Assembly (NCBI GenBank): GCA_038128225.1
Contig: JAYPJF010000001.1
Coordinates: 240,419-304,418 of the forward strand
Source: a bacterium
GTDB lineage: Bacteria; Patescibacteriota; Minisyncoccia; Phycocordibacterales; UBA2100
Length of the DNA: 64,000 nt
Reading direction: 5' to 3'
The notes under the pieces are model-generated. The model was not told where the DNA came from. It made no database searches and saw only the letters and a list, made by a program, of their open reading frames with translations. Positions 1 to 64,000 of this stretch are shown piece after piece. How positions within the stretch are numbered: the first letter of the stretch is position 1; the number at the start of each line of letters is the position of its first letter. The translations under genes were made by a program, and so were the position numbers.

Positions 1-8
1 GCGCGCCG

Positions 9-3000
9 ATGATAAGTCATGCAGTGCCGCCACCACCTGGCGGAGCTCCGACACCGTCAACCGCAGCTCCAACAGAAGGATCCACGGAAACAAGTGAAGA
101 CGCGGCAAACAAAGGCGAAAAAAAACCGGAAACAGCCGTAAAGGAAGAAAACGACCCATGCAAAAAAGCTCCAAATTCTGTTGAGTGCGAGAATCAGCTT
201 AAGTCAGGAAAAAAACCAAAATGTGGAACCGTTACGTATCAGCTTCCAGACGGGAGCAGTATTAAGTGTGCAAAAGCTGCTCCAAAAAATGGTAGTTGTA
301 CACAAGACACCAGCGCAAAAGTCTGTTCACAGACGGATCTTGGGCGTGGCGAAACCTATCCAGGAAGTGCCGATACCAATCCAACATACAAACCGCCTTC
401 GACCGGGGAGGCGAGCGTTGATCCAGGCGACGCGTTTGGGGAAGTAGATCCTGGAGAAAGTTATGGATTTGACCCTGACTTCGACCCCGGAAAGGCAATA
501 GAAGAATCTGGCTCTATCAAACCGGGTGTTTCAGGGACCACAGAAACACCTGAAATAAAATACGCCTCCCCAGAAGAGTTTTTATATAACGGCAGTAAGC
601 CATCAGCTGAATTTGTTCAAGCAGCACTAAAGAGTCTGGGTCCGGGAGGCAGCTTTACGCCGCTCTCGAATTTTAGTAGCGATTTATCATCGTTCTATTT
701 TCCACCTTCTTCTGGGTTGGGAAGTGTGCGACTTGATCCAACTATAGATTATGGTTCATTCGGCTCTTTTACCGCACCATCAACATTTTCAGCTATGCCG
801 CGCGCTGTTCCTACTGTGCCGGTAACTGACTTTCAAACATTCGCACCCCCCTCGATAACATATTCATCACTGGCGGGTTCTGATTTTGCTTTTGATCCAG
901 CAACAGGACTGTGGGCCGATGGGCTCGGGGCCATATCCGACACCGGGTCTCCGTTCGGCCGTGTGGTTTTTGAAGACCCGTCTGTTGGGACAGGTTTCTC
1001 CTTTTCGAGCGCTGCGGGATTTCCTGAGGCAGCACTTACCGGGACCGCTATTGATGTTGAGAAAGGTGGCGCTGGCGCATTGTCTGCACTCGAAGGAACC
1101 GCAGCGGATTACTTTGGAACAGCAGGTACCGATTTATCAAAAGCGTTCGATTTGAATAGCCAAGCAGGTATCACTGTTATTGCCGATACCGCAGTGGCAA
1201 CAGAAGTCCCGGGCACGTTTCTTGCGGATCCAAAAGTAACACTCGCCGATATCACCGGTGCAGTCCTTAAAGGAGATTTATTTGAAGGCGGTCGCTTGAT
1301 TGGGCAGGGCGTGCGCGGATTATATGGAGACTTGGCGCGACGGTTCGAAGGCGCGTCGGATTTATTCGCGAGTTACTTACCGTGGACACAGAATACCCTC
1401 ACTACACTAGATGGAGTAGATGAGTTTGCACCAGGAACCATCCTTGGGGGGTTCGATAGTATCGGTACTGAATCTGTAAATGGAATACCAGGGTATGAAT
1501 CCCCTTTAACGAGTGAGTTTGTGATAATCGACGCCACGGGGGACATTGTCTCGGTGACATCGGCGCCGACACAAAATTTTCCCACAACCATCGATGACCT
1601 TATCGCAGTAGGCGAAGCGCGCGGGGTGAGCGGTGAAAGTTACGACCCAAAAACAGGTACGTATAGTTACGATCCGGAGCAAGAAGGCGGATTGGTTCCA
1701 GGAGTAAGTTTTGCAAGTGCGGACGAAGTTGCCGCACCTGTTAATTCTGAAATACAAAACCCTGAGATGGGAGGATCTGCGGCGCGAAAAGCGTGGAATG
1801 ACTATATTGACGCGTCTTCGAGACTCGCGCAGCTTGAAGCGTCTTCCGTGTCTGATCCGCTTGCAGTTGCGGGGTACGAACGGGAATTGGAAGCGGCTCG
1901 AGCGCGTGTTGCCGCACTTGATCCTTCACGATCGAGACTGAGTATTTCGGATCAATACTTTAGAACCGCCGCGGTTGATTTTGACGCGCTGGAACAGCAG
2001 GCAGTCGAAGACCCAAATACATTATTCGGGACAGATTTTACTCCGAATCCAGAAAACGCAGCTGCTGTTCGGCGACTCGTTGATTACAACAACGCAATTG
2101 CAACAGATCAGGCTATCTTCTCTCAAAAAGTTAAACACCTCAATGCGTTGGTTGCTGATAACGAGCTTATGTACAACATGCAGGATGCTATTAAAACTGA
2201 ATTGGCGCGAGAACGATCAGAAAGTTTTTGGAAAAGCGCACTTGAACTGAATACACTGAACCCTTGGGGTGATTTTCGACACCAACAACTCGAAGAGCTC
2301 CAAGGCGCTATCGACACAAACATCGGTCTCATCGATTGGGCCTCGGGATCATGCCCGGAATGTTATGACGCGCTTTATGGTACGGCTGCAGATACTCAAG
2401 CAGAGGTAGTCGCACAGAAACAATTGCTCCAATATGCACGAGATAGAGGCGGCTCAGTCACAAAATGGGAGCTGGCACGTGTTACCGACGATTTTGGTAA
2501 TTTAATCGGGTCACCACCATCACCTGAAGAGTACGCGCGGAATGTGTGGGGCGTCGGGGTTGATGAGACAGGTGTGCCGATAGTACCTGCGCTGGAAACA
2601 AAACGAAGTGAAGCAGGCCAGCTCGCGAATTACGTTTTAACCGGACAAACTCCAGCAGACCCGACTCTTGCAGCAGAGTTGGTTGCAGCAACCGGGGGTG
2701 CTGAACGGGATGCGCGTCGCGCAGTCGTTGACGATACGGTTCCGTGGTTTTCTAAACCAATTACATGGCTTAACAATCAAGCCGAAGCACTGAATGAGTA
2801 CGCTGTTCAGCCGTGGCACTACGATCCGGAATCAGGAACGATTATTGAGCATTCAATAGGGGGCCGCGTTTTGGGATTTGTTGGAGGCGCATTAGCTGAC
2901 GAGGTTGCAGGAGTCGGTCAATCTGTGGGTATATATGGGGAGAATCTTTTTGGCACAGAGGGAGCTCCAAACATGACAACGTTATTAAGCGAGGCCGAAG

Positions 3001-6000
3001 CAAGTAGAAGAATGATTCGCACACTACCTCAGAACATACTCGTAGATACTGGGGAAGCGGCACTTACAGCGTTCGATATTGCAGTCCCGTACGTTGGTGT
3101 GGGTCCTGATATGTGGAGAGTGGGAAAAAGCGCGGCGTCTGCGATAGGGGTCCGAATCGCCGAAGGGCCAGCACTCGCTCCTCCTGGGTTTGGGTGGCTT
3201 GTGCGCGGGGCGGAAAGCTTAGCTCCTCCGCCGATAAGTCTTGGTACCTTGAGTCCAGAGGTTGCGGTAGTATCACCGAGCGCGTTTCCGGCTACCCCAG
3301 GTGTGGCTGCCGATTACGCACCAGTAGTAATTAGCGGGCGATCAGGAGCAACCGCTACGGTACCTCCAGCACCGAGAGTGAGCGCGGCGGATTCATTGAT
3401 GGGGTCGGGTGGCCCTTCGCTTAGTAGCGGCATATCTCCTGCAGTGGTTAAGAATACTGCTCCTTCTGCAAGAAAGATTTCTGATACACCAGCGGTGCCG
3501 CGCGCGGGTTCAGCTCCCGCTAGTAGTGTGAGCGTGCCTGAGCTTGGCGACTTGGCAGGCGCAGAGACCGGCCCATTTTCGACATCATTGTTTCCTCGTG
3601 TTCGTGAAGCGTGGAGAGAATTCGGAGCACCCATAAGAATGCCTTCTTCAGCAGCGTTTTCGCCGAGCCCGCTCCAGTTATTAGAAGGGGCATCAGAAGG
3701 ATTAGGAGGAGTGGTTAAGCTTGGGCAGGCTGTGGCAAGCGATGTGTATGATCTTGGGGTACGGGCGTTTGGTTTGGCGGAAGCACCTTCGCCTACAGTA
3801 TTATTTCCAACGCCAGCAAGTGTCGACGAAATTGTAAAACTTGCAGAACAGGCTGACGGTCTGGCTGTTATTGCTGCTGGCAGCTCTGACTTTGCTGCAA
3901 GCGCACGCTTCAGTGAAGCGAGGGCATTGCTAAACCAGGCGCTCGAAAGTTTTAAGGCGGGAGATACCGGTGTTGCTGCTCAGCTTGCGAGAGAGGGAGC
4001 GGAAAAACTCGACACGGGGGCGCGAATTTTTGCACCAAACGCCGCCGAGAATGGACTCAATGCGTTTATCGCGCACGTCGACGAAGTGAGACTTTCAAGT
4101 GTCGCAGAAGTGCCCGTGGCCCCCGTAATGCCGGCAGGGGGATCTCTTACAGGAGCGGGTCGCGACTTATCAACAGGATCTCGTGTCTCTGGTCTTAATG
4201 TTGTTGCTGAACCTGAAGGGCTTGGGAGCGGGGGGGTGCGCGCCGCGGCTGATGTTTCAACAACTCCATCACCAAACGCGCTCATAGATGACTCGATAGG
4301 CACGCCGTCGCTTGGTGAGGGTGTGACCAATAATCCCACACTCAACCGACTTCTTGGCTATCGTGGCCCGAAAGGCGAGACACTACATTTGGTGGAAGAA
4401 GGGTGGAACCTTGCTCTTAACAAGGACCTCCCATTTACATACCCTGATTCTCGAGCGTTTCCTCGTGCTCAAAGACCTGAATATACGCGTAATCTCGATG
4501 ACCTCATAAAGACCGTAGTCGATGATGTTAATGGCCCCATAATTTCTGACACGTTTGCAAGTCATGCTGAGCGAAGTATATGGAGGTATCAAATTCTCGA
4601 ACCCCTCGATCCGGAGGCTGCCATGCTGCTACAAAGAAACTTTTTACGGACAAATCGTTTTTCTTCCATACGTTCTGCAATGGAGACTGTTATTGGGGGT
4701 TCGGAAAGATATGGCGTCAATTCAGCTTTTGTACAGAATTTAAAAAATGCAGTTGCAAAAATCGAGGATTTGCAAGCAGGGTACGAACAATTGCCTCTAG
4801 CACAAAAGGTCGAGCGGGCGAGGGCGATCCGAAGCATAGCCAAAGAAGCATTTATTGACGAAGTTGCTCCATATCTTAAAAATGCTCCGCTGACGAATAC
4901 CGGAGAAGGTTCGTTGATACCAACGACCGTCCCAAGCGAGACTGCGCAAAAGTCTTTAGTGGGGCGGGTGATGGAAACGGCGCGTACTTCGGTACTTGCC
5001 GCATTTTTGCTTACAAACGGTGATGTGTTGGCGCGTCCCTTTACAATGCTCGATGACGCCCTCGGCGTTCCGATGGTATCAAGAGTGGTAGACGATGTTT
5101 TTGGAATAAACCCTGCTGCTGCGGCGGACGGAAACCCTGCTGATATTGGGGTGATGAAAAGTGCGATTGGTAAACTCAAAGGACAAGGCACGCTCGACGA
5201 GCTTTCGTTGATCCGAAACGATCCTGAACGTTTAGCTATTGTCATGAGCACTGTATACGATGAGCTTGAAAGCGCGGGGCGGCTGGCACCTCAATTCAAA
5301 AGTAAAAAAGAGTTTTTTGCATTTGCAAATGCAATGATTACGCGCGAAATAGAAGTTCCGTCGCTTGCAAGCTTTGGCATAAACGGCTCCGGGCTAGGGC
5401 AGTTAACCGGAACGGGTATCAGGGGGGTGTGGGGGACAGACCTCCCATACGCCATGTCGATTATTCGAAGAAACGATTCGGTCAATTTAGTAACTTCGCT
5501 CACTTTGCTCAACAAAGAAGTCTTGGAAAATGGAACGCTCTACTTGGGGGCGCGAGGATACAATGGGAACCCTGTACTCAGAAATGCGTATGGCAAACAA
5601 GTCGTTGAACTAACGGTAATGTATGAAAATGCGCTTGATACTGTGTTTGTTACTCCCGATGCGGCAATAGAAGAAACATTAGGTGCTGCACGGCGATACG
5701 CGCCAAAGACCGCCGAAGCGGGTGAATGGGCCGAAGTAATTCGGGCGCAAGCGCGGATTCTCGGGGGAACCGATATGGAACCAATACTTGTTGCGGGGAG
5801 ATCTGCGAATACTCCTATGGGGCCGATTTTAGCCTCGCTCGCTCCTCCGCAACCGATAGAAATAGTACCGGTGAGCGCGGTTGGTGGAGGAAAGGTTGTT
5901 GTGGGCAATACCCCCGCCGTTACACCAGGAGTCACCGCAGTAGTCGCCCGGACTGAAAGCGGTGTCAATACCGGAGTACGCGCCTCTGCTTCTACACCTA

Positions 6001-9000
6001 CGCTTGCGGCTTTAATAGAGGAAGGCACAGAGGCTCTACGAACCCTTACTGGATTGCCGAGGGCGTTGGTTGACGAAGTACCGGCGAGAGCGCCAACGCC
6101 AGTAGAATCTTCAGGTTCTCTTGTCGCGTTGCGACCACGCACACCTCGTGTGGAGGGGCTTCCAGAAAGCATTGCCGCAAGAGCAGATGAGACTGGGGAA
6201 GGTGCGTTACTTGGAGTGCCAGATGAATTATCGAGTGGAACAGTGAATGGTGGCGCGGCGTCTTTCAAGAATCTTTTGGATCGAGCTGATGGCATCGTTT
6301 TCAGCGGTACTGTGGACGACGGTATCGGTGCAGGCGCGTCCCTCGACGATGTTTCTAGCGCTGGCGTGGAGAGTATCGCGCGGCGATTTGCACCAAAGCC
6401 ACCTTCGACTTTAGCAGCAGAGAGGCCGTCGCTATTCAGTCGCTTTTTTGGAGACCGGGGCGCAGAAAGTGTTTCGGCGGTTGATGTCGATGCCGCAATT
6501 CGTGGGCTAGGACCAAGAGGGACAACAGGTATCATCGATGAGCCCATAGGGAGCGCATCGGTTGGCGTGTCAGAAAACGTGATTGGTGATGTCGCTGTGA
6601 TTGGTGATGAGCTTGGTGAGCTCCCGGCATTTTTGAGGGGTGGGGATCTGCCCCCGAATGTTCAAGGAGTATTGGATTCGCTCACGCCTGATGCAGTAGA
6701 GATTGAGGCGATCCCAGCCTCTACTGGCCGAGCACTCGCGGTGCTGGGATCGGCGCCTGAAGAGATTGTGTTATCTAGCCGGTGGCTCGACGCAGAGGCA
6801 CGTCTTCTAAAAGCGCAAACAGGCACGGTGGGCGAAGGGGTTATCGCGCTCCCAGATCTGGGCGTTGTCGATGAGGTAGTTGATTTAGCGAGATTTATCG
6901 AAGATCCGATTGGCGCAGGGGCATTGTTGCCTGAGCCTCGAGTTACAACGGCTCGACCAACAGTAGGGACGTCTTTCGACGATACAGTGCGCGACATGAC
7001 GGAGCGGGCAGGTCGGGCGGCAGCAGCCGACCTAGCAGGCACTCTTAACGCACGCGCTGACGCGCTTATGAAAGAAGCAGCAGCAGCGCGGGCGTATGTA
7101 ACCAGTATTGATTCATACGGCATGACGCCTCGCGCACGCATTTTTGAGAGCGCGAGCGCTTCGTACGATGTTGCAGCGCGAGAAATGCGAGAGGCGGCGA
7201 TTCGACTCGATGAAACACTCGCGCTATCGCTTGATGACGCTGTGGAACTCGGGCGCGATGCAGAACGCGCGGCGTTGCGTGGTCGTGAAGCAGCGATCGA
7301 GGCCTATCGATTGGCGCAAATCGGACGATTTGCTGACGATGCGGTAGTGCTAAGAGAACTCGGGATAACACCAACTATCGCGGCTGATGTAGCTCCACTA
7401 AGTAGTGCGTTTCGATCGCTTGAGGCAGTCCCAACAAGTCATGCGGTGCTCGCCGGGGTACCGGGAGGTCCGACAAGCGGAGCGCTTTCAGATGGAGTTG
7501 CCCGGATGGCCGAAAGTATCGGGGGTGCGGGGCAGTCACTGCGCCAGTGGGTTACAAGGACTCTTCAAGATAGCGCTGTGTCACTGGATTCAATGACTCG
7601 CTCGGCGCTCGCCTATCGAAATATTTTTGACAACCTCCTCGAAAGAGGAGCGGCAAGTTCGGAGCGGGGTTTTGCAAACATCGACAACATTTTGCGGCGG
7701 ATGAACGAAACAGTTTCCGAATCTATGGATGTGCGGGTTGTTCGCGACGCGCGCACAGATCTTTCGTACGCGCGGTCTCTCGCGCGGGTGCGCGAGAGTG
7801 CGCACAGGCTCGAAGCGCTCACGGACCTCGGGCGAAGTGCGGAACTCATCCGGGCGGCAGACCGGTACGCTGATGCAGTTAGATCTTTTGATGAATCCAT
7901 TGCAGCGCTTGACAGAGCTGAACAAGTTACAACAAGCGCCGCGCGGCGTGGATATGTGGAAGGTGCTGTTTGGAATGGCACGCAAGCGCGCGCTGCTATA
8001 CAGGACGCAGAGCGCATACTTGCGCAAACCGACACTGCAGCGACCACATGGCGTGATCGCATAAAACGACTGTACCCATTAGCAGCCGTACTATTACTTG
8101 ATGATGATACAACACAAAACCCAGGCGGTATATCTCCCGAATTTAGTGAAACGCACATCGATTCTTGCGAAGGCGGTACGTGTGTTCTGACCGATATAAG
8201 CACCGGGGAAAAGTTTCTGGTAAGCGGAGTTGATTTTTCAGATGTCGTACGCTCGGGAATTGTCTGTAACGAAACCGGATGCCAATTGTATATAGAACGG
8301 GAGGGCAAAGGTGCTGAGGCGCTTTCGCTTGAATCAGGGCGTGACGGAGCCCTCTTTCCCAAGAGCGAGGAATCATTCGGGGGAAGTGGCGAAGAAGACA
8401 CAACTGTCCTAGGAGTGGCTGCGGTCACGGAATCAGACACCGGGGACGCTCTCGCAGATGATGGTGTAGCTGGCGAAGAAGGTGACGCAACAAGATCCGA
8501 TGACACAGGCGGCGAGCGCACAGACATTATTCCTGAAGGTACCGGTGACGATTCTACAGGTGGAGTAGCAGATGCGAAAGATGACGGAGGCGGAGACGGC
8601 GCATCTGACGCAACGGCGAGCGGGTCGGGAGATGCAACTGGTGGGACTACACCTGGGGTTGGTGGGGGCGGGGCTTCGTCAGGTGGTGGAGAAGGGCTCA
8701 GTGGCTTACTCAATAACCTGCTTTCGATGCTTAGCGGAAAACAGCAATCAGCGTCGGGGGGATCGGAGAATCCGGAAGTGTTACCACCCGCAGCGCCCAC
8801 CAAACCCCGTTTAAGTTGTGCTGATGTGATCGCGCTTGTTAAACCACATGGGGAGAGTGTTGGCGAAGGAAAAACAACAGTCTCGTGGGGTTGTTATGGT
8901 GAGGCGACCGCAGCGCGCGGCATAGGTTTTAAACTCGGGGCAACAGAGAGTAATAGTGGGGCTGCGAGTGGGTCATTTGTCGTCCCTGTTAAAGATACTG

Positions 9001-9569
9001 GTCAACAAAAACTCACGCTCGGTATCGAATGTGTCCGAGGAGGCACCGTGTTGGGTAAGCGCACGTGCGACATTCCTGTCGTGCGGCCGAGTGCAACAGT
9101 GGTTGTTGCGCCGTCAGCGGTAGCGCGCGGCGCGACGGCGCGCATTTCATGGAGCAGTGTTGAAACACTCGGAAGCGCAGATGCATGTCGCCTCTACGGT
9201 CCTGAGTCCGCGTTACTCGACACAGGAAAAGCAACAGGCGAAGCGTTCACGCCCCCGCTGAGGCGGAACACAGAATTCGCGCTTCAATGTGACACCAAAG
9301 GAGGCGGGGTATTACTCCATAAATTCATCATTTCGGTACTCGATGACACCGGGGATGCGGTAAAAGTTATTATCCCCGCGCGCACACAAGCATCGGTGAT
9401 GTCTACGGAAAATACGAGCGCAGAAGAATTTTTAGGATCAAACACGGGTTCACAAACGACTGGCAGCGGTGGATTCACTGGCACAAGCGGGGGTACTACG
9501 GTGGAGTTGTGTAATCCGGAAGATGGCATCTATATCTTCACTCAATGTATTCTAAACAGTTCGATATAG
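9..9569 (+). CDS. giant secreted/surface protein (3186 aa inside window; N-terminus probably continues upstream of window start)
   Basis: One uninterrupted 9.5-kb ORF. Reading frame is open back to position 3 and the first in-window Met has no signal peptide, so the gene is probably 5'-truncated by the window. N-terminal ~400 aa Pro/Thr/Gly/Ser-rich low complexity, long middle region with helical/coiled-coil-like composition, acidic Gly/Asp/Thr linker, then C-terminal Cys-framed repeats (..TVSWGCYGEA..IECVRGG..; ..ISWSSVETLGSADACRLYGP..FALQCDT..). Function unknown. Confidence 0.8.
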   Translation: MISHAVPPPPGGAPTPSTAAPTEGSTETSEDAANKGEKKPETAVKEENDPCKKAPNSVECENQLKSGKKPKCGTVTYQLPDGSSIKCAKAAPKNGSCTQDTSAKVCSQTDLGRGETYPGSADTNPTYKPPSTGEASVDPGDAFGEVDPGESYGFDPDFDPGKAIEESGSIKPGVSGTTETPEIKYASPEEFLYNGSKPSAEFVQAALKSLGPGGSFTPLSNFSSDLSSFYFPPSSGLGSVRLDPTIDYGSFGSFTAPSTFSAMPRAVPTVPVTDFQTFAPPSITYSSLAGSDFAFDPATGLWADGLGAISDTGSPFGRVVFEDPSVGTGFSFSSAAGFPEAALTGTAIDVEKGGAGALSALEGTAADYFGTAGTDLSKAFDLNSQAGITVIADTAVATEVPGTFLADPKVTLADITGAVLKGDLFEGGRLIGQGVRGLYGDLARRFEGASDLFASYLPWTQNTLTTLDGVDEFAPGTILGGFDSIGTESVNGIPGYESPLTSEFVIIDATGDIVSVTSAPTQNFPTTIDDLIAVGEARGVSGESYDPKTGTYSYDPEQEGGLVPGVSFASADEVAAPVNSEIQNPEMGGSAARKAWNDYIDASSRLAQLEASSVSDPLAVAGYERELEAARARVAALDPSRSRLSISDQYFRTAAVDFDALEQQAVEDPNTLFGTDFTPNPENAAAVRRLVDYNNAIATDQAIFSQKVKHLNALVADNELMYNMQDAIKTELARERSESFWKSALELNTLNPWGDFRHQQLEELQGAIDTNIGLIDWASGSCPECYDALYGTAADTQAEVVAQKQLLQYARDRGGSVTKWELARVTDDFGNLIGSPPSPEEYARNVWGVGVDETGVPIVPALETKRSEAGQLANYVLTGQTPADPTLAAELVAATGGAERDARRAVVDDTVPWFSKPITWLNNQAEALNEYAVQPWHYDPESGTIIEHSIGGRVLGFVGGALADEVAGVGQSVGIYGENLFGTEGAPNMTTLLSEAEASRRMIRTLPQNILVDTGEAALTAFDIAVPYVGVGPDMWRVGKSAASAIGVRIAEGPALAPPGFGWLVRGAESLAPPPISLGTLSPEVAVVSPSAFPATPGVAADYAPVVISGRSGATATVPPAPRVSAADSLMGSGGPSLSSGISPAVVKNTAPSARKISDTPAVPRAGSAPASSVSVPELGDLAGAETGPFSTSLFPRVREAWREFGAPIRMPSSAAFSPSPLQLLEGASEGLGGVVKLGQAVASDVYDLGVRAFGLAEAPSPTVLFPTPASVDEIVKLAEQADGLAVIAAGSSDFAASARFSEARALLNQALESFKAGDTGVAAQLAREGAEKLDTGARIFAPNAAENGLNAFIAHVDEVRLSSVAEVPVAPVMPAGGSLTGAGRDLSTGSRVSGLNVVAEPEGLGSGGVRAAADVSTTPSPNALIDDSIGTPSLGEGVTNNPTLNRLLGYRGPKGETLHLVEEGWNLALNKDLPFTYPDSRAFPRAQRPEYTRNLDDLIKTVVDDVNGPIISDTFASHAERSIWRYQILEPLDPEAAMLLQRNFLRTNRFSSIRSAMETVIGGSERYGVNSAFVQNLKNAVAKIEDLQAGYEQLPLAQKVERARAIRSIAKEAFIDEVAPYLKNAPLTNTGEGSLIPTTVPSETAQKSLVGRVMETARTSVLAAFLLTNGDVLARPFTMLDDALGVPMVSRVVDDVFGINPAAAADGNPADIGVMKSAIGKLKGQGTLDELSLIRNDPERLAIVMSTVYDELESAGRLAPQFKSKKEFFAFANAMITREIEVPSLASFGINGSGLGQLTGTGIRGVWGTDLPYAMSIIRRNDSVNLVTSLTLLNKEVLENGTLYLGARGYNGNPVLRNAYGKQVVELTVMYENALDTVFVTPDAAIEETLGAARRYAPKTAEAGEWAEVIRAQARILGGTDMEPILVAGRSANTPMGPILASLAPPQPIEIVPVSAVGGGKVVVGNTPAVTPGVTAVVARTESGVNTGVRASASTPTLAALIEEGTEALRTLTGLPRALVDEVPARAPTPVESSGSLVALRPRTPRVEGLPESIAARADETGEGALLGVPDELSSGTVNGGAASFKNLLDRADGIVFSGTVDDGIGAGASLDDVSSAGVESIARRFAPKPPSTLAAERPSLFSRFFGDRGAESVSAVDVDAAIRGLGPRGTTGIIDEPIGSASVGVSENVIGDVAVIGDELGELPAFLRGGDLPPNVQGVLDSLTPDAVEIEAIPASTGRALAVLGSAPEEIVLSSRWLDAEARLLKAQTGTVGEGVIALPDLGVVDEVVDLARFIEDPIGAGALLPEPRVTTARPTVGTSFDDTVRDMTERAGRAAAADLAGTLNARADALMKEAAAARAYVTSIDSYGMTPRARIFESASASYDVAAREMREAAIRLDETLALSLDDAVELGRDAERAALRGREAAIEAYRLAQIGRFADDAVVLRELGITPTIAADVAPLSSAFRSLEAVPTSHAVLAGVPGGPTSGALSDGVARMAESIGGAGQSLRQWVTRTLQDSAVSLDSMTRSALAYRNIFDNLLERGAASSERGFANIDNILRRMNETVSESMDVRVVRDARTDLSYARSLARVRESAHRLEALTDLGRSAELIRAADRYADAVRSFDESIAALDRAEQVTTSAARRGYVEGAVWNGTQARAAIQDAERILAQTDTAATTWRDRIKRLYPLAAVLLLDDDTTQNPGGISPEFSETHIDSCEGGTCVLTDISTGEKFLVSGVDFSDVVRSGIVCNETGCQLYIEREGKGAEALSLESGRDGALFPKSEESFGGSGEEDTTVLGVAAVTESDTGDALADDGVAGEEGDATRSDDTGGERTDIIPEGTGDDSTGGVADAKDDGGGDGASDATASGSGDATGGTTPGVGGGGASSGGGEGLSGLLNNLLSMLSGKQQSASGGSENPEVLPPAAPTKPRLSCADVIALVKPHGESVGEGKTTVSWGCYGEATAARGIGFKLGATESNSGAASGSFVVPVKDTGQQKLTLGIECVRGGTVLGKRTCDIPVVRPSATVVVAPSAVARGATARISWSSVETLGSADACRLYGPESALLDTGKATGEAFTPPLRRNTEFALQCDTKGGGVLLHKFIISVLDDTGDAVKVIIPARTQASVMSTENTSAEEFLGSNTGSQTTGSGGFTGTSGGTTVELCNPEDGIYIFTQCILNSSI

Positions 9570-9573
9570 AACA

Positions 9574-10038
9574 TTAGAAACCAAGCGCTTCGAAAAGCGT
9601 GAAAGTCCACGGCTCGGTAAGCTCGACTTCAGGAACGCGGCGCGCGCGGAGGAATGCGCGCACTTCTGCCGGGTCGATTCCCTCAACAGGAATAATAATG
9701 TCGGGATTCATAAAGCGAGGGGTGTCGAGAAGGAGTGTAGCGCCGTCTTCATGTTCGCGAACCCAAAATGCGTACATCTCCGGGTAACGAAACGTAAGGT
9801 CGTCAATATGAAATCCGTTTTCATCGAGTTCAAAAATAACGAGCCGTGGCTCACGCATCGCAAACATCCCAAGAGTGAATGCGGCAATGGCAATCAATAG
9901 TGCGAATAAGAAATTTTGAAACAAAATGGCTGTGAGCGCGCTCGAGACAGCGATGACGCCTAACGCCCAGTACCAATCGGCGCCACGCTCAGTATGTTTG
10001 TGCTCGGGTGCTTCCCAGCGAAGTTTCTGGGCGGGCAT
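9574..10038 (-). CDS. hypothetical membrane protein (two predicted TM helices + soluble C-terminal domain), immediately downstream of pilin gene on same strand
   Basis: ORF 154 aa; hydrophobic stretches WYWALGVIAVSSALTAILF and FLFALLIAIAAFTLGMFAM; 3-bp gap to pilin gene suggests co-transcription. No recognisable family. Confidence 0.5.
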   Translation of the reverse strand: MPAQKLRWEAPEHKHTERGADWYWALGVIAVSSALTAILFQNFLFALLIAIAAFTLGMFAMREPRLVIFELDENGFHIDDLTFRYPEMYAFWVREHEDGATLLLDTPRFMNPDIIIPVEGIDPAEVRAFLRARRVPEVELTEPWTFTLFEALGF

Positions 10039-10041
10039 ATT

Positions 10042-10449
10042 TTATGGAGTTGAAACGTTACTGCATCCGGCGCTGTAATTGGGGATCGTGTCAGTTTCGA
10101 GGCAAAAAGTTATTGAGTATGAAGACCCGCCTGCATCTGATTGGTAATCATATGTATATGTTGGATACTGAGGATCCAGCGGGATGGTTGGTAACGCATC
10201 AGCGGCAACGAGCGCGCTTGAAACCGCATCTGCCCCGGTGAGTGGCGTGCTAGCCACCGCAATAGGAAACGTGCTATTCAAAATAGTATACAAACCAAGT
10301 GCGTTGTGGAGTTCTTGCACGTCTTGCATTCTTCGAGCATCGCGACCGCGTTTCCGTACTTCGTTGTACGATGCGAGCCCGATCGCGGTGAGCATTCCGA
10401 TAATGGCGATTACCACCAGGAGTTCGATAAGTGAAAATCCGCGCGACAT
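10042..10449 (-). CDS. type IV pilin-like protein (prepilin with class III signal peptide)
   Basis: Internal Met start gives MSRG|FSLIELLVVIAIIGMLTAIGL: short basic leader, Gly-Phe cleavage site, Glu at +5, hydrophobic helix = canonical type IV prepilin N-terminus. The longer ORF (to 10575) adds 42 non-pilin residues and is rejected. Confidence 0.8.
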   Translation of the reverse strand: MSRGFSLIELLVVIAIIGMLTAIGLASYNEVRKRGRDARRMQDVQELHNALGLYTILNSTFPIAVASTPLTGADAVSSALVAADALPTIPLDPQYPTYTYDYQSDAGGSSYSITFCLETDTIPNYSAGCSNVSTP

Positions 10450-10488
10450 ACCAGAATTGTAGTATGGCTCAGAGTCTGTCTCAATACT

Positions 10489-11556
10489 ATGATAGTGTAT
10501 ATGGCTTTCGAAACACGAAAACAACAAGGAGAACATCACCCGCTTGTGGTCACTATTGGCGGCGGAACGGGGCACTTCGTGCTTCTTTCGGGATTAAAGG
10601 AAAAACCGGTACGCATTTCAGCAATCGTATCAATGGCTGACGATGGCGGTTCTTCTGGAGCATTAAGAGATGAAATGGGTGTTCTTCCGCCAGGGGATGT
10701 GCGCCAATGTCTTGCGGCGCTTTCGTACGAAACTCCAGTGTTGCGCGAATTGTTTAGCTACCGTTTTCCTGATGGGCCAGCAAAGGGGCATGCGTTTGGC
10801 AATTTGTTTTTATCCGCACTCGAGCGTGTCACAGGGAGTTTTGCTGAAGCAGTGCGCGAGGCTGCGCGCATTCTTGCCGTTGCGGGTGAAATTATTCCCG
10901 TAACAGGCGAAGATATGCGTCTTCGCATTCAGCTTAATGATGGCACTCATGTAGTGGGGGAACATTTTCTTGATAACAACGAGCATGTGCGCGAAGTGGG
11001 GGTACAAGGTATTGCGCTTGAACACCCGGTGAGCGCTGATCCAGTTGCTGTCAGTCGAATTTTAGAAGCTGACATCATTGTTATTGGTCCTGGAGATTTA
11101 TACGGAAGTGTAGTGCCACCGATACTCATCCCCGCCATTGCGCGTGCGCTGAGAGAAAGCAAGGCACATATGGTATATGTGGCGAATTTGACAAACAAAC
11201 GCGGACAAACGGAAGGATTCCAAGCACGAGATTACGTGCGAGTACTCCATCACTATATCGGTTCGCATGTAATCGATACGGTGATTTGTAACAATGAAAA
11301 ACCGCCCGTGCATTTAGCGGCGCGGTACGAAGAAAGAGAAGGGAAAGGCATGTTTGTTGAATGCGGGCGTAGCCCACACGATCCTTATGAGTGTGTAGAG
11401 AAAAACATCCTCTCGTCAGACATGCATGTGGTACACCACTTTGAAGCACAGGGTTCTGTGCGGTCGTTTATTCGCCACGACCCTACGAGATTGGCGTCGG
11501 CGTTGATGGAAATTATCGAACGATATTATCCAAGCTCCAGTGGCCAGGACCGGTAA
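10489..11556 (+). CDS. YvcK/CofD-like protein (UPF0052 gluconeogenesis-factor family)
   Basis: VVTIGGGTGHFVLLSGLK near N-terminus and overall length ~350 aa match YvcK/CofD-like 2-phospho-L-lactate transferase fold family. Start could be 10489 or 10501. Confidence 0.7.
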   Translation: MIVYMAFETRKQQGEHHPLVVTIGGGTGHFVLLSGLKEKPVRISAIVSMADDGGSSGALRDEMGVLPPGDVRQCLAALSYETPVLRELFSYRFPDGPAKGHAFGNLFLSALERVTGSFAEAVREAARILAVAGEIIPVTGEDMRLRIQLNDGTHVVGEHFLDNNEHVREVGVQGIALEHPVSADPVAVSRILEADIIVIGPGDLYGSVVPPILIPAIARALRESKAHMVYVANLTNKRGQTEGFQARDYVRVLHHYIGSHVIDTVICNNEKPPVHLAARYEEREGKGMFVECGRSPHDPYECVEKNILSSDMHVVHHFEAQGSVRSFIRHDPTRLASALMEIIERYYPSSSGQDR

Positions 11557-11884
11557 GAGCGAGTCCTAAAAATCCAAACGCGAGACCCCAGTCGCGCACA
11601 CCCACCGCAGTAAGGCCAAGCGAGAGGGCGATCAGTGCCAGATGCACACCCATTACCGTTGCACTTATGCGCGTAAAGAGGCCGAGTAAAAGCAAAAGAC
11701 CAAACGCGACCTCAGCAGCACCGTTCATGAGCACAAGGGTTTTGGCGTCCACCAGAAGAGTTGTGGTCGCGATGTCGGGCACGTATCCTACCCAAGAGAG
11801 CGGGTCAATAAGCTGTTGTGCACCGAACCATAACAAGACACCACTCAATCCCAATCGGATGATGAGTAATCCGTACGAGGTCAT
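11513..11884 (-). CDS. DoxX-family membrane protein
   Basis: Small 4-TM protein with DoxX-like pattern (GLLIIRLGLSGVLLWFGAQQL..); start chosen at Met that abuts the stop of the upstream cytochrome b5-like gene. Confidence 0.55.
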   Translation of the reverse strand: MTSYGLLIIRLGLSGVLLWFGAQQLIDPLSWVGYVPDIATTTLLVDAKTLVLMNGAAEVAFGLLLLLGLFTRISATVMGVHLALIALSLGLTAVGVRDWGLAFGFLGLALTGPGHWSLDNIVR

Positions 11885-11885
11885 G

Positions 11886-12368
11886 TTACTGCGCGTACGC
11901 TCCCTCATTCACTCCTTCACGCATCAAGCGGTTCTCTTGCTTTGTTCCGTGTTTTTTATTAAACGCCGCAGTGAACTCGTCAGCGGTGCCGCAATAAGGA
12001 GCGATTGCACCGGCTGATCCAGGGTGTCTCGGTAACCAATTGGTGATGTCGTACACAACTCCTTTATAAGCGACCCAACAGTCTTTCTGTGTATTGTGTG
12101 TTGCGAGTACCGAACGGGTGATTGCTTGTGGCGCGGTTCCGGTTCCTTGTGTTGCTGGTGGTGTACTTGGCACAGTTGCCGTAACGTCGGCAGAAGATCC
12201 TTGGCTCGGCGTCGGGTTCTCGTCGGTGACTGTACCCACGACAGGTGTATCGCTATCAAAAGGACTGGTCTCCTCTTGTTGGGAAGTGGAGGTGGTCGGT
12301 GCTTGCATTTGCCAGGCAAAGAGCCCTCCTGCCAAAATAATAATTCCGACTAGAAATAAGTATTTCAT
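11886..12368 (-). CDS. secreted/membrane-anchored cytochrome b5-like heme-binding domain protein
   Basis: N-terminal hydrophobic anchor, Thr/Pro/Ser linker, then DCWVAYKGVVYDITNWLPRHPGSAGAIAPYCGTADEFTAAFNKKHG, matching the cytochrome b5 heme-binding signature (..DCW..KVYD(V/I)T.F...HPGG...aG.DaT..F....H). Confidence 0.65.
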   Translation of the reverse strand: MKYLFLVGIIILAGGLFAWQMQAPTTSTSQQEETSPFDSDTPVVGTVTDENPTPSQGSSADVTATVPSTPPATQGTGTAPQAITRSVLATHNTQKDCWVAYKGVVYDITNWLPRHPGSAGAIAPYCGTADEFTAAFNKKHGTKQENRLMREGVNEGAYAQ

Positions 12369-12565
12369 GATGGTTGTTTTATTGATAACTATACTTTGTT
12401 AGCCCTATTCGAGCTGGTGCGTCTACCAGGCACACCTCGATACAGTACCATAAGAATAATGATGACAACACTCTCGCGACGCATAAGAATATTCGGCGAC
12501 GCAGTAAACGAACTCGCGCACACTCTCATGTGTGCAAACTGATAGTATGACACTACACTAAGACT

Positions 12566-13621
12566 ATGCGAAGAGTTGTTTTTATCGTGCTTTTTGCTTG
12601 TGTGTTTTTTTGCGTGGGCGCTTCATATGTGGTTGGCCTATCTGTAGAAGAAGCGGTTCCGAAGCGTGGTGTTGTTGTTCCGCAATTGTTGCAAGAAGAA
12701 GCGCCATGTCCTGATTCGCTCTTGTGTTGGCAGGAATTTTATGAGAACGCAGCACAAAAAAATCCCCTGCGCGCTCTCCAGGATCTTAAGGCACGCTACC
12801 TCGAAAGGGGAGATGTGCTGCAAAATTGTCACACACTACTGCATGTGGTTGGGCGCGCTGCGGCCGCGCATTACGGTTCGGTTGCGCGCGCATACAAGTA
12901 CGGTGACATGTTTTGTCGCTCAGGGTATTACCACGGCGTTCTTGAACACGTATTTGCTGACCAAGATCCACAACAAGCACTCGTCGGGCTGGATGCGATT
13001 TGTGAAAAAGTACCAGGAAAAAATACACGTTCGTACGATTATTTTGCGTGTGTCCACGGCGTCGGGCACGGACTCATGGCGCTTTATGAACACGAACTTT
13101 TTGACGCGCTTAAAGGGTGTAAACATTTGACTGGTGAGTGGGAGCAGTCTGCGTGCTACGGGGGCGTGTTCATGGAAAACGTAATTGCAGACACCAATGA
13201 TGTGCCGTCGCTGTATCTTGACCCTGAAAATTTAGTCTACCCGTGTGATGTTGTGGATGAAGAAGAGCGAGGGCAGTGTTTTATGATGCAAAGCTCTTAC
13301 ATGCTCAAGAAAAATGGAGGCAACTTTATCGATGCGTTTGAACGCTGCGCGAATGTTGATGAAAAATTTAAAAGCACTTGTTTTTTAAGTATTGGGCGCG
13401 ACGCATCTGGCTGGGGAGGGGCGCGCGTTGAGGCAACGGCAAACTACTGTTTGAAGGGGCGCACTTATGAAGAACGAAGCTACTGTTTCTGGGGCGCTGC
13501 CGATGATTTTGTAGCGCAATATGATTCAGATGCAGAAGCAAAGCAATTGTGCGAGAAGTCTGACGCCGAGTTTGTTTCGCATTGCAAAAAGCTGGTTGGG
13601 GATTACTATGCGACATTTTGA
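12566..13621 (+). CDS. secreted cysteine-rich hypothetical protein
   Basis: N-terminal signal peptide (MRRVVFIVLFACVFFCVGASYVVG), >20 Cys spread over 351 aa, no recognised family. Confidence 0.5.
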   Translation: MRRVVFIVLFACVFFCVGASYVVGLSVEEAVPKRGVVVPQLLQEEAPCPDSLLCWQEFYENAAQKNPLRALQDLKARYLERGDVLQNCHTLLHVVGRAAAAHYGSVARAYKYGDMFCRSGYYHGVLEHVFADQDPQQALVGLDAICEKVPGKNTRSYDYFACVHGVGHGLMALYEHELFDALKGCKHLTGEWEQSACYGGVFMENVIADTNDVPSLYLDPENLVYPCDVVDEEERGQCFMMQSSYMLKKNGGNFIDAFERCANVDEKFKSTCFLSIGRDASGWGGARVEATANYCLKGRTYEERSYCFWGAADDFVAQYDSDAEAKQLCEKSDAEFVSHCKKLVGDYYATF

Positions 13622-13674
13622 TTTTTTTGGAAATCGTGGTACGAAGATTAGAGTGTAGTGTATGGAGGCTTCCA

Positions 13675-14061
13675 ATGGCGAGGACTAAAGATTCTGCTCG
13701 TGTCGTGAAAGCGTATGTGACGTCACATAAAGTCCCCAAGAAGGACTTCAAAAAATTGGTCGGCACTGTGCGGGCGACGTTCGAGAAGCTTGGGCGTACG
13801 TCTGCGACCAAGACGCGAATACCAGCAGTCTCGATTGAGGCGTCGGTTCTATCCAATAGAATTGCATGTCTCGAATGTGGGCGCTGGTACAAGACACTCA
13901 AGCCCCATATTCGCCTCACACATAATATGACTGTCGAACAATACAGGAAGCGGTGGGAACTTCCATTCAGCTATCCGTTTGTGGCGCCAGAATACAGGCA
14001 GAAACGGTCACTGCTTTCTCGAAAAGCCGCACTCAGGCAGAAGTTCGAGCGAAATTCGTAG
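13675..14061 (+). CDS. MucR/Ros-family zinc-finger transcriptional regulator
   Basis: C-terminal IACLECGRWYKTLKPHIRLTHNMTVEQYRKRWELPFSYPFVAPEY matches the Ros/MucR C2H2-type motif (CLECG..fK.LKrHL...H.mtp.eYR.kW.LP..YPmVAp.Y). Start set at Met 13675; the longer ORF from 13582 overlaps the preceding gene. Confidence 0.7.
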   Translation: MARTKDSARVVKAYVTSHKVPKKDFKKLVGTVRATFEKLGRTSATKTRIPAVSIEASVLSNRIACLECGRWYKTLKPHIRLTHNMTVEQYRKRWELPFSYPFVAPEYRQKRSLLSRKAALRQKFERNS

Positions 14062-14078
14062 GTTTTTGAGTACATATA

Positions 14079-14108
14079 AGCAGCCCCGTGTGGGCTGCTC
14101 TGTTTTTG
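14079..14108 (+). terminator. intrinsic terminator after MucR-like gene
   Basis: AGCAGCCC-cgtgt-GGGCTGCT hairpin followed by ctgTTTTTg. Confidence 0.55.
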
Positions 14109-14212
14109 CTACTTCCGATTTTTCTAGCGATGCGCAAATTTAACAAGTTTAACGATAAATACATATTGACAAACGATAAGATGCAAACTAGGGCTTCTAC
14201 GTTACGGCAAAT

Positions 14213-14470
14213 ATGACGCTACGCTTGGCAAAACGAGCGAAAGCTATATTTGAAAGTTCGCAACCAGAGGAAAAACGCAAACTTTTGAGTTTCTTACTTG
14301 CGAACTCAACACTGCACGGAAAAAACCTAACGTTTACAATGCGTTCTCCCTTTGATGTGATGTTTTCTAATACCCATCATATGACTATGCGGCGAGAGTT
14401 AGATGCTGTTAGAACGTACTTTCAGAGTAGCAAAAATCATGAGTTATTCCCAAATTTCGCTATTTCCTAA
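14213..14470 (+). CDS. small hypothetical ORF (85 aa), possibly a gene remnant
   Basis: Only ORF in the 400-bp gap between the MucR-like gene and the methyltransferase; no family recognised; overlaps the methyltransferase stop. Confidence 0.25.
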   Translation: MTLRLAKRAKAIFESSQPEEKRKLLSFLLANSTLHGKNLTFTMRSPFDVMFSNTHHMTMRRELDAVRTYFQSSKNHELFPNFAIS

Positions 14471-15116
14471 ACTCAAAGACGTAAAAGTTGAAATCCTCTT
14501 TGTGTGGTTTTTTGTAAGTATTGGCTAGTGCGTACCCATTTTCTTTAGCCAACTTGAAAGGAAGACCGACATCAATATCTGCAAAGTCTGCCCAACCAAA
14601 GTAGATCTTTCCGTTCGGTTTGAGATACGCACCAACCTCCTTGAAAAACTTTTGCTTCGTCTCGTCTTCTGGGTCCCAAAACATCCGATCGATATTATCT
14701 CGCACCTCATGCTTTGTGTAAGGCGGATTACAGATAATAACATCGAATTGTCCTTCTACTTTTTCAAATACATTCGATAAGAAAAAACTGACATTTGTAA
14801 CACCTTGCGCTTGCGCATTGCGCCTACTGTTTTCTACTGCTCGCTCATTGATATCTATCCCAACTCCTTGTGCTGCACGTTTCGCAGTTGCAATCGAAAC
14901 TACTCCTGTACCGCATCCAATTTCCAAGAAGTTCTGATTTTTCGTGATCTCTACTGATCCCGCCATCAAATCAGAGTCACCAGAGGTTTGATAAACTCCC
15001 GGTTCCACTATGATTTTCATACCACAGCATTCAACTTCAAAAGGTTGACCAGTGTGTCTTTCCTCCAGTCTGTTCGCTTGACGAGGGATCGAATAAAAAT
15101 CGCTCTGTTTGATCAT
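14460..15116 (-). CDS. class I SAM-dependent methyltransferase, MTS-domain type with NPPY motif
   Basis: EIGCGTGVVSIA (SAM-binding motif I) and DVIICNPPY (motif IV typical of N6-adenine / N5-glutamine / rRNA m2G methyltransferases). Substrate cannot be assigned from sequence. Confidence 0.7.
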   Translation of the reverse strand: MIKQSDFYSIPRQANRLEERHTGQPFEVECCGMKIIVEPGVYQTSGDSDLMAGSVEITKNQNFLEIGCGTGVVSIATAKRAAQGVGIDINERAVENSRRNAQAQGVTNVSFFLSNVFEKVEGQFDVIICNPPYTKHEVRDNIDRMFWDPEDETKQKFFKEVGAYLKPNGKIYFGWADFADIDVGLPFKLAKENGYALANTYKKPHKEDFNFYVFEFRK

Positions 15117-15205
15117 TTCTTTATTTTATCAAAAATTATGTAATAAGTTCGAATCCCTCTTTCCTCAAACAAAAACAACCCTATGAATAAGGGTGTTTCT
15201 GACTG

Positions 15206-15290
15206 CGGAGAGGGTGGGATTCGAACCCACGGTCCCTTGCGAGACTCTTGTTTTCAAGACAAGTGCGATAGACCACTCTGCCACCTCTCC
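15206..15290 (-). tRNA. tRNA-Ser (anticodon TGA)
   Basis: Reverse complement reads GGAGAGG-TG-...-CTTGT-CTTGAAA-ACAAG-(long variable arm AGTCTCGCAAGGGAC)-GTGGG-TTCGAAT-CCCAC-CCTCTCC-G; 7-bp acceptor stem, TPsiC box, long extra arm typical of Ser. Confidence 0.85.
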
Positions 15291-15391
15291 ATTCCTTTCC
15301 CAAACGCGACACAATTTTCTGGAAATAGGAAATCCAGTTACTGCATAGTACGTATTTCTTGTATTACCGCAAATAATGCTATGCTTCCTGG

Positions 15392-15820
15392 GTGAAATAC
15401 ATAGGCTTAGATTTCGGAGAGAAACGAATTGGTATTGCGATCTCTGATGAAAACGGGACAATTGCGTTTCCGCACTCAGTTGTTCCAAATAACCAAGATG
15501 CCGTTAAGACCATATTGGATTTAGTCGAACATGTCCGAGCAGGGTCAGTTGTTATTGGTGATACAAAAACAGGTTCGGGAGAACCTAATAGTGTCACACA
15601 TAAGCTTAAGGAATTCATTGAACCACTTACCGCGGCTGGCTGCACCATCACCACAGTGCCCGAACTTGGTTCAACAGGGGCAGCCCGCGCGGTTTTTGCG
15701 CACGCGGAAGGAGCACCGCGAGGGGAAGTGCAATCTCCGGTATACCACACTATTGATAACCTTGACGCGCAAGCGGCGGCCGTGATTCTGCAGCGCTATT
15801 TAGATATACACAAGCGCTAA
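15392..15820 (+). CDS. ruvX: Holliday-junction resolvase-like RNase YqgF/RuvX
   Basis: N-terminal MKYIGLDFGEKRIGIAISD is the YqgF/RuvX signature. Confidence 0.85.
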   Translation: MKYIGLDFGEKRIGIAISDENGTIAFPHSVVPNNQDAVKTILDLVEHVRAGSVVIGDTKTGSGEPNSVTHKLKEFIEPLTAAGCTITTVPELGSTGAARAVFAHAEGAPRGEVQSPVYHTIDNLDAQAAAVILQRYLDIHKR

Positions 15821-15839
15821 ATACATACTCGATAAATCT

Positions 15840-16808
15840 GTGTACTATTACGGCATGCAGCAAATTTCCAGTGCTCGTGCGTGGATTGTAGTGCACGTTG
15901 TCGTGGCAGCGTTCTTTTATATGACATTTGTCAGTAGTGCATCTGCGGCAGGGTGCGACGCGGCGTATAAGCAGTGTATAGGACAGCCTGGTGCGAGTAA
16001 GTCCGCATGTATCGGGCAATGGAAATCATGCTTAACAGGACAGTGCATGAAGAGTGGGAACATATGCAATCAAGACTCTGAGTGTCAGATGTATTGTACA
16101 GAGGAAGGAACTTCAACTGGCGGAAAAATCTCATGTTGCTCAGGTGGACCGCAGATAGAACCGGGAGCTCCTAACCCGTGCCCTGACAAGATTGATGGTA
16201 AGTGTGAGGCAAAAATGCCGGAAATGATGATGGGAATGATGATGGGTGCGCCGATGCTTCCCATGCTTCCTATGATGATGCCGAAGATGGATATGCCAAT
16301 GATGATGATGCCAGACCCGTGCGAGACGGGCGGGTTTCGCTCAATTAGTGCTGATGGTACAGACCCGTGCGCAACAAAAAAGGATAAAAAATCGGCAAGT
16401 ACTACCGATGACACGCTTAAGAAGATTAAGGATGTCGCGGGGAAAAAAGATGAAACAGGGAAGTCGTATACGGAAGAGGACACTGCAAAAGAAGCAAAAG
16501 GACTTGGTTCTGTATTCGGGGCTTTCTTTGAAGGTGTAGACACAACATCTGCGCGTGACGGAGGAGACAAAACACAAGACACAACCAGCGGAGCTCTTAA
16601 CACATTTGGAAATGCCGTTTTGGGACAACAAAACACCACCGCTGTTTCTCAAACAATCGCACAGATAACCCAGGCAGTGCGCTCCGTTGCACAAACGATC
16701 ATTACAGGGTTTGACACGCTCGGTGCGCCTGCAGTGCAGCAGTTACAAAACGCACTTTCAGCAGCCACACTCGTTTTAAAGAGCCTCCTTGGTAGTCTTG
16801 GGCTCTAA
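15840..16808 (+). CDS. secreted Cys-rich / Met-rich protein (possible metal-binding)
   Basis: Hydrophobic N-terminus, ~20 Cys in first 120 aa (CDAAYKQC..CIGQWKSC..CMKSGNIC..CQMYC..), then MPEMMMGMMMGAPMLPMLPMMMPKMDMPMMMMPDPC, then Lys/Thr/Asp-rich tail. Confidence 0.55.
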   Translation: MYYYGMQQISSARAWIVVHVVVAAFFYMTFVSSASAAGCDAAYKQCIGQPGASKSACIGQWKSCLTGQCMKSGNICNQDSECQMYCTEEGTSTGGKISCCSGGPQIEPGAPNPCPDKIDGKCEAKMPEMMMGMMMGAPMLPMLPMMMPKMDMPMMMMPDPCETGGFRSISADGTDPCATKKDKKSASTTDDTLKKIKDVAGKKDETGKSYTEEDTAKEAKGLGSVFGAFFEGVDTTSARDGGDKTQDTTSGALNTFGNAVLGQQNTTAVSQTIAQITQAVRSVAQTIITGFDTLGAPAVQQLQNALSAATLVLKSLLGSLGL

Positions 16809-16824
16809 TTGTTATACTGGCGCG

Positions 16825-17154
16825 ATGGTGACATACGAAGATTTCGCGGCACTTGAGTTTCGCGTTGGGCTAATACGCTCCGCAGAGCGTGTCCCAGAAA
16901 CGGACAAACTCATCAAATGTACGATTGATTTTGGACCTGAGATCGGCGAACGAACCATTGTTTCAGGAATTGCTGCGTGGGTTACTCCTGAGTCATTGGT
17001 TGGCAAAAAATTACCGTATATTGTTAATCTTGAACCGCGGGTTATCAAGGGGATTGAAAGCCAAGGTATGCTCCTCGCACTCTCTTATGGTGAGCGCTTG
17101 TCGCTTTTAGTACCAGAAAATACTGACGTGCCGCCTGGAACGCGTATTAAATAG
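16825..17154 (+). CDS. tRNA-binding domain protein (CsaA/Myf/EMAP-II-like OB fold)
   Basis: FAALEFRVGLIRSAERVPETDKLIKCTIDFG...RTIVSGIA...LVGKKLPYIVNLEPRVIKGIESQGMLLA matches the tRNA-binding domain found free-standing or at the MetRS C-terminus. Confidence 0.7.
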   Translation: MVTYEDFAALEFRVGLIRSAERVPETDKLIKCTIDFGPEIGERTIVSGIAAWVTPESLVGKKLPYIVNLEPRVIKGIESQGMLLALSYGERLSLLVPENTDVPPGTRIK

Positions 17155-17157
17155 TGC

Positions 17158-17781
17158 ATGATAAAAAGTATTGAGGGGTTGGGTGTACGTGCGTATGAGC
17201 AGACGAAATTGTGGTGGCGGTATATAGAGCAGAAACTACGTGGGCAGTACGCGTTGGCGTGGTTCGGCGTTTTTTCTTTTGCTGAATCAATCTTCATCCC
17301 GTTTCCTGTCGACCCGTTAATGGGGGTTATGGTTGCTGCAAATCGGGCACGGTGGTGGTGGATCGGGTTGTTCACATCAATCACTTCAACACTTGGGGCA
17401 GCGTGCGGGTACTTGATCGGGGCCTATGGGCTCGGGTTGATCGAATTTTTTGCAGGATCAGCCGATCGGGCGCATTGGTTTTCGTTTGCCGAACGCACGT
17501 TTGTTGACAACACGGCGCTTCTTTCATTTGCAGCGGCGTTCACTCCTTTGCCTAATGGTCCAGTCGTCATTGCTGCGGGAGTTTTCGGGTCACCTATCGT
17601 AGCTTTTTTGGCTGCATGGTTTGTTGGAAGAACATTACGGTTTCTTGCAGTTGCGTACGTTGTCTATGAGTATGGAGAACGAGAACGTTCGTTACTACGC
17701 CGCACATTTTTTATCGGCACGACAGTACTTGCGGTCATGGTGCTTGGGATAGTGATCTACCAGGCTGTTCGTGCTCTCTAA
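17158..17781 (+). CDS. DedA/YqaA-family (VTT domain) membrane protein
   Basis: Multi-TM, ~200 aa, FAESIFIPFPVDPLM...G motif characteristic of DedA/SNARE-associated family. Confidence 0.6.
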   Translation: MIKSIEGLGVRAYEQTKLWWRYIEQKLRGQYALAWFGVFSFAESIFIPFPVDPLMGVMVAANRARWWWIGLFTSITSTLGAACGYLIGAYGLGLIEFFAGSADRAHWFSFAERTFVDNTALLSFAAAFTPLPNGPVVIAAGVFGSPIVAFLAAWFVGRTLRFLAVAYVVYEYGERERSLLRRTFFIGTTVLAVMVLGIVIYQAVRAL

Positions 17782-17811
17782 AACACTCTTGTTGTAGAGT
17801 ATACTAGTTCC

Positions 17812-18948
17812 ATGCACCCCGTATCTCTGCATGAAGAGCTCCTTTATGGGCGTGCGCGTGTGCACGAACACCCTGTATGGAAGCACTGGTTTCCGATTCC
17901 TCGCGTGTTTAATGCGCCGACACCGGGAATCGATATTTCTGACAGCTCAGTAAAGGCGATCACACTGAAACCCGCACGTTCCCGCGGATTTACTGTCGAG
18001 TTGTGTGTGTCTGAAAATGTGCCCGAGGGGACGGTTGTAGGCGGATTGGTGCGCGACCCGGAACGGTTGGGGGGAGTGTTGAAGACGTTATACGCAAAAA
18101 TGCCTCACGTGCATGGTGCCCACGTTGCGCTACCTGAAGAAGGGGCTTACGTCTTTAATATGCACATTGTTGATGTTCGGGACCCGGCACAGGTGCGCAC
18201 CATGATTGAATTTGAAATGGAGGGACGTGTACCTCTCAAGCTCGAGCGTGCGCGATATGATTACGATGTGATCTCGATCCAAAATGATGGTATGGGTGCG
18301 GAGATAGCGGTGTATGTGTTCCCGGGTGACTTAGTGCAGGATTATCTCAGCGCGTTTGCCTATGCGGGCGTCCCTGTGCGCTCTATGGAACTAGAAGCAC
18401 GTTCGATTGCGCGGGCAATTATTCCACCACACGAGCGTCAAACATTTCTTATTGCAGATTTTGGGCGCGCTCGTACGGGAGTTGCTATCGTTAAAAACGG
18501 AATCCCAATATTTACGAGTACTGTCGAGGTTGGAGGTGATTCTATGACCCGTATTTTGACTGAACAATTTAAGATGCCAGTTGAAGAAGCAGAAAATGCA
18601 AAAAATGAGTATGGGATCGAACAAGCGGCAAAACCAGAGTTTGCCGAGGCAATGATTGGCACTGCCTCTGCGCTTGCTGATGAGATCATAAAACATTTCC
18701 GCTACTGGGATACAAGGCGCGACGAGCGGGGCGAACGGATCACGCCTGTTTCCGGTGTTCTGCTCGTGGGCGGTAGTTCGAACTTAAAGGGTTTGGAGAC
18801 CTATCTTGCGGGGCGTGTTCAGGCGCGCACGCAGCTTGCAAACGTCTGGCACAACGTGTGCCATTTCGATGACTATATCCCACCAGTCGATAAGCACCAC
18901 TCTCTAGGGTATGCGACTGCGGTTGGGTTGGCACTTCGCGACGTATAA
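17812..18948 (+). CDS. pilM: type IV pilus assembly ATPase-like protein PilM (actin-like)
   Basis: GIDISDSSVKAITLK near N-terminus and LLVGGSSNLKGLETYLAGRV near C-terminus (FtsA/PilM actin fold). The ORF has ~38 extra N-terminal residues, so the true start may be a non-ATG codon downstream. Confidence 0.7.
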   Translation: MHPVSLHEELLYGRARVHEHPVWKHWFPIPRVFNAPTPGIDISDSSVKAITLKPARSRGFTVELCVSENVPEGTVVGGLVRDPERLGGVLKTLYAKMPHVHGAHVALPEEGAYVFNMHIVDVRDPAQVRTMIEFEMEGRVPLKLERARYDYDVISIQNDGMGAEIAVYVFPGDLVQDYLSAFAYAGVPVRSMELEARSIARAIIPPHERQTFLIADFGRARTGVAIVKNGIPIFTSTVEVGGDSMTRILTEQFKMPVEEAENAKNEYGIEQAAKPEFAEAMIGTASALADEIIKHFRYWDTRRDERGERITPVSGVLLVGGSSNLKGLETYLAGRVQARTQLANVWHNVCHFDDYIPPVDKHHSLGYATAVGLALRDV

Positions 18949-18950
18949 TT

Positions 18951-19487
18951 ATGGCGCTCATTGTTCCTGCAGAGTTTGCGACAAACATGAAGTGGACCGT
19001 CACTGCACGGATTGTGTACCTTGTGTGCGTGATGGCTATTGCCGCGGCGAGCATGGTCATGCTCGCAACTTTGCCGGGGTATATAAACATGCGTTCAGAA
19101 AAGCAAAATCTCAGTACCGTTCTTGATGCAACAATGAAGAACGCTGAGGAACAAGAAAAAAACGCAGGACGGGAAACACTTCTCGGTAGCAAACGGCGAA
19201 TCGAAGCGCTTTCCGCAATTGTTGCGCCCACCGAGGCTTCTCGACATATTCTCGACGTGGTAAGCGTCAAACCCTCTGGAGTGGCGTTAACCGCCTTCTC
19301 GTATGTACACAAAAACGGTGAGGGTACATTGGTTGTATCCGGCACGGTTACATCGCGCGCCGCATTGTCGGGGTATGTGCAAGCACTTGAGGCAAGTAAA
19401 CGGTTTAGTTCTGTGGTTGTGCCTATCACAACATTAGCGCGCGTTGAAGAGGGCGAGTTTGACATAACGCTCTCGGGAAATTTTTAA
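18951..19487 (+). CDS. PilN-like pilus assembly protein (single N-terminal TM + periplasmic-type domain)
   Basis: Position directly after pilM, size 178 aa, one TM helix then coiled-coil; assignment by synteny and topology only. Confidence 0.45.
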   Translation: MALIVPAEFATNMKWTVTARIVYLVCVMAIAAASMVMLATLPGYINMRSEKQNLSTVLDATMKNAEEQEKNAGRETLLGSKRRIEALSAIVAPTEASRHILDVVSVKPSGVALTAFSYVHKNGEGTLVVSGTVTSRAALSGYVQALEASKRFSSVVVPITTLARVEEGEFDITLSGNF

Positions 19488-19489
19488 GT

Positions 19490-20011
19490 ATGCGCACACG
19501 AACGATAGTGATGATCAGTGTAAGCGTCGTAATAGCGACCGCGTCAGTGTGTGGCGCTGTGTATTTAATTCAAACAGTGCTTTTCAATAGAGCAGAGGCT
19601 GTGCGATTGTTTCAGGAGATTAACGCTGTAGACAAGCGAACGCAGCATATTTCTGCACTAAAACTAAGCGTGCGAGATACAAATGCCGAACGAGCTCGTC
19701 TTATGAATATTACCGATACGACGGTCGTAACTATCATCGATGATATTGAGGATGCCGCTGCCGCCGCAGGTGTCAAAAGTGTTGTTGATTCGATTTCACC
19801 GACCGAGGCACCGGCCGGTGACGTGTCGCTCTCAAGTTATCTTGTTTCGATTCGATCTGAAGGCCCGTTTACTGCGCTCATGCACGCACTCGCACTCTAC
19901 GAAACATTACCCGCCCCCATTATGGTCGAACAGGTCTTTATCGAACACACAGGCACTGCGTGGGCGATGTCAGTACGTGTGCGCGTACTTGTCGCAGAAA
20001 AAGACGTATGA
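19490..20011 (+). CDS. PilO-like pilus assembly protein
   Basis: Third gene of pilM cluster, 173 aa, single TM then coiled-coil and alpha/beta region; synteny-based. Confidence 0.4.
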   Translation: MRTRTIVMISVSVVIATASVCGAVYLIQTVLFNRAEAVRLFQEINAVDKRTQHISALKLSVRDTNAERARLMNITDTTVVTIIDDIEDAAAAAGVKSVVDSISPTEAPAGDVSLSSYLVSIRSEGPFTALMHALALYETLPAPIMVEQVFIEHTGTAWAMSVRVRVLVAEKDV

Positions 20012-20322
20012 GCATGCTAAAAAAATGTAGAATTGCGTGGACATATCGGGTAGATCCGGCTGCCGAACAATTTCTATTGCAACAACTATGGCTCTATGCG
20101 CTTATGGTATTTGCATGCGCAAGTATTTTTTCACTCGCGTGGGGAGCGTACATTTTTTTCATCCCCGTGAACCAGACGCAAATTGCTGATTCGGGCGGAG
20201 TGCCGGATGCTTTTGATCGGGAAGCACTCACGCAATTGCTCGCACGTTTCGATGAACGGGCAACAAAGCACGGTTCGCTTAAATCAACAAAGCCAACGGT
20301 TTCTGATCCGAGCAAGAATTGA
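20008..20322 (+). CDS. hypothetical small membrane protein, last gene of pilMNO cluster
   Basis: ATGA overlap with preceding stop; one TM helix (LWLYALMVFACASIFSLAWGAYIFFI); no family recognised. Confidence 0.4.
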   Translation: MSMLKKCRIAWTYRVDPAAEQFLLQQLWLYALMVFACASIFSLAWGAYIFFIPVNQTQIADSGGVPDAFDREALTQLLARFDERATKHGSLKSTKPTVSDPSKN

Positions 20323-20361
20323 CCAGACGACGTTCTCTAAGTACGATACCAGAACCCAGAA

Positions 20362-20433
20362 GCCCCCGTAGTTCAATGGATAGAACAGGGCTCTTCTAAG
20401 GCCTTAATGTGGGTTCGATTCCTACCGGGGGCA
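20362..20433 (+). tRNA. tRNA-Arg (anticodon TCT)
   Basis: GCCCCCG-TA-GTTC-AATGGAT-AGAAC-A-GGGCT-CTTCTAA-GGCCT-TAAT-GTGGG-TTCGATT-CCTAC-CGGGGGC-A. Confidence 0.8.
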
Positions 20434-20444
20434 CAAGAAGTAAT

Positions 20445-20517
20445 GGGCGCTTAGCTCAGTTGGTAGAGCAACCCGTTTACACCGGGAAGGTCAGGGGTTC
20501 AAGTCCCTTAGCGCCCA
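20445..20517 (+). tRNA. tRNA-Val (anticodon TAC)
   Basis: GGGCGCT-TA-GCTC-AGTTGGTA-GAGC-A-ACCCG-TTTACAC-CGGGA-AGGTC-AGGGG-TTCAAGT-CCCTT-AGCGCCC-A; anticodon loop assignment has one 27:43 mismatch. Confidence 0.75.
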
Positions 20518-20559
20518 CAAACGTTTGACGAAGACTGTATTGTTGCGTAGCGTAGTGAG

Positions 20560-21231
20560 ATGGCGCCGGTTAACTGTATCGGAATTATTCTCGATGGGAA
20601 TCGTCGATGGGCGCGAGAGCGTGGCCTCCCCGCGTTTGAGGGACACCGGCAAGGCTTTTTAAAGCTTAAGGAAACTGTTCGGTGGGTACGCGATCGCGCC
20701 ATCCCACACATGGTTGTGTATGCGTTTTCGACGGAAAACTGGGACCGCTCGCAAGAAGAAGTGGGGTATCTCATGGACTTGTTTCGCGAGCTTATCAATA
20801 AACAAGCACAGGAGCTAACAGCCGAAGGGGTAAAAATAAAAATTGTAGGACAGCGAGAACGGTTCGCGCAAGATCTTCAAGAAGGAATGGATCGTATAGA
20901 AAAAGAAAGTGCGCATAATGAGCGCGCTACGTTATGGGTATGTCTTTCTTATGGTGGGCGTGCTGAAATTGTGCAGGCTGTGCAAAAAGCCGCGGCGCAA
21001 GGAATAGTAAATGAAGAAACATTAAGTGCCTCACTGTGGACCACGGGTATGCCGGATCCTGACATCATCGTGCGCACGAGTGGCGAGCAACGACTTTCCG
21101 GTTTTCTCACATGGCAGAGCGTGTACAGTGAGCTTTTTTTCATCGAGCCTCATTGGCCGGATTTCAATGAAGCGCTTTTGGATGGGATACTGAATGAGTA
21201 TGCAGACCGAGAACGGCGGCACGGCAAATGA
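20560..21231 (+). CDS. uppS: undecaprenyl-diphosphate synthase (cis-isoprenyl transferase)
   Basis: IILDGNRRWARERGL, YAFSTENWDR and RTSGEQRLSGFLTWQSVYSELFF motifs. Confidence 0.85.
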   Translation: MAPVNCIGIILDGNRRWARERGLPAFEGHRQGFLKLKETVRWVRDRAIPHMVVYAFSTENWDRSQEEVGYLMDLFRELINKQAQELTAEGVKIKIVGQRERFAQDLQEGMDRIEKESAHNERATLWVCLSYGGRAEIVQAVQKAAAQGIVNEETLSASLWTTGMPDPDIIVRTSGEQRLSGFLTWQSVYSELFFIEPHWPDFNEALLDGILNEYADRERRHGK

Positions 21232-21961
21232 GCCGCGTATAATTTTTGAAAACAATGACGTGCTGGTTATTGATAAACCAGCGGGTTTGATTGTGCACTC
21301 AGATGGGCGGACACACGAACCATCGGTATGCGACTGGGTTATTGCGCGACACCCGGAGATGAAAGGGGTTGGTGAGCCATGGGTCTCTCCTCAAGGAAAC
21401 ACAATCGATCGCCCGGGTATTGTGCATCGACTCGACCGTACTACTTCGGGGGTGATGATCATTGCGAGAACTAAAACAGCGCACGCGTTTCTCAAAGCGC
21501 AATTTCAAGCAAGAACGGTGATAAAAAAGTATCTTGCCATCGTGTACGGTCATCCTAAAGAAGACACTGGTGTCATTGAGGCAGAAATTGGAAGAAGCGC
21601 GACGCGACCTCGTCGGTGGTCGGCACAATTTGGTGCAAAAGGAAACAAGCGAGCGGCGGTTACTCACTGGAAAGTTCTTAAGCGATTTGAAGACCCGGAA
21701 ACAGCGGCGCCGCTCGCGCTTGTCGAGGCGCAGCCGAAGACGGGGCGTACGCATCAGATTCGAGTGCATTTGAAAGCAATCCGCCACCCGATCGTTTGCG
21801 ATGCGCTGTACGCGGAAAAAAAGCCTTGTCTTTTTGGCTTTACGCGGCCCGCGCTTCATGCGTGGTCTCTGGCGCTTGAGTTGCCTGATGGTACGCGTGC
21901 CGAATTTGAAGCGCCATTACCTGCCAGTTTTGCGAAAGCATTGACACAGCCGCCTTTTTAA
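21194..21961 (+). CDS. RluA-family 23S rRNA/tRNA pseudouridine synthase
   Basis: VLVIDKPAGLIVHS..., HRLDRTTSGVMIIAR, GRTHQIRVHL motifs; 38-bp overlap with uppS if first Met is used. Confidence 0.8.
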   Translation: MSMQTENGGTANEPRIIFENNDVLVIDKPAGLIVHSDGRTHEPSVCDWVIARHPEMKGVGEPWVSPQGNTIDRPGIVHRLDRTTSGVMIIARTKTAHAFLKAQFQARTVIKKYLAIVYGHPKEDTGVIEAEIGRSATRPRRWSAQFGAKGNKRAAVTHWKVLKRFEDPETAAPLALVEAQPKTGRTHQIRVHLKAIRHPIVCDALYAEKKPCLFGFTRPALHAWSLALELPDGTRAEFEAPLPASFAKALTQPPF

Positions 21962-21999
21962 AGCATAAAGCACACCGGTATCAAGATGAGGAGAAAGAA

Positions 22000-22521
22000 A
22001 TGAGATCATTGATTGCGGTGATATTTTTACTGCTCGCTGGGCAAAGTCATGCGGCAGGGTTAGATGTTTTGGACCACTCGGAGCTTTTGAACAGTACGGA
22101 GACTCGCGGATTGTGCACGATGGCCCGAGAAGTTCTTGAGTCACAATCAAAAAATATTGCAATTGTGCTCGGGTTCATCTCTCAGCACGAAAGCCTTCGC
22201 GCAGATCTCGAAAGCGTCGGGATACTAGAGCGTGCACGGGCGCAGCTTTCGAAAAAGAAAAAACTCGCCCGAAGTGCTGATAACGATACAGTGATTGCCG
22301 TATTGAGGCACATGCTCTCGGCGGATGATTTCGAGGCACGAACCCTGATTTCAACATGCGTTTTTTCGTGGGTCGGGAATTTTTTTGCAAATCGCGACGA
22401 TATAAAACTCGCGCAACAACGAGCAAAAAAACTGATCCACAATGTCTCAGATGTGGCGCAACGAACTAAGGATGCGGTTGTGACCAAAGCATTGGGAGAG
22501 ATTTTGGAGGGACTGGAATAG
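22000..22521 (+). CDS. secreted hypothetical protein
   Basis: Signal peptide [20 protein letters not shown]; mostly helical composition; no family. Confidence 0.45.
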
Positions 22522-22594
22522 CAAAAAGCGGCCACGGAATTTCCGTGGCCGCTCACTTGCTCCCACGACTTCTTTCTGGTACAGTGCGCGCCAC

Positions 22595-23089
22595 ATGAAA
22601 GGGGTTACCATTTCACAAGTAAATATGAGCGCGCGCCAAGAACTCGGTATTAAACCGGGCGATACAGTTCGCGTCTGGCAAAAAGTAAAAGAAAAAGACG
22701 GTTTTCGTCTTCAGGCATTTGAAGGTTTAGTCCTTGCAGTAAAACACGGCAAGGAAGCGGGAGGTACTTTTACGGTCCGCAAAGTAACGAGCGGAGTTGG
22801 TGTGGAAAAAATCTACCCACTATACTCACCGATGATTGACCGAATTGAGATTGTGCGGCGCGCAAAAGTGCGTCGTGCAAAGCTGTATTACATCCGAGAA
22901 AAAGTCTCGCGCGAAACCAAGCGCGCGCTTCGACGCATGACTTTGGTAAGCGTTTCAGATAAATCACGTTCTGACGCAGGGGGTGATGGGTCGCTAACGG
23001 ATGCCGCTGCTCTTGAGGCCGAAGCGGCAGTGGTTGCAGAGGTTAGTGGCGAAACAGTTCCCGCTGGAACTGAAGACAAAAAAGAGTAA
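22595..23089 (+). CDS. rplS: 50S ribosomal protein L19 with acidic C-terminal extension
   Basis: [29 protein letters not shown]...FTVRK...[34 protein letters not shown] aligns with L19; ~45 extra C-terminal residues (Asp/Ala/Glu-rich). Confidence 0.85.
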
Positions 23090-23100
23090 CATACACACAC

Positions 23101-23184
23101 GCGCAGGTGGCGAAATTGGCAGACGCACTACCTTGAGGTGGTAGCTCCCGCAAGGGAATGGAGGTTCAAGTCCTCTCCTGCGCA
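23101..23184 (+). tRNA. tRNA-Leu (anticodon GAG)
   Basis: GCGCAGG-TG-GCG-AAATTGGCAGA-CGC-A-CTACC-TTGAGGT-GGTAG-(long variable arm CTCCCGCAAGGGAAT)-GGAGG-TTCAAGT-CCTCT-CCTGCGC-A. Confidence 0.85.
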
Positions 23185-23185
23185 C

Positions 23186-23743
23186 ATGGCTTTATACACT
23201 GGTAAGGGTGACCAGGGCACTTCAAAATTGTTCGATACTCCGCAGGGCGCACGGATATCCAAAGGAGATCCAGTTTTTGAAGCACTTGGCACACTCGACG
23301 AGCTCAACTCCACTATTGGGTGGGCAAGGATCGGAGTTCCTGGTAATTGCATGGTTGCAGGAAAACCCCTTTCGGCAATTTTGCACAATGCGCAAAATGC
23401 TCTTTTTACGATACAAGCAGAGGTTGCGGGAGCACAAAAAACAATTCCCGCCGACATTGTCGAGCAGGTAGAAGCGGTCATTCATGCGATTGATGAAGAG
23501 ATTCCGCCGATCAAAGCTTTTATTGTGCCTGGCGGAAGTGAGTTATCGTCGCGACTTGATATCGCGCGTACGCTTGCGCGACGAACAGAGCGTCGTGTTG
23601 TCACTGTTGCAGATGAAAAAGCACGAAGTGTTGGAGAGCACTCGCTGAGGTTTCTTAACAGACTCTCGTCTCTTTTGTATGCACTTGCGCGCGTAGTGAA
23701 TTATCGACATGGCGTCAACGAAACGCCGCCACATTATTTGTAA
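23186..23743 (+). CDS. PduO-type ATP:cob(I)alamin adenosyltransferase-like protein
   Basis: N-terminal MALYTGKGDQGTSKLF and overall ~185-aa helical-bundle composition typical of PduO/MMAB/YvqK family. The ORF's first Met (23138) lies inside tRNA-Leu, so the start is moved to Met 23186, 2 nt after the tRNA. Confidence 0.65.
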   Translation: MALYTGKGDQGTSKLFDTPQGARISKGDPVFEALGTLDELNSTIGWARIGVPGNCMVAGKPLSAILHNAQNALFTIQAEVAGAQKTIPADIVEQVEAVIHAIDEEIPPIKAFIVPGGSELSSRLDIARTLARRTERRVVTVADEKARSVGEHSLRFLNRLSSLLYALARVVNYRHGVNETPPHYL

Positions 23744-23785
23744 TGCGTGCGTTTTAAGGGTAACGTGATATAACAAAACGCGAAT

Positions 23786-23858
23786 GGTGGTCGTAGCTCA
23801 ACGGTAGAGCTCTGGTTTGTGGTACCAGCGGTTGTGGGTTCGAGTCCCATCGACCACC
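23786..23858 (+). tRNA. tRNA-His (anticodon GTG) with genome-encoded G-1 and C73 discriminator
   Basis: G(-1)-GTGGTCG-TA-GCTC-AACGGTA-GAGC-T-CTGGT-TTGTGGT-ACCAG-CGGTT-GTGGG-TTCGAGT-CCCAT-CGACCAC-C; extra 5' G opposite C73 is the His identity element. Confidence 0.8.
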
Positions 23859-23861
23859 CAA

Positions 23862-24875
23862 ATGATACGGTACAATAGCGCGATGCGCCGGCTATTTTTG
23901 GGGCCAAGTATAGTAACTGCAATCGGACTTTTTTCAGTCTGGTTTATCGGGGGTTGGCCTGCGGTGGTCACTACTAGTATCCTGATAGTGCTTGAAGTGA
24001 CGCTGTCGTTTGATAATGCGGTAGTGAACGCGGGGGTACTTCGCGATATGCCGCGTATTTGGCAGCGACGTTTTCTAACTTGGGGCATACTGATCGCGGT
24101 ATTTGGTACACGACTTATTCTTCCGATTTTGATCGTGAGCGCCACGGCTCTCGTGTCTCCATTTGCGGTGGCACTTCTCGCGGTGCAGGATACGCATGCG
24201 TATGGGGCACTTCTTGAAGAAGCGCATTATGCGATCGCTGCGTTTGGAAGTGCGTTTCTTTTTTTGGTTGCACTCAAGTATTTTCTCAACGACGCCAAAG
24301 ATTTTCATTGGATTGCGATTGTTGAAAAACGCATGGCGAAATGGGGGAACATTGAGGCAATCGAAATCGCGCTTGTACTCGCACTCCTGGTTATCATTAG
24401 TGCATGGGTACCACATGCGGCGACGCATATACTCGCAGCAGGTGTAGTTGGAGTAATTATTTTTGTGCTTATGGAAGGGGTTACTGCTTCAGCCGCACAC
24501 CATGCGCGCACGTTGACCGCGGGTCTTGGTGGTTTTATATACCTAAACATACTCGATTCAGCGTTTTCTCTTGATGGTGTGATTGGCGCTTTCGCAATTA
24601 CGAGCAACTTATTGATCATAGCTGTCGGGCTCGGTATCGGTGCTTATTTTGTTCGGACACTTACAATCTATCTTGTTGAAGAAAAAACACTTGCGCACCT
24701 TCCGTATCTTGAACATGGCGCTCATTGGGCAGTATTCGGCCTTGCAGGTGCTATGGCGATCGGATTAGTGGTGCGTGTGCCTGAACCGGTGGTTGCCGGA
24801 ATTGGACTTATATTCATTGTTGCCGCGTACCTGTCTTCAATTCGCGAACGGGTGCATACTGAGGCACGTCATTGA
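23862..24875 (+). CDS. TerC-family integral membrane protein
   Basis: VLEVTLSFDNAVVNAGVL motif (E.xLSxDNA), multi-TM, duplicated halves; the ORF's first Met lies inside tRNA-His, so start taken at 23862 (23883 also possible). Confidence 0.6.
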   Translation: MIRYNSAMRRLFLGPSIVTAIGLFSVWFIGGWPAVVTTSILIVLEVTLSFDNAVVNAGVLRDMPRIWQRRFLTWGILIAVFGTRLILPILIVSATALVSPFAVALLAVQDTHAYGALLEEAHYAIAAFGSAFLFLVALKYFLNDAKDFHWIAIVEKRMAKWGNIEAIEIALVLALLVIISAWVPHAATHILAAGVVGVIIFVLMEGVTASAAHHARTLTAGLGGFIYLNILDSAFSLDGVIGAFAITSNLLIIAVGLGIGAYFVRTLTIYLVEEKTLAHLPYLEHGAHWAVFGLAGAMAIGLVVRVPEPVVAGIGLIFIVAAYLSSIRERVHTEARH

Positions 24876-24985
24876 CTTATTCTTAAAGATGAGCTTTACT
24901 AGGGGCGCAAGGTTAGTCTCTTAATACAAGGCATGTAGGAGGGGATAGGTTGGTCTTGCAGTTTACGAAAAATTTTTGTAATCGC

Positions 24986-25249
24986 ATGTCTACAAAACTG
25001 TACGTCGGAGGCATTCCATGGAAAACCACGGAAGACGAACTCCGCGAACACTTTTCTCAGGCGGGTGCTGTAGCATCGGCGATGGTGATCACCGATCGCG
25101 CAACTGGACGCTCAAAAGGCTTCGGTTTCGTTGAGATGGAATCTGATGAGGATGCTCAAAAGGCAATCAGCATGTTCCACGATCAGGATTTTGGTGGTCG
25201 CCGTCTTACGGTGAACATTGCACGTCCTAAGGAGGAGCGCCCAATGTAA
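24986..25249 (+). CDS. RNA-recognition-motif (RRM) RNA-binding protein
   Basis: RNP-2 KLYVGGIPW and RNP-1 KGFGFVEM motifs in an 88-aa protein. Confidence 0.75.
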   Translation: MSTKLYVGGIPWKTTEDELREHFSQAGAVASAMVITDRATGRSKGFGFVEMESDEDAQKAISMFHDQDFGGRRLTVNIARPKEERPM

Positions 25250-25265
25250 GTGTTCCCGCTGCCAC

Positions 25266-25296
25266 AAATACCCCCTTTGGGGGTATTTGTGTTTTC
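25266..25296. terminator. hairpin terminator between convergent RRM gene and zupT
   Basis: AAATACCCCC-ttt-GGGGGTATTT followed by gtgTTTTcggg; U-rich on + side. Confidence 0.5.
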
Positions 25297-25300
25297 GGGA

Positions 25301-26071
25301 TTACTCAAAGACGAGAAGCATCGCCACGAGCGCTATTCCAAGAAGAACTGCGGCAAATTGAATAAACGATGTTGTGGGCGCATTAGTTTTATGCAACTCA
25401 GGGACAAGGTCCGCCATTGCAATGTATATGAATGAACCTGCAGCGATCGCAGAAAGCAGTGGGACTGCGTGTTCGATCGATGCACCAACAGCAAGAGCGA
25501 TAAAAGCACCAAAAAACGCAGAGAGTGCTGAAAGAAAATTGAGGGCAATTGCCTTACTGCGAGAAAATCCTGCGTGGAGTAATACACCAAAATCTCCGAT
25601 TTCCTGCGGCAGTTCATGGAGTGCTACTGCAATAACTGTGGCGATACCTGCTTGTGGGCTAACCAAAAATCCTGCCGCAACAATCACGCCGTCGAGTATG
25701 TTGTGAAGCACGTCGGATGCGATGGTGAGATATCCGTACGGTGCGATGTGATGAGCACAGTCCGTACACTCAACGCCTTTTCCTTCGTGTGTTTCGTGAT
25801 GGTGATGCCAATGGAGGAATTTTTCAAGAACAAAAAAAACACCAAGACCACCAAAGATACCCCAGACTGCTATGCTGATAGGAAGTGCTTCAAATGCTTC
25901 CGGTATGAGATGGATGAACGCATCTCCGAGAAGTGCTCCTACAGCGACTCCAACGAAGATCGGCAATAGTGCGCGTATGTGTTTACCGGCGGGTAGTGTG
26001 AAAACGCCCACCAAAGAAATAAGGCTGATGCCTGTTATTGATACCGCGGTGAGCATAAACACCTCCTGCAT
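25301..26071 (-). CDS. zupT: ZIP-family divalent metal (zinc) transporter
   Basis: HELPQEIGDFGVLL motif, His-rich loop HWHHHHETHEG, 8 TM-like segments. Confidence 0.8.
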   Translation of the reverse strand: MQEVFMLTAVSITGISLISLVGVFTLPAGKHIRALLPIFVGVAVGALLGDAFIHLIPEAFEALPISIAVWGIFGGLGVFFVLEKFLHWHHHHETHEGKGVECTDCAHHIAPYGYLTIASDVLHNILDGVIVAAGFLVSPQAGIATVIAVALHELPQEIGDFGVLLHAGFSRSKAIALNFLSALSAFFGAFIALAVGASIEHAVPLLSAIAAGSFIYIAMADLVPELHKTNAPTTSFIQFAAVLLGIALVAMLLVFE

Positions 26072-26219
26072 ATGTAGAGCATGCCTGGTAACGGTATTTT
26101 CGCAAGCTCGTGTGTCCCCAGTAGTTTGACTGTCTTTGTAAGGAGCGGCGCTATACTGCGTCTTATGGGCAGAGGTTGGTAGCGCCCTCTTTTATTACTT
26201 ACATGCTACGGATGTAGTT

Positions 26220-27035
26220 ATGGATACACAAAAACAGGAAATACATATCATGCCGCCTGCGATGGTGGTAAAGGCCGCGACTGCGGCGTTGGGTGTGCTT
26301 GCGTTGTGGGGCGCTGCACAATTTCTTATTTCTCTTAAAGAATATCGTTTCGTTGGTTCAGGCACTACCGCGACCAACACCATCACCGTTTCTGGAGAAG
26401 GGGAGGTGTTTGCCGTTCCTGATTTGGCGACGTTCTCTCTGACGGTTCGTGAAGAAGCGAAAGAAGTCAAAGATGCGCAAAAAACAGCAACGGAAAAGGG
26501 TAACAAGATTATCGCAGCTCTTAAAGCGGCTGGGGTTGATGAAAAAGATATCAAGACAACGTCATATAACGTTAATCCAAAATACGAGTGGTATGAAGCG
26601 GTTTGTACTGAACTGCGCTGTCCACCAGGGAGACAAGAGATGGTTGGATTTGAAGTATGGCAAACCGTCGAGGTAAAAGTACGAGACACTGAAAAAGCAG
26701 GAGACATACTTTCACAAGTCGGTGGTCTCGGCGTGTCTGATATCAGTGGACTGTCGTTCACTATTGATGACGAAGACGCGCTCAAAACAGATGCACGCGA
26801 ACAGGCGATCGGGGATGCTGAAGCAAAAGCAAAAGAGCTTGCGGGGCAGCTTGGGGTAGAACTTGTCCGCATTGTTGGCTTTACTGAAGACGCGGGCGGT
26901 TACATGCCGTACTATAAAACGGCACGAATGGAAATGGCGGTAGCAATGGATTCAAGTGGCGCCGCTGCACCAGAGCTTCCGGTGGGAGAAAATAAAATTG
27001 TTTCGAACGTGACTATAACCTACGAGATTAGGTAG
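26220..27035 (+). CDS. SIMPL-domain protein (DUF541, periplasmic/secreted immunogenic protein family)
   Basis: ITVSGEGEVFAVPDLATFSLTV..., ..YNVNPKYEWY.., ..VGENKIVSNVTITYEI match SIMPL/YggE family; start may be Met at 26250. Confidence 0.65.
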   Translation: MDTQKQEIHIMPPAMVVKAATAALGVLALWGAAQFLISLKEYRFVGSGTTATNTITVSGEGEVFAVPDLATFSLTVREEAKEVKDAQKTATEKGNKIIAALKAAGVDEKDIKTTSYNVNPKYEWYEAVCTELRCPPGRQEMVGFEVWQTVEVKVRDTEKAGDILSQVGGLGVSDISGLSFTIDDEDALKTDAREQAIGDAEAKAKELAGQLGVELVRIVGFTEDAGGYMPYYKTARMEMAVAMDSSGAAAPELPVGENKIVSNVTITYEIR

Positions 27036-27059
27036 TGGCCATGTTTTCGTGACACTGTC

Positions 27060-27365
27060 ATGGCAAAGAGAGACGCGCTCGCAGTGGTTGCTGCTTTGTT
27101 TGCAACACTTGCCGATCCGACCCGGTGTCGGATCGTGCACGCGTTGCTACGCAAGGCGGCAGGCTTATATGTTTTTGAAATTGCGGCAAAAGTAAAAACG
27201 TCGCATTCGGCAGTCAGCCACCAGCTCGCAACATTAACCCGAGCTGGTTTTGTCACAGGAACCCGTCATGGCCAAGCTATGCGATACGTGCTCGCAAAAG
27301 ATACCAAGACAAAAGCGTTATTCACCGCATTTGAGTCATTGTATGTACAAGCGAGAGGTAAATAG
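27060..27365 (+). CDS. ArsR/SmtB-family metalloregulator (winged HTH)
   Basis: LADPTRCRIVHALL...GLYVFEIAAKVKTSHSAVSHQLATLTRAGFV matches ArsR HTH and recognition helix. Confidence 0.75.
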   Translation: MAKRDALAVVAALFATLADPTRCRIVHALLRKAAGLYVFEIAAKVKTSHSAVSHQLATLTRAGFVTGTRHGQAMRYVLAKDTKTKALFTAFESLYVQARGK

Positions 27366-27412
27366 ACGACTCTTGACTTCTGCAACAGCGTCACGTACTA
27401 TGTGGTCACTGA

Positions 27413-27432
27413 GGCGCCCGTAGGGCGTTTTT
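27413..27432 (+). terminator. hairpin + T-run between arsR and secE
   Basis: GGCGCCC-gta-GGGCGtt followed by TTTTT. Lies 12 nt downstream of sigma70-like hexamers TTGACT(27373)-17nt-TACTAT(27396). Confidence 0.35.
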
Positions 27433-27443
27433 GATTAGAGATT

Positions 27444-27737
27444 ATGTCATCATTCATGCAATATCTTCGAGATACGCGCACTGAACTGAAGCATGTAGCG
27501 TGGCCTACACAACAGCAGACGACGGTGTTCACGATACTTGTTATAGTCATTTCGATCGCGCTCGCGTTTTACATTGGATTTTTTGATTTTGTATTCACAC
27601 AGGCGCTTGAGCGTGGGATTGAATGGCATGTCGGCAACACCGTTTCTCCATCCGAGACATTCCCTGTGTTTGATACGGGAACAACGAATACAACAACACC
27701 TACCGCAGACTTCTCGGTAACAGGAGGCCAGAATTAA
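27444..27737 (+). CDS. secE: preprotein translocase subunit SecE with ~35-aa C-terminal extracytoplasmic extension
   Basis: LRDTRTELKHVAWPTQQQTTVFTILVIVISIALAFYIGFFDF; conserved position upstream of nusG-rplK. Confidence 0.75.
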   Translation: MSSFMQYLRDTRTELKHVAWPTQQQTTVFTILVIVISIALAFYIGFFDFVFTQALERGIEWHVGNTVSPSETFPVFDTGTTNTTTPTADFSVTGGQN

Positions 27738-27740
27738 TAT

Positions 27741-28286
27741 ATGAGTAAACAAGTTCATGGGGCGCAACGCGGATGGTATGCGATACACACTTATTCAGGG
27801 TATGAAGATGCAGTGGCGCGCAACCTAAAGCAGCGTGTGGATTCTTTCGGCATGAAAGATCAGATTTTCGCAGTAGTGGTCCCCGCAGAGAAAAAAGTGC
27901 GTATCAAAAGTGGGCGCAAAACCGAAGTGCGGGAAAAAATGCTTTCCGGGTATGTACTTGTCGATATGATTCCGACCGATGAAGCTTGGAGCGTTGTGCG
28001 AAACACGCCACAAGTCACAGGGTTCGTGGGCACAGCAAACCAGGCGGTACCGCTTACGCAGCAGGAAGTTGATGGCATTTTTTCTCGCATGAGCGACGAT
28101 CAAGTTAAACACACGATTGATTTGAGCGTTGATGATGCGGTGTTGATTATCGATGGGCCATTCAAAGATCTTGAAGGAAAAGTAGGGGAGATTGACGAAG
28201 CGCGAGGAAAGGTTAAGGTGATGGTCCCGATGTTCGGCCGGGAAACCCCGGTAGAGCTCGAGGCAGACCAGGTACAACGTATTTAG
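27741..28286 (+). CDS. nusG: transcription termination/antitermination factor NusG
   Basis: [22 protein letters not shown] (NGN) and C-terminal KOW ([42 protein letters not shown]). Confidence 0.9.
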
Positions 28287-28287
28287 T

Positions 28288-28710
28288 ATGGCAAAAAAAG
28301 TAGCAAAACTAATCAAGTTACAATTAGAAGCAGGGAAAGCGACTGCAGCGCCGCCAGTTGGTACGGTGCTCGGCCCTGCCGGGGTAAATATTGGCGAGTT
28401 TGTGAAGCAGTTTAACGAGGTGACCCGGGACAAAATGGGAACGATCATACCTGTTTTGATGACGGTGTACGAAGATCGCAGCTTCACCTTCATCATGAAA
28501 AAACCGCCTGCGTCACGCTTGATTCTCAAAAAAGCGGGGCTCGCAAAAGGCTCAGGAAAGACTCCAAACGAAAAAGCAGGCGCCATCACACCGGCGCAGC
28601 TTGCAGAAATTGCGGAAGAAAAAATGGAAGATTTGAACGCGGGCTCGTTGGACGCTGCGAAAAAAATTATCGCTGGCACTGCGCGTTCGATGGGGGTCGA
28701 CATAAAGTAA
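28288..28710 (+). CDS. rplK: 50S ribosomal protein L11
   Basis: [34 protein letters not shown] and [22 protein letters not shown] motifs. Confidence 0.9.
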
Positions 28711-28729
28711 CACAACAACTCAATACAAG

Positions 28730-28765
28730 TTACCCTCGCGCAAGTGGCGGGGGTAATTTGTTTTT
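28730..28765 (+). terminator. intrinsic terminator after rplK
   Basis: TTACCCTCGC-gcaagtg-GCGGGGGTAA then aTTTGTTTTTg. Confidence 0.55.
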
Positions 28766-28807
28766 GGGATTATGGTGTGGGGTATAAGTACAAAGAAGGA
28801 GAGCACG

Positions 28808-29725
28808 ATGAAACAGTATCTTGAGCTCTTACGGCATGTGCGAGAACGCGGTGTGTTCAAAGGAGATCGAACTGGAACCGGAACGTTGAGTGTTTTCGGT
28901 TATCAGTTCCGCCATCATCTCGAAGAAGGGTTTCCGCTTCTTACGACCAAGAAGGTCCCGTTTCGTCTCATTGTAGAAGAACTTCTTTGGTTCGTCGCGG
29001 GAGACACGCAGCTGCGGTCACTCGTGCAGAGAGATGTTCATATTTGGGACGAGTGGCCCTATAAGGCGTACCTTGTACGCAATGGGCAACCCATTCCCGC
29101 GACGAGTTCCGCAGAATGGGAGCAAGGAATCAAAGAGTTCACAGAGCGAATCAAGAACGACGCAGTGTTTGCCGATACGTATGGCGACCTCGGACCTGTT
29201 TACGGATATCAATGGCGATGCTGGCGAACTGCCAACGGGCAAGCGATTGATCAATTGCGCACTGTGGTGGAGCAGATCAAAGCAAACCCAAATTCGCGGC
29301 GACTTATCGTCTCGGCTTGGAATCCGGGCGATATTGAAGAGATGGCTAAGGCGGGGCTGCCACCATGCCACTGTCTCTTCCAGTTTTACGTCGCGGAAGG
29401 GAAATTGTCGTGCCAGTTGTACCAACGGTCGGCAGACGTATTCCTTGGGGTGCCGTTTAATATCGCAAGTTATGCACTCCTCACCATGATGATTGCGCAG
29501 GTGTGCGGTCTTCAGGTGGGAGAATTCGTGCATACGTTTGGCGACGTCCACATGTACCTCAACCATGGGGCGCAAGTCGACTTGCAGCTTTCGCGGACGC
29601 CAAAAGCGCTTCCGAAGGTGCTGCTTGATCCGAGTATTCGCGACATCGATGCGTTTCGTTTCGAGCATTTTGTGCTCGAAGGGTACGATCCGCATTTGGC
29701 CATCAAAGCACCGATTGCGGTGTGA
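28808..29725 (+). CDS. thyA: thymidylate synthase (ThyA type)
   Basis: [15 protein letters not shown].., [23 protein letters not shown] (catalytic Cys), [15 protein letters not shown]. Start moved to Met of MKQYL. Confidence 0.9.
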
Positions 29726-29743
29726 TAATGACACAAAAGAAAA

Positions 29744-29776
29744 GCGCCGGAGACAAGCTCCGGCGCCTTGTTATTT
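29744..29776. terminator. bidirectional terminator between convergent thyA and folA
   Basis: GCGCCGGAG-acaag-CTCCGGCGC perfect 9-bp stem with T-rich flanks on both strands. Confidence 0.55.
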
Positions 29777-30286
29777 CCTGTCCCAAATACGATAGACCAC
29801 TTTTGGTTCGCGCGCCATGTGTGTGGTGATGGTAAGGTTGCAGTGCCACTGGTCCTGATCCCATGGAGGAAAGTAGGTGTCTCCAGGCTCGTCGACACTT
29901 ATCTCACTCAGATGCATACGAGTGGCGACACGAAGTCCCTCTTCGTACACGGAAACTCCTCCAGCGATAAGAACTTCACTCGATCGGTTGGCAAGCCTCA
30001 GAGCCTCCTCAAATGTCGCAGCGGTTGTGTAATCTTCGTTATGAAGTATCCGCGAGCGTGTAAGTACAATAAAGCGCCTCCCGCCCGGTACTTTTTCGTT
30101 ATTGTGACGTCGTATCGATTCAAATGTCTTACGCCCTACAATTACGTCTTTACCCATAGTGATCCGTTTAAAGCGGCGTAAGTCACTTGGCACGCACCAG
30201 GGGAGTGTACCAGCGCGTCCGATGACGCCTTTTGTACTATGCGCCGCAACAATCACTATGCGTTTGCTTTGAGATACCTTGTACAT
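29771..30286 (-). CDS. folA: dihydrofolate reductase
   Basis: IVAAHSTKGVIGRAGTLPW, LRRFKRITMGKDVIVGRKTFESI, LIAGGVSVYEE motifs. Confidence 0.85.
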   Translation of the reverse strand: MYKVSQSKRIVIVAAHSTKGVIGRAGTLPWCVPSDLRRFKRITMGKDVIVGRKTFESIRRHNNEKVPGGRRFIVLTRSRILHNEDYTTAATFEEALRLANRSSEVLIAGGVSVYEEGLRVATRMHLSEISVDEPGDTYFPPWDQDQWHCNLTITTHMAREPKVVYRIWDRK

Positions 30287-30423
30287 CGCGCGGTCTCCTC
30301 AAGCTGCTGACTCGCCGCACTGTAAAACAGTCAGAGGATAGTGCAAGTACAATAGAACTGACCTTGTGTGCAATGCGAGTGAGCTGATACAACTAGCACA
30401 GACTGTTCTTAAGGAGGAAAGCT

Positions 30424-31527
30424 ATGGTGTTACCACGACAGTATCTGTACGATCTCGCGTTTGGCAAACAGCCTATGATTAAGGCCGACAGTGGCCTGAA
30501 AGCAGAACAGGTACAAATCGCGTCGGTGGATTGTACGCTGCGAGGGCCAGCGTACCGCGTCCGTGCCGCGGAGCTTCCACAGCAAGAGACGGTACAAGAA
30601 CTGATCGAACGCAATCGTTGGTACGACTTCAGTCTTACCGGTGATCGCACACACGTGCTTGAGCGTGGAGCGACGTACATTATTCCGCTCGCTGAATCAC
30701 TGGCGCTCCCTGATGATATGTGGGCAGAGTTCTCGCCCAAAAGCTCAACGGGGCGGTGCGACGTGTTCGTGCGAGTTCTTACTGATCGGTATGCGCACTA
30801 TGACCGCACCGCAGTGGGGTATCGAGGACGCTTGTATCTTGAAATCACTCCACTGTCGTTCAATGTGCGGGTACAACAAGGTTTGTCGCTTACGCAGTTT
30901 CGTGTACGCTCGCAAACAAGCAGGCGTGTAACACGAGAAGAGTTGATGCGATTTCATGCACGCTACGGCATCATGCGCGATCGTGACGGTGTGCCACTTC
31001 CGCATGAGGCACTGCGGGCAAACGGCGGAGGTCTTTACTATCACGTTGATCTTGATCGCGTGATAGTGGGGTTTGAGTCTCTTGCGAGCCCCGGTGAAGA
31101 GTTGGATCTTACCCAAGATGCAGTGCATGATCCAGACGATTTTTGGCGACCAATTGTGCGGCCAAAAGATAGGCGGCTCATCTTAACCCCCGGACACTTC
31201 TATCTTCTCGCAACGGCTGAACGCACCGTTATTCCTCCGGAGATTTGTGGCCAGATTTTGCCGTATGAAATTTCCTCAGGAGAGTTTCGGCCTCACTACG
31301 CTGGGTTTTTCGACAACGGGTTTGGTGGCGAAGGCGGAACCGTGGGGGTGCTCGAAGTGCGTTGTAGGGATGTCCCTTGCTCACTTCGGCATGGGCACCC
31401 GGTATGCCGTATGGATTTCGAGTTCACTACTGAAGTACCGGAGATGCTCTACAAAGGGAATTACACTGGTTCAGGTCCCTCGCTCTCAAAGCACTTCAAG
31501 CGACGCTATGAAGTGTGGGGTTCGTGA
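30424..31527 (+). CDS. long-form dCTP deaminase-like protein (DCD/dUTPase-fold family); assignment leans on context
   Basis: 367 aa, no TM, sits between folA and tmk in a dTMP-synthesis cluster; composition/length consistent with the ~360-aa 2'-deoxycytidine 5'-triphosphate deaminase family, but I cannot point to a diagnostic motif. Confidence 0.4.
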   Translation: MVLPRQYLYDLAFGKQPMIKADSGLKAEQVQIASVDCTLRGPAYRVRAAELPQQETVQELIERNRWYDFSLTGDRTHVLERGATYIIPLAESLALPDDMWAEFSPKSSTGRCDVFVRVLTDRYAHYDRTAVGYRGRLYLEITPLSFNVRVQQGLSLTQFRVRSQTSRRVTREELMRFHARYGIMRDRDGVPLPHEALRANGGGLYYHVDLDRVIVGFESLASPGEELDLTQDAVHDPDDFWRPIVRPKDRRLILTPGHFYLLATAERTVIPPEICGQILPYEISSGEFRPHYAGFFDNGFGGEGGTVGVLEVRCRDVPCSLRHGHPVCRMDFEFTTEVPEMLYKGNYTGSGPSLSKHFKRRYEVWGS

Positions 31528-31534
31528 ATTTTGA

Positions 31535-31565
31535 CCGCCGGCTTTTCGGAGCCGGCGGTTTTTAC
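31535..31565 (+). terminator. intrinsic terminator after dcd-like gene
   Basis: CCGCCGGCT-tttcgg-AGCCGGCGG then TTTTTacgc. Confidence 0.55.
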
Positions 31566-32236
31566 GCTTGCTGAAATTCGTATTCTTCAAACACCAACCC
31601 TTTTCCGGGGCGTTTTGCAATTTGCAGGACCTCATTCACCCCCGGCATGGTATTTTCTTTGAGCAGCTCTGTTTCCGAGATCCATCGCACTTTGCCAAAA
31701 GGAGGATCTTGAAGCAGTGCTCCTTTGGGGGTGGTTACCAAAAACACATGGGCAAGCGTGTGGGAAATCACTTCATTTTTTGGATCAGTGGTAAGCAAGT
31801 AGGCGATCCCTTTTTGTATTAATGTTCCGCTTAGCCCCGTTTTCTCTTTAAGTTCTCGCTCAGCCGCTTTCTGAATCTGCTCACCGAGATGGATTTTTCC
31901 ATAGGGAAATCCAATCATACCGAGAAAAGGCAGTTTGTTGCGGGTGTACACTGCATAGTGTCCGCGACTATTTTTACACACGAGCAGTGTGACGATTTTT
32001 GGTTGAATGCGCACGAAGAAATGTTCAAGATTCACATTCGTACAGTGACGCACGCCTTTTGTCGACAGTGCGTACCCTGAATCTTTTTTGAGGACGTACC
32101 CCTTTTTTATAAGCGACTTGAGGTGATAACTAAACTGATTGCCTTCAATGTGTGCCGGCTTGAGTTGTGAGTAGGCGAGCGAGCGATTCATGCACAGTGC
32201 TTTAAGTACCTGCTTTTGAATAACGTGAAGTGACAT
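31562..32236 (-). CDS. Nudix hydrolase with N-terminal winged-helix domain
   Basis: Nudix box GFPYGKIHLGEQIQKAAERELKEKTGL (G.5E.7REuxEExGu); N-terminal IQKQVLKAL..YSQL..HLKSLIKKGYV helix-turn-helix-like. Confidence 0.7.
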   Translation of the reverse strand: MSLHVIQKQVLKALCMNRSLAYSQLKPAHIEGNQFSYHLKSLIKKGYVLKKDSGYALSTKGVRHCTNVNLEHFFVRIQPKIVTLLVCKNSRGHYAVYTRNKLPFLGMIGFPYGKIHLGEQIQKAAERELKEKTGLSGTLIQKGIAYLLTTDPKNEVISHTLAHVFLVTTPKGALLQDPPFGKVRWISETELLKENTMPGVNEVLQIAKRPGKGLVFEEYEFQQA

Positions 32237-32370
32237 GGGCGAAGCGTAGCGCGAGAGGGGTTTGAGTCAAGGCAACGAAAGTTGACTCAATACGGTAATG
32301 ACGCAAACCTACTTGTCTTTTTCTCAGATGAACGGTTTGCAATAGTACGCATGGGTTCTTTATCACGGAG

Positions 32371-32763
32371 GTGACAATGCGTTCGGTCGCAGGACTTTTC
32401 ACCATCAGTAATAAAAAAATCCCGAGAACGTTGCTTGTGTTTAAAAATGGATTTTGGTTTTTTCCTGGTGGCAAACAAGAAGTGGGAGAGTCGTTGCTCG
32501 AAACACTTGCGCGTGAAGTGTCCGAAGAGCTCGCGCTCAGTTTTGCGTGTATACCGACGCTTTTGCACCAAGGGGTATTTACCGTGGCACGGGAGGAACA
32601 GTATCGATTCTATACGTTTTCGTGTGATTCTGAACACCTGGTCGGAGTCCCGACTTTACGACCAGCCGATACTGTAAAAGCGTGGGCCTGGGTCGACGAG
32701 CCGCTGAGCCTGAATCTAACGTCCCACGCACGATTCATCGTTTCCGAGTTTGGAGTGTGGTGA
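32371..32763 (+). CDS. Nudix hydrolase (MutT-like)
   Basis: Nudix box FPGGKQEVGESLLETLAREVSEELAL. Confidence 0.7.
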   Translation: MTMRSVAGLFTISNKKIPRTLLVFKNGFWFFPGGKQEVGESLLETLAREVSEELALSFACIPTLLHQGVFTVAREEQYRFYTFSCDSEHLVGVPTLRPADTVKAWAWVDEPLSLNLTSHARFIVSEFGVW

Positions 32764-32850
32764 TCATTGCGGCCACTCTGTGGCCGCACTTTACTGGTCT
32801 AACGTACCGAGTATTATGCGCACAGAAACAATAGGAATAAGGAGCCAACT

Positions 32851-33486
32851 ATGCACAAGGGCGCGCTGGTAGTTTTTGATGGAGGCGAAGGAAGTGGTAA
32901 GAGCACGGTGTGTGCTTCGGTAGCGAGCCTTTTAAATGGCTGTGTCGTGCGTACCCGGGAACCAGGAGGAACGGCGTATGCTGAGCGCATTCGTGAGTTG
33001 ATTCTCGATCCGACCGCGGGCAAACAGAGTCCCGAGACGATGTTTGGTTTGTTCTGGGCGGCGCGCGCGGCGCATATACAACAGCTACTTGTCCCGAAAC
33101 TTGAGGAAGGGAAAGTAGTCGTGTGTGATCGTTTTGATTCGTCTACATGGGCATATCAAATCCGAGGACAAGAGCAAAACCAGCTTGTCCAGTTATTCTG
33201 GGTCATGCGCGAGCACTATCTTAAGCCGTTGAAGAACTGGGCGATTCACTACATCATTTGCGATGTCGACCCACGTATTGGGCTCGCGCGCGTACAAAAT
33301 CGAGGTGGTGCCGCGACTCATTTTGACGCGCGAGAACTCGAATTTCATGAGCGCGTGCGCGCTGGTTTTCTCGAGTTTGCCCACTGGAATGATCCAGAGA
33401 TTGCACACACTATCATTAATGCGAATCATCCCGCCGAAATGGTGCGCGACACAGCGACGGAGTGTGTGCGTGATGTTATGAGGTAG
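32851..33486 (+). CDS. tmk: thymidylate kinase
   Basis: P-loop VVFDGGEGSGKST, TREPGGT, DRFDSSTWAYQ motifs. Confidence 0.85.
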   Translation: MHKGALVVFDGGEGSGKSTVCASVASLLNGCVVRTREPGGTAYAERIRELILDPTAGKQSPETMFGLFWAARAAHIQQLLVPKLEEGKVVVCDRFDSSTWAYQIRGQEQNQLVQLFWVMREHYLKPLKNWAIHYIICDVDPRIGLARVQNRGGAATHFDARELEFHERVRAGFLEFAHWNDPEIAHTIINANHPAEMVRDTATECVRDVMR

Positions 33487-33490
33487 AGAA

Positions 33491-33520
33491 GCGCCGCTGC
33501 GAGACAGCGGCGCTTTTTTT
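33491..33520 (+). terminator. intrinsic terminator after tmk
   Basis: GCGCCGCTG-cgaga-CAGCGGCGC then TTTTTTTg. Confidence 0.6.
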
Positions 33521-33536
33521 GTGCATACTCTCATAT

Positions 33537-35201
33537 ATGGAACTTTTAATGATGGTACGGAAAGAAATAGAGCGCGCATGCGGGGCGCTTGGCGTCACGG
33601 CATTAGTGGAACTGGAGCACGCGCAAGACCTACAACATGGGGACCTTACTACCAATATTGCGCTCGTTGCTGCTAAGGACGCGGGGAAATCACCACGCGA
33701 GCTCGCACAACACATCATCCAGAATCTCGCTCCTATTGAAGGAATTGAGCGTGCAGACATCGCTGGTCCTGGGTTCATCAACTTCAGATTTTCGCAAGAG
33801 TATATACATACCCAGGTCACGCACATACTTTCGGACCCTACCACCTGGGGTAGGATTTCAGAACAAACTGGTGAAACTATCATGGTCGAGTTTACCGACC
33901 CGAATCCTTTCAAAGCATTCCATATCGGACACCTTATGTCGAATACTATCGGTGAAGCAATTGCACGTACACTAGAAAACGCGGGCGCAAAAGTAATCCG
34001 AGCAAATTACCAGGGTGACGTTGGGGTACATATCGCGTGCGCACTGTGGGGCATCCAGCAGTTGGGAATTGATCCGCACACTGCGGATGAATTTGGACGC
34101 GCGTACGCTCGTGGCGCGACTGCGTACAAGGAAAACCAAGAAGCAAAAAAAGAAATTGATTTGATCAACAAGAAACTCTATGAGCGAAGCGATCCGGTAC
34201 TTAATGAAGTGTATGATACGGGGCGGACGCACTCGCTCGAAGCGTTCGAGCGTATTTACGGAATTCTCGGAACCAAATTCGATCATTATTTTTTTGAAAG
34301 CGAAGTAGCCGCGGTTGGTAAAGCAATTATTGAGGCGCATCCAGGTATTTTTATTGAATCCGATGGCGCACGTATTTTCAAAGGAGAAGAATACGGGTTA
34401 CATACGCGTGTTTTTCTTAACAACAAAGGATTGCCCACGTACGAGGCGAAAGAGCTTGGTCTTGAAAAAACCAAGATGGACCTTTACCCCGATACAACGC
34501 GTATGCTTGTGGTTACTGCACACGAAATCGTCGAATATTTTAAAGTGCTCAAAAAAGCGATGGAGCTCGTGTATCCAGACATTGCAGAGAAGCTTATGCA
34601 TGTACCGCACGGCATGATGAGGCTCGCCTCGGGGAAAATGAGCTCGCGGACGGGAAACGTGGTTACGGGTGAAGTGCTCATTGCCGCACTTACTGATGCT
34701 GCACGCGAACGTGCAAAAGATAGTCGAGCTGACGATCCAGAAAGACTCGCGCAGGAAGTTGCTGTTGCGGCAATAAAGTATCAAATCTTGAAGCAAGGGA
34801 TGCAAAAAGACATTATCTTTAACGAAGAGCAAGCGCTTTCGCTTGAGGGGGATTCAGGGCCATACCTCCAATACACACACGCGCGGACTCGTGCACTTTT
34901 ACGAAAAGCGAACGAACAACACGTAACACCAGACGCTCACCATGTGGTCTCGGGGAACGAGATTGTACGCCGTGCATTGCAATTCCCGTATGTCGCAAAG
35001 CGCAGCGCAACAGAGCTTGCGCCGCACTACATTGCGCAGTTCGCGACACTACTGGCGGGCCAGTTTAATACGTGGTACTCACAAGAACAGATTCTCGATA
35101 CTGACGATACGAGGCATAAAATTGCTGTGGTTAGTGTAGTGGCAGAAACACTCAAGAACGCTCTGTACATGCTCGGGATTAAAGGACCAGAAACGATGTA
35201 G
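33537..35201 (+). CDS. argS: arginine--tRNA ligase
   Basis: HIGH motif (FKAFHIGHLMSN), anticodon-binding C-terminal domain, ~555 aa. The ORF track's TTG start at 33519 sits in the terminator T-run; ATG at 33537 (MELLMM) preferred. Confidence 0.9.
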   Translation: MELLMMVRKEIERACGALGVTALVELEHAQDLQHGDLTTNIALVAAKDAGKSPRELAQHIIQNLAPIEGIERADIAGPGFINFRFSQEYIHTQVTHILSDPTTWGRISEQTGETIMVEFTDPNPFKAFHIGHLMSNTIGEAIARTLENAGAKVIRANYQGDVGVHIACALWGIQQLGIDPHTADEFGRAYARGATAYKENQEAKKEIDLINKKLYERSDPVLNEVYDTGRTHSLEAFERIYGILGTKFDHYFFESEVAAVGKAIIEAHPGIFIESDGARIFKGEEYGLHTRVFLNNKGLPTYEAKELGLEKTKMDLYPDTTRMLVVTAHEIVEYFKVLKKAMELVYPDIAEKLMHVPHGMMRLASGKMSSRTGNVVTGEVLIAALTDAARERAKDSRADDPERLAQEVAVAAIKYQILKQGMQKDIIFNEEQALSLEGDSGPYLQYTHARTRALLRKANEQHVTPDAHHVVSGNEIVRRALQFPYVAKRSATELAPHYIAQFATLLAGQFNTWYSQEQILDTDDTRHKIAVVSVVAETLKNALYMLGIKGPETM

Positions 35202-35213
35202 TAAGCTACTGAG

Positions 35214-36758
35214 GTGGCATGGTACTGGTATACCCTCACAAGCGCGGCGGCCTTGTTTTTTGCATTCCTAACGCCACTGTACGCTCAGATATTTGCATGT
35301 ATCGGAATCGCGCTCTTCGCAGCGCCTCTTGATCGAGAGGTGGTTCCTAAAAGGGCAACGATCCACTGCGTTGTTGTTGCGACGGTAAGTGCAGCGGGTT
35401 CAATGTTCTGGTTTTGGGACACGCTTCCACTTACGTGGTTGGGTATATCGCATACTGCACAAGCAGTGCTTGTTGTTGGCATTACGTGGGTGATTTTGAG
35501 TATAACGTTTGGTTTGGGGTTTCTGCTTTTTCGCGCGCTTTTTTCTATCGGAAGAAGTGGCACTTGGGTCGATGTTCCATTTTTTAGCTCATTGTGGGTG
35601 ACAAGTGAGTATCTTGGGATGTGGTTATTTGCGCTTGTATCTCTCGGGCCGGGCATTTCTCTTGAACCGCATTTTAGTTTTGCTTTTGTTGGGTATCTTT
35701 TTGCAGAAAGCCCCTTTGCGTTACCGATCGCGGCATGGGGAGGAGTGTATGCACTGAGCGCGCTTGCGACATGTGCGGGGTTTATATGTGCGCGCGCCTA
35801 TACTTCATTTTGGTATAGCGCTACAGCCGCGGTACTCTTCGTCTGTTTCGTGTGGGCAGGCGCCCCTGAGCACCCCGCGAGTATTGCGGCCCACACACAA
35901 TCACTTGCGGTGCTACACACAAACATCCCGGCTCGTGCAGAGGTTGAGTCAGGCTCTCTAGAAGTCGAACGGTTGCGAGAGCTTATTGAGGAAGCTCAGC
36001 AAACAAACCCTGATCTTATTGTGGTTCCTGAAGATATTCGCCTTTTTCAGCATATCGAAAAGTTTTTTTTGAACACAGGCCCTATCCCCACGATTGGATC
36101 AACACGCACTTTTATTGAACCACCTCAAGAGCGGTTGTGGGAATATACACGCGATGGAGCACAGCTCACGCGCGCAAAGTTCTTACTGCTACCATACGGT
36201 GAGTATGTGCCATATCTCGGAGGCTTCATTGTGCATATGGTCGTAGGCGAACATGCTGTTCGGTTTGTGCAAGAAACACGAGCACAAGTGTCTGCTGATC
36301 GTGGCGACACAAGAGGCATCTTCGGTGCTTACACACGTTTTTGTTCCGAGATTCTGAGCCCTGTGTTATTCGTAGAAGACGCTCGTCGAGGTGCGCCTTT
36401 TTTATTACATCTCGCAAATTTCTCGTGGTTTCATGGGTCCGCGCTTTTGGAGCGGAGAATACTGTCTATGGCTCGCGTGCGTGCGGTGGAAGCTGACCGA
36501 TGGTTTATTTCTGCGGGCAACATAGGAGCGAGTTATGTGGTTGATGAACGAGGTGCGTTGGTTGCCAAGCGTTCCGACGAGGGAATTCTTCGTGTTGCCA
36601 TTCCGTCGCGTGCTTCAGAGACTTTGTATCAGCATGTGTACGTATACGTACCGTACTTTTTTCTTGTATATGTACTTGTCCACATAGTAATCATGACGCG
36701 CATGAGTGCGCGGTATACTGGGGCTACCTATGGACGAGAACAGCGCTCAGGTGAGTGA
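35214..36758 (+). CDS. lnt: apolipoprotein N-acyltransferase-like protein (N-terminal polytopic membrane domain + C-terminal CN-hydrolase domain)
   Basis: 6-8 N-terminal TM helices, then nitrilase-superfamily triad context: LIVVPED (Glu), KFLLLPYGEYVP (Lys), FCSEIL (Cys), as in Lnt. Confidence 0.6.
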   Translation: MAWYWYTLTSAAALFFAFLTPLYAQIFACIGIALFAAPLDREVVPKRATIHCVVVATVSAAGSMFWFWDTLPLTWLGISHTAQAVLVVGITWVILSITFGLGFLLFRALFSIGRSGTWVDVPFFSSLWVTSEYLGMWLFALVSLGPGISLEPHFSFAFVGYLFAESPFALPIAAWGGVYALSALATCAGFICARAYTSFWYSATAAVLFVCFVWAGAPEHPASIAAHTQSLAVLHTNIPARAEVESGSLEVERLRELIEEAQQTNPDLIVVPEDIRLFQHIEKFFLNTGPIPTIGSTRTFIEPPQERLWEYTRDGAQLTRAKFLLLPYGEYVPYLGGFIVHMVVGEHAVRFVQETRAQVSADRGDTRGIFGAYTRFCSEILSPVLFVEDARRGAPFLLHLANFSWFHGSALLERRILSMARVRAVEADRWFISAGNIGASYVVDERGALVAKRSDEGILRVAIPSRASETLYQHVYVYVPYFFLVYVLVHIVIMTRMSARYTGATYGREQRSGE

Positions 36759-37779
36759 CGCAAACCAGTCTAGTGCATGGATTTGGCTAGTGCTGGGTGT
36801 TGCAGCGCTCATTGGTATTTTTTATGTTGCAGGGTCCTCTGGGCCCAAAACGGATACTGCTGATGAAGATACGACCGCAGGGCACGGGCGCATCTATTTG
36901 TCATTAGTTCGGCCAAATGAGGAGCGTTTTTATCCGTACGTGATTGATGTCGCAAATCGAGAACTGCGCAAACTCGATGACGGAAGCGAGGCGATCATGC
37001 TTTTCCACAACTTCAGTGATGGGTTGGTGAGTTTTATCGGCACGACTGTTTCTGAGTATGAAAAAGAAAGAGGAGCTCTCAACAAAGCACTCCAATTTTA
37101 CGTCGCTCCTGCAACTGACCAGGATATTCCAACACTCGCGGACGCGGTGCGTGTCACAAATTCTGACCAGTATGCAAAACGGGCGCCGGATTTGTCACCT
37201 AACGGAGCGCAGTTATTGTACTCGGCCCTTCCACGGGAAGACTCGGTGATACTCGACGATGCGGAAGCGTGGGATGTATATATCGTTTCAACACAAGGGG
37301 GGAAGCCGGAGTTTGTAACACGGGGAATTTTTCCCAAGTGGCTCAACGATAGCCAGTTTGTGGTGCTAAAGAATGACGGCTTGCATATGTTTGATGTGCG
37401 CAGTGATACAGACGAGATATTGTGGGAAGTCGAAGGCGATATCGCGCTTTCGAACATGATGCTTCATGTTTCTGAAAATCGACGCGTCATTGCGTGGACC
37501 GCTCCAGACGCCGGGCTCTTGATGGTGCTGCGAATCCACTCACTCGATCCTCTTGAGGTTTCGGGAAACGAAATTTCTGAAGTCCATGGGTTTTGGCCGG
37601 TGGTTTCCCCTGATGGTGACTTTGTGGCGATTCAGGCGGTTGACTGGGGTGCACTCGAAACTGACCCAAGTCCTGAACTTCGCATCTATGATACTGCAAC
37701 CCTCACTCTCAAGGGAAGCACTGTTGATTTGAGCATGTTTGACCAGCAACGTATGTTCGTGACTGACTGGCGTGAGTAA
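36730..37779 (+). CDS. membrane-anchored beta-propeller-like (TolB/PD40-type) hypothetical protein
   Basis: N-terminal TM (WIWLVLGVAALIGIFYVAG), repeated ..SPDG..-type strands (LSPNGAQLLYSA, VVSPDGDFVAIQA); overlaps lnt-like gene end. Confidence 0.4.
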   Translation: MDENSAQVSDANQSSAWIWLVLGVAALIGIFYVAGSSGPKTDTADEDTTAGHGRIYLSLVRPNEERFYPYVIDVANRELRKLDDGSEAIMLFHNFSDGLVSFIGTTVSEYEKERGALNKALQFYVAPATDQDIPTLADAVRVTNSDQYAKRAPDLSPNGAQLLYSALPREDSVILDDAEAWDVYIVSTQGGKPEFVTRGIFPKWLNDSQFVVLKNDGLHMFDVRSDTDEILWEVEGDIALSNMMLHVSENRRVIAWTAPDAGLLMVLRIHSLDPLEVSGNEISEVHGFWPVVSPDGDFVAIQAVDWGALETDPSPELRIYDTATLTLKGSTVDLSMFDQQRMFVTDWRE

Positions 37780-37784
37780 CTGCT

Positions 37785-38684
37785 ATGAACGTGAAAAGTT
37801 TTCCCTTCGGGAACAAAAAGAGAACTGGCGCTCTTTTTTTTGCAGGCATAATTATTGTTTCGGGAATTTTAATCTGTACCGACCAGGTGTGGGCAGGCGG
37901 CGGGCCTAGCGGTGGTGGGCAAGGACCTAGTGACAGTGACCCGAATTCAGATCACGTAGGATGTGGCAACTCACACAGCCCTAATCCTGGGCGTGGTCGT
38001 GATCGCGACACTACCCCCATCGGTTGCAGAGGCAAAGACTGTGAAGGCCCGCGTACGCCCCCCGGAGGCGGAGGAGGGGGTGGTGGAGGAGGTGGCTCAA
38101 AACCAAAATCCCCACCAACAGCTTCACTTACCTGTGTTCCAGGAACAATCGACTCTGGCGAATCAGTGACACTCACGTGGCGCTGCCAAAACGCTTCATC
38201 AAGCTCGGGAACGAATTTTTCAACAGGTGGTGCGTTAACAGGAAACAAGGTTTTGCGCCCAACAAGCGCGATCACATACCAAGTTGAGTGTCGCGACGAT
38301 TCTCGTGTTGCGCGCGCATCGTGCCGCGTGAACGTATCTGACGTCAATGGTGACGACACGGGGTTTGTTGATGACATCGACGGCAGTGGAAGCGGTGGAG
38401 GTGGAAATGGTACAGGACTCGATTGGCAACTCGACATCACGGCAAGCCCGCTTCTGGTACAAGTCGGCGGTCAATCGCGAGTGAGTTGGACTTCTTCAAA
38501 CACCGAAAACTGCACTGCTTCTGGTCCAGGACTTTCATCAAACCAATCAAATGGAAGCGCAGACCTTACGATCACCGAAGAAAGCACCTACACACTTACC
38601 TGTGACACCACGCTCGGTGGCGGAGAAACTCTCGAAAGCGACAGTGTCACGGTGAAGATTATTCCGGTGTTTAGGGAACTTTAA
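37785..38684 (+). CDS. secreted Cys-framed two-domain protein, tandem paralog A
   Basis: Signal peptide, Gly-rich linker incl. poly-Gly (PPGGGGGGGGGGGS), then two ~90-aa modules each with W and paired Cys (SLTCVPG..VTLTWRCQNA..YQVECRD..CRVNV; ..SRVSWTSSNTENC..YTLTCDT..). Confidence 0.6.
   Translation: MNVKSFPFGNKKRTGALFFAGIIIVSGILICTDQVWAGGGPSGGGQGPSDSDPNSDHVGCGNSHSPNPGRGRDRDTTPIGCRGKDCEGPRTPPGGGGGGGGGGGSKPKSPPTASLTCVPGTIDSGESVTLTWRCQNASSSSGTNFSTGGALTGNKVLRPTSAITYQVECRDDSRVARASCRVNVSDVNGDDTGFVDDIDGSGSGGGGNGTGLDWQLDITASPLLVQVGGQSRVSWTSSNTENCTASGPGLSSNQSNGSADLTITEESTYTLTCDTTLGGGETLESDSVTVKIIPVFREL
38013..38679 (+). repeat. tandem direct repeat copy 1 (667 bp, identical to copy 2)
   Basis: Nucleotide-identical in all six frames to 38900-39566 (offset 887 bp); covers 3' three-quarters of paralog A. 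Confidence 0.85.
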
Positions 38685-38695
38685 TTTACAAACAT

Positions 38696-39571
38696 ATGCC
38701 GTTTACTAAAAACATAAACAGGACAACGATAGGCTTTTTTTTCGCAGCTCTTTTTGTACTCTCAGGCGCTTTTATCTATGCAGAGCAAGTGTGCGCGGGT
38801 GGTGATGGTGGCGGAGGAGGGGGTGGAACGGGTTGTGGTAACGCCGCAGGGCAGAGGGCAGGAAGGGACAGCCGCGGTGGCGGTAGAGACGACACCGACA
38901 CCCCCATCGGTTGCAGAGGCAAAGACTGTGAAGGCCCGCGTACGCCCCCCGGAGGCGGAGGAGGGGGTGGTGGAGGAGGTGGCTCAAAACCAAAATCCCC
39001 ACCAACAGCTTCACTTACCTGTGTTCCAGGAACAATCGACTCTGGCGAATCAGTGACACTCACGTGGCGCTGCCAAAACGCTTCATCAAGCTCGGGAACG
39101 AATTTTTCAACAGGTGGTGCGTTAACAGGAAACAAGGTTTTGCGCCCAACAAGCGCGATCACATACCAAGTTGAGTGTCGCGACGATTCTCGTGTTGCGC
39201 GCGCATCGTGCCGCGTGAACGTATCTGACGTCAATGGTGACGACACGGGGTTTGTTGATGACATCGACGGCAGTGGAAGCGGTGGAGGTGGAAATGGTAC
39301 AGGACTCGATTGGCAACTCGACATCACGGCAAGCCCGCTTCTGGTACAAGTCGGCGGTCAATCGCGAGTGAGTTGGACTTCTTCAAACACCGAAAACTGC
39401 ACTGCTTCTGGTCCAGGACTTTCATCAAACCAATCAAATGGAAGCGCAGACCTTACGATCACCGAAGAAAGCACCTACACACTTACCTGTGACACCACGC
39501 TCGGTGGCGGAGAAACTCTCGAAAGCGACAGTGTCACGGTGAAGATTATTCCGGTGTTTAGGGAACGCTAA
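38696..39571 (+). CDS. secreted Cys-framed two-domain protein, tandem paralog B
   Basis: Different signal peptide/N-terminal 70 aa, then identical to paralog A from TPIGCRGKDCEGP to IIPVFRE (last residue differs). Confidence 0.6.
   Translation: MPFTKNINRTTIGFFFAALFVLSGAFIYAEQVCAGGDGGGGGGGTGCGNAAGQRAGRDSRGGGRDDTDTPIGCRGKDCEGPRTPPGGGGGGGGGGGSKPKSPPTASLTCVPGTIDSGESVTLTWRCQNASSSSGTNFSTGGALTGNKVLRPTSAITYQVECRDDSRVARASCRVNVSDVNGDDTGFVDDIDGSGSGGGGNGTGLDWQLDITASPLLVQVGGQSRVSWTSSNTENCTASGPGLSSNQSNGSADLTITEESTYTLTCDTTLGGGETLESDSVTVKIIPVFRER
38900..39566 (+). repeat. tandem direct repeat copy 2
   Basis: See copy 1; identity ends one base before the stop-proximal codon (..GGGAAC t vs g). Confidence 0.85.
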
Positions 39572-40191
39572 ACCCACCCCTCACCGTTATCGATAGAACA
39601 CCATAGAACGCAGGAGGCGTACGTTCGGAAAGGCGCCCATGTCGCCGCACGTTTGATAGCCTGTTTTTCAGTCGGCATCGTACGCAAGTTATACACGTGA
39701 CGAATTCCTTTGCGTAAACCCAGGTCACCCGGCGAGAACACGTCTTCATAACCAAGACTGAACATCATAAACATTTCTGCAGTCCAGGGTCCCACACCGC
39801 GCAGAGCGCAGAGCGCGTCTCGTACTTCATGTTCTGGAGCACCGTGCAAGCGAGTAAACGAAAACTCACGAGCAACAATTTTTTGCGCAAGTTCACGAAC
39901 TGCCCGCGCTTTTGCATTTGACAGTCCGGCACTACGCAGTGTTTCGTGTTTCATGGTCGCAAGTGATTTGGGCGTCACGCGTTTCTTCGGGAATAATGCT
40001 TCAAAACGCATCCAAATAGTACGCGCGGCTTTCCCGGAAAGTTGTTGTCCCACAATACTTCGACAAAGTGACACAAAAGGGTCACGGCTAGTCTCTGGCG
40101 CTAAGCGGCCGCCTTTTTTGGTGTATGCACGTGCTTTGTCATACAAAACAGGATCGACACCTTTAAAATGACGCAATACATGGTTGGGCAT
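39568..40191 (-). CDS. DNA-3-methyladenine glycosylase II-like (HhH-GPD superfamily, AlkA type)
   Basis: HhH-GPD region LCALRGVGPWTAEMFMMFSLGYEDVFSPGDLGLRKG with catalytic Asp; upstream helix bundle. Confidence 0.7.
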   Translation of the reverse strand: MPNHVLRHFKGVDPVLYDKARAYTKKGGRLAPETSRDPFVSLCRSIVGQQLSGKAARTIWMRFEALFPKKRVTPKSLATMKHETLRSAGLSNAKARAVRELAQKIVAREFSFTRLHGAPEHEVRDALCALRGVGPWTAEMFMMFSLGYEDVFSPGDLGLRKGIRHVYNLRTMPTEKQAIKRAATWAPFRTYASCVLWCSIDNGEGWV

Positions 40192-40446
40192 ATAGGGACT
40201 GTATCATGCGCCCTTCATCGTATATACTCCATTATTTTGGACAGGAGAGGGAATACTGAAGGAGACGAAGAGTGACCAAGACAGTAAACATTCTAGCGTT
40301 CGCCTGCCTGAGATTCCCTATAAGTATCTGGGGTCCCAGGGGTGAATACCTAGGTCTCGGAGACCCATCTATGCTTGTGTCCCACATGCCGTTCATTCGT
40401 TCCCTCGGTGAAGAGGTACGGGTGGTGGAGGTGGGTGGGTGAATGA

Positions 40447-40479
40447 CAGCCGGCGTACGCGCCGGCTGTTTCTTTTTTT
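40447..40479 (+). promoter_or_regulatory. intrinsic terminator-like hairpin inside the ileS 5' leader (possible attenuator)
   Basis: CAGCCGGCG-tacg-CGCCGGCTG then TTTCTTTTTTTg, 40 nt upstream of the ileS ATG; preceded by G-rich run GGTGGTGGAGGTGGGTGGGTG. Confidence 0.5.
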
Positions 40480-40519
40480 GGACGTGTGCGGGCGGCATTG
40501 TTTTGCTAGGATAGGCAAG

Positions 40520-43378
40520 ATGGCGCAGGAAAAGAAAAGCGAAACAGCGTTGCGTGAAGAAGAGGTACTCACTTTTTGGCGCGCTGACAACACGTTTCAA
40601 AAATCACTTGAAAAAGATGCGCCCCGCGGAGAGTTTGTATTTTTTGATGGGCCTCCATTTGCAACCGGGCTTCCGCATCACGGACACCTGCTCGGGAGCA
40701 CTATTAAAGATGTGGTGGGGCGGTATGCCACTATGCGCGGGTATCGAGTGCCGCGTAAATGGGGCTGGGATTGTCACGGACTTCCTATCGAGAGCCTGAT
40801 TGAGAAGAAACTCGGTCTCAAAACAAAAAAAGATATTCTCGAGCTGGGTATCGACACGTTCAATCGTGCGGCGCGCGAAGCGGTGATGGAATTCGCGCAG
40901 GACTGGGAAAAATATGTTGAACGCATCGGGCGGTGGGTGGACTTTAAGAATTCGTACAAAACGATGGACAATAGCTACGTCGAGGCAGTGTGGTGGGCTG
41001 TCAAAAAACTCAACGAGCGTGGTTTATTGTACGAAGGAAAGAAGGTGCTGATGTACTGCCCGCACTGTGAGACTCCTTTGGCGAAAGCTGAAATTCAGAT
41101 GGATAATACGTATAAAGATGTCACGGAAGATGCGCTTACGGTAAAATTTAAAATTAAAAACCCTAGCGCGCACGCACTCCCCGGGAACACGTTCCTTCTT
41201 GCGTGGACAACGACACCGTGGACCCTGCCAGGAAATGTTGCGCTCGCGGTTGCTGCAGATAAAACGTATGGTGTGTATGTTCAAGACGGGGAACAGGTAA
41301 TCGTGGTAGTCGAACGTGCTGAATCCCTTGGGTTATCTACACCAACAAAAACATTCATGGGGAGCGAGCTTATCGGTATTGAATATGAGCCTCTGTATCT
41401 CTTGAAAGCAGTCGAAGCTTATAAAGGCAAAAAACATCTCGTTCTCCCAGCAGATTTCGTTACTACCACTGACGGCACAGGCATTGTGCACACGGCGGTC
41501 ATGTACGGAGAAGATGATTTCGTATTGGGGCAGAAGGAAGGTTTGCCCATGGTTCAGATGTTAGATGCGGGGGGTAGTTACAATAGCGATGCTCCTGAAT
41601 TGGTACGCGGCATGTATTTCAAGAAAGGCGGCAAACAGGTAACAGAGGACTTAGAAAAGCGCGATCTCATCTTCAAAAAAGAATCTCACACGCACAGCTA
41701 CCCTCACTGCTATCGTTGTGGGAACGCGCTCATTTACAACGCGGTTGCTTCTTGGTTTGTGGATATTCAGAAAATTAAGCAAGCGCTTTTGGATCAAAAT
41801 GAAAACGTTACGTGGGTGCCAGCGCATCTTAAGCACGGACGCTTTCAACACATTGTCGAGAACGCACCTGATTGGACGATCTCGCGCAATCGTTTCTGGG
41901 CATCACCGCTTCCCATATGGAAGTGCGATTCGTGCAAGAAAACCGACATTATCGGGTCGGTTCAAGAATTGAAAGCGCGGGCACAGGAGCCGGTGTCTGA
42001 CACCATTGATTTACATCGACCACACGTGGATATGTTCACACTCACTTGTGCCTGTGGCGGGGTGATGAAAAGAATTCCGGAAGTTGTTGACTGCTGGCTC
42101 GAGTCTGGCTCTATGCCTTTTGCGCAACACCATATGAGCGGAGAGACAATTGCCGAACCGCCTGTAGGAGACTTTATCGCGGAATATATAGCACAGACGC
42201 GCACATGGTTTTATTACACGCATGTAATGGGGGTCGCGCTTTTTGATCGGCAGGCATTTAAGGCGGTTGTTTCAACGGGAACTATTCTTGCCGCAGACGG
42301 CGAAAAAATGAGCAAATCAAAAGGAAACTACACTGACCCGCTTATAAATCTTGATCGGTATGGCGCTGACGCGTTTCGCTACTACATGATGGCAACACCA
42401 GTGATGCATGCGGAAGATTTTAGTTTTCGTGACGAAGATTTGCGTGAAGCGCATAGTCGCATCATCAACATGCTATGGAATACGTATCAGTTCTATACTC
42501 TTTTCAAAGATACCGTTGCGCACACAGACCAGAGTCCACGCACGCACATACTCGACCGTTGGGTGATGGCACGTCTTGACGAAGTGGTGATTGAGGTCAC
42601 CGATTCTATGAATGTGTTCGACCTGCCGCGCACATGCCGCGCTCTTCGTGATTTTATCGAAGATTATTCCACATGGTACGTGCGGCGCTCGCGCGAGCGT
42701 GTGAAAAGTGGCGGGTCATCAGATGCACTTGCGACACAGCGAGAAGTGCTTGTGACACTCTCAAAACTATGTGCGCCCATCATGCCGTTTATCGCAGAAA
42801 GTGTTTATCGCGGGGTGACAGGCGAGGGGAGCGTGCATCTTACAGAGTGGCCGAGCGCCACGGTGCGCCCGGAAGATGTCGATGTGCTCGCGGGAATGAA
42901 ATTCTCGCGCGAAGTAGTCTCACTTGGTCTTACTGAACGCGCACAACATGGGATAAAGGTGCGGCAACCACTTGCGCGGCTTACGGTGCGCACTCCCTTG
43001 GTTGCGCTCTGGGGTGAGTTGGCGGAGATCATTCGCGAAGAACTTAATGTCAAAAATATTGAACTTGAAGACCGAGAGGTAAAAGAAGGTGAGGCTCGTG
43101 TTGATTTGGATACCAATCTTACTCCTGAGCTTGTGCGCGAAGGAGAGGTGCGCGATCTGCTCCGTATCGTGCAAGAACTGCGTAAAAAGAAAGGCCTTGC
43201 CCCAAGTGACCAAACAGCACTTTTAGTACAAGCGGAAGGGCAGGGCCGCGTATTCATGGAATTTGCACGAGAAGAGCTGAGACGCGTGGCGTCGGTACAA
43301 CGTATCGATTATGTGGCTTCAGTACGGGGAGAAAAAATCACGATCGAAGGTGGTAGTGTAAACGTTGCACTGCAATAG
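40520..43378 (+). CDS. ileS: isoleucine--tRNA ligase
   Basis: HIGH (PFATGLPHHGHLLG), KMSKS (KMSKSKGN), CP1 editing domain, ~950 aa. The ORF track's Met at 40439 would translate through the terminator hairpin; start moved to MAQEKK. Confidence 0.9.
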   Translation: MAQEKKSETALREEEVLTFWRADNTFQKSLEKDAPRGEFVFFDGPPFATGLPHHGHLLGSTIKDVVGRYATMRGYRVPRKWGWDCHGLPIESLIEKKLGLKTKKDILELGIDTFNRAAREAVMEFAQDWEKYVERIGRWVDFKNSYKTMDNSYVEAVWWAVKKLNERGLLYEGKKVLMYCPHCETPLAKAEIQMDNTYKDVTEDALTVKFKIKNPSAHALPGNTFLLAWTTTPWTLPGNVALAVAADKTYGVYVQDGEQVIVVVERAESLGLSTPTKTFMGSELIGIEYEPLYLLKAVEAYKGKKHLVLPADFVTTTDGTGIVHTAVMYGEDDFVLGQKEGLPMVQMLDAGGSYNSDAPELVRGMYFKKGGKQVTEDLEKRDLIFKKESHTHSYPHCYRCGNALIYNAVASWFVDIQKIKQALLDQNENVTWVPAHLKHGRFQHIVENAPDWTISRNRFWASPLPIWKCDSCKKTDIIGSVQELKARAQEPVSDTIDLHRPHVDMFTLTCACGGVMKRIPEVVDCWLESGSMPFAQHHMSGETIAEPPVGDFIAEYIAQTRTWFYYTHVMGVALFDRQAFKAVVSTGTILAADGEKMSKSKGNYTDPLINLDRYGADAFRYYMMATPVMHAEDFSFRDEDLREAHSRIINMLWNTYQFYTLFKDTVAHTDQSPRTHILDRWVMARLDEVVIEVTDSMNVFDLPRTCRALRDFIEDYSTWYVRRSRERVKSGGSSDALATQREVLVTLSKLCAPIMPFIAESVYRGVTGEGSVHLTEWPSATVRPEDVDVLAGMKFSREVVSLGLTERAQHGIKVRQPLARLTVRTPLVALWGELAEIIREELNVKNIELEDREVKEGEARVDLDTNLTPELVREGEVRDLLRIVQELRKKKGLAPSDQTALLVQAEGQGRVFMEFAREELRRVASVQRIDYVASVRGEKITIEGGSVNVALQ

Positions 43379-43382
43379 GGAG

Positions 43383-43410
43383 GCGCCCGCAAGATGCGGG
43401 CGCGGTTTAC
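43383..43410 (+). terminator. weak hairpin after ileS
   Basis: GCGCCCGC-aagat-GCGGGCGC then ggTTTacg; poor U-tract. Confidence 0.35.
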
Positions 43411-43419
43411 GATTGAGTG

Positions 43420-43641
43420 TTACCACTCCAACGCCTCGATGAGGCTAGATTCTGCGGGCCGTCCACTATCGGAAGCGGCGACAATCACCGAAGGCCGCGC
43501 GTCCTTGGAGTGATTAGCTACCAGTGTTCCGATTTCTGCGGTACGAGGAGCCTTCGGCTGAAATGCAATATGCACGCGCGTCTCGCCACCGAGAAAGCCC
43601 TTCAACTTCGAGAGTTCGGCGATCATCTGATCGATGGTCAT
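43420..43641 (-). CDS. small hypothetical protein (73 aa)
   Basis: ORF only; no family recognised. Confidence 0.3.
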   Translation of the reverse strand: MTIDQMIAELSKLKGFLGGETRVHIAFQPKAPRTAEIGTLVANHSKDARPSVIVAASDSGRPAESSLIEALEW

Positions 43642-43671
43642 TGAGATCTCCTTTTCTACTTACCTGCGGTA

Positions 43672-44706
43672 CTATAGTCGCTGGAGCAAAGGGCTGTCAA
43701 TAAGCAAGAAACGGCGCACTTCTCCGTTTGGCATCGTGTATTCAAGCTCTGTATCGGAAATCCATTTCGGCTTCGAAAACCACAATGGTTCTTCAACTTC
43801 CGTCACGAGCTGTTTTTCTTTGGTAAATAAATTTTGAATATAGAGCGCTGACCCTATTCCAGCGTTACGGCGCTCTTCTCTTTCGAGCGCTTGGAATTCT
43901 TCGTCGGGGATCCAATCCGCACCCTCGCTTATTGTTACAAGTCCGGTGTCGTAATTAAGCGCGTCTCCACCGAGAGCGTCTTGATCCGCTGTGAATACTT
44001 GCCATGCAAAATTAGTGAAATCGATGCGTATATACGCGACAGGGTATGCGGCATCGAAAATATAAACCCACAAATAGCGCCCATCGCGGCTCCAATCAAG
44101 GAACGAAATCGATCCTAGAATTCCCGGTTCGCGTACATTTATATCTTTCATGGGCAGTACGAACACTTCTTTGAAGTCTTTGTCAGAGAGGTCTTTCACT
44201 ACCACTTCCTGAACTTCGCCTCCCATATAACCGCGTTCTAGTACAACAAAACGCTCGTCAGGAGAAACGCGGAAGTTGTAGCCAAATGTGGTTCTTCCTG
44301 CACGATTGTATATCACATCGTCAAAGTTTATGAAATTAAAGAGCTTTTCTCCGTGGCCATCATAGGAATATTTCCAAAACGACGTTTCAAAACCAAATCG
44401 ATGAGTTCTCAGTCTCTCGTCAAAGTTAAATTGGCGGATTACATACAAAGCACACGGATGTATTTCCATGGGATGCGCCACGTTTCGCACTTGCCCAATT
44501 TTGAAAACTTTCTGGGGTTCAGGAGATTCCGAACTTAAAACAGAGACGGTGGTAGTACTTGTCTGTGCTATTTTATTTTCACTTTCGGTCGCAACCATAG
44601 CGGCATCAAGACATACTCTGTGGGGAGCCGCATCGTACACAACCCATGCTAGAGCCGCGCCGGTTATCAACAGCCACAAAATATATTGGGTGTGCTCAGA
44701 GAGCAT
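43672..44706 (-). CDS. membrane-anchored hypothetical protein (345 aa)
   Basis: Start chosen at Met preceding TM helix (MLSEHTQYILWLLITGAALAWVVY); the longer upstream extension is rich in Arg/Gly and lacks signal features. No family recognised. Confidence 0.45.
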   Translation of the reverse strand: MLSEHTQYILWLLITGAALAWVVYDAAPHRVCLDAAMVATESENKIAQTSTTTVSVLSSESPEPQKVFKIGQVRNVAHPMEIHPCALYVIRQFNFDERLRTHRFGFETSFWKYSYDGHGEKLFNFINFDDVIYNRAGRTTFGYNFRVSPDERFVVLERGYMGGEVQEVVVKDLSDKDFKEVFVLPMKDINVREPGILGSISFLDWSRDGRYLWVYIFDAAYPVAYIRIDFTNFAWQVFTADQDALGGDALNYDTGLVTISEGADWIPDEEFQALEREERRNAGIGSALYIQNLFTKEKQLVTEVEEPLWFSKPKWISDTELEYTMPNGEVRRFLLIDSPLLQRL

Positions 44707-44740
44707 AGACGTATAATACGGCCAAGGGCGAATAAATAAT

Positions 44741-46978
44741 ATGCGCGGTTTGTATATAAACCCGCGTGCGCTTCTCCTTCTTGTGATCATTTTGGGAGTG
44801 CCTGGTATCGCGCGTGCGCAAATTTTCCCACCACCACCGTCATTTTCTCCCACGTTTGAAGTTACGTATGCATGGAACGATACCTCGATTAGTCACGGGA
44901 GCACGCATAACTTTCCTGAAGACGGGGTGGGGGCTGGCACGTATGGATGGCCTGGCGGGCTTGTGCTCGGTGCGTTGTACAAAGGGGAATTGAATAATGC
45001 AACAGAAATCAATGGACATTTGATGGGCAACGCCTCAACACTGGTATCGACACAGCCGAATGACTACTTTCAAGGATCGGGAAAGTATTTTGTAACTATC
45101 TTACGTGTTTCTCAGCATGCGTTTTTAAACGACCCACTTCATTTGTACAACGAATGGTTTTTGCACGGAACCACATTGAACCCCGATGCGCGGCCGCCTG
45201 CGGAATGGGGAATTTTGGAGTTCGAGGTGAAGGATGGTGTGGTGTTGTACACGCAGATCGAATCAAACTTCCCTTCACAGGCGTTAACGAGTGAATGGGA
45301 TGACGATGTGTATGCGGGAGGAGAGTCTGGGGCGTACGGGTGCGGGGGACAAGAAATCCCTGATATAAGCTCTTGCGGTTGTGCCGTGACTTCTGCTGTG
45401 ATGGTCGGGCGTTTCCACGGGGCTCTTGATGGTGTCGATGGTAACAGAATCGATCCAGGGACACTGAATGCTTGGCTCAAAGAAAACGGCGGGTATCTTG
45501 ATGGGGGTTCAGTGAATTGGAATTCCATCGCGAAGTACACCGGCAATAAAATCAAGTTTACTACACACAACAGTGTCCCGAACAACTTCGCGCTCCTTGA
45601 TGAAAAACTCAATCAAAATTTACCGGTCATAGCGCGCGCAGAGTATGGTCGCGGTGATCGATCAGCCCATTTTTTTGTCATTGATAAAAAACTTGCTTCC
45701 ACATACCGTGTGAAGGATCCGTACTGGTACAACACTAAAACGCTTGATGAGGAAGCGACAAACCATGCAGCAAAAATCCGCGATTACCTCGGAGGTTTTG
45801 ACGGGCTTCGAGTATACGAACCACACGACGGCTCCCCTTACGCATACGTTACCTTTGCGCTCGGCTCTCCCGCAGAGCTTTTGATTACGGATGTGCTCGG
45901 GCAGAGACTTGGCAAAGACCCTACAACAGGCACGGTATATGGGGAAATCCCTGGGGCTTCATACGGTAGTGATGACTTCGGGAATCCTGAAGAATTTGGC
46001 ACACTTCCCGCACATGAAGGCAAGGTCGCGTACATCCCTGACCCAGGTGGCGCGTATACGGTTTCGGTAATTGGAACAGGCGAAGGAGGATATTCGCTTA
46101 CCTCGATAGTGAGCGATACAGGTGGTGGTGTGCACGAAAGCACTTTAGAAAGTGAGATACATGCTGGCCAAATCGTTACCTACCATGCTGCCGTAGACAC
46201 AACACATGCTGATCAATCGAATGTCACTCTTGCCGACGCGACTCCGCCCGAGACGCAAGCTGTGCTTTCTGGTGAAGAAGGTGAGGTGGGGTGGTTTCAT
46301 TCTGCGGTAACGGTAAATCTTTTTGTGACAGGTGAGGAGAGTGATGCGTACACCGAGTACCGGTTCGGCATTGGTCCATGGGCTCCTTACGCCCAACCGG
46401 TGGTTGTGTCGGCTGAGGGCGCATATAGCATGCAATTTCGGTCGCGTGACTCGGCAGGAAATCAGGAAACTGAAAAGTCAGTTTCATTTACGATAGATAT
46501 GACACCGCCGGAGGCGCGCGCGTCTCTCGACGTCCAGACTAAGAAAATAAAAGTAGAAACAATAGACACGTACCCACAGTCTGCAACGCAAACGGTCAAT
46601 GGACAGGCGACAACATATACGCTTACCGATAAAGCACACAATACGACCATCCTCACACTTCGCGCGGTTCAGAAGCCAACGTTCCTCACCGCCTTCACGG
46701 CGCAGACACTTTCGTATAATGGCTCACCAATGGTGCTACCAGAAAACGTTGCCGCGTATGGGTGGGTCGCGAAGCAGGGGAAGCTGCAGAGTTTTATCGA
46801 GGATGTTTTTATTAAAGGGATCACCAATGCTACAGGAGTGTACACAGCAAAAACAAATAGCACGCAATTGATTATTATTGATCTTGCAACAAAGAAAAAG
46901 TCCACAGAAAAGAGGCAAGGCCTGGCAATTCTGGGGATTGAGACTAGTAAAGGGAAGCTCAGAACATTTACTCAATAA
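44741..46978 (+). CDS. secreted protein with C39-like papain-fold cysteine peptidase motif and OmpL47-type Ig-like domain
   Basis: Signal peptide; GQEIPDISSCGCAVTSAVMVGRFHG resembles the C39 Cys motif (Q..SDCG.A.LAM.L...G) and SAHFFVIDKK the His motif (HFVVL); later HSAVTVNLFVTGEESDAYTEYRFGIGPWAPYAQPVVVSAEGAYSMQFRSRDSAGNQETEKSVSFTIDMTPPEA matches the OmpL47-type Ig-like repeat. TATAAT at 44712 upstream. Confidence 0.5.
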   Translation: MRGLYINPRALLLLVIILGVPGIARAQIFPPPPSFSPTFEVTYAWNDTSISHGSTHNFPEDGVGAGTYGWPGGLVLGALYKGELNNATEINGHLMGNASTLVSTQPNDYFQGSGKYFVTILRVSQHAFLNDPLHLYNEWFLHGTTLNPDARPPAEWGILEFEVKDGVVLYTQIESNFPSQALTSEWDDDVYAGGESGAYGCGGQEIPDISSCGCAVTSAVMVGRFHGALDGVDGNRIDPGTLNAWLKENGGYLDGGSVNWNSIAKYTGNKIKFTTHNSVPNNFALLDEKLNQNLPVIARAEYGRGDRSAHFFVIDKKLASTYRVKDPYWYNTKTLDEEATNHAAKIRDYLGGFDGLRVYEPHDGSPYAYVTFALGSPAELLITDVLGQRLGKDPTTGTVYGEIPGASYGSDDFGNPEEFGTLPAHEGKVAYIPDPGGAYTVSVIGTGEGGYSLTSIVSDTGGGVHESTLESEIHAGQIVTYHAAVDTTHADQSNVTLADATPPETQAVLSGEEGEVGWFHSAVTVNLFVTGEESDAYTEYRFGIGPWAPYAQPVVVSAEGAYSMQFRSRDSAGNQETEKSVSFTIDMTPPEARASLDVQTKKIKVETIDTYPQSATQTVNGQATTYTLTDKAHNTTILTLRAVQKPTFLTAFTAQTLSYNGSPMVLPENVAAYGWVAKQGKLQSFIEDVFIKGITNATGVYTAKTNSTQLIIIDLATKKKSTEKRQGLAILGIETSKGKLRTFTQ

Positions 46979-47051
46979 CAGTTACCTGGCGCGTGCGGAG
47001 ATACCATGTAGACTGCATTTAGACATGCGCACCTGAAGAAGGAGAAAAAAC

Positions 47052-47513
47052 ATGGAAGTCGTGTATGCTCACGAGTGGCGAACAGGCACACCAAGACACA
47101 GTATATTCTTGGCAGGGCCGAGTCCGCGCATGCAGGAAAATTATAATTGGAGACCCGAAGCGCTGAGAATACTCTCGGAACACGGATTTAAAGGCATGGT
47201 GTATGTGCCATTGCCGCGCGAAGGCGATTGGGCTGAGAATTACTATGCGCAGGTTGAGTGGGAGCTCGATTTTTTGGATAAAGCACACATGATCGCATTC
47301 TGGATCCCACGAGATCTAAAGCATTTGCCTGGATTTACTACGAACGTCGAGTTTGGTATGTATCTCAAGAGTAAAAAGATCGTGCTTGGGTACCCGCAAG
47401 GGGCTGCGAAGATGCGATACCTTGACACGGTTGCTCGTGTGAACAACGTGCCGGTGTATCATTCCCTTGAGGAGACGCTTGTGTGCGCAATGCGCATGGG
47501 TTGTTCCGAATAG
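47052..47513 (+). CDS. nucleoside 2-deoxyribosyltransferase-like protein
   Basis: SIFLAGPSPR...W....L.....G..VY.P...W......VEWE...L.....I.FWIP....L.G..TNVEFG pattern typical of the nucleoside 2-deoxyribosyltransferase-like fold. Confidence 0.45.
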   Translation: MEVVYAHEWRTGTPRHSIFLAGPSPRMQENYNWRPEALRILSEHGFKGMVYVPLPREGDWAENYYAQVEWELDFLDKAHMIAFWIPRDLKHLPGFTTNVEFGMYLKSKKIVLGYPQGAAKMRYLDTVARVNNVPVYHSLEETLVCAMRMGCSE

Positions 47514-47584
47514 TACACACAAGCGGCCGAAAGGCCGCTTGTTCAGTGCTCGACTCTTTTTATAATGCTGGGAAAATAGGAGGG

Positions 47585-48163
47585 ATGTACGAAAAATATA
47601 CTACCGATGCGCTCGTACTTGCTACGCACGAGCACGGCGAGCATGATAAGACCATTGTGTTGTATACGCGTGCCTTCGGGCTTGTGTATGCACGAGCATC
47701 TGGTGTGCGGAAAGAGCTCTCGCGCATGCGGGGCGCACTCCAATTTGGTTCACATGTTTCCGTGTCACTCATACATGGTTCGCGCGGGTGGCGTGCTACA
47801 GGTACAACTGCACTACAGACCCTGACAATAACTCCAGATCACAGAGAAGGATTGGTAGCGCTTGCGCGTATTTATAAACTCGTGCGACGGTTGGTTCACG
47901 GAGAAGAGCAGAATGAGTACTTGTTCGAGACGCTTCTGGGCGCACGTACGCACTTGCTACAAAACACAGTGGCGATTGGAACGATTGAATTATTGTGTGT
48001 TGCGCGCACGCTTCACGGACTCGGTTATTTGTCGGCGGCTGCGGTAGGAGCTGCATGTTTCGCTGATACTGCCTATGCACCGCAACAGCTTGAAGAGGTT
48101 GGGCGTATCGAAAAAGACTTACTAAAATCAGTGAACACGGCACTTGCCGAAAGCCAGCTGTAG
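47585..48163 (+). CDS. recO: DNA repair protein RecO-like
   Basis: N-terminal OB-fold pattern YTTDALVLATHEHGEHDKTIVLYTRAFGLVYARASGVRK and ~190-aa length; start taken at MYEKY (47585). Confidence 0.55.
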   Translation: MYEKYTTDALVLATHEHGEHDKTIVLYTRAFGLVYARASGVRKELSRMRGALQFGSHVSVSLIHGSRGWRATGTTALQTLTITPDHREGLVALARIYKLVRRLVHGEEQNEYLFETLLGARTHLLQNTVAIGTIELLCVARTLHGLGYLSAAAVGAACFADTAYAPQQLEEVGRIEKDLLKSVNTALAESQL

Positions 48164-48192
48164 CGGGCGCTCTCTCTTGGTATACTTCCCCT

Positions 48193-50178
48193 ATGGAAGA
48201 AGATCGCAGTGAGGTCGAGCAAAGCAAGCGACTGCAGCATTTGCGACAAGCGATGTATTCGCGCTCGATTTCCCCAAAGTTACATATGCGCGCGCGACGC
48301 GAGCTTAACGAATTGCCGACTGATATTCCTGAAGATTGGGAGAAAAAAGTTGATCCTGTTTCGAGCAGCCGTATTGCACCGCGTGTTATTGGCGCAACGC
48401 GGTCGGTACTTACGTGGGTGCTAGGGCTTTCGGCTATCTTTTTTGTTGCTTCAATCGGAATTTTTCTCTATTACTTTGTATTTGGAGCGGGTAACTTGGT
48501 AGCAGCCCCAGAAAATATCGACATTCTCGTGCGAGGACCTTCAACGATTCAAGGCGGACAGGCTGCGGAGCTTCAAATTGTCGTGACAAATAGAAACAAC
48601 GCGACACTCGAGCTTGCTGATTTGATCGTAACGTATCCGAAAGGCACGCGTTCACCCGCAGATTTTACGACCGACTTGCCGCAGCAGCGTGTGTCGCTTG
48701 GCGCGATTGAGCCAGGCGGGCGTCGCCAAGGTACCGTTTCCGCTGTTTTTCTTGGCTCCGAAAACGCTTCGCTTACGGCTCATGTCGAGCTCGAGTACCG
48801 GACGGTAAACTCAAGTGCCATTTACGCTGCCCAATCCGATTACATGTTTGCGCTTGCCTCAGCACCAGTTTCGATTGCAATTGAGGCAAATGACGAAGCG
48901 GTAGCGGGACAGCCGCTCCTTCTAACTGCAACGGTGCGCGCGAATGCCGACACGCTCGTGAAAGATGTCGTGCTTGAGGCATCGTACCCGTTTGGCTTCA
49001 AGTTTGACTATTCAGAACCAGAAACGAAAAACGGGGTGTTTTGGGAACTCGGTGATTTGAGACCTGGAGAAGAACGAATTATCAGAGTCCGAGGTATTTT
49101 GGAGGGACAGGAGAGCGATGAACGATTGTTTACATTGCGCGCGGGCACACGGCGGAATAAGGACAGCAAAGCAATAGATTATCTTGTCGCAGAAAGTACG
49201 CATAGGCTCGCGATCGCAAAGCCGTTCATCGGTCTCGGGATCGCGGTGAACAAAGAAACAGGCGACAATGCAGCTGTATCAAAAGTCGGAGAAACAGTAA
49301 ACGTGACCGTGTCGTATGTAAATAATTTAGGTACACCAATTAGTAACGCGGTAATCGTGGCGCGCCTCACAGGTCTTAAGCTCGATGACACAAGTATTCG
49401 CACTATAGACGGATTTTATCGATCTTCTGACCGAACTGTACTATGGGACAAAACGACAACGCGCGGCGTCCTCAGTGACTTGGCGCCAGGCGCGCGCGGG
49501 ACACTCAACTTCTCATTTGAAATGCCAAACGAAGAAGTCGCACTTGAGTTGCGAGAAGCGCAGGTTGATATCGCTATACACGCTGCAGGGAAACGCGTCG
49601 GTGATGCGGGCGTTCCCGAAACATTACAAACAGTGCGCTCGCGCACGATAAAACTCGCATCAAATACGCATCTGCTCGCGCAAGGGTTTTATTATTCGAA
49701 CCCATTTGGCAGCGTCGGTCCTCTACCGCCAAAAGTGAACGAAGAAACAACATACGCAGTTGCCTTTACAATCGCAAACACCTCAAATAAGATCACGGGC
49801 GGCGTGCTGAAAGCGGAACTGCCTCCGTATGTGCGCTGGCTGGGAGTATACAGCCCCTCAAGCGAGCGTTTAGTTTTTAACACGTCCGATGGAAGTATTG
49901 AATGGAACGTAGGAGATGTTGCACAGGGAGTGGGAGTGAAATCTGCGCCGCCACGACAAGTGGTACTCGCGGTTGGGCTCACGCCTTCCGCAAGTCAGAT
50001 TGGGTCACAGCCAGAACTGGTGCGCGGCATTACCTTTACAGGCAAGGACGCTTTCACGAGTGCCCCAATTGAACTTAAAGCAGGGGCGGTTAATACGAAT
50101 TTACTCGATGATCCAGGTTTTTCAACTGCCGAGGCGAAAGTGATTTCAAATATCGAAGTGTCCACCGGACAACAATGA
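48193..50178 (+). CDS. large membrane-anchored protein with repeated beta-rich extracytoplasmic modules
   Basis: Cytoplasmic basic N-terminus, one TM (VLTWVLGLSAIFFVASIGIFLYYFVF), then ~550 aa with recurring ..LTATV.., ..VSYVNNLG.., ..FTIANTSNK.. strand-like motifs; no family assigned. Confidence 0.45.
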   Translation: MEEDRSEVEQSKRLQHLRQAMYSRSISPKLHMRARRELNELPTDIPEDWEKKVDPVSSSRIAPRVIGATRSVLTWVLGLSAIFFVASIGIFLYYFVFGAGNLVAAPENIDILVRGPSTIQGGQAAELQIVVTNRNNATLELADLIVTYPKGTRSPADFTTDLPQQRVSLGAIEPGGRRQGTVSAVFLGSENASLTAHVELEYRTVNSSAIYAAQSDYMFALASAPVSIAIEANDEAVAGQPLLLTATVRANADTLVKDVVLEASYPFGFKFDYSEPETKNGVFWELGDLRPGEERIIRVRGILEGQESDERLFTLRAGTRRNKDSKAIDYLVAESTHRLAIAKPFIGLGIAVNKETGDNAAVSKVGETVNVTVSYVNNLGTPISNAVIVARLTGLKLDDTSIRTIDGFYRSSDRTVLWDKTTTRGVLSDLAPGARGTLNFSFEMPNEEVALELREAQVDIAIHAAGKRVGDAGVPETLQTVRSRTIKLASNTHLLAQGFYYSNPFGSVGPLPPKVNEETTYAVAFTIANTSNKITGGVLKAELPPYVRWLGVYSPSSERLVFNTSDGSIEWNVGDVAQGVGVKSAPPRQVVLAVGLTPSASQIGSQPELVRGITFTGKDAFTSAPIELKAGAVNTNLLDDPGFSTAEAKVISNIEVSTGQQ

Positions 50179-51491
50179 CACACACTACTATGGAAAAAAT
50201 AATTTCGCTGTGTAAACGGCGAGGATTCATATACCAAGGCTCGGAAATTTATGGAGGACTCGCCGGTACATGGGACTACGGTCCTTATGGTGTTTCGCTT
50301 AAGAATAATATCAAAGCTTTATGGTGGCAGATGTTTGTCGATGCGCGCGATGATATGTACGGTGTAGACGCGGCGATTCTTATGCACCCCAAGGTATGGG
50401 AAGCAAGCGGGCACGTAAGTGGTTTTTCTGACCCTCTTGTCGAATGTACCCAATGTAAACGGAGGTTTCGCGCGGACCACCTTGAAGACAAGAAAAAATG
50501 TCCCGAGTGCGGAGGGTCGCTCGGAGAAGAACGCCAGTTCAATATGATGTTTAAGACGCATGTTGGAGCGATGGAGGACGAAAACTCAGTGTCGTATCTG
50601 CGCCCTGAAACCGCAGGAGGTATGTTTGTTAATTTTAAAAACGTAGTTGACTCCCTACATCCGAAAATGCCGTTCGGGTTAGGACAAATCGGAAAAGCGT
50701 TTCGTAACGAAATTGCGCCTCGTGATTTCATATTCCGCTCTCGCGAATTTGAACAAATGGAGATTGAGTATTTTGTGCATCCGCGTATGTGGGAAGAAAA
50801 GTTCGAGGCGTGGCGTGTCGCAATGCATGAATGGATGCAGGCGGTTGGTATCGATACACGCAAGGTGACCGAACTTGATGTGCCTGAAGATGAACGCGCG
50901 CACTACAGTAAGCGCACGATTGATTTTGAGTTTGAATACCCGTTTGGAAAAAAAGAATTATACGGACTCGCGTATCGTACTGATTTTGATCTTTCCGCGC
51001 ACACGCACCATTCAGGTGCCGAACTCTCTCTTGTCGACGAAGAAACAGGAGAAAAATATACACCACATGTCATCGAACCTTCGCTCGGAGTCGACCGTAC
51101 TGTACTTGCTGTACTCGCTTCAGTGTATACCGAAGACGAAATGAATGGCGAGAGCCGAACGTACTTAAGGTTTCCTAAAGAGATTGCGCCGGTGAAGGCG
51201 GCAGTCTTTCCGCTCCTTAAGAATAAACCGCACCTTGTTGAGAAAGCTCGTGATGTATACAGTATGCTTAAAAAAATCGAGCCACGGATTGTGTGGGACG
51301 ATAACGGTAATGTTGGAAAACGGTACCGTCGCCAGGATGAAATTGGCACACCGTACTGTATTACTATCGATTTTGACACACTTGGTGAGAATGGTGAGGA
51401 TAAGAAAGATACAGTAACTGTTCGCGATCGTGATACAGGAAAGCAGTCGCGCGTTACGATTTCGAAACTGGCGGAATATATACGCGGATAG
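50175..51491 (+). CDS. glyQS: glycine--tRNA ligase (alpha2 dimeric class II type)
   Basis: KRRGFIYQGSEIYGGLAGTWDYGPYG, class II motifs, Zn-knuckle CTQCKRRF..CPECGG insert; ATGA overlap with upstream gene. Confidence 0.9.
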   Translation: MTHTTMEKIISLCKRRGFIYQGSEIYGGLAGTWDYGPYGVSLKNNIKALWWQMFVDARDDMYGVDAAILMHPKVWEASGHVSGFSDPLVECTQCKRRFRADHLEDKKKCPECGGSLGEERQFNMMFKTHVGAMEDENSVSYLRPETAGGMFVNFKNVVDSLHPKMPFGLGQIGKAFRNEIAPRDFIFRSREFEQMEIEYFVHPRMWEEKFEAWRVAMHEWMQAVGIDTRKVTELDVPEDERAHYSKRTIDFEFEYPFGKKELYGLAYRTDFDLSAHTHHSGAELSLVDEETGEKYTPHVIEPSLGVDRTVLAVLASVYTEDEMNGESRTYLRFPKEIAPVKAAVFPLLKNKPHLVEKARDVYSMLKKIEPRIVWDDNGNVGKRYRRQDEIGTPYCITIDFDTLGENGEDKKDTVTVRDRDTGKQSRVTISKLAEYIRG

Positions 51492-51533
51492 TAATTAGTG
51501 GCCCAATTTTTTTGGGCGCGTATACTGTAGCTC

Positions 51534-52598
51534 ATGCCAGAGGACCGGACTTTTTCAATCTCAATCACGTTTGGGACGGTCATCAAGATACTCTTTGTGC
51601 TCGCGGGCGCGTGGCTCGTGTACGAACTTTTTGATGTGGTACTCGTCATGCTTATGGCGATAGTAATCGCCTCGGCAATAGAACCCATGGCGCGTTCTTT
51701 GATGAAGCGAAAAATACCGCGCACTGTTGCGGTTCTGCTTGTGTACATACTTTTCTTGGGGGGACTGTTCGGAATGTTGTATCTTTTTGTGCCGCTCCTT
51801 TTGAGTGAGACAGCGAATTTTGTTGCCGCATTGCCGTCATATGCAGAACATGTACAGCACATTACTCCAGAGTACAGCCCGATACTCTCGGCAACCGGAG
51901 CAAATCCGAGCGCGTCGATTACTGGCGCGATTTCTCAACTACAGGCGCTTGTCACCGAGTTTTCACAAAACATTTTTGCAGCTGCGAGTGCGATTTTTGG
52001 TGGGTTGTTGAGTTTCATACTCATTCTTGTGTTTTCGTTTTACTTTTCGATCCAAGAGCGGGGTATTGAGGATTTTCTTCGGATCGTCACGCCGTTTCAA
52101 TATGAGGATTATGTTATCGGCTTGTGGCGCCGCGCACAAACAAAAATAGGGTTGTGGATGCAGGGGCAGCTTATCTTGGGAATTTTCGTAGGCGTACTGG
52201 TGTTTCTCGTTTTGACGATTCTGGGGATTAAACATGCTCTTGTTCTTGCGGTGATTGCAGCGCTGTTTGAGATTATCCCGATTGTTGGGCCGACGCTCTC
52301 TGCAGTTCCTGCAGTATTTGTTGGTTTTGTCGATGGGGGTATTACTGTCGGCATCTTGGTTATTGCTGCGTATGCCATTATCCAACAATTTGAAAATCAT
52401 CTCATTTACCCGCTTGTTGTTTCGAAAGTGGTTGGGGTGCCGCCATTATTTATCATTCTCGGTTTAATCATTGGCGCCAAGCTCGCGGGAGTTATTGGTA
52501 TTTTATTGTCAGCGCCGATTGCCGCGGTGCTTCAGGAGTTTGTAAGTGATTTGGAGCGACATCGGATCAAGCGCGTGTCCAAGAAAAGCCTTGCGTAA
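51534..52598 (+). CDS. AI-2E family transporter (PerM/UPF0118)
   Basis: 8 TM, ~350 aa, characteristic ..FIPYIGP../..LIGLIGA..-type segments. Confidence 0.7.
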   Translation: MPEDRTFSISITFGTVIKILFVLAGAWLVYELFDVVLVMLMAIVIASAIEPMARSLMKRKIPRTVAVLLVYILFLGGLFGMLYLFVPLLLSETANFVAALPSYAEHVQHITPEYSPILSATGANPSASITGAISQLQALVTEFSQNIFAAASAIFGGLLSFILILVFSFYFSIQERGIEDFLRIVTPFQYEDYVIGLWRRAQTKIGLWMQGQLILGIFVGVLVFLVLTILGIKHALVLAVIAALFEIIPIVGPTLSAVPAVFVGFVDGGITVGILVIAAYAIIQQFENHLIYPLVVSKVVGVPPLFIILGLIIGAKLAGVIGILLSAPIAAVLQEFVSDLERHRIKRVSKKSLA

Positions 52599-52626
52599 GA
52601 GCGCGAAGTTGCGTAGTCTCAGCATC

Positions 52627-54057
52627 ATGCGACGCTACATCACAACCACGCTTCCTTATGTGAATGCCGACCCGCATATCGGGTTTGCGGTTGAAATTGT
52701 CCAGGCTGATATGCTGGCACGTCATTATCGATCTGTCGGTGACGAAGTGTTTTTTTCAACGGGTACCGATGAGCATGGCCAAAAGATTTACGATAAAGCA
52801 CGCGAACAACACGAAGATGTGCAGTCGTATGTAGACCGATATGCGGCTTCGTTCGAGCGTTTGAAAAGCGTACTCGGTCTTTCTTACGATGCTTTTATTC
52901 GGACAACAAACAAGGCGCACATGGAAGCGGCACAAGAGCTTTGGAGGCGATGCGCAGCGCAGGGGGATATCTATAAGAAAAAATATCAAGGACTCTACTG
53001 TGTAGGGTGCGAAAAGTTCATGACGGAAAAAGACCTTGTAAATGATCGGTGCCCACTGCATCCAGATCGTATTCCCGAGATTGTCGAAGAAGAAAATTAC
53101 TTCTTCTCATTATCGAAGTATCAGCGCGGGTTACTTGACTACCTTTCACGTGACGGCGTAGCGGTTGTTCCCGGGTCTCGTCGCGAAGAAGCGCGGCGCT
53201 TTGTTGCCGAAGGGCTCGAAGATTTTAGTATTTCTCGAGAGAAGGGTCGTATGCCGTGGGGGATTCCTGTTCCAGGAGATGACGCGCAAGTGATGTATGT
53301 GTGGTTTGATGCGCTCACCAACTACATTTCAACACTTGGGTGGCCGCATGATCCAGAAGGCAAGTTCGGGCAATTTTGGAATAGTGGTGAGACGCTTCAA
53401 TGTGCAGGGAAAGACCAGGTACGGTTCCAGTCAATTATGTGGCAAGCAATGCTTATGTCTGCAGGTATCAAACCGACTGACCGGGTCTTTTACCACGGTT
53501 TCATCACGTCGGAGGGTCAAAAGATGAGCAAATCACTCGGGAATGTTATTAGCCCCTTTGATCTTGTCGACAAATACGGCACGGATGCGACCCGGTATCT
53601 GTTGCTACGTCATGTGCACCCCACGGAAGACACTGACGTAACCTGGGGCAGGCTCGATGAGTGGTATGAGGCAAATTTGGTAAACGGACTCGGAAATCTA
53701 GTCGCGCGCGTTATGAAGCTTGCCGAAAGCAATCTAGAATCTATACGTGAACAGCCTCCCCGAGGTACGATTCCTGAAAGCTACCAAATTGCTGTTGGTA
53801 ACTACGACTTTTTGGGTGCGGCTAACTACATATGGGAACGCATTGGCTTGCTTGATGCAAAAATTACCACCGAGGAGCCGTTTAAGGTTGTAAAAACAGA
53901 CCTCGAACGTGGCAGAGAGATGATACGGCATGCGGTGAACGAGCTTGATACTATCGCACGACTACTCGATCCATTTATGCCGTACACGAGCGCGGTGATC
54001 ATAAAGGCGATACGCGAGAACAAAAAGCCAGAAAACTTGTTTCCGCGCCTTGCATGA
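52627..54057 (+). CDS. metG: methionine--tRNA ligase (short form without C-terminal tRNA-binding domain)
   Basis: TTTLPYVNADPHIGFA (HIGH-type), Zn knuckle CVGCEKF...CPLHP, KMSKSLGNV; start at MRRYITT (52627). Confidence 0.9.
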   Translation: MRRYITTTLPYVNADPHIGFAVEIVQADMLARHYRSVGDEVFFSTGTDEHGQKIYDKAREQHEDVQSYVDRYAASFERLKSVLGLSYDAFIRTTNKAHMEAAQELWRRCAAQGDIYKKKYQGLYCVGCEKFMTEKDLVNDRCPLHPDRIPEIVEEENYFFSLSKYQRGLLDYLSRDGVAVVPGSRREEARRFVAEGLEDFSISREKGRMPWGIPVPGDDAQVMYVWFDALTNYISTLGWPHDPEGKFGQFWNSGETLQCAGKDQVRFQSIMWQAMLMSAGIKPTDRVFYHGFITSEGQKMSKSLGNVISPFDLVDKYGTDATRYLLLRHVHPTEDTDVTWGRLDEWYEANLVNGLGNLVARVMKLAESNLESIREQPPRGTIPESYQIAVGNYDFLGAANYIWERIGLLDAKITTEEPFKVVKTDLERGREMIRHAVNELDTIARLLDPFMPYTSAVIIKAIRENKKPENLFPRLA

Positions 54058-54857
54058 CGCGTTACCTCGACACACACTCGCACCTCTACTTCTCGGAGTT
54101 CGATCAGGATCGGGAAGCGGTTTTTGATCGCATGCGAGCTGCGGGTGTATGTACTATTTCTGTCGGCACAAATCTCATGACCAGTAAGCAAGCGATACAA
54201 TCTGCGCGTGATTACGCTGAGGTTGTGGGGGCGACCGTCGGACTCCATCCGAATCGCGCGCACGAAGGTTTTGATGACGCGCTTTTCGCAGAGCTTTTTT
54301 CCGCGCAAGAAACACCTCTTATTGTTGCCGTAGGCGAGTGTGGCCTTGATTACTATCGCGGGGTAGATGAGGCAGCGAAACAGAGACAGCAAGATGTTTT
54401 TGGGCGGCAAATCGAATTTGCCGTTGCTCACGATCTACCGCTCGTGCTCCATGTTCGTTCGGCGCCAGGCACTTTTGGTGCACACGAAGACGCGCTCATG
54501 CTCCTTGATCGGGCACGGACGGTACATGGGAACAAAGTGCGCGGTACATGCCACTTCTTTACTGCGCCCATGGCGGTTGCTAAAGAGTACTGGGTGAGGG
54601 GGTTTGCAGTATCTTTGCCAGGAGTGATTACTTTTGCAAAAGAGTGCGAGGAGGTCGTTCGGTATGCGCCGCAGGATTTGATTTTGGCCGAAACCGACTC
54701 GCCATACGCCGCTCCGCTGTCGTGCCGCGGAGGACGCAACGAACCCTCTAATATTGTTGAAATAGTTGAGCGCATCGCTACTTTGCGCGGGGAGAGAAAA
54801 GAGCAAGTTGCGTTGTATTTGGAACAGAATACGCAGCGAATCTTTCGCATACCGTAA
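54054..54857 (+). CDS. tatD: TatD-family metal-dependent hydrolase/DNase
   Basis: YLDTHSHL, GECGLDYY, LPLVLHVR, TDSPY motifs; ATGA overlap with metG. Confidence 0.8.
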   Translation: MTRYLDTHSHLYFSEFDQDREAVFDRMRAAGVCTISVGTNLMTSKQAIQSARDYAEVVGATVGLHPNRAHEGFDDALFAELFSAQETPLIVAVGECGLDYYRGVDEAAKQRQQDVFGRQIEFAVAHDLPLVLHVRSAPGTFGAHEDALMLLDRARTVHGNKVRGTCHFFTAPMAVAKEYWVRGFAVSLPGVITFAKECEEVVRYAPQDLILAETDSPYAAPLSCRGGRNEPSNIVEIVERIATLRGERKEQVALYLEQNTQRIFRIP

Positions 54858-54880
54858 CATCTTGCGATTCAAAAAAACTC

Positions 54881-55423
54881 ATGCTACAGTGCGCCGACAT
54901 GGCGAAAAAAGCGCTTAAAACAGAAGAAGAAATCACCGAGGCGAGTGCCTCTGTGGTCTATGAACTTGGATATCTCATCCCTTCTTCGGTTCAAGAAACC
55001 GAAACGGAAGCTGTTGTGAATTCAATCCGGGAAGCTATAAGTACCCACAACGGCTCTTTTATCGCAGAAGGTTCTCCACAATCAATTAAGCTCGCATACA
55101 CAATGGCACTTAGTGAAGCTGGTAAAAATCTTAAGTTTGATCGTGCCTATTTTGGGTGGATAAAGTTTGAACTTGCGCCTGAACACTTGTCAGTCGTCGA
55201 AACTTTATTGCGCACCCACAAGCAGGTACTACGCTCGATTGTTTTTAAGACCGTGCGTGAGGAGACGCGCACCAGTGTACGTCAGTCGCTTTTGCGCGAG
55301 GTAAAGCGCACGGATACGATTGCTAGCCGCAAGAGCACGAAACCTGCAGAGGAGAAGACTTCGGCCGGGGAAGTTTCTGAAGAACAACTCAACGCAGCGA
55401 TTGAGACTCTTGTGTCGGAGTAG
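54881..55423 (+). CDS. rpsF: 30S ribosomal protein S6 with N- and C-terminal extensions
   Basis: YELGYLIPS...KLAYTM...AYFGWIKFELAPEHL..ETLLRTHKQVLRSIVFK aligns with the S6 core; conserved rpsF-ssb-rpsR order. Confidence 0.75.
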   Translation: MLQCADMAKKALKTEEEITEASASVVYELGYLIPSSVQETETEAVVNSIREAISTHNGSFIAEGSPQSIKLAYTMALSEAGKNLKFDRAYFGWIKFELAPEHLSVVETLLRTHKQVLRSIVFKTVREETRTSVRQSLLREVKRTDTIASRKSTKPAEEKTSAGEVSEEQLNAAIETLVSE

Positions 55424-55435
55424 TATAGTGCGTGT

Positions 55436-55891
55436 ATGTACATCAATAAAGCAATGGTGTTCGGTAATCTTACACGCGATCCGGAACTTCGCTCGTTGCC
55501 GAGCGGCATGCAAGTGGTGACGTTCTCGCTCGCGACGAATCGAACATATCGGGATCGCGAAGGCGCACGCCAAGAACAGACAGATTTTCATAACATTGTG
55601 GTTTTTGGGCGTCAGGCGGAGACCGTTTCGCAATATTTGAAAAAGGGGAGCTCAGCGTTCGTTGAGGGCCGCATGCAGACTCGTTCATGGGAGCAAGATG
55701 GCCAAAAGAAGTACCGAACTGAAATTGTTGCTGATCGCGTCCAATTTGGGCCGAAAGGCGGCGATGGCGGAGCGCGAAGCGGAGGAAGCGCGGCTGCAAA
55801 ACGTGAAGTAGCTGACGAAGCCTCTGCTGGCACAGGTTCAGGTATTGATTATCCGCAGGACGAAATTAATCCAGACGATATTCCATTTTAA
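55436..55891 (+). CDS. ssb: single-stranded DNA-binding protein
   Basis: OB fold ([13 protein letters not shown]...[12 protein letters not shown]...[12 protein letters not shown]), Gly-rich linker, C-terminal acidic tip DDIPF. Confidence 0.9.
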
Positions 55892-55893
55892 GT

Positions 55894-56094
55894 ATGACAG
55901 ATGCACCAATACTTCAGCATGATATTAAGCACGTCGACTACAAGGACAGTGAGTTGCTTAAGCAGTTCCTGAATCCGCACGGGCGCTTGATGCCACGTCG
56001 CCGCACGGGTCTTTCAGCACAGCAGCAGCGCGCCGTGAGCATTGCAGTAAAACGTGCTCGTTTCATGGGATTGTTGCCGTATATCCAACGATAG
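55894..56094 (+). CDS. rpsR: 30S ribosomal protein S18
   Basis: [49 protein letters not shown]. Confidence 0.9.
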
Positions 56095-56135
56095 GTTGTT
56101 TTAAATAAGTAAGAAGATTCAGCGCTCAAAAGTGC

Positions 56136-56163
56136 TTGTGCTTTGTATATTTTCTGGCATAAT
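56136..56163 (+). promoter_or_regulatory. sigma70-like promoter hexamers upstream of small peptide ORF
   Basis: TTGTGC-16 nt-CATAAT, ~35 nt upstream of an AAGGAG Shine-Dalgarno. Confidence 0.3.
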
Positions 56164-56197
56164 CCTGATTGGGAAGAAAGCCAAGGAGACGGCGAAA

Positions 56198-56287
56198 ATG
56201 ATGAAAGTTTTAGCAATTATAGGTACGATCGCATCGCTTGCGGTTGTCGGCGCGATCGCACTGATGACACTCCCGCCGGTCCACTGA
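56198..56287 (+). CDS. 29-aa hydrophobic peptide (single predicted TM helix)
   Basis: AAGGAG 9 nt upstream of ATGATG; MMKVLAIIGTIASLAVVGAIALMTLPPVH; followed by hairpin ACGCCCC-tta-GGGGCGT and T-rich stretch. Below the ORF-track size cutoff. Confidence 0.35.
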   Translation: MMKVLAIIGTIASLAVVGAIALMTLPPVH

Positions 56288-56332
56288 ATTCACAAACGGC
56301 CACGCCCCTTACGGGGCGTGTTCCATTTCAGC

Positions 56333-56902
56333 TTATTGTTTTTGTACGCGCTCGACGTATTCACCAGTATCGGTGTTGATGCGGACAACATCTCCTGCGT
56401 GAATGAACATGGGTACACCCACAATCGCTCCTGTTTCAAGAGTTACTTGTTTTGAACCTCCTTGTGCGGTGTTGCCGCGTACGTCAGGTGGGGCCTCGGT
56501 TACTTTTAGGTCCACTTTCACCGGAAGTTTTACTTTGATCACTTCGTCTTCAAACAGTACCAGGTCAACTTCTGCATTGTTTTTCAAATACACTCCTGAC
56601 TCACCGATAACAGTTTCCGCAAGCGGGAAGCGATCACGCGGATTCTTTGGATCGGTAAACCAGTATTCACCATTGCGCGCGTAGATGAACTGTACGGTTT
56701 TTGCTTCCAGCTCTGCTTCTTCAATTTTGTCTGATTGATGGAACGTGTACTCAGTTGCGCCACCGGTTTTTAAGTTCCGCAATTTGGTTTGATTCACCGG
56801 CTTTCGTTGCTGTTTTCTAAAGACCCAGGAAGACAACACTTCATACGGTGTCCCATCGAGGAGGATAATTTTTTTGGGGGTTACTTCGTTATATGCAAGC
56901 AT
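56333..56902 (-). CDS. efp: elongation factor P
   Basis: Three-domain EF-P (KPVNQTKLRNLKTG loop, OB domains II/III). Confidence 0.9.
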   Translation of the reverse strand: MLAYNEVTPKKIILLDGTPYEVLSSWVFRKQQRKPVNQTKLRNLKTGGATEYTFHQSDKIEEAELEAKTVQFIYARNGEYWFTDPKNPRDRFPLAETVIGESGVYLKNNAEVDLVLFEDEVIKVKLPVKVDLKVTEAPPDVRGNTAQGGSKQVTLETGAIVGVPMFIHAGDVVRINTDTGEYVERVQKQ

Positions 56903-56931
56903 ACCCGCGCATCCTACCGAGCTTTGTGCGT

Positions 56932-57960
56932 TTACGCAATTGTAGTGAGGTGGCCGCGAATTGTCTTAAGGATCGCATCAGCAACTTTCGGATTTTCTTT
57001 TAAAAACGAGCGTGCGGCATCGTACCCGCGGCCCAACGCTATTTCTTCAAATTTGTATGACGAACCTGATTTGGTTACGGTGCCAAACTTTTCACCGAGC
57101 GCCAAGAGCTCCCCTTCGCGAGAGATTCCTTCGTTATACATGAGATCAAATTCAGTCGTTCGGAATGGGGCAGCGACTTTATTTTTGACGATCTTCACAC
57201 GGTGTCGACCCCCCATAACCTCGTCGCCTTTTTTAATTTGTGCGATACGGCGTATATCGATTCGGACAGAAGTGTAAAACTTGAGCGCCTTACCACCTGG
57301 AGTCGTGTGTGGATTAACAAAAAATACTACAAACTGCATAAGAAATTTGTTGATGTAAATAACAACCCTTTTTTTTAGTGCCACAACAGCCGGAACTTTT
57401 ATTAGCGCTTGCGACATAAGGCGGGCTTGCTTACCAACGTGCTGCGCTCCCATATCACCCTCAATCTCGTCTTTGGGCGTAAGAGCAGCCACGGAGTCAA
57501 TGACGATAACATCGATTTTTCCAGATCTCACGAGCGACTCAACAATTTCAAGCGCTTGTTCACCATGGTCTGGTTGCGAAATAAGAAGGTCTTCAACTTT
57601 AACACCAATTCGTTTCGCATACTCGGGATCCATGGCGTGCTCAGCATCGATGTATGCGCAAATGCCGCCTGTTTTCTGCGCTTCAGCAACCGTATGAAGT
57701 GCAAGTGTTGTTTTTCCTGAAGATTCTGGCCCAAAAATCTCAACAATGCGGCCGCGTGGCATACCACCAATACCTAGTGCCCAGTCCACACCAACGGAAC
57801 CTGTTGAGATAGCCCCAATGCTTACTTTTGGTTTTTCACCCAAGGTCATTATAGACTCATCGCCAAATTTTGTTTTGATTTCCGAAATTGCGCGCTCAAT
57901 TTCTTTGAAACTTGGTTTACTTACCTCAGTCGGTTCTTCAACTTTTTTCTTTGCAGCCAT
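56932..57960 (-). CDS. recA: recombinase RecA
   Basis: Walker [24 protein letters not shown], full-length; L2-loop region unusually hydrophobic (see findings). Confidence 0.9.
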
Positions 57961-57984
57961 ATCGATTTTCTATAAATAATAGGT

Positions 57985-58383
57985 TTATTCTACACCAGGA
58001 CGGGGCGTGTCCAATGGCGTTATATCGATGCCCTGTGTGGTCGGTTGGTAGATCAGTTCAAGCACTTTTTCTTCGGTGCGTCCAAATTTGTCCGTAGCAG
58101 TAACCATAATGCGATTGTATCCCTGGGTAAGGACAACAGGCTCTTCAAACGCCCCACTTTCCGTAACAGGGATGGTTCTACCATTAATACGCAGCTCAGC
58201 AATACGCTCTGCTTTACCTTGTATCAAAACTACACGTTCTGTTACCTCTGTTGTCTCAGTAGTAAGTATAATATTTGGGCCATACACAATATTGCGTGCC
58301 TCAAATAATGCGTAGCCAATGATGCATAAAAACAAAATAGCGACACCGATCATCGCGGGAGTATTGTAACGGTACGGAATCAT
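57985..58383 (-). CDS. membrane-anchored hypothetical protein downstream of ftsK
   Basis: One N-terminal TM (MIGVAILFLCIIGYALF), beta-rich remainder; 4-bp overlap with ftsK. Confidence 0.45.
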   Translation of the reverse strand: MIPYRYNTPAMIGVAILFLCIIGYALFEARNIVYGPNIILTTETTEVTERVVLIQGKAERIAELRINGRTIPVTESGAFEEPVVLTQGYNRIMVTATDKFGRTEEKVLELIYQPTTQGIDITPLDTPRPGVE

Positions 58384-60569
58384 GATTCCTCGCCGCCGCC
58401 AGCTTCATCTGACTCTGGCACGCTGCTCGCGCCAAGAACCGTGCGTGGTTTTGCACCGTCGGCGGGACCGATCACGCCTCGTTGTTCAAGGAGGTCCATT
58501 AAACGTGCTGCACGAGAATATCCGACACGTAATTTTCGCTGTAGATACGAGGTGGACGCCCGACCGGAGTTGACCACCTCCTGTCTCGCTTCTTCATACA
58601 AAGAGTCGTCATCATCTTCAGTTTCTTCGCCAAAAGCATTTCCGCCCGTCGGAGGAGCGATTTCCGAGAAGTTGATTGCGTATTCTGAAGCGTCCGCTTC
58701 TCCTGCGGTTTCAACGATGTGTTTTACAATTTTATGTACCTCGTCTTCACTGATATACGGAGCTTGGATGCGCCGTGGTTTCGCCATTTCACCCGTGAGA
58801 AACAGCATATCCCCTGCTCCCAGTAGTTTCTCGGCACCACCCATATCAAGAATGGTTCGTGAGTCGATCTGTGAAGGCACTTGTAAGGCAATGCGCGCCG
58901 GAATGTTTGCCTTAATAAGACCCGTGATGACTTTCACGCTCGGGCGCTGTGTAGAAAGGATCAGATGAATACCAACGGCCCGACTCATCTGAGCAAGGCG
59001 CACAATACCCGCCTCAAGTTCACGCGGATAGAGTTGCATAATCTCGGAAAGTTCATCGATAAGGACGACAATATACGGGAGCGTTTCTGGAAGCTCTGCA
59101 TCTGGATCTCCTTTATGTCGTTCGAGTGCGGGTTGCACGACGTTTTTATGGTACGAACTGATGTCGCGTACCTTCTCAGTCTCCAAAATATCGTATCGGC
59201 GGGCCATCTCTTTTGCGAGCCACTTAAGTGCAACAATCGCTTTTTTAGGATCAGTAATAACCGGAGTGAGTAGGTGGGGAATGGAGTTATATCCAGTCAG
59301 CTCGACACGTTTTGGATCAACCATGACAAAACGTAGCTGGTCTGGGCCGAGGCGGTACAGAAGGGAGACGATGATGTTGTGTGCCATCACTGATTTACCT
59401 GACCCGGTTGCGCCAGCGATAAGTAGGTGCGGGGCTCGTGCGAGGTCAGCAAAATGTGGTTGCCCAGTAATCGACCTTCCGAGAGCTATGAGCAGTGGTT
59501 TGTCCGATTCAACGAACTCTTTATCAGACAAAAGTGGACCGAGACCAAGTACTGTCCTTGATGTGTTGGGGACTTCTATACCGACCAAGGACTTGCCAGG
59601 TATAGGTGCCTCTATACGCAAGGGAGAAGCTGCTAGACCCAATTCTATATTACTTTGAAGTGCAACTATTTTCGCCAATCGGACACCTTCAGCGGGCTTC
59701 AGTGCGTATCGTGTTACGGTCGGTCCAATAGAGACCTCGTCCATCTCAACTTCGATACCAAAGTTTTGGAGCGTCCTTTTAATGATATTCATGTTGGCTT
59801 TAATGTCCCCGGTCGAAGGTTTCCCTTTGTTGCCAGCAAGGATTGATAGTGGCGGTGGTGTATACACACTGTGCGCGCGGATCGAAGATCGTTTCGCCTT
59901 TTCGAAACCCATCATTCCAAAAAGACTCTCTTTTGTGTCGCTAACTTCAGGTTGCGGTACTGCGTCTGGGTGCTCGTCGGGTTCAATACTGACTGTTGCC
60001 ACGGGTTCTTGTTGCTGTATTTCTGAAGTTGTTTCCGAACCAATCTCTTCAGGTTTTTGAGAAAATCGGTTCTTGAAAAATGTGATGATTGCGCCTGGGT
60101 GTACGTCAAACGAAATCATTAAAGCGGCACAGACGAACGCAGCCAGGAACACGGTTGCGGCAACAACATCGATCGCTTTTGTAAGCGGTTCGGCAATGTA
60201 CTTACCAACAATGCCTGCCTGCCCAGGGAGCAGGATGTTTAGAAGTCCTAGTGCCGCGAGAAGGAAAAGAGCCACTCCCCCAAGCCGTACGTATCCAAAA
60301 TAGTCTGTATTGTACGCTTTGAATAATGTGAATGCGGCGATAAAGAACGAAAGTGGCAATAGCGCATATCCAACACCAAGGAGAAAAGAGAGCCATGAAA
60401 AAAGCGTAGAGCCTACAAATCCACCAAGTTCAAATGCTGACAAGATAAAAAAGATCCCAGCGGCGAGAAAAAAAACGCCTATAACGCCACGCATGGTCTC
60501 AGATTGCGCAAATGATACAGTGGCTCCTTCGAGCGCTTGTTCCTCATTTTTCTTACGTTTTTTCGCCAT
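58380..60569 (-). CDS. ftsK: DNA translocase FtsK/SpoIIIE
   Basis: N-terminal 4 TM, linker, motor domain with Walker A LLIAGATGSGKS, and C-terminal gamma-domain-like winged helix (YLQRKLRVGYSRAARLMDLLEQRGVIG). Confidence 0.85.
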   Translation of the reverse strand: MAKKRKKNEEQALEGATVSFAQSETMRGVIGVFFLAAGIFFILSAFELGGFVGSTLFSWLSFLLGVGYALLPLSFFIAAFTLFKAYNTDYFGYVRLGGVALFLLAALGLLNILLPGQAGIVGKYIAEPLTKAIDVVAATVFLAAFVCAALMISFDVHPGAIITFFKNRFSQKPEEIGSETTSEIQQQEPVATVSIEPDEHPDAVPQPEVSDTKESLFGMMGFEKAKRSSIRAHSVYTPPPLSILAGNKGKPSTGDIKANMNIIKRTLQNFGIEVEMDEVSIGPTVTRYALKPAEGVRLAKIVALQSNIELGLAASPLRIEAPIPGKSLVGIEVPNTSRTVLGLGPLLSDKEFVESDKPLLIALGRSITGQPHFADLARAPHLLIAGATGSGKSVMAHNIIVSLLYRLGPDQLRFVMVDPKRVELTGYNSIPHLLTPVITDPKKAIVALKWLAKEMARRYDILETEKVRDISSYHKNVVQPALERHKGDPDAELPETLPYIVVLIDELSEIMQLYPRELEAGIVRLAQMSRAVGIHLILSTQRPSVKVITGLIKANIPARIALQVPSQIDSRTILDMGGAEKLLGAGDMLFLTGEMAKPRRIQAPYISEDEVHKIVKHIVETAGEADASEYAINFSEIAPPTGGNAFGEETEDDDDSLYEEARQEVVNSGRASTSYLQRKLRVGYSRAARLMDLLEQRGVIGPADGAKPRTVLGASSVPESDEAGGGEES

Positions 60570-60728
60570 TGTACTTCAGTTAAACTGGCACCTAAGTACA
60601 CTCAGGTGTCATTACGATAATACCACGCTACAACGAGGCAGTGGTTTCCATGGTTGTGCACTTGCGGAATGAGCCTGTGTCCTATATATAATCTTACTAT
60701 CCGCTACACTTCGTTTCGAAGACACCTC

Positions 60729-61481
60729 ATGGATCAAAAAAAGGACATACAAGAGAGTAAAAGGGAGAACCCACTCGAGAGCGCGATCTATGAGACAAAA
60801 ATTGATCCTTTCGGACACAATATATCGGGTAAACAGTCGTATACAAGAGCAGAAAGAATATTTGCTGCCGTATATCTGCTTACAAAAAGGACACCAGAGA
60901 ATGAGCTTATCCGCGCTAGGGTGCGCGAAAGCGCGGATGAACTTCTGCGTACGGTCATGTCTCTTAAAGATGGAGTACGTCAACTACAGACAGAGGTTGT
61001 AAACCAGATACATGCGCGTGCGCGTGAGATTGTCTCTTATGTAGGCATTCTCGTACTTTCCGGATACGTATCGAAGGCGAACGCAGAAGTTCTTGTGGGC
61101 GCACTCGATGACCTTGTCGCTTTCATAAACACTACCAGAGCGAGCGGATTTTCTGAACCGCATGTACTCGAACGCGAAGATTTGTCTCCACAGCGGCGAA
61201 CGATTGTTTCAGACGAAGCACTGGCGGTTTCTGTACCACATATGTCTGTAAAGCCGTTGCGTCAGCGTAAACCATTTAAACAGAAGCAGAAAGAAGGAGG
61301 TAGGCGCGATATGATTTTGAGCGTTTTGCGGCTCGGTGGCTCATATGGAATCAGAGAGATCCATTCCCAGGTACTGGGTTGTAGCGAAAAAACTATTCAG
61401 CGGGAATTGGCGGCGCTAACTAGTGAGGGTATCGTTAAAAAAGAAGGGGAAAAACGCTGGAGCCGTTACTTCATCGCATAG
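60729..61481 (+). CDS. hypothetical protein with C-terminal winged-helix DNA-binding-like domain
   Basis: C-terminal GGSYGIREIHSQVLGCSEKTIQRELAALTSEGIVKKEG resembles wHTH; rest helical; start taken at MDQKK. Confidence 0.4.
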   Translation: MDQKKDIQESKRENPLESAIYETKIDPFGHNISGKQSYTRAERIFAAVYLLTKRTPENELIRARVRESADELLRTVMSLKDGVRQLQTEVVNQIHARAREIVSYVGILVLSGYVSKANAEVLVGALDDLVAFINTTRASGFSEPHVLEREDLSPQRRTIVSDEALAVSVPHMSVKPLRQRKPFKQKQKEGGRRDMILSVLRLGGSYGIREIHSQVLGCSEKTIQRELAALTSEGIVKKEGEKRWSRYFIA

Positions 61482-62084
61482 ACATTCGTAGGGAGAAGGG
61501 TACTGAATTCTGGCTACGCGGCGGCTGTTATTTCTGGACAAAAACCCAGACTCTTTCGTGAATGCGATCTCGTGGCGAAAAGCTTTGACTTTGCAACGGT
61601 TTAGCGGTACCGTGTCCAGGACCACGTAGCTTGCGCCATTAGGCGTTTGCTGTGTTGGTTATCCACACGGGCAATAGTTTTTACGATGGTAGAGACTATC
61701 GCGACTGTATAATATTCGGAATGTGGGGATGCTACGTAAGTTTGTAGCGTCTTACACGTCTCTGTAACGGATGTTGTGGATGTTTTGAAAGAAGATCATT
61801 GACAATTTAATAAGGAATAAGCGAGTAGAAGTCTCGTGGTCAAAACTTCATCTTCAGCACATACAGATGTGTTCCGTCATTTCCGAAAGACCGCATGACC
61901 AAAACATTCATTGCTAACTTCGTTCGCACGAGTGCATCGTGAGCTCGAGATAGCATTAATCGTGTTTATTAGTGTCGGCATCGAAAGGTGCCAACGCATC
62001 ACTCTCCCGTCGAAGGAGAGTAGTGCAACCGGAGCTCTCACACATTTAGTAGTAAAAGAGCACTGGTTACCATTAGATAAAAAT

Positions 62085-64000
62085 TATGATGAAAACTTTA
62101 GCAACAAACAAAGTTGCGGCAGTTGTCGTCGGACTCGGTCTCGTACTTGCGTTCGGTTTTGCATACGCAACACCAGCGAAAGCACAGAGCGTTTCTGATT
62201 TGCAAGCTCAAATCAATAGCTTGCTCGCAACAATCGCACAACTCCAGTCACAGATCGCAGGACAAACCGGCGGTACGACGACTGGCGGTTCGTGTACAGG
62301 CTTTACATTCACCCGCAATCACAAACAAGGTGAGACTGGAGGTGAGGTAATGGAAATCCAGAAGTTCTTGAACAAGATGGCAGACACGCAAGTAGCTGCT
62401 ACTGGCGCAGGTTCTCCTGGTAACGAAACGAGCTACTTTGGTCCAGCGACCAAGGCAGCTATTATCAAGTATCAGAACAAGTACGCTTCAGCGATCCTTA
62501 CCCCAGTCGGGTTGACCGCTGGAACAGGTAACTGGGGCGCTTCAACACGCGCACATGCAAACAGCATGAACGCAAATTGTGGCACCGGTACTGGTACGGG
62601 CACAGGAACAGGCACTCCTACGGGAACCGGCCTCGTTGTTGCTGCAACCGCACAACCTGCAAACGCACTTGCTCCTGAACTTGCTGCTCGTGTTCCGTTC
62701 ACCATGCTTACCCTCACGAACGCTTCGGGTGCTGCAGTGACGGTCAACGGAATCAACGTTGAACGCACTGGTTCAGCAGCTGACGCGGTCTTCTCAGGTA
62801 TCGTCGTGATCGACGAGACAGGTATGCAACTCGGTGTTCAGAAGACTCTGAACTCAAACCACCAGGCAAAAGTTGGCGATCCGTTCGTCATCCAACCTGG
62901 TCAGACAAAGACCCTCACTATCGCAGGTAACATGGCAACAACTTTGGATAACTACCAAGGTCAGATTGCATCACTCTCTGTGATCGGTGTTGACACTACA
63001 GCAACCGTTTCTGGTTCGCTCCCAATCACGGGCGCAAGCCACACGATCAACTCAACCCTCACCATCGGAACTCTTCCAATGACTCAGGGTACAGCTGATC
63101 CTGACGCGAGTTCAAACCGCGAAATCGGCATCACCAACTTCCTCTTCCAGTCAGTACGCGCAACCGCGGGTTCTGCAGAAGATGTATGGGTGAAATCAAT
63201 TCGTTGGAACCAAACCGGTTCAATCGGTGGTGGTGACATCGCAAACGTTCGCACTGTAGTTGATGGTGTTGAGTACCCTGCTACGCTTTCAGCTGATGGC
63301 AAGTACTACACAACCGTCTTCTCAGGTAACGGTTTGAAGATCGAAAAAGGTCTTCAGAAAGAATTCGAAATCAAAGCTAACCTCGTTGGTGGCTCGGGCC
63401 GCACGATCGCGTTTGATATCTACAAAGCAACTGATATCTACGCTGTTGGTGGTACCTATGGTTACGGCATCACGCCTACCCAAAGCGAAGGTGGTACTGC
63501 ATCTGATGCAACCTCAGAGTTCACTGCTGGCACACCGTTCTTTGACGGTGCGACAGTTACGGTAACTGGTGGTTCAGTCACGTCAGTATCTCGTGCAAAC
63601 GAAGTTCCTGCACAGAACGTTGTAGAGAACACTCCGAACCAAGCAATCGGTGGTTTCGTAGTTGATCTCAAGGGTGAAGCAATCTCAGTGCAGCAAATGG
63701 TGTTCCATGTCGGTGTAAGTGGCTCAACCGCAGATGTTGCAGACGTGACCAACGTCACGCTTGTTGACGAAAACGGTGTTGTAGTCGCTGGCCCGGTAGA
63801 CGGTTCTGCAGGTTCAACTGACGCAGTGACCTTCACTGATACAGTGACCTTCCCAACTGGCCGTCACATCTACACCTTGAAGGGTAAGCTCGGAACTGAC
63901 TTCGCAAACGGAGACACAGTTTCAGCATCAACAACACCTTCAACTGACTGGTCAAACGTTACTGGTCAGTCAACAGGTGACACGATCTCGCTCTCATCAC
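62085..64000 (+). CDS. secreted surface protein with peptidoglycan-binding-like domain (partial; runs off 3' window edge)
   Basis: Frame open from ATGATG at 62085 to window end (absent from ORF track because no stop). Signal peptide MMKTLATNKVAAVVVGLGLVLAFGFAYATPAKAQS, coiled-coil (LQAQINSLLATIAQLQSQIA), PG_binding_1-like segment (CTGFTFTRNHKQGETGGEVMEIQKFLNKM...SYFGPATKAAIIKYQNKY), (GT)n linker, then beta-rich repeats. Confidence 0.6.

Follow-up and report, generated by a model that had tools for sequence, protein, structure and literature searches.

The open reading frame at positions 9..9569 (+) of the window, the 64,000-nucleotide stretch of bacterial DNA analysed here, is a complete chromosomal gene whose product, P0001, is predicted from its sequence to be a secreted protein with an N-terminal Sec-type signal peptide and without a membrane anchor. 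We consider it somewhat more probable than otherwise that P0001 is a secreted protein, stalk-like in form, that cleaves peptidoglycan and serves as a long-reach wall-degrading enzyme; its producer would be a small-genome bacterium and, judging by gene content, probably one of the Patescibacteria. As between such an enzyme and a plain adhesin, the enzyme is the more likely. The main evidence is an apparently lysozyme-like domain, highly diverged, in the middle of the chain.

A complete gene for a giant secreted protein

From the first ATG inside the window the frame encodes 3186 aa, and it is open back to window position 3. A stop-free frame of 3188 codons would arise by chance with P ~1e-65, given the ORF's own base composition (stop frequency 0.046 per codon), and the same protein is present in independent assemblies, which bears out the original prediction of a genuine giant ORF. 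That prediction had also held that the protein was extracytoplasmic, and that it was probably longer than 3186 aa, with its start and signal peptide to be found upstream. Indeed, extension of the sequence located the true ATG (L001 6747) outside the window by 46 nt, or 54 nt upstream of window position 9; an in-frame TAG stands four codons farther upstream (L001 6735-6737). Because of this stop the full product is 3204 aa, and the anticipated gain in length amounts to only 18 residues. These residues complete the N-terminus as MYPRVLLLCALLVIVSAPMISHA followed by VPPPP and supply the core of its Sec signal peptide, the sole segment of P0001 in which the 19-residue-window Kyte-Doolittle hydropathy (KD19) exceeds 1.6. 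The start is thus fixed by the upstream stop and the signal peptide together, and the signal peptide at the true N-terminus supports the extracytoplasmic assignment. P0001 is strongly acidic, with a net charge of about -160, and regular-expression searches of its sequence found no LPXTG, RTX nonapeptide, PEP-CTERM or lipobox motif.

Over 15.2 kb, Logan assemblies of two different runs (SRR26337526 and DRR685536) differ from the window at 0 and 1 positions, and the one difference, at window position 4907, is a synonymous third-position change. Self-BLASTP of P0001 returned only the identity match and hence no internal repeats. Since two independent assemblies agree and the protein lacks internal repeats, assembly chimerism of the gene is unlikely.

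P0001 is a mosaic of helical blocks, linkers and conserved domains

The regions of P0001 are given below in window coordinates, with strand and evidence.

1..23 (+): signal-peptide coding region, 3' part (aa 17-23 of 1-23; N-terminal sequence and KD19)
24..554 (+): Pro/Thr/Gly/Ser-rich N-terminal region with a six-Cys cluster (aa 24-200, Cys 69-124; composition, Cys positions)
555..1814 (+): Ser/Gly/Thr/Phe/Asp-rich region, ending in NPEMGGSA (aa 201-620; composition)
1815..3194 (+): first of two mainly helical blocks (aa 621-1080; one CxxC, aa 800/803; crude propensity profile, Cys positions)
3195..3704 (+): Pro/Ser/Ala-rich linker (aa 1081-1250; composition, coil-like in the propensity profile)
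4413..4868 (+): conserved domain of unknown function (aa 1487-1638; exhaustive phmmer, pairwise BLASTP)
5067..5789 (+): predicted divergent SLT/GH23 lysozyme-like (lytic-transglycosylase-like) domain (aa 1705-1945; family profile, Pfam SLT, HHalign, AF2)
5346..5348 (+): codon of Glu1798, candidate catalytic residue (invariant in 4/4 members; E109 of alignment A1)
6774..6857 (+): short conserved motif SSRWLDAEARLLKAQTGTVGEGVIALPD (aa 2274-2301; match to P0003)
6942..8114 (+): second mainly helical block, Ala/Arg/Glu-rich (aa 2330-2720; composition, propensity profile)
8142..8324 (+): four-Cys module (aa 2730-2790; C2738, C2743, C2771, C2776; Cys positions)
8352..8774 (+): acidic Gly/Asp/Thr linker (aa 2800-2940) leading into a Gly run and the amphipathic GLSGLLNNLLSMLSG segment (composition)
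8799..9083 (+): Ig-like beta-sandwich module 1, four invariant Cys (aa 2949-3043)
9096..9371 (+): Ig-like beta-sandwich module 2, two invariant Cys (aa 3048-3139; evidence as for module 1)
9510..9569 (+): C-terminal Cys loop CNPEDGIYIFTQC, then ILNSSI and the TAG stop (loop kept in P0003 and P0004)

Of the three parts into which the protein had originally been divided, the outer ones stand in outline, namely the Pro/Thr/Gly/Ser-rich N-terminus and the acidic Gly/Asp linker (aa ~2800-2940) with the Cys-framed modules that follow it, but the 'roughly 2000-aa helix-rich middle' proved oversimplified. According to the crude propensity profile the middle is a mosaic in which helical blocks are parted by Pro/Gly-rich linkers, and two conserved globular domains lie inside it. 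For example, Pro, Thr, Gly and Ser account for 46% of aa 1101-1200; in the acidic linker, aa 2801-2900 contain 26% Asp plus Glu and 47% Pro/Thr/Gly/Ser. The Pfam and PHROG tile search found no family match in the blocks at aa 201-620 and aa 621-1080, and no significant homologue was found for the four-Cys module. A likeness seen by eye between an upstream 83-aa secreted protein and the 'SCxGGxC' module was rejected, the similarity not being significant.

The first of the two conserved domains (aa 1487-1638) is homologous to free-standing proteins of ~180 aa, P0006-P0009 (phmmer, about 1e-4 library-wide; pairwise BLASTP, about 3e-11). Its invariant columns read G..D.F..H..R..WR / N.L..N, and it has no match in Pfam, NCBIfam or PDB. 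Its free-standing homologues are cytoplasmic, and, quite speculatively, the domain could act as a built-in regulator or inhibitor of the proposed muramidase.

A very rare family with a common architecture

Neither whole P0001 nor any of ten 400-aa tiles gave anything significant in Pfam, NCBIfam, PHROGs or PDB sequences, and the tiled search against Pfam that had been suggested at the outset thus identified no domain. The isolated conserved blocks had no match in NCBIfam, and no meaningful match came from PDB sequence searches, whether with the P0001 or the P0003 block or with the family and A3 profiles. Among 1.84 billion proteins an exhaustive HMMER search did, by contrast with these curated collections, find relatives, but only three: P0003, P0004 and P0005 (1473-2576 aa). 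The part common to P0001 and all three is the ~240-aa block at aa 1705-1945, which matched at E-values of 1e-42, 1e-38 and 6e-18, respectively. A word-index homologue search with whole P0001 returned only P0001 itself; the same search with the C-terminal 265 aa or with alignment A1 returned nothing and missed P0001 as well, which makes these weak negatives. No relatives were present in IMG/VR, INPHARED phages or PLSDB plasmids, a scan for which the alignment of the C-terminal modules (A2) was too variable to be used. A metagenome scan gave two loci, which were rejected: they lie antisense to an SDR gene and match the pattern by chance. After the Pfam, NCBIfam, PHROG, PDB and family searches, about 85% of P0001 is without assignable function.

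Comparison of the four sequences shows a very rare family with a common collinear architecture. A signal peptide is followed by a Cys-rich N-terminus and by long, variable helical and Pro/Gly-rich spacers; after the central ~240-aa conserved domain come a linker rich in Gly, the pair of disulfide-framed Ig-like modules and, at the end, a Cys loop. P0003 and P0005 also begin with signal peptides, after which their N-termini are Cys-rich, with a similarity to P0001 that is not significant. Similarly, NPEMGGSA in P0001 is collinear with NPELGGSA in P0003 (75% over 12 aa), a match that is not significant alone. The SSRWLDAEARLLKAQTGTVGEGVIALPD motif has a counterpart at P0003 aa 2024-2051 (61% identity across 28 aa, E about 1e-4), and the C-terminal C-x-PE-x8-C loop is conserved in P0003 and P0004 (50% over 22 aa against P0004, E 4e-4).

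P0004 carries in addition Peptidase_M15_3, above its gathering score and with a zinc-site motif that looks intact when read by eye. A GDSL/SGNH domain seen by eye in P0005 is not claimed, its E-value being only 0.04. The occurrence of other wall-active cassettes in the relatives, an M15 peptidase in one and a possible SGNH esterase in another, suggests that these proteins may be modular wall-attacking effectors.

A divergent SLT/GH23-like domain with an invariant glutamate

The assignment of aa 1705-1945 as a putative, highly diverged member of the SLT/GH23 lysozyme-like superfamily is well supported. In alignment A1 the invariant columns of the block are E, PS, NGxGxxQxT (NGxG[IL]xQxT), WG and Y(N/K)(G/A), and P0001 keeps E1798 together with the G-L-x-Q and Y-N-G motifs. 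The P0003 block matches Pfam SLT (PF01464) with an E-value of 9.8e-4 and 19.1 bits over profile positions 18-105 of 117, below the gathering score (GA) of 21.3 bits, and P0001 has no match to this profile as a whole protein, in tiles or as an isolated block. When the family core was compared with an alignment of E. coli Slt70/MltC/D/E/F, HHalign returned a probability of 87.7% (P 3.4e-6) and a score of 41.8, ~14 SD above the column-shuffled controls (12.4 +/- 2.1, maximum 19.0); the reversed alignment scored 11.7 and unrelated P0001 blocks 11-14. This profile-level homology to bona fide SLT domains places E1798 on the Glu of the Slt70 'ES' motif and brings all three signature elements, the catalytic Glu, GLMQ and AYNxG, into register with the E. 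coli domains. The predicted fold is lysozyme-like and all-alpha: the core of the AF2 model, which was built from 4 sequences, is helical (mean pLDDT 52, core 55-88), and the best structural matches include DslA (Bd0314, PDB 6ta9) and Tse3 (4luq). The Foldseek search with the block model was not significant, and no SLT chain was found among PDB sequences by profile or single-sequence search.

Compared with the SLT family (Slt70, MltC/D/E/F, EtgA and VirB1), the P0001 block is too diverged for Pfam and NCBIfam thresholds, reads E-[IV]-x-x-P-S in place of 'ES', and has an extra conserved N-terminal helical extension of ~90 aa. It also sits mid-chain in 3204 aa, whereas the members of the SLT family are periplasmic enzymes or lipoproteins of 20-70 kDa. 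In P0001 an Ile takes the place of the Ser after the catalytic Glu, and GLMQ has become GLGQ; because of these replacements its activity could be altered or lost. Three of the four members have replaced the Ser after the catalytic Glu, and an invariant P-S follows four residues later. The invariance of the Glu and of the core motif columns at only 32-38% overall identity among the four members argues for selection on a putative active site.

The picture of a low-complexity adhesin drawn in the original prediction is therefore not the main one: P0001 contains a divergent SLT/GH23-like domain with a conserved Glu as well as a second conserved domain. Likewise, that prediction saw nothing in the sequence that told of a ligand, and here the SLT domain and the M15 peptidase of P0004 point to peptidoglycan.

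C-terminal Ig-like modules

The two C-terminal modules have predicted Ig-like folds, seven-to-nine-stranded beta-sandwiches of the Ig-like/FN3/PKD kind, and are disulfide-framed, with six invariant Cys in total. They resemble modules known from adhesion molecules and from RbmA, a protein of the biofilm matrix. Ig-like modules are also present in the product of the adjacent upstream gene, a 588-aa paralogue in which the same Gly run and helix precede them.

P0001 might instead be a purely structural or adhesive surface fibre that attaches to a host cell through its Ig-like modules and its low-complexity regions. The SLT-like domain of such a fibre would be catalytically dead and would do no more than bind glycan or act as a scaffold. 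Besides the Ig-like modules, a fibre would fit the extreme length and acidity of P0001, its Pro/Gly/Ser/Thr-rich spacers, its degenerate SLT motifs ('REI' for 'ES', 'GLGQ' for 'GLMQ') and the lack of a Pfam match for its own block, and Tn-seq of a cultivated Saccharibacterium found several adhesins to be required for epibiotic growth (PMC10633639). Yet all four members keep the candidate catalytic Glu and the core motif columns without variation, and a relative, P0004, adds a peptidoglycan peptidase with an apparently intact zinc site. Nor does P0001 have the tandem repeats, LPXTG, RTX or lipobox typical of giant adhesins. Indeed, SiiE, LapA/Bap and Ebh are, like P0001, large, acidic and extracytoplasmic and have Ig-like modules, but they carry tens of tandem repeats and T1SS or LPXTG signals, whereas P0001 has only two Ig-like modules and neither T1SS (RTX) nor LPXTG signals nor a known anchor. 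On balance we regard a catalytically dead fibre as rather unlikely.

Genomic context

The P0001 gene lies among housekeeping genes (S20, RuvA, Mur ligase, CofD, tRNAs, aminoacyl-tRNA synthetases, RecA and FtsK), and the genes of all family members have housekeeping surroundings. Peptidoglycan-precursor genes are near, with the Mur ligase upstream and UppS in the window. A pilin-like gene adjoins the P0001 gene in convergent orientation, and pilM/pilN are 8 kb away with unrelated genes between. Pilus genes stand beside none of the genes for P0003, P0004 and P0005 (0/3), and the link to pili that had been drawn originally reduces to a proximity not conserved in the three relatives.

This setting bears on the alternative that P0001, as a housekeeping autolysin, cuts the peptidoglycan of its own producer, either as a space-maker for type IV pili or envelope machines or in cell separation. 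Most SLT-domain proteins, including the closest folds found (Slt70, MltC-F, EtgA and VirB1), remodel the wall of their producer; the organism makes peptidoglycan precursors, pilus genes are nearby, and the housekeeping surroundings recur throughout the family. However, 3204 residues with long spacers and Ig-like modules far exceed the needs of known space-maker lytic transglycosylases, the pilus neighbourhood is not kept in relatives, and the family is extremely rare and fast-evolving, with 3 relatives among 1.84 billion representatives and at most 39% identity in the best block. Rarity and fast evolution are typical of interaction proteins, not of core housekeeping enzymes. An autolysin accordingly strikes us as fairly improbable.

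An origin in a mobile element, whether as a phage tape-measure or ejection protein or as a VirB1/PrgK-type hydrolase of a conjugative T4SS, is largely refuted, and we consider it very improbable. Tape-measure proteins are long and helical and at times contain lytic-transglycosylase domains. In monoderms the VirB1 homologues are hydrolases of larger size with several domains, and Patescibacteria possess type IV secretion systems of this sort (PMC12102498). P0001, however, has a Sec signal peptide and housekeeping neighbours, its PHROG tile matches are not significant, the viral, phage and plasmid collections hold no relatives, and the 64 kb of the window and 6.7 kb upstream contain no phage or T4SS genes and so place it in neither a phage module nor a T4SS cluster. 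The T4SS Pfam families VirB4, VirD4 and VirB6 were absent from window ORFs of at least 150 aa and from the called genes in the 6.7 kb upstream, and no T4SS genes were found near the relatives' genes on the P0003-P0005 contigs.

That the ORF is an artefact, a mis-assembled or non-coding open frame, has practically no likelihood: whole P0001 does match no curated family, but against this stand the chance probability of the frame, the identical sequence in independent assemblies, the lack of repeats that assembly could collapse, and three conserved blocks common to P0001 and proteins of other samples.

Discussion

The functional analogy that we favour for P0001 is with DslA of Bdellovibrio and the T6SS effector Tse3, secreted lysozyme-like enzymes directed against the walls of other bacteria, with a fold like that predicted for the P0001 block. 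They are small one- or two-domain proteins that use other delivery routes and have no detectable sequence similarity to P0001. The giant 'Archaeovorins' of Omnitrophota, for which a role in the degradation of cell walls has been proposed, are likewise very large, secreted and mostly unannotatable, with an SLT domain in some of them and pilin-like genes nearby, and their producers are putatively predatory or symbiotic ultra-small bacteria (bioRxiv 10.1101/2023.11.21.568195). Archaeovorins are, however, an order of magnitude larger, no homology between them and the P0001 family was detected, and the P0001 neighbourhood is not conserved. The multidomain peptidoglycan hydrolases of conjugation systems in monoderms (PrgK, TraG of pIP501 and CwlT) join an SLT-type domain to further wall-hydrolase cassettes, as does the P0001 family (SLT with M15 in P0004, SLT with a possible SGNH in P0005), but they are encoded inside T4SS operons, have an N-terminal transmembrane anchor and are shorter than 1000 aa, whereas the P0001 family is without nearby T4SS genes.

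If P0001 is a long-reach wall-degrading enzyme, the long spacers of the exported protein would form a stalk, keeping a muramidase or lytic transglycosylase at a distance of tens of nanometres from the surface of the producer. The C-terminal Ig-like modules, common to P0001 and its 588-aa neighbour, would dock it to some structure on the surface of the producing cell or of its partner, and the SLT domain would cut MurNAc-beta-1,4-GlcNAc bonds of peptidoglycan. We infer the target wall, host or self; most plausibly it would belong to another bacterium, host or prey, and be cut where an episymbiont with a small genome, probably one of the Patescibacteria, makes contact with it. Its opening may lead to uptake of nutrients or DNA.

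More speculatively, and with a good deal of doubt, the four proteins may form a new class: 'long-reach' effectors, modular in build, with which a small clade of episymbiotic, ultra-small bacteria would breach walls. Such a class would carry interchangeable peptidoglycan-active cassettes (SLT; M15 or SGNH in relatives) on an acidic stalk, and its C-terminal docking unit would consist of the Gly run with the amphipathic helix, the two Ig-like modules and the C-x-PE-x8-C loop. As this unit is also found in the 588-aa neighbour, it would amount to a new surface-display system, with a logic like that of cohesin-dockerin or SLH anchoring.

Should P0001 prove inactive, or active on its own wall only, it would be one more lineage-specific giant surface protein. 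In either case, the analysis illustrates that transitive profile and fold evidence can place a protein that searches of Pfam, NCBIfam, PHROGs and PDB sequences all miss, and it reveals an undescribed C-terminal module common to neighbouring secreted proteins. How ultra-small episymbiotic bacteria breach the host envelope for nutrients and DNA is an open question, for which reviews have named surface lytic transglycosylases as candidates while concrete testable proteins have been few. The P0001 gene provides such a testable candidate, with a defined candidate catalytic residue, E1798, and an expressible domain of ~240 aa.

The giant gene is intact and its product exported

The open reading frame at 9-9569 (+ strand) is present exactly as the original prediction gave it, encoding 3186 aa from the first ATG in the window, with the frame open as far back as position 3. 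Since stops are expected at 4.6% of codons from the ORF's own base composition, an open frame of 3188 codons has a probability of ~1e-65. A search of ~5.8 billion proteins returned a 3204-aa protein (P0001) 100% identical to the giant protein, represented in NCBI and Logan on contigs of up to 376 kb. Over 15.2 kb, the Logan contig from SRR26337526 (L001) matches the window with 0 mismatches and that from DRR685536 (L002) with 1, A versus G at window position 4907, a synonymous change in the third base of a codon of the giant gene; separate sequencing projects thus sampled near-identical strains. Because the assemblies from the two runs agree and self-BLASTP revealed no internal repeats in P0001, the chimera or repeat collapse that had been feared at the outset is very unlikely.

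The true ATG lies at L001 6747 (window position 1 being L001 6793), with an in-frame TAG four codons upstream. Therefore the protein is indeed longer than the window shows, as had been proposed, but only by 18 residues, and these supply the signal peptide that had seemed to be missing. The N-terminus, MYPRVLLLCALLVIVSAPMISHA followed by VPPPP, has a charged n-region, a hydrophobic core and a small-x-small cleavage motif, and its signal-peptide stretch is the sole hydrophobic segment in P0001. A regex search found no lipobox, LPXTG, RTX or PEP-CTERM motif. We conclude that P0001 is a Sec-exported protein in which no anchor can be recognised.

P0001 is very acidic (net charge ~-160). No function could be assigned to ~85% of its length, which includes the following parts.

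N-terminal region: Cys cluster
aa 201-620: aromatic/Ser/Gly-rich region
Middle: helical blocks (crude propensity profile)
aa 2730-2790: 4-Cys module

The helix-rich middle of 2000 aa originally described does hold helical blocks, but on that crude profile as a mosaic with Pro/Gly-rich linkers. Whole P0001 had no match in Pfam, NCBIfam or PDB sequences; the tiled family search that the original prediction had proposed was likewise negative, ten overlapping 400-aa tiles giving nothing significant against Pfam or PHROGs.

A very rare family of large proteins

We searched 1.84 billion representative proteins exhaustively with HMMER, taking P0001 aa 1240-1990 as query, and found only eight proteins. 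Three are large and match the central block.

P0003: 2576 aa, matches P0001 aa ~1705-1945, E 1e-42
P0004: 1646 aa, N-terminally truncated by contig end, matches aa ~1705-1945, E 1e-38
P0005: 1473 aa, matches aa ~1705-1945, E 6e-18

P0003 and P0004 share the overall plan of P0001 with collinear landmarks. Behind a Cys-rich N-terminus come, in order, the motif NPE[ML]GGSA, the central conserved block, the motif GT.GEGVIAL, a linker rich in Gly, the pair of Cys-framed modules and a terminal C-x-PE-x8-C loop. Signal peptides were found in P0003 and P0005. The P0003 gene follows SHMT and that of P0005 lies between GroEL and LemA/M48; because these neighbourhoods differ, neither an operon nor a pilus linkage is conserved. 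Searches of 185,579 species-representative genomes, IMG/VR, INPHARED phages and PLSDB plasmids detected no member of the family, and two metagenome loci matching its pattern were chance matches. Word-index searches with the C-terminal 265 aa or with the four-sequence alignment of the central block missed even their own parent protein, so that negatives from such sub-regions do not signify absence. The giant protein is a real, complete, Sec-exported and non-repetitive member, at 3204 aa, of a very rare family.

P0004 also carries a domain of Peptidase_M15_3, a peptidoglycan-peptide hydrolase family, at 28.6 bits where the gathering score is 23.2 bits. The P0001 family thus has the look of a modular carrier for cassettes that act on the wall. 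A GDSL-like stretch in P0005 reached only E 0.04 and is not claimed as a domain.

The central block resembles SLT/GH23 domains

Motifs like those of lytic transglycosylases were first spotted by eye in P0001 and treated as a lead. A four-sequence alignment of the block has as invariant columns E (E1798 of P0001), P-S, N-G-x-G-x-x-Q-x-T, W-G, N, N-K and Y. When isolated, the P0003 block matched PF01464 SLT over profile positions 18-105 of 117 (E 9.8e-4, 19.1 bits, gathering score 21.3 bits), that of P0004 gave E 0.23 and that of P0001 had no Pfam match; in the strict threshold sense, the block does not belong to Pfam SLT. We then compared the family core, by HHalign, with the aligned SLT domains of E. 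coli K-12 Slt70, MltC, MltD, MltE and MltF, and obtained 87.7% probability (P 3.4e-6) and a score of 41.8, as compared to 12.4 +/- 2.1 (maximum 19.0) for 60 column-shuffled controls, 11.7 for the reversed alignment, and 11.1 and 14.1 for two unrelated P0001 blocks. In this register the catalytic Glu of the ES motif pairs with the invariant Glu of the family, GLMQ with NGxG[IL]xQ, and AYNxG with YN[GA]xP. Against this, Foldseek gave nothing significant for the block, and neither sequences nor profiles run against PDB chains reached an SLT structure. Membership of the lysozyme-like/GH23 superfamily, as a diverged domain with its Glu conserved, is well supported, and catalytic competence is plausible.

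Conserved modules shared with other proteins

Two further genes lie upstream, outside the window.

L001 4545-6311, +: 588-aa protein with N-terminal TM/signal anchor, ~0.4 kb upstream of the giant gene
L001 6349-6600, -: 83-aa secreted Cys-containing protein, between the two and divergently oriented

The 588-aa protein had no Pfam match; it matches P0001 aa 2976-3129 (BLASTP E 2e-8), and a Gly run and amphipathic helix precede the modules in both. Aligned with P0001, P0003 and P0004, it shares six invariant cysteines, four in module 1 and two in module 2. This match and these cysteines bear out the Cys-framed beta-type modules originally seen at the C-terminus. Two Ig-like disulfide modules common to P0001 and its neighbour are well supported, in a fold too generic to reveal a ligand. 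The 588-aa protein is a paralogous partner of P0001 and has the putative docking module in common with it; for this module we infer a common docking or binding role. A by-eye likeness of the 83-aa protein to the SCxGGxC module of the giant protein was not statistically significant.

A separate conserved domain has free-standing homologues.

4413-4868, +: conserved domain, P0001 aa 1487-1638, homologous to P0006-P0009

These four proteins (179-191 aa) match with scores of ~1e-4 library-wide and ~3e-11 pairwise, share the invariant motif G..D.F..H..R..WR, lack signal peptides and look cytoplasmic. One adjoins a PaaX_M gene on a contig that also encodes PilM, class II RNR and MurJ. Searches of Pfam, NCBIfam and PDB gave nothing for the domain.

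Genomic setting

The window consists of ordinary bacterial chromosome, and its compact genes include CofD, a Cyt-b5 protein, a methyltransferase, tRNAs, UppS, an RluA-type pseudouridine synthase, L19, NusG, ThyA, Dcd, Tmk, the tRNA synthetases for Arg, Ile and Met, a class II synthetase, RecO, TatD, RecA and FtsK, with S20, RuvA and a Mur ligase upstream. Such a gene set would be consistent with a Patescibacteria/CPR organism of small genome. Several other genes deserve mention.

9574-10038, -: 154-aa two-TM protein, no Pfam match, converging on the giant gene's stop codon
10042-10449, -: type IV pilin-like gene (N_methyl motif, GFSLIELLVVIAIIG), converging on the giant gene's 3' end
17812-19487: pilM/pilN, separated from the pilin-like gene by unrelated genes
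44741-46978, +: 745-aa protein, sub-threshold Peptidase_C39_2 and Big_13 matches
48193-50178, +: 661-aa protein following it, no Pfam family
~62077-64000, +: second long ORF, at least 641 aa, running off the window end, with N-terminal signal/anchor (MMKTLATNKVAAVVVGLGLVLAFGFAYATPAKAQ) and coiled-coil-looking start

The last is probably another large secreted protein, and the 745-aa and 661-aa products may likewise be secreted or lie at the surface. Pili nearby, as originally noted, are represented by the convergent pilin-like gene and by pilM/pilN at 17.8-19.5 kb, but the linkage is not conserved in relatives.

Discussion

We propose that P0001 is a muramidase or lytic transglycosylase, borne on a stalk and docked at the surface, and that it would cleave peptidoglycan, a host or prey cell being the most plausible target. 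Such a reading fits published proposals for Patescibacteria (PMC11665869) and for giant Omnitrophota proteins (bioRxiv 10.1101/2023.11.21.568195). It is possible that P0001 is instead an adhesin with a dead enzyme domain, or an autolysin acting on the cell's own wall. Derivation from a mobile element is essentially excluded, no phage or type IV secretion genes having been found in the window or its upstream flank, as is an artefactual ORF, given the agreement of independent assemblies. The original picture of a giant surface protein is partly supported.

The SLT fold is already known, as is the notion that surface enzymes breach walls. In the libraries searched there is no description of this architecture, of so extreme a divergence, of the C-terminal module or of the family as such. 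With each functional step past homology inferred, P0001 stands as a concrete, testable candidate for host-wall breaching.

Follow-up and report, generated by a model that had tools for sequence, protein, structure and literature searches.

A type IV pilin gene and a pilM-pilN-pilO-X unit in a genome segment from an ultrasmall CPR bacterium

We analysed a 64-kb stretch of DNA (the window) from a Candidatus Kaiserbacteria/Paceibacterota (CPR) genome. The window carries an ordinary type IV pilus gene set of an ultrasmall CPR bacterium, comprising one pilin together with PilM, PilN, PilO and a small protein, X. The start of the pilin gene and that of pilM lie 7.4 kb apart. Every gene described in an earlier note on this DNA was recovered, at the same position or within a few codons of it, and the identities proposed there (pilin, PilM, a PilN-like, a PilO-like and a small transmembrane [TM] protein) were upheld by HMM, fold and comparative tests. 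Conservation and gene order for pilin, PilM, PilN and PilO could be traced across about 80 species. The features are as follows.

1..9569, plus strand: giant secreted protein, 3204 aa (context; convergent with the two-TM gene)
9574..10038, minus strand: two-TM protein, 154 aa, with a predicted N-terminal strand, TM hairpin and PH-like beta-sandwich
10042..10449, minus strand: type IV prepilin gene, from the N_methyl HMM, invariant residues and profile matches to solved pilins
10456..10484, minus strand: pilin promoter-like site, TTGAGA-17-TACAAT, ending 6 nt before the ATG
17800..17805, plus strand: -10-like box TATACT, 6 nt before the pilM ATG, marking a putative leaderless transcript start
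17812..18948, plus strand: pilM, cytoplasmic actin-like pilus assembly protein, 378 aa (PilM_2, E = 5.5e-34)
18951..19487, plus strand: pilN, single-pass membrane protein, 178 aa (Pfam PilN, above cut-off)
19490..20011, plus strand: pilO, 173 aa, one membrane pass, coiled coil and ferredoxin-like domain (predicted fold)
20008..20322, plus strand: X, small single-pass membrane protein, 104 aa, whose ATG overlaps the pilO stop (ATGA)

The pilin gene and its neighbours

The pilin open reading frame (ORF) spans positions 10042-10575 on the minus strand, and its real start is the ATG at 10449. The 135-aa product consists of a 4-aa leader, MSRG, followed by a 131-aa mature part that begins FSLIE (N-terminus after the leader, FSLIELLVVIAIIGML) and carries two Cys residues in its C-terminal region. 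Type IV pilins have a hydrophobic helix of about 20 residues after the leader, and a disulphide-bonded loop is often present at the C-terminal end. The class III signal peptide claimed for this protein (a basic leader ending in Gly, Phe+1, Glu+5 and a hydrophobic helix) was borne out by matches to Pfam N_methyl (E = 7e-7, 29 bits, cut-off 21.2) and TIGR02532 (E = 7e-8); Gly-1, Phe+1 and Glu+5, as well as Cys116 and Cys129, were invariant among 18 orthologues. Six-frame translation of the 64 kb showed the prepilin motif in a single ORF, the pilin at 10449. Profile searches against solved structures retrieved Geobacter PilA (E = 2e-14), GspG (5.5e-13) and Thermus PilA (1.3e-11), along with Neisseria PilE and Pseudomonas PilA. 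The GspG match spans positions 7-107, as expected of a protein whose C-terminal part is a globular domain like those of pilins and pseudopilins; the invariant Cys pair agrees with this.

The promoter-like site upstream of the pilin was the top-scoring one within positions 9400-20700, with 10 of 12 matches. Of 17 loci, namely the window and its 16 orthologous loci, 16 (the window and 15 others) have TACAAT, in one case TACACT, 6-8 nt ahead of the pilin ATG. Because the box ends 6 nt before the ATG, its position would imply a leaderless pilin mRNA.

The ORF for the two-TM protein begins 3 nt past the pilin stop on the same strand. The earlier note had assigned this protein to no known family. 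The window protein itself had no Pfam match at E < 1, DUF5673 (PF18923) included, whereas 51 of 99 homologues matched DUF5673 (best E = 4.1e-7), placing it in a DUF5673-related family of at least 2097 clusters at 50% identity (E ≤ 1e-3). An AlphaFold2 (AF2) model (pLDDT 94, pTM 0.80) predicted a PH-like fold, with weak PDB matches to PH, PTB and FERM domains, all at E ≥ 0.024. With its TM hairpin and PH-like sandwich, the protein resembles DUF5673 and membrane-anchored bacterial PH-like proteins, although it reaches no Pfam threshold.

The same note had grouped the two genes into a pilin operon, which raises the reading that the two-TM protein is a dedicated pilin partner, such as a chaperone, membrane receptor or assembly factor, in a true pilin operon. 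This reading is consistent with the 3-nt gap and with the absence from the window of a separate promoter-like box for the two-TM gene. Of 49 related loci, moreover, 17 have a pilin immediately upstream of it, and all 49 have it within 10 kb of pilM. However, the other 32 loci have no pilin beside it, the gene mostly has its own TACAAT promoter-like box in relatives, and the family is large, with distant members adjoining unrelated genes (DUF5652/S20/RuvA, phosphoribosyltransferase and DUF1653). In addition, by the positive-inside rule the PH-like domain is predicted to face the cytoplasm, whereas the globular domain of the pilin faces outward. We consider a dedicated partner improbable. The two-TM protein is probably co-transcribed with the pilin in the window but most likely does not belong to the pilus, and the pair does not stand as a conserved pilus unit.

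A steadier partner of the two-TM gene than the pilin is the large secreted protein encoded convergently with it. In the window this is the giant protein, whose stop codon lies 4 nt from that of the two-TM gene. Its gene begins upstream of the window, 54 nt ahead of window position 9; the full length, taken from a contig of the same organism (L087), is 3204 aa instead of the 3186 aa given previously. On that contig the protein begins MYPRVLLLCALLVIVSAP. No Pfam domain was found in the giant protein, and its C-terminal ~300 aa are common to proteins of 580-1800 aa that relatives encode convergently to the two-TM gene. The N-termini of these large neighbour proteins in relatives are pilin-like and lack Glu5.

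The pilM-pilN-pilO-X unit

The gene order ruvX-tRNA_bind-pilM-pilN-pilO-X was almost invariant across 86 related loci, and the order pilM-N-O-X was kept in 84-85 of them. Upstream of pilM, TATAAT or TATACT occurs 6-8 nt before the ATG in 71 of 75 related loci, compared with a chance expectation of about 6% for any TAnnnT at four positions. Because this box is so placed and conserved, it suggests that pilMNOX is a separate leaderless transcript.

PilM belongs to its family over its full length, above the curated threshold: the match to Pfam PilM_2 (PF11104; E = 5.5e-34, 118 bits, cut-off 27) covers residues 39-377 of the protein and positions 1-339 of the 340 in the model. The 736 homologues include ones named "pilus assembly protein PilM" in Kaiserbacteria/Paceibacterota. 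PilM scored 111 against TIGR01175 (E = 5e-32; cut-off 133), and, counting against the pilus reading, both PilM and the pilin fall under the strict NCBIfam equivalog cut-offs.

The HMM assignment suggested for the downstream proteins succeeded in part: the N-like protein matched Pfam PilN (PF05137), marginally above cut-off (24.6 bits, cut-off 22.8), and the O-like and small proteins returned no HMM match. PilN has one TM segment behind a short N-terminus, in a single-pass, N-in topology, and its gene lies directly behind pilM in 85 of 86 loci. A full-length profile match to Myxococcus xanthus PilN (3jc8_Na) was weak (E = 0.062). Its orthologues begin M[SAT]N[LVI]LP, corresponding to the PilM-binding I/V-N-L-L-P peptide of PilN, with the Asn conserved in at least 90%. 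The window protein begins MALIVP; Leu replaces the nearly invariant Asn, and the Pro is kept. This degenerate motif also counts against the pilus reading.

For PilO, gene callers start the gene at the ATG at 19511, giving 166 aa. Scanning the window protein against Pfam and NCBIfam gave no match at all, PilO (PF04350) included, and a profile search of PDB sequences retrieved no PilO. Three of 55 orthologues matched Pfam PilO (best E = 6.6e-4) and 3 of 55 matched T2SSM_b; the lack of a sequence-HMM match of its own and the few orthologues reaching Pfam PilO are further points against the pilus reading. An AF2 model (pLDDT 83.3) has alpha-beta-beta-alpha-beta-beta topology, and its best Foldseek match in the PDB was PilO (2rjz, E = 2.9e-6, probability 1.00). 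Next came 3jc8_Oa and 5uvr (core TM-score 0.65), and below these PilO structures stood Amuc_1100, XcpY and PulM. Identity to solved PilO is 13-16%. The TM helix of the protein is N-terminal, with a coiled coil and a ferredoxin-like domain behind it, and the gene lies directly behind pilN in 85 of 86 related loci. As modelled, the O-like protein has the PilO fold.

X most likely starts at the ATG at 20008, not at the GTG at 19960; this ATG lies across the pilO stop and is the start called on contigs of the same organism. The basic N-terminus of X, which carries an RHEPE motif in relatives, leads into a single TM helix; beyond the membrane come a short helix and the closing residues DPS[KR]. Two HMM rounds recovered it in 84 of 86 related loci; Pro17, Trp28 and Arg84 were invariant, and the Pro of the C-terminal DPS was nearly so. 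We found no Pfam match among 56 orthologues, no match in PDB sequences and no similarity between the X profile and PilN. X is the fourth, lineage-specific gene of the pilMNO unit.

These data also bear on whether the genes encode a type II secretion-like pseudopilus for protein export instead of a surface pilus. GspG (TIGR01710, E = 4e-10) is the best curated HMM for the pilin, the profile search ranked a solved GspG near the top, and the PilO-like fold resembles XcpY/GspL and PulM as well. By contrast, at 39.7 the pilin falls far short of the GspG cut-off of 88.85, PilM and PilN are separate type IV pilus-type genes with no fused GspL, and PilO structures outrank GspL/GspM in Foldseek. Furthermore, the window lacks a secretin and other Gsp genes, CPR cells have been seen to bear pili, and the literature treats CPR systems as type IV pili (PMC6744442, PMC11623550). 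A pseudopilus is, in our view, very improbable.

Machinery probably encoded elsewhere and the secretin

No GspE-type ATPase motif was found in any frame of the 64-kb window, and T2SSE, T2SSF, Peptidase_A24 and Secretin had no match among the scanned window ORFs or in the Pfam calls on contigs of the same organism. Likewise, within 10 kb of pilM in the 86 related loci, we detected no PilB, PilT, PilC, PilD or secretin and no GspE Walker A motif. Because these genes are lacking both in the window and in the surroundings of pilM, we read the pilus genes as dispersed over the genome. That the motor, platform and peptidase genes appear neither in the window nor within 10 kb of relatives' pilM counts against the pilus reading as well.

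The earlier note was thus right that pilQ, pilB/T, pilC and a prepilin peptidase gene are lacking in the window, but the missing pilQ is no evidence in itself, because the obligatory pilB, pilC and pilD are also lacking there. Its idea of a secretin-less pilus without an outer membrane nevertheless agrees with published CPR work (PMC6744442, PMC7143001). CPR genomes have pilins, PilB/T, PilC, PilM, PilN, PilO and PilD and no PilQ (PMC6744442), a Microgenomates genome likewise has pilus genes without PilQ (PMC7143001), and Patescibacteria MAGs encode PilB, PilC, PilM and PilO together with ComEC/ComFC (PMC8672522). PilB, PilC and PilD are widespread in CPR (PMC6744442, PMC8672522), and from this literature we assume that a complete machine would draw on PilB, PilC, PilD and PilT encoded elsewhere in the genome.

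The unseen motor, platform and peptidase genes, together with the degenerate N-terminal PilN motif of this organism, could instead indicate decaying, non-working remnants of a pilus system. We give this almost no credence: every ORF is intact; about 80 species share the gene order, the key residues and the promoter boxes; and unused genes would be quickly lost from such small genomes.

Taking these results together, we consider it highly likely that the window holds two separately transcribed parts of a secretin-independent, type IVa-like pilus machinery, typical of CPR/Patescibacteria. In such a machine, the pilin would be inserted into the membrane, cut after Gly4 by a prepilin peptidase encoded elsewhere and probably methylated at Phe1. 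It would then be polymerised, Glu5 of one subunit presumably being paired to the N-terminus of the next. The pilM-pilN-pilO-X unit would encode the membrane "alignment" subcomplex, in which PilM may clamp the N-terminal peptide of single-pass PilN, PilN and PilO may pair by way of the coiled coils and the outer ferredoxin-like domains of both, and X would be a lineage-specific small membrane subunit. PilM, PilN and PilO would form a ring around the PilC platform, coupling it to the PilB/PilT motors. Because there would be no outer membrane, a secretin would not be needed.

Known pili and possible roles

The Pseudomonas aeruginosa and M. xanthus PilM/PilN/PilO/PilP subcomplex (PDB 2rjz, 5uvr, 3jc8) shares with the window clade the PilM family, the M-N-O gene order, the N-L-L-P motif of PilN orthologues and the PilO fold. 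The window differs in having neither the PilP lipoprotein nor PilQ, and its fourth gene encodes an unrelated single-pass protein of ~100 aa. In Clostridium and Streptococcus sanguinis, pil genes mostly form one cluster that includes ATPase and platform genes, unlike those of the window, and we know of no X homologue in their type IV pili. Like the window system, these monoderm pili are reportedly secretin-free and have PilM/N/O (Melville and Craig 2013, as cited in PMC6744442).

Closest are the type IV pili of other CPR bacteria, from the same superphylum (protein families of Meheust et al. 2019, PMC6744442; T4P-1 and T4P-2 of Saccharibacteria TM7x, PMC11623550), which also have a class III pilin, PilM/N/O and no PilQ, with pilus genes spread over several loci. 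Public Kaiserbacteria MAGs already list relatives of the window PilM under that name, whereas PilN and PilO have diverged so far in this clade that NCBI labels the orthologues hypothetical. The window further differs in the conserved fourth gene, X, behind pilO, and in that pilMNO lies apart from pilB, pilC, pilD and pilT; TM7x locus 1 and the Microgenomates genome Ch65 have these together. Secretin-less type IV pili, the inference of a non-Gram-negative envelope and the idea of DNA uptake or attachment have all been published for CPR. Because this secretin-free system has already been described, we regard the finding as real but ordinary; X, the leaderless promoters and the pilin-like N-termini without Glu5 on relatives' large neighbour proteins are minor novelties.

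A dedicated DNA-uptake (competence) pilus concerns the main role and is compatible with the pilus-machinery explanation. The ComG competence machines of Bacillus and Streptococcus are not known to include PilM/N/O, which we counted against this role. In its favour, CPR bacteria cannot make nucleotides and widely carry ComEC, type IV pili have been proposed for uptake (PMC6744442, PMC8672522), and one Saccharibacteria pilus locus adjoins recA (PMC11623550). However, comEC, comEA, comFC and dprA were not found in the window, and the tested TM7x pilus mutants retained wild-type competence (PMC11623550). The ssb, recA, recO and ftsK genes, taken earlier as a clue to function, say nothing on it, because they lie 27-40 kb from pilMNOX among tRNA synthetase, ribosomal and other housekeeping genes, where such proximity is expected in a small genome. 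We regard competence as the main role as rather unlikely; for the pilus genes of the window, DNA uptake is a possibility drawn from the literature. In Saccharibacteria, genetics has shown that type IV pili drive host binding and twitching (PMC11623550), and the pilus encoded here could, by analogy, serve in host attachment, twitching and/or DNA uptake.

Setting and identity of the pilus genes

All genes that an earlier note had described here, a pilin followed by a two-transmembrane (two-TM) protein and a separate pilM-N-O-X cluster beside a giant secreted protein, were present in the ORF map. We found 736 relatives of PilM, and the named ones (46–59% identity) came from Candidatus Kaiserbacteria, Paceibacterota, Parcubacteria or 'Patescibacteria group' MAGs. 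Scanning the genome collection with the single PilM protein gave no match; an alignment-based query was required, and it returned 80 species-level loci from the same clade. Logan contigs of three sequencing runs (SRR26337526, DRR685533 and DRR404984) carried identical proteins. The remainder of the window encodes housekeeping functions (tRNA synthetases, ribosomal proteins, RecA, FtsK, SSB, RecO, EF-P, UppS and RluA). Taking the PilM relatives together with the same-clade loci and this housekeeping content, the window belongs to a small genome of the candidate phyla radiation (CPR).

Features of the pilus loci (window coordinates unless a related locus is named; a slash marks the end of a predicted or putative leader)
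1-9569 (+): giant protein, 3204 aa (5665-15279 on L087, a contig of the same organism); start 54 nt ahead of the window; Sec-type signal peptide (MYPRVLLLCALLVIVSAP)
9574-10038 (-): two-TM ORF, 154 aa; begins 3 bases past the pilin stop, its own stop 4 nt from that of the giant
10042-10575 (-): prepilin ORF with an internal ATG at 10449, from which it reads MSRG/FSLIELLVVIAIIGML
10456-10461 (-): -10-like box of the pilin, in the region's highest-scoring promoter-like site
17800-17805 (+): -10-like box of pilM; the window reads TATACT-agttcc-ATG
17812-20322 (+): pilM, pilN, pilO-like gene and X, tightly packed (first two gaps 2 nt each, last two genes overlapping by 4 nt)
20008-20322 (+): X, 104 aa; follows pilO in 84/86 related loci (two HMM rounds)
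L016:5059-7209, L061:3746-6223, L015:3158-5218 (strand not given): examples of relatives' large proteins with the [RQ]G/ start

Six-frame translation of all 64 kb turned up a single prepilin motif. The pilin scored above the Pfam N_methyl cut-off (E=7e-7) and passed TIGR02532, and its likeness to the GspG model fell under that model's cut-off. Gly-1, Phe+1, Glu+5 and two C-terminal cysteines were invariant in 18 orthologues, and the family profile matched solved structures of Geobacter PilA (2e-14), GspG (5.5e-13), Thermus PilA, Neisseria PilE and Pseudomonas PilA. Its sequence marks the product as a true pilin, type IVa-like, with a predicted four-residue leader.

PilM matched Pfam PilM_2 from end to end (E=5.5e-34), and the second gene narrowly exceeded the Pfam PilN threshold (24.6 versus 22.8 bits). 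PilN orthologues begin with M[SAT]N[LVI]LP, the PilM-binding peptide of PilN, and at least 90% of them have Asn at position 3 (M-x-N-[LVI]-L-P). The window PilN begins MALIVP (18951-18970, +), so that this peptide appears to have drifted in the window organism. The third, PilO-like gene had no match in Pfam or NCBIfam; its family profile found no PilO among PDB sequences, and only 3 of 55 orthologues reached Pfam PilO. A word-indexed search returned only the protein itself, and an alignment query returned 17 relatives, none with an assigned name. In the AlphaFold model built with these 17 relatives (pLDDT 83.3), a domain of alpha-beta-beta-alpha-beta-beta topology comes after a long N-terminal helix. 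In the PDB, this model came closest to three PilO structures: that of P. aeruginosa (2rjz, E=2.9e-6), the one within the M. xanthus machine model (3jc8) and a PilO core (5uvr). Amuc_1100 and GspL and GspM domains ranked lower. The PilO-like family showed no hhalign similarity to PilN. As modelled, the third gene product has a PilO fold and PilO-like working, although the Pfam family test failed on sequence. With PilN above its Pfam threshold and a PilO fold for the third product, 18951-20322 did not resolve into unrelated families, and motif and fold evidence allows the names PilN and PilO for the genes that follow pilM in this clade and are now called 'hypothetical'.

The product of X is basic at its N-terminus and crosses the membrane with a single TM helix; a short extramembrane helix is also present, and the C-terminal DPS[KR] is conserved. 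It had no match in Pfam and, by profile search, none among PDB sequences. The idea that X is a truncated PilN copy was rejected, as hhalign showed no similarity between the two. X is a real, conserved gene without a name. From its gene position we infer an extra subunit of the PilMNO complex, and X could be a new fourth subunit replacing PilP in a secretin-less machine.

Promoter boxes and gene layout

TATAAT or TATACT lies 6–8 nt upstream of the pilM ATG in 71/75 loci, and TACAAT (TACACT in one locus) lies 6–8 nt upstream of the pilin ATG in 16/17. These conserved boxes suggest two separate leaderless transcripts, one for the pilin (with the two-TM gene) and one for pilM-N-O-X; the conserved promoter and conserved gene X delimit the latter unit. 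Across the window, -10-like hexamers (TACAAT, TATACT, TACACT, TATGAT or TACTAT) stand 6–7 nt before many starts that have no Shine-Dalgarno sequence, among them hexamers upstream of 10501, 12566, 15855 and 16825. The same layout at other genes suggests frequent use of leaderless mRNAs as a habit of this genome. For pilM the pattern is kept in about 75 species, for the pilin in 16.

The 7.4-kb spacing between pilin and pilM is specific to the window lineage. The related locus L004 carries the giant, two-TM, pilin, CofD, RuvX, tRNA-binding, VTT and PilMNOX genes as in the window, with a spacing of only 3.5 kb; it is missing a block of extra genes found in the window at about 11.5–15.3 kb, between cofD and ruvX. 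This block (11500-15300) encodes DoxX, a cytochrome b5-like protein, a Ros/MucR regulator, a methyltransferase, tRNA-Ser and a 351-aa Cys-rich secreted protein of no family. Because GC falls to 0.44 at 14–16 kb, the block may be an insertion beside the tRNA. Nearby, 15855-16808 (+) encodes a secreted protein whose N-terminal part is rich in Cys and which has a striking Met-rich stretch (MPEMMMGMMMGAPMLPMLPMMMPKMDMPMMMMP); Pfam gave no match, and the protein turned up in just 5 of the 86 related loci.

Proposed working of the pilus and the missing machinery

As the earlier note had stated, the 64-kb window contains no PilB/T, PilC, PilD or PilQ; a GspE-type ATPase was likewise absent within 10 kb of pilM in all 86 loci. 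The secretin-less, monoderm reading put forward on that basis agrees with the published view of CPR as secretin-less and non-Gram-negative (PMC6744442, PMC7143001), but the missing secretin proves nothing alone, because essential motor genes are absent from the same 64 kb. PilB, PilC and ComEC have been reported in Patescibacteria MAGs (PMC8672522), and genetics in Saccharibacteria has shown pili to act in host binding and twitching (PMC11623550). The ssb, recA, recO and ftsK genes lose their value as a hint at DNA uptake or attachment: they are housekeeping genes lying 27–40 kb away.

The identities, conservation and promoter boxes come directly from this analysis; the working of the machine would follow from the families named. 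PilD would cut the pilin after Gly4, PilB and PilC would extrude the pilins, PilM would bind the PilN N-terminus, PilN-PilO pairs would form a ring around the platform, and the filament would cross the wall without a secretin.

The two-TM gene and the large convergent proteins

An exhaustive search placed the two-TM protein in a family of at least 2097 clusters at 50% identity (E<=1e-3), and half of 99 sampled homologues matched DUF5673. The confident model (pLDDT 94) has an N-terminal strand, a TM hairpin and a PH-like sandwich, for which the charge distribution points to a cytoplasmic position; against PDB the model gave only weak PH/PTB/FERM matches, and the family profile found nothing among PDB sequences. 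In the window, the two-TM gene is probably co-transcribed with the pilin, as the 'pilin operon' of the earlier note requires. The operon does not hold as a conserved pilus unit, since a pilin lies directly upstream in only 17 of the 49 related loci carrying two-TM. The two-TM gene usually has its own TACAAT box in related loci, and distant homologues adjoin unrelated genes. From the synteny statistics and these distant neighbourhoods, we rejected two-TM as a pilin partner; it is no conserved pilus gene, and annotation as one should be avoided.

The two-TM stop faces that of a large protein in 36 of the 42 loci with enough sequence. The giant has no Pfam domain. A C-terminal domain, shared with giant residues ~2880-3183, unites all the large proteins facing two-TM in one family. 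The final ~300 aa of the giant, with Cys-paired, Ig-like repeats, recur in relatives' proteins of 580–1800 aa that are always convergent to the two-TM gene. The homologue in L010 also has DPBB_1 (lytic transglycosylase-like) and PG_binding_3 domains, and that in L036 a subtilisin-like end (GTSMAAPHVAG). The large protein of L091, convergent to a 35%-identical two-TM homologue, showed no phmmer similarity to the giant family. At the far end of the window, the frame at 62079-64000 (+) stays open for at least 638 aa and runs past the window end; it has a signal peptide (MMKTLATNKVAAVVVGLGLVLAFGFAYATPAKA), its beginning is coiled-coil-like, and it probably encodes one more large surface protein. 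ORFs of 275–661 aa at 36706-39571, 43672-44853, 48193-50178 and 60654-61481 had no Pfam match at E<=1e-3; adjoining them, 44741-46978 gave weak Peptidase_C39-like and Big_13 matches.

Most large convergent proteins of relatives (390–1219 aa, L014–L085) start with [RQ]G/xS[IV]LAALVFVA[VI]LG, in which Gly is invariant and Glu is absent at +5, an absence shared with the tip subunits GspK and PilX. By hhalign, this start aligned in register with the pilin Gly-1 (probability 81%, P=1.3e-5 against the pilin family), whereas three control TM families gave probabilities of 0.4–4%. Pfam N_methyl matched none of ten N-terminal peptides of these proteins, a local HMM of pilin N-termini scored theirs at E>=1, and a PDB profile search with them found nothing. 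We therefore keep the pilin-like N-termini as a lead, hhalign being the one method in their favour. The giant itself was rejected as a pilin-like protein, its true N-terminus being a Sec-type signal peptide without Gly-1.

Given such N-termini without Glu5, the relatives' large proteins could sit at the pilus tip as modular pilin-like proteins and act there as host adhesins or as modules that attack cell walls. Because of the giant's Sec-type signal peptide, an accessory-module role fits the family more than the window gene. A joint reading, in which pilin, two-TM and the convergent large secreted protein form a pilus accessory module and, separately, X replaces PilP, is improbable.

The pilus genes of the window are thus an ordinary example of a known system, one already described for this lineage, and standard CPR pilus parts are confirmed in a Kaiserbacteria-type genome. 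The additions are small: a name for PilO based on its fold, the conserved X gene, the probable leaderless promoters and the two-TM correction. Their significance beyond annotation is small. The sole lead of wider interest is the pilin-like start of the relatives' large proteins, which, if real, would point to episymbiotic CPR bacteria displaying adhesins or lytic modules on their pili.

What the first reader, a model, noticed from the sequence alone, without database searches (positions are those of the whole stretch)
38013..39566. Perfect 667-bp tandem duplication creating two secreted paralogs with different N-termini
Positions 38013-38679 and 38900-39566 are identical at every base I compared, and all six-frame ORF translations coincide. 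The two genes differ only in their first ~70 codons (signal peptide and Gly-rich linker) and in one base just before the stop. Zero divergence over 667 bp, including synonymous sites, implies very recent duplication, ongoing gene conversion, or a repeat mis-resolved in assembly. A cassette-like layout with a variable 5' head and constant 3' body is reminiscent of surface-protein variation systems.
Basis: seen in the sequence. Interest (0 to 1): 0.65.

Follow-up and report, generated by a model that had tools for sequence, protein, structure and literature searches.

The report
Tandem secreted paralogs homogenised by conversion
Two neighbouring genes for secreted Ig-like proteins in an uncultivated Patescibacteria (CPR) bacterium share an exactly identical 667-base 3' part, and this is best explained by ordinary gene conversion between the ancestral gene and an extra, older-looking copy, not by a programmed surface-variation system.

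Summary
Bases 38013-38679 and 38900-39566 are identical at all 667 positions, and this is the only long repeat in the window. The tandem layout is not an artefact of one assembly. Independent k=31 Logan assemblies of several sequencing runs break exactly 30 nt inside the repeat at both outer borders, as expected when the shared body has two different left and right contexts. A related species has one gene at this position. Its head, last codon and downstream DNA match gene B, so B is the ancestral copy and A is the extra one. The A and B heads are homologous but only 56% identical, against 100% for the body. That rules out a simple recent duplication and points to a recent non-reciprocal transfer, most likely B into A. 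RecA is encoded in the window. I found no sign of a cassette, inversion or DGR variation system. The variable part is the signal peptide and a disordered linker, not the exposed Ig domains. Exact identity could still be partly an effect of assembler collapse. Side observations may be more novel: a conserved extreme C-terminal tag (P-x-F/W-x-E-F/I) on this Patescibacteria protein family, recurrent neighbours, and an in-frame deletion variant in one sample.

The parts
35214..36758 (+). Lnt-like protein (apolipoprotein N-acyltransferase-like, CN_hydrolase domain), first gene of the conserved Lnt / propeller / Ig-protein cluster
   Evidence: Pfam CN_hydrolase E 4.5e-07, LNT_N E 1e-4. The same cluster occurs in L007, L009, L017, L048 and L049.
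36730..37779 (+). Membrane-anchored TolB-like beta-propeller protein (349 aa), directly upstream of gene A
   Evidence: AF2 model: TM helix 16-33 followed by an all-beta fold, pTM 0.62. Best PDB fold hits are TolB (2ivz_C, E 5.6e-10). It sits directly upstream of a family member in 7 loci.
37785..38684 (+). Gene A (299 aa): signal peptide/TM helix, disordered Gly-rich linker, two Ig-like domains, C-terminal tail ..IPVFREL. This is the extra, lineage-specific copy.
   Evidence: ORF; AF2 model; generic tandem-Ig fold hits; no counterpart of its head in the single-copy relative L048.
37785..38012 (+). Head A (76 codons): signal peptide plus linker. 55.7% nt identical to head B and 47.4% to the head of the single-copy ortholog.
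38013..38679 (+). Repeat copy 1 (the body, within gene A), 667 nt
   Evidence: Exact identity to 38900-39566. Logan contig L045/L050 ends at 38042, exactly 30 nt inside.
38064..38095 (+). GGN Gly-codon microrepeat inside the body (second copy at 38951-38982). This is the kind of sequence used as microhomology in the deletion variant.
   Evidence: TRF; deletion junction in L047
38680..38899 (+). Unique spacer between the repeat copies: the last 2 nt of A's final codon, its stop codon, an 11-nt intergenic gap, and head B (68 codons, 38696-38899)
   Evidence: No promoter-like or terminator-like site lies between A and B.
38696..39571 (+). Gene B (291 aa), with the same architecture and tail ..IPVFRER. 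This is the ancestral, positionally orthologous copy.
   Evidence: Its head motif TGCGNAAGQRAGRDSRGG, terminal Arg and downstream DNA match the single gene of L048. It is uniformly 62-64% nt identical to that ortholog over both head and body.
38900..39566 (+). Repeat copy 2 (the body, within gene B), 667 nt
   Evidence: Logan contigs L040, L041, L043 and L044 all end at 39537, exactly 30 nt inside.
39568..40191 (-). Convergent HhH-GPD DNA glycosylase. Its stop codon overlaps the stop of gene B by 4 nt. It marks the right edge of the ancestral locus.
   Evidence: Pfam HhH-GPD E 3.7e-17. L048 has the same arrangement.
56932..57960 (-). RecA, the homologous-recombination machinery needed for gene conversion, encoded in the same window
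   Evidence: Pfam RecA E 1.4e-123. RecO_N is on the identical contig L040.

Best explanation
Genes A and B are real tandem paralogs of a Patescibacteria-specific family of secreted proteins. Each has an N-terminal signal peptide, a disordered Gly/Cys-containing linker, two Ig-like beta-sandwich domains and a short conserved C-terminal tail. They sit in an operon-like cluster behind an Lnt-like enzyme and a membrane-anchored TolB-like beta-propeller. Gene B is the ancestral gene of the locus. Gene A is an additional copy whose head diverged long ago or diverged fast. The 667-nt body of one copy, most likely B, was recently copied over the other by RecA-dependent non-reciprocal homologous recombination (gene conversion, or the equivalent unequal exchange between sister chromosomes). 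This erased all divergence from an arbitrary point in the linker (38013) to the edge of paralog homology, 2 nt before the stop codon. Shown here: the exact identity, the sharp identity step, the two-context repeat in independent assemblies, and the orthology of B. Inferred: the recombinational mechanism, its direction and its recency. The shared direct repeat also makes the locus prone to rearrangement.
For: (1) The body is 667/667 identical, while the homologous heads are 55.7% nt identical and the step between them is abrupt. (2) The repeat has two contexts in independent data. Right-side Logan contigs from SRR26337526, DRR404984 and DRR685536 (100% identity), and from SRR23967303 (a 94%-identity strain), all stop at 39537. 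The left-side contig from DRR685536 stops at 38042. Both stops are exactly 30 nt inside the repeat. That is what a k=31 graph does at a repeat border; k=31 for Logan is my own knowledge, and the exact 30-nt overhangs agree with it. (3) The related species L048 (propeller 77% aa, HhH-GPD 80% aa) has one gene between the propeller and HhH-GPD on an unbroken contig. Its head, its terminal ..VFRER and its 3' flank are B-like. (4) Segment trees disagree. In the head, B groups with the ortholog (61.7% against 47.4% for A). In the body, A equals B, and both are 63.7% identical to the ortholog, which matches B's head and the flanking genes at about 70%. The body is therefore B-type, suggesting a B-to-A direction. 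(5) A keeps its own last codon (Leu, closer to the family's hydrophobic C-terminal residue), its own stop and its own 3' spacer. A was therefore a complete gene before homogenisation. (6) RecA and RecO are present. (7) Strains 0.3-0.7% diverged exist. At that divergence 2-4 differences would be expected in 667 nt, so the homogenisation is about as young as, or younger than, those strain splits (inference).
Against: No reads or long reads could be examined. A graph assembler that walks one collapsed repeat node twice would print two identical copies even if the real copies differ at a few sites, so 'zero divergence' is not independently verified. The body-only contigs of the Logan assemblies could not be retrieved. 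The three-taxon head comparison is near saturation (third-position identity 0.30-0.39) and crosses low-complexity sequence, so it cannot decide whether A pre-dates the species split or diverged fast afterwards. The direction of transfer rests on similar divergence levels only. Copy numbers above two cannot be excluded.
Confidence: 0.7

Rival explanations
1. Assembler collapse. The two tandem copies are real but only nearly identical, for example 97-99.5%. The perfect identity arises because a de Bruijn or consensus assembler merged them into one node and emitted that node twice.
For: The locus forms a simple loop graph: X - body - spacer - body - Z. That graph can be resolved from short reads only by reusing one body node. 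Logan contigs break at the repeat borders, which shows that short-read graphs do collapse it. The 99.7% strain contig L042 ends at 39535 rather than 39537, so the right border of identity is not the same in all strains.
Against: Even 97-99% identity next to 56%-identical heads would still require recent homogenisation, so this changes the degree and not the kind of explanation. Nothing in the sequence itself indicates collapse. The exact 30-nt overhangs show that at least the terminal 30-mers of the body are truly shared in several samples.
Confidence: 0.2
2. A plain, very recent tandem duplication of the whole gene, with the 5' heads diverging or being replaced afterwards.
For: The layout is tandem and head-to-tail with period 887, and the right border of the repeat coincides with the gene end.
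Against: The heads are homologous but 44% different at the nucleotide level and carry several indels, while 667 nt show zero differences. No mutation process diverges 200 nt that far and leaves the adjacent 667 nt untouched. A has its own last codon and 3' spacer. The duplication is already present in a 94%-identity strain.
Confidence: 0.05
3. A programmed surface-protein variation system: cassette recombination, an invertible element or a DGR, with variable heads on a constant body.
For: These are secreted, probably surface-exposed proteins that share a constant part and differ in another. Structural variants of the locus exist in natural populations (the L047 deletion variant).
Against: There are only two copies in 64 kb, and both are complete, in-frame ORFs with start codons and signal peptides. 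There are no inverted repeats. There are no TR/VR-type adenine mismatches, because the copies are identical. The flanking genes within about 10 kb are housekeeping, with no recombinase or reverse transcriptase annotated on the identical contigs. The variable part is the cleaved signal peptide and a disordered linker, while the folded Ig domains that would face the outside are invariant. PADLOC and NCBIfam gave no hits.
Confidence: 0.03
4. A population chimera: two alleles of a single-copy gene from co-existing strains, with head A in one strain and head B in another, were wrongly strung together in tandem.
For: Metagenomic samples contain several strains of this organism, at 100%, 99.3-99.7% and 94% identity.
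Against: Allelic heads would form a bubble, not a loop. The right-side contigs stop 30 nt inside the body in four samples, which needs a second right-hand continuation of the body end. The only candidate is the spacer leading into head B. Such a molecule can only be a tandem arrangement. The single-copy relative L048 assembles straight through.
Confidence: 0.03

Closest known systems
Staphylococcus aureus lpl tandem lipoprotein-like paralog cluster (Tsuru & Kobayashi 2008, PMC2568036)
   Same: These are tandem paralogs of exported proteins in which a conserved stretch inside each ORF serves as a site of homologous recombination. As a result, the 5' and 3' parts of one ORF have different histories. 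The unit that stays together is the 3' end of one ORF, the intergenic DNA and the 5' end of the next ORF. Here that unit corresponds to 38680-38899.
   Different: Here there are two copies, not a large cluster. The shared tract is the whole 3' two-thirds of the gene and is 100% identical. The organism is an uncultivated Patescibacteria bacterium, and the proteins are Ig-like, not lipoproteins (no lipobox).
Gene conversion between outer-membrane or surface-protein paralogs, such as Brucella omp2a/omp2b and Helicobacter pylori babA/babB (papers listed: PMC7050475, PMC3960876; details from my own knowledge)
   Same: RecA-dependent non-reciprocal transfer homogenises segments of paralogous envelope-protein genes. 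This gives mosaic genes with sharp identity steps.
   Different: Those paralogs are often dispersed or inverted, and the conversion creates functional or antigenic diversity. Here the conversion removes diversity in the folded domains and leaves only the signal peptide and linker different.
Concerted evolution of duplicated housekeeping genes such as tufA/tufB in enterobacteria (my own knowledge)
   Same: Paralogs within a genome stay near-identical while orthologs between species diverge. Here the body is 100% identical within the genome and 63.7% identical to the ortholog.
   Different: tuf copies are dispersed and homogenised over the full length. Here the copies are tandem and only the 3' 74% is homogenised.
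Cassette-type antigenic variation such as Neisseria pilE/pilS, Borrelia vlsE and Mycoplasma genitalium mgpB/MgPar (PMC2169797 listed; otherwise my own knowledge)
   Same: Repeated segments of a surface-protein gene are exchanged by gene conversion.
   Different: Those systems have one expression site plus many silent, truncated cassettes, and they vary the exposed region. None of that is seen here.

Membership tests
Gene conversion / concerted evolution between tandem paralogs | A tract of far higher identity than the adjacent homologous sequence, with an abrupt boundary | tested here: met
   100% over 667 nt against 55.7% in the aligned heads; the step is at 38013/38900
Gene conversion / concerted evolution between tandem paralogs | Paralogs within the genome are more alike than orthologs between related genomes, and segment phylogenies disagree | tested here: met
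   Body: A = B, and both are 63.7% identical to the L048 ortholog. Head: B to ortholog 61.7%, A to ortholog 47.4%, A to B 55.7%. This rests on only one outgroup.
Gene conversion / concerted evolution between tandem paralogs | Both copies really exist in the genome and are not an assembly artefact | tested here: met
   Independent Logan contigs from four or more runs end exactly 30 nt inside both outer repeat borders. Read-level depth was not testable.
Gene conversion / concerted evolution between tandem paralogs | Repeated or ongoing homogenisation: paralogs identical within each of several diverged strains | not testable with these tools
   The body contigs of the 94% strain (SRR23967303) could not be retrieved. 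The data show only that its terminal 30-mer has two contexts.
Gene conversion / concerted evolution between tandem paralogs | Homologous-recombination machinery is present | tested here: met
   RecA at 56932-57960, E 1.4e-123; RecO_N on the identical contig L040
Cassette-type antigenic variation (pilE/pilS-like) | One expression locus plus several silent, truncated or promoterless cassettes | tested here: not met
   The 64 kb window holds only two copies, and both are complete ORFs with start codon and signal peptide. The rest of the 376-kb contig was not available.
Cassette-type antigenic variation (pilE/pilS-like) | The exposed, folded part of the protein is what varies | tested here: not met
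   The folded Ig domains (aa 112-185 and 215-292) are identical. The differences lie in the signal peptide and the disordered linker, where pLDDT is below 50.
Diversity-generating retroelement | A template/variable repeat pair that differs at adenines, plus a nearby reverse transcriptase | tested here: not met
   The repeat pair has no mismatches. No RT is annotated within about 10 kb on the identical contigs L040 and L045.
Invertible-element phase variation | Inverted repeats flanking a promoter or gene segment, plus a site-specific recombinase | tested here: not met
   0 inverted repeats of 30 nt or more in 36000-42000, and 0 of 40 nt or more in the whole window
Pfam bacterial Ig-like domain families (Big_2 and others) | Score above the family's gathering threshold | tested here: not met
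   Big_2 scores 13 bits against a cutoff of 22.8. No family reaches E <= 0.1 for A among 12 relatives. The fold is nevertheless a tandem Ig-like beta-sandwich.
Bacterial lipoproteins (possible substrates of the neighbouring Lnt-like enzyme) | A lipobox [LVI][ASTVI][GAS]C at the end of the signal peptide, conserved across the family | tested here: not met
   Read directly from the sequences: A has ..GILICTDQVWA/GGG, B has ..EQVCA/GG, and P0003 has no Cys. There is no conserved lipobox Cys. A Val-x-Ala/Gly signal-peptidase-I-type site is conserved instead.

The most novel reading that the evidence does not exclude
The duplicated genes may belong to an undescribed Patescibacteria-specific surface-protein system. 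The family is defined by an extreme C-terminal tag, consensus V-x-V-x-[LI]-x-P-x-[FW]-x-E-[FIQ]-COOH, on a free tail that follows a terminal Ig-like domain. The tag is found on proteins of 230 to more than 1000 aa. Members recurrently sit beside a membrane-anchored TolB-like beta-propeller and an Lnt-like acyltransferase, or convergent to a conserved ~153-aa two-TM protein. On this reading the tag would be a recognition signal for sorting, anchoring or processing, and the locus would be a place where such cargo genes are duplicated, homogenised and deleted. No Pfam, NCBIfam or PADLOC model and no paper in the searched library describes it.
Probability: 0.25. Interest if true: 0.6.

Novelty: new member of a known kind. 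Interest (0 to 1): 0.3.

Why it matters
The finding as stated is a clean, independently corroborated example of partial gene conversion between tandem paralogs in a reduced CPR genome. It shows that RecA-type homogenisation and repeat-mediated rearrangement operate in these organisms, and that such repeats fragment short-read assemblies at predictable points. It does not reveal a new mechanism. The more interesting lead is the protein family itself. It carries a widely conserved but unannotated C-terminal tag and has recurrent neighbours (an Lnt-like enzyme, a TolB-like propeller and a small two-TM protein). These could point to an uncharacterised way of handling cell-surface proteins in Patescibacteria, whose envelope biology is poorly known.

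Tried and rejected
- **Exact-protein look-ups of A, B and P0001** found no contig. The locus was reached through its neighbours instead.
- **Genome-contig scans.** The scan with the single protein found nothing. The 12-sequence alignment was too diverse to scan with. The 5-sequence alignment gave 32 distant loci.
- **Metagenome-contig scan** gave one distant hit only, so there is no second full assembly of this population.
- **First homolog search** was saturated by poly-Gly words, with 8000 candidates and 13 hits. Repeating it without the Gly run gave no close relatives.
- **Protein family libraries.** Pfam, NCBIfam and PADLOC gave nothing significant for A, B or the propeller.
- **Fold search** returned only generic two-Ig ectodomains such as Fc receptors and complement MG domains, so it gives no functional lead.
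- **Literature searches** for Patescibacteria plus Lnt, or plus sorting signal, returned 0 papers.
- **Cluster member P0015** (53 aa), listed as the representative of gene B's cluster, is unrelated in sequence and was ignored as a database oddity.
- **Lipoprotein substrates of the Lnt-like neighbour** were considered and rejected, because the family has no conserved lipobox.
- **Sigma-70 promoter and terminator scan** showed nothing between A and B and no excess over shuffles.
Full report
**1. Observation**

A direct comparison at offset 887 shows that window 38013-38679 and 38900-39566 are identical over exactly 667 nt, and identity stops at both ends (first seen). No other repeat of 40 nt or more, direct or inverted, exists in the 64 kb window apart from a weak 41-nt pair near 63 kb.

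The copies lie in two adjacent + strand ORFs. Gene A is 37785-38684 (299 aa) and gene B is 38696-39571 (291 aa), separated by 11 nt. The repeat starts at a codon boundary in both genes, after 76 codons in A and 68 in B. It ends at the first base of the last sense codon. The next two bases differ, giving CTT (Leu) in A and CGC (Arg) in B, and both genes then stop with TAA.

**2. What the genes encode**

No Pfam, NCBIfam or PADLOC family is significant for these proteins. An AlphaFold2 model built on 12 relatives shows four parts:
- an N-terminal hydrophobic helix (aa 14-30);
- a disordered Gly/Pro/Cys-containing stretch (aa 32-103);
- two confident beta-sandwich domains (aa 112-185 and 215-292, pLDDT about 90), joined by a disordered linker;
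- a free 7-residue tail.

Foldseek finds only generic tandem Ig-like ectodomains. The n-region and h-region are followed by V-W-A|GGG in A and V-C-A|GGD in B. From the sequence this looks like a signal-peptidase-I site (inference). There is no conserved lipobox.

The Ig-like domain is common: 2293 representatives reach E <= 1e-3, many of them giant multi-repeat proteins. The small-protein relatives come from Patescibacteria, including Candidatus Kaiserbacteria and Paceibacterota. On that basis the window is from a CPR bacterium. The source is a 376,516-bp NCBI contig.

**3. The tandem repeat is real**

The neighbouring proteins occur, with exactly the same sequence, in Logan assemblies of several public sequencing runs.

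| Contig | Run | Identity to window | Side | Ends at window position |
|---|---|---|---|---|
| L040 | SRR26337526 | 100% | right (HhH-GPD) | 39537 |
| L043 | DRR404984 | 100% | right | 39537 |
| L044 | DRR685536 | 100% | right | 39537 |
| L041 | SRR23967303 | 94% | right | 39537 |
| L045/L050 | DRR685536 | 100% | left (Lnt-propeller) | 38042 |

Both end points are exactly 30 nt inside a repeat copy, the right-side contigs in copy 2 and the left-side contig in copy 1. A k=31 de Bruijn contig stops k-1 bases into a sequence that has a second continuation. (k=31 for Logan is my own knowledge, and the exact 30-nt overhangs agree with it.)

The body end therefore has a second right-hand neighbour, and the body start has a second left-hand neighbour, in several independent samples. 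The only arrangement that supplies both is body - spacer - head B - body, which is the tandem layout. Two alternatives are thereby rejected: a single-copy gene, and a chimera of two alleles.

These data cannot show that the interiors of the two copies are identical base for base. A graph assembler would print a collapsed node twice. I could not retrieve the body-only contigs or any reads.

**4. History of the locus**

A related species (Logan SRR24236059, L048; propeller 77% aa and HhH-GPD 80% aa identical) has the same gene order but a single Ig gene of 294 aa on an unbroken contig. Three features of that gene match gene B:
- its head contains TGCGNAAGQRAGRDSRGG;
- it ends ..VFRER;
- its 3' flank reads ACCCA.CC.

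B is therefore the positional ortholog and A is the extra copy. A more distant Kaiserbacteria genome also has one copy behind Lnt and the propeller.

Codon-aligned nucleotide identities:

| Comparison | Identity |
|---|---|
| Head A vs head B | 55.7% |
| Head A vs ortholog head | 47.4% |
| Head B vs ortholog head | 61.7% |
| Body A vs body B | 667/669 |
| Body vs ortholog body | 63.7% |
| Flanking genes vs ortholog | about 70% |

B is thus evenly diverged from the ortholog along its whole length. A has a much older-looking head fused to a B-type body.

A plain recent duplication cannot produce a 44% difference next to a 0% difference. A recent non-reciprocal transfer of the body is required, most simply B into A. 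Its right end lies where A/B homology ends. A keeps its own last codon, stop and 3' spacer, which shows it was already a complete gene. RecA (56932-57960) and RecO are encoded nearby. Strains that differ from the window by 0.3-0.7% exist. At that divergence about 2-4 differences would be expected in 667 nt, so the homogenisation is roughly as young as those splits (inference). With one outgroup and near-saturated sites, I cannot tell whether A pre-dates the species split and was lost in L048, or arose later and its head evolved fast.

**5. Is it a variation system?**

I found none of the defining features:
- there are two complete ORFs, not an expression site with silent cassettes;
- there are no inverted repeats;
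- there are no mismatches between the copies, so no DGR-type adenine pattern;
- the surrounding 10 kb on each side is housekeeping, including ArgRS, thymidylate kinase, NUDIX, IleRS, RecO and other tRNA synthetases;
- no promoter-like or terminator-like site lies between A and B.

What differs between A and B is the signal peptide and the first part of a disordered linker. The folded domains are invariant.

The closest described situations are tandem paralog clusters that recombine at an internal conserved stretch, such as the S. aureus lpl cluster. There the 3' end, the intergenic DNA and the next 5' end behave as the evolutionary unit (PMC2568036). Other analogues are gene conversion between envelope-protein paralogs in Brucella and Helicobacter (papers listed; details from my own knowledge).

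**6. Structural polymorphism**

In sample SRR30758783 (99.3% strain), contig L047 runs from ArgRS through Lnt and the propeller into head A as far as 37903 (..VWAGG). It then continues directly with 30 nt that match the body tail at 38616-38645 and 39503-39532 (GGETLESDS..). The 31st base back does not match the body. This is an in-frame deletion junction at Gly-codon microhomology. It predicts a product of about 61 aa consisting of the signal peptide, GGG, and ETLESDSVTVKIIPVFRE plus a final residue (Leu or Arg, depending on which body tail is joined). The contig stops k-1 nt into the shared sequence, which means the normal body is also present in that sample. The deletion is either 714 nt inside A or 1601 nt from A into B. 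In the same sample the right-side contig ends at 39535, not 39537, so the right limit of identity differs by 2 nt in that strain.

**7. Family-level side observations**

*C-terminal tag.* Among the homologs collected, 30 of 32 occurrences of P-x-[FW]-x-E-[FIQL] are at the extreme C-terminus. Almost every Patescibacteria homolog in the fetched loci ends ..V.V.L.P.F.EF, in proteins from 230 to more than 1000 aa. A and B, and the L048 ortholog, carry a variant..IPVFREL..IPVFRER and ..LPVFRER.

*Upstream neighbours.* The TolB-like propeller has a TM helix followed by an all-beta fold (pTM 0.62), and its best PDB fold hits are TolB. It sits directly upstream of a tag-bearing gene in the window and in L007, L009, L011, L017, L048 and L049. 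An Lnt-like gene usually lies next to it, while the outer flanks differ.

*Downstream neighbour.* A conserved ~153-aa two-TM protein lies convergent to the tag-bearing gene in at least eight loci, often overlapping it by 4 nt. In the window its homolog (9577-10020, minus strand) faces the 3186-aa ORF 9-9569. That ORF carries related Ig domains but not the tag.

No model or paper describing these associations was found. They are leads, not conclusions.

**8. Verdict**

- **Observation:** confirmed.
- **Interpretation:** partly supported. Gene conversion is favoured. A plain recent duplication, a false second copy and a variation system are not.
- **Kind:** a new member of a known kind of event.
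- **Interest:** low to moderate for the finding itself. The unannotated C-terminal tag and its gene neighbourhood are the part worth a separate look.

Noticed in passing
window 38661-38681 and 39548-39568; homologs in L005-L020, L028, L048, L049: The family carries a conserved tag at the extreme C-terminus, consensus V-x-V-x-[LI]-x-P-x-[FW]-x-E-[FIQ]-COOH. 30 of 32 motif occurrences in the homolog set are terminal. It occurs on proteins of 230 to more than 1000 aa, sits on a free tail after the last Ig-like domain, and is not covered by Pfam or NCBIfam.
   Followed up: partly
window 35214-39571; L007 145-3720; L009 6471-10779; L017; L048; L049 1682-5599: A recurrent gene cluster of Lnt-like acyltransferase, membrane-anchored TolB-like beta-propeller and tag-bearing Ig protein appears in distantly related Patescibacteria with different outer flanks. 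This suggests functional coupling.
   Followed up: partly
window 9577-10020 (-); L001 3720-4181; L005 8513-8983; also L008, L009, L010, L012, L013, L016: A conserved ~153-aa two-TM protein with no Pfam hit lies convergent to, and often 4 nt overlapping, the 3' end of tag-bearing Ig genes in at least eight loci. In the window it faces the giant ORF 9-9569 instead of genes A and B.
   Followed up: partly
L047 6206-6346 (Logan SRR30758783); window 37903 joined to 38618/39505: A natural in-frame deletion variant joins the signal peptide of gene A, at Gly-codon microhomology, directly to the last ~20 codons of the body. Both Ig domains are removed. The normal body is also present in the same sample.
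   Followed up: partly
window 9-9569 (+): A giant ORF of 3186 aa has no Pfam hit. It carries Ig-like domains related to A and B at aa 2839-3103 and ends ..ILNSSI without the C-terminal tag. The region has a raised GC content of about 57% at 6-8 kb.
   Followed up: no
window 37887-37910 and 38795-38830; relatives P0002, P0003, P0006, P0158: The predicted mature N-terminus starts with an oligo-glycine run (A|GGG, A|GGD, A|GGGG) in many family members. It is followed by a conserved GCGN motif and a small Cys-containing stretch. Its significance is unknown.
   Followed up: no
window 39568-39571; L048 2785-2788: The stop codons of gene B (TAA, + strand) and the convergent HhH-GPD glycosylase (TAG, - strand) overlap by 4 nt. 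The arrangement is conserved in the related species.
   Followed up: no
L042 end (window 39535) versus L040, L041, L043 and L044 (39537): In the 99.7% strain of SRR30758783 the right-hand contig reaches 2 nt further into the repeat. The 3' limit of A/B identity therefore differs slightly between strains.
   Followed up: no
window 14001-16000: There is a local GC dip to 43.7% with negative GC skew around tRNA-Ser (15205-15290, -) and a small methyltransferase gene (14460-15116, -). This could be an insertion next to the tRNA.
   Followed up: no
protein cluster of gene B (P0014/P0015): The 90%-identity cluster that holds gene B lists an unrelated 53-aa Logan peptide (P0015) as its representative. 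This may be why B was not returned in the first homolog search. It looks like a database artefact.
   Followed up: no
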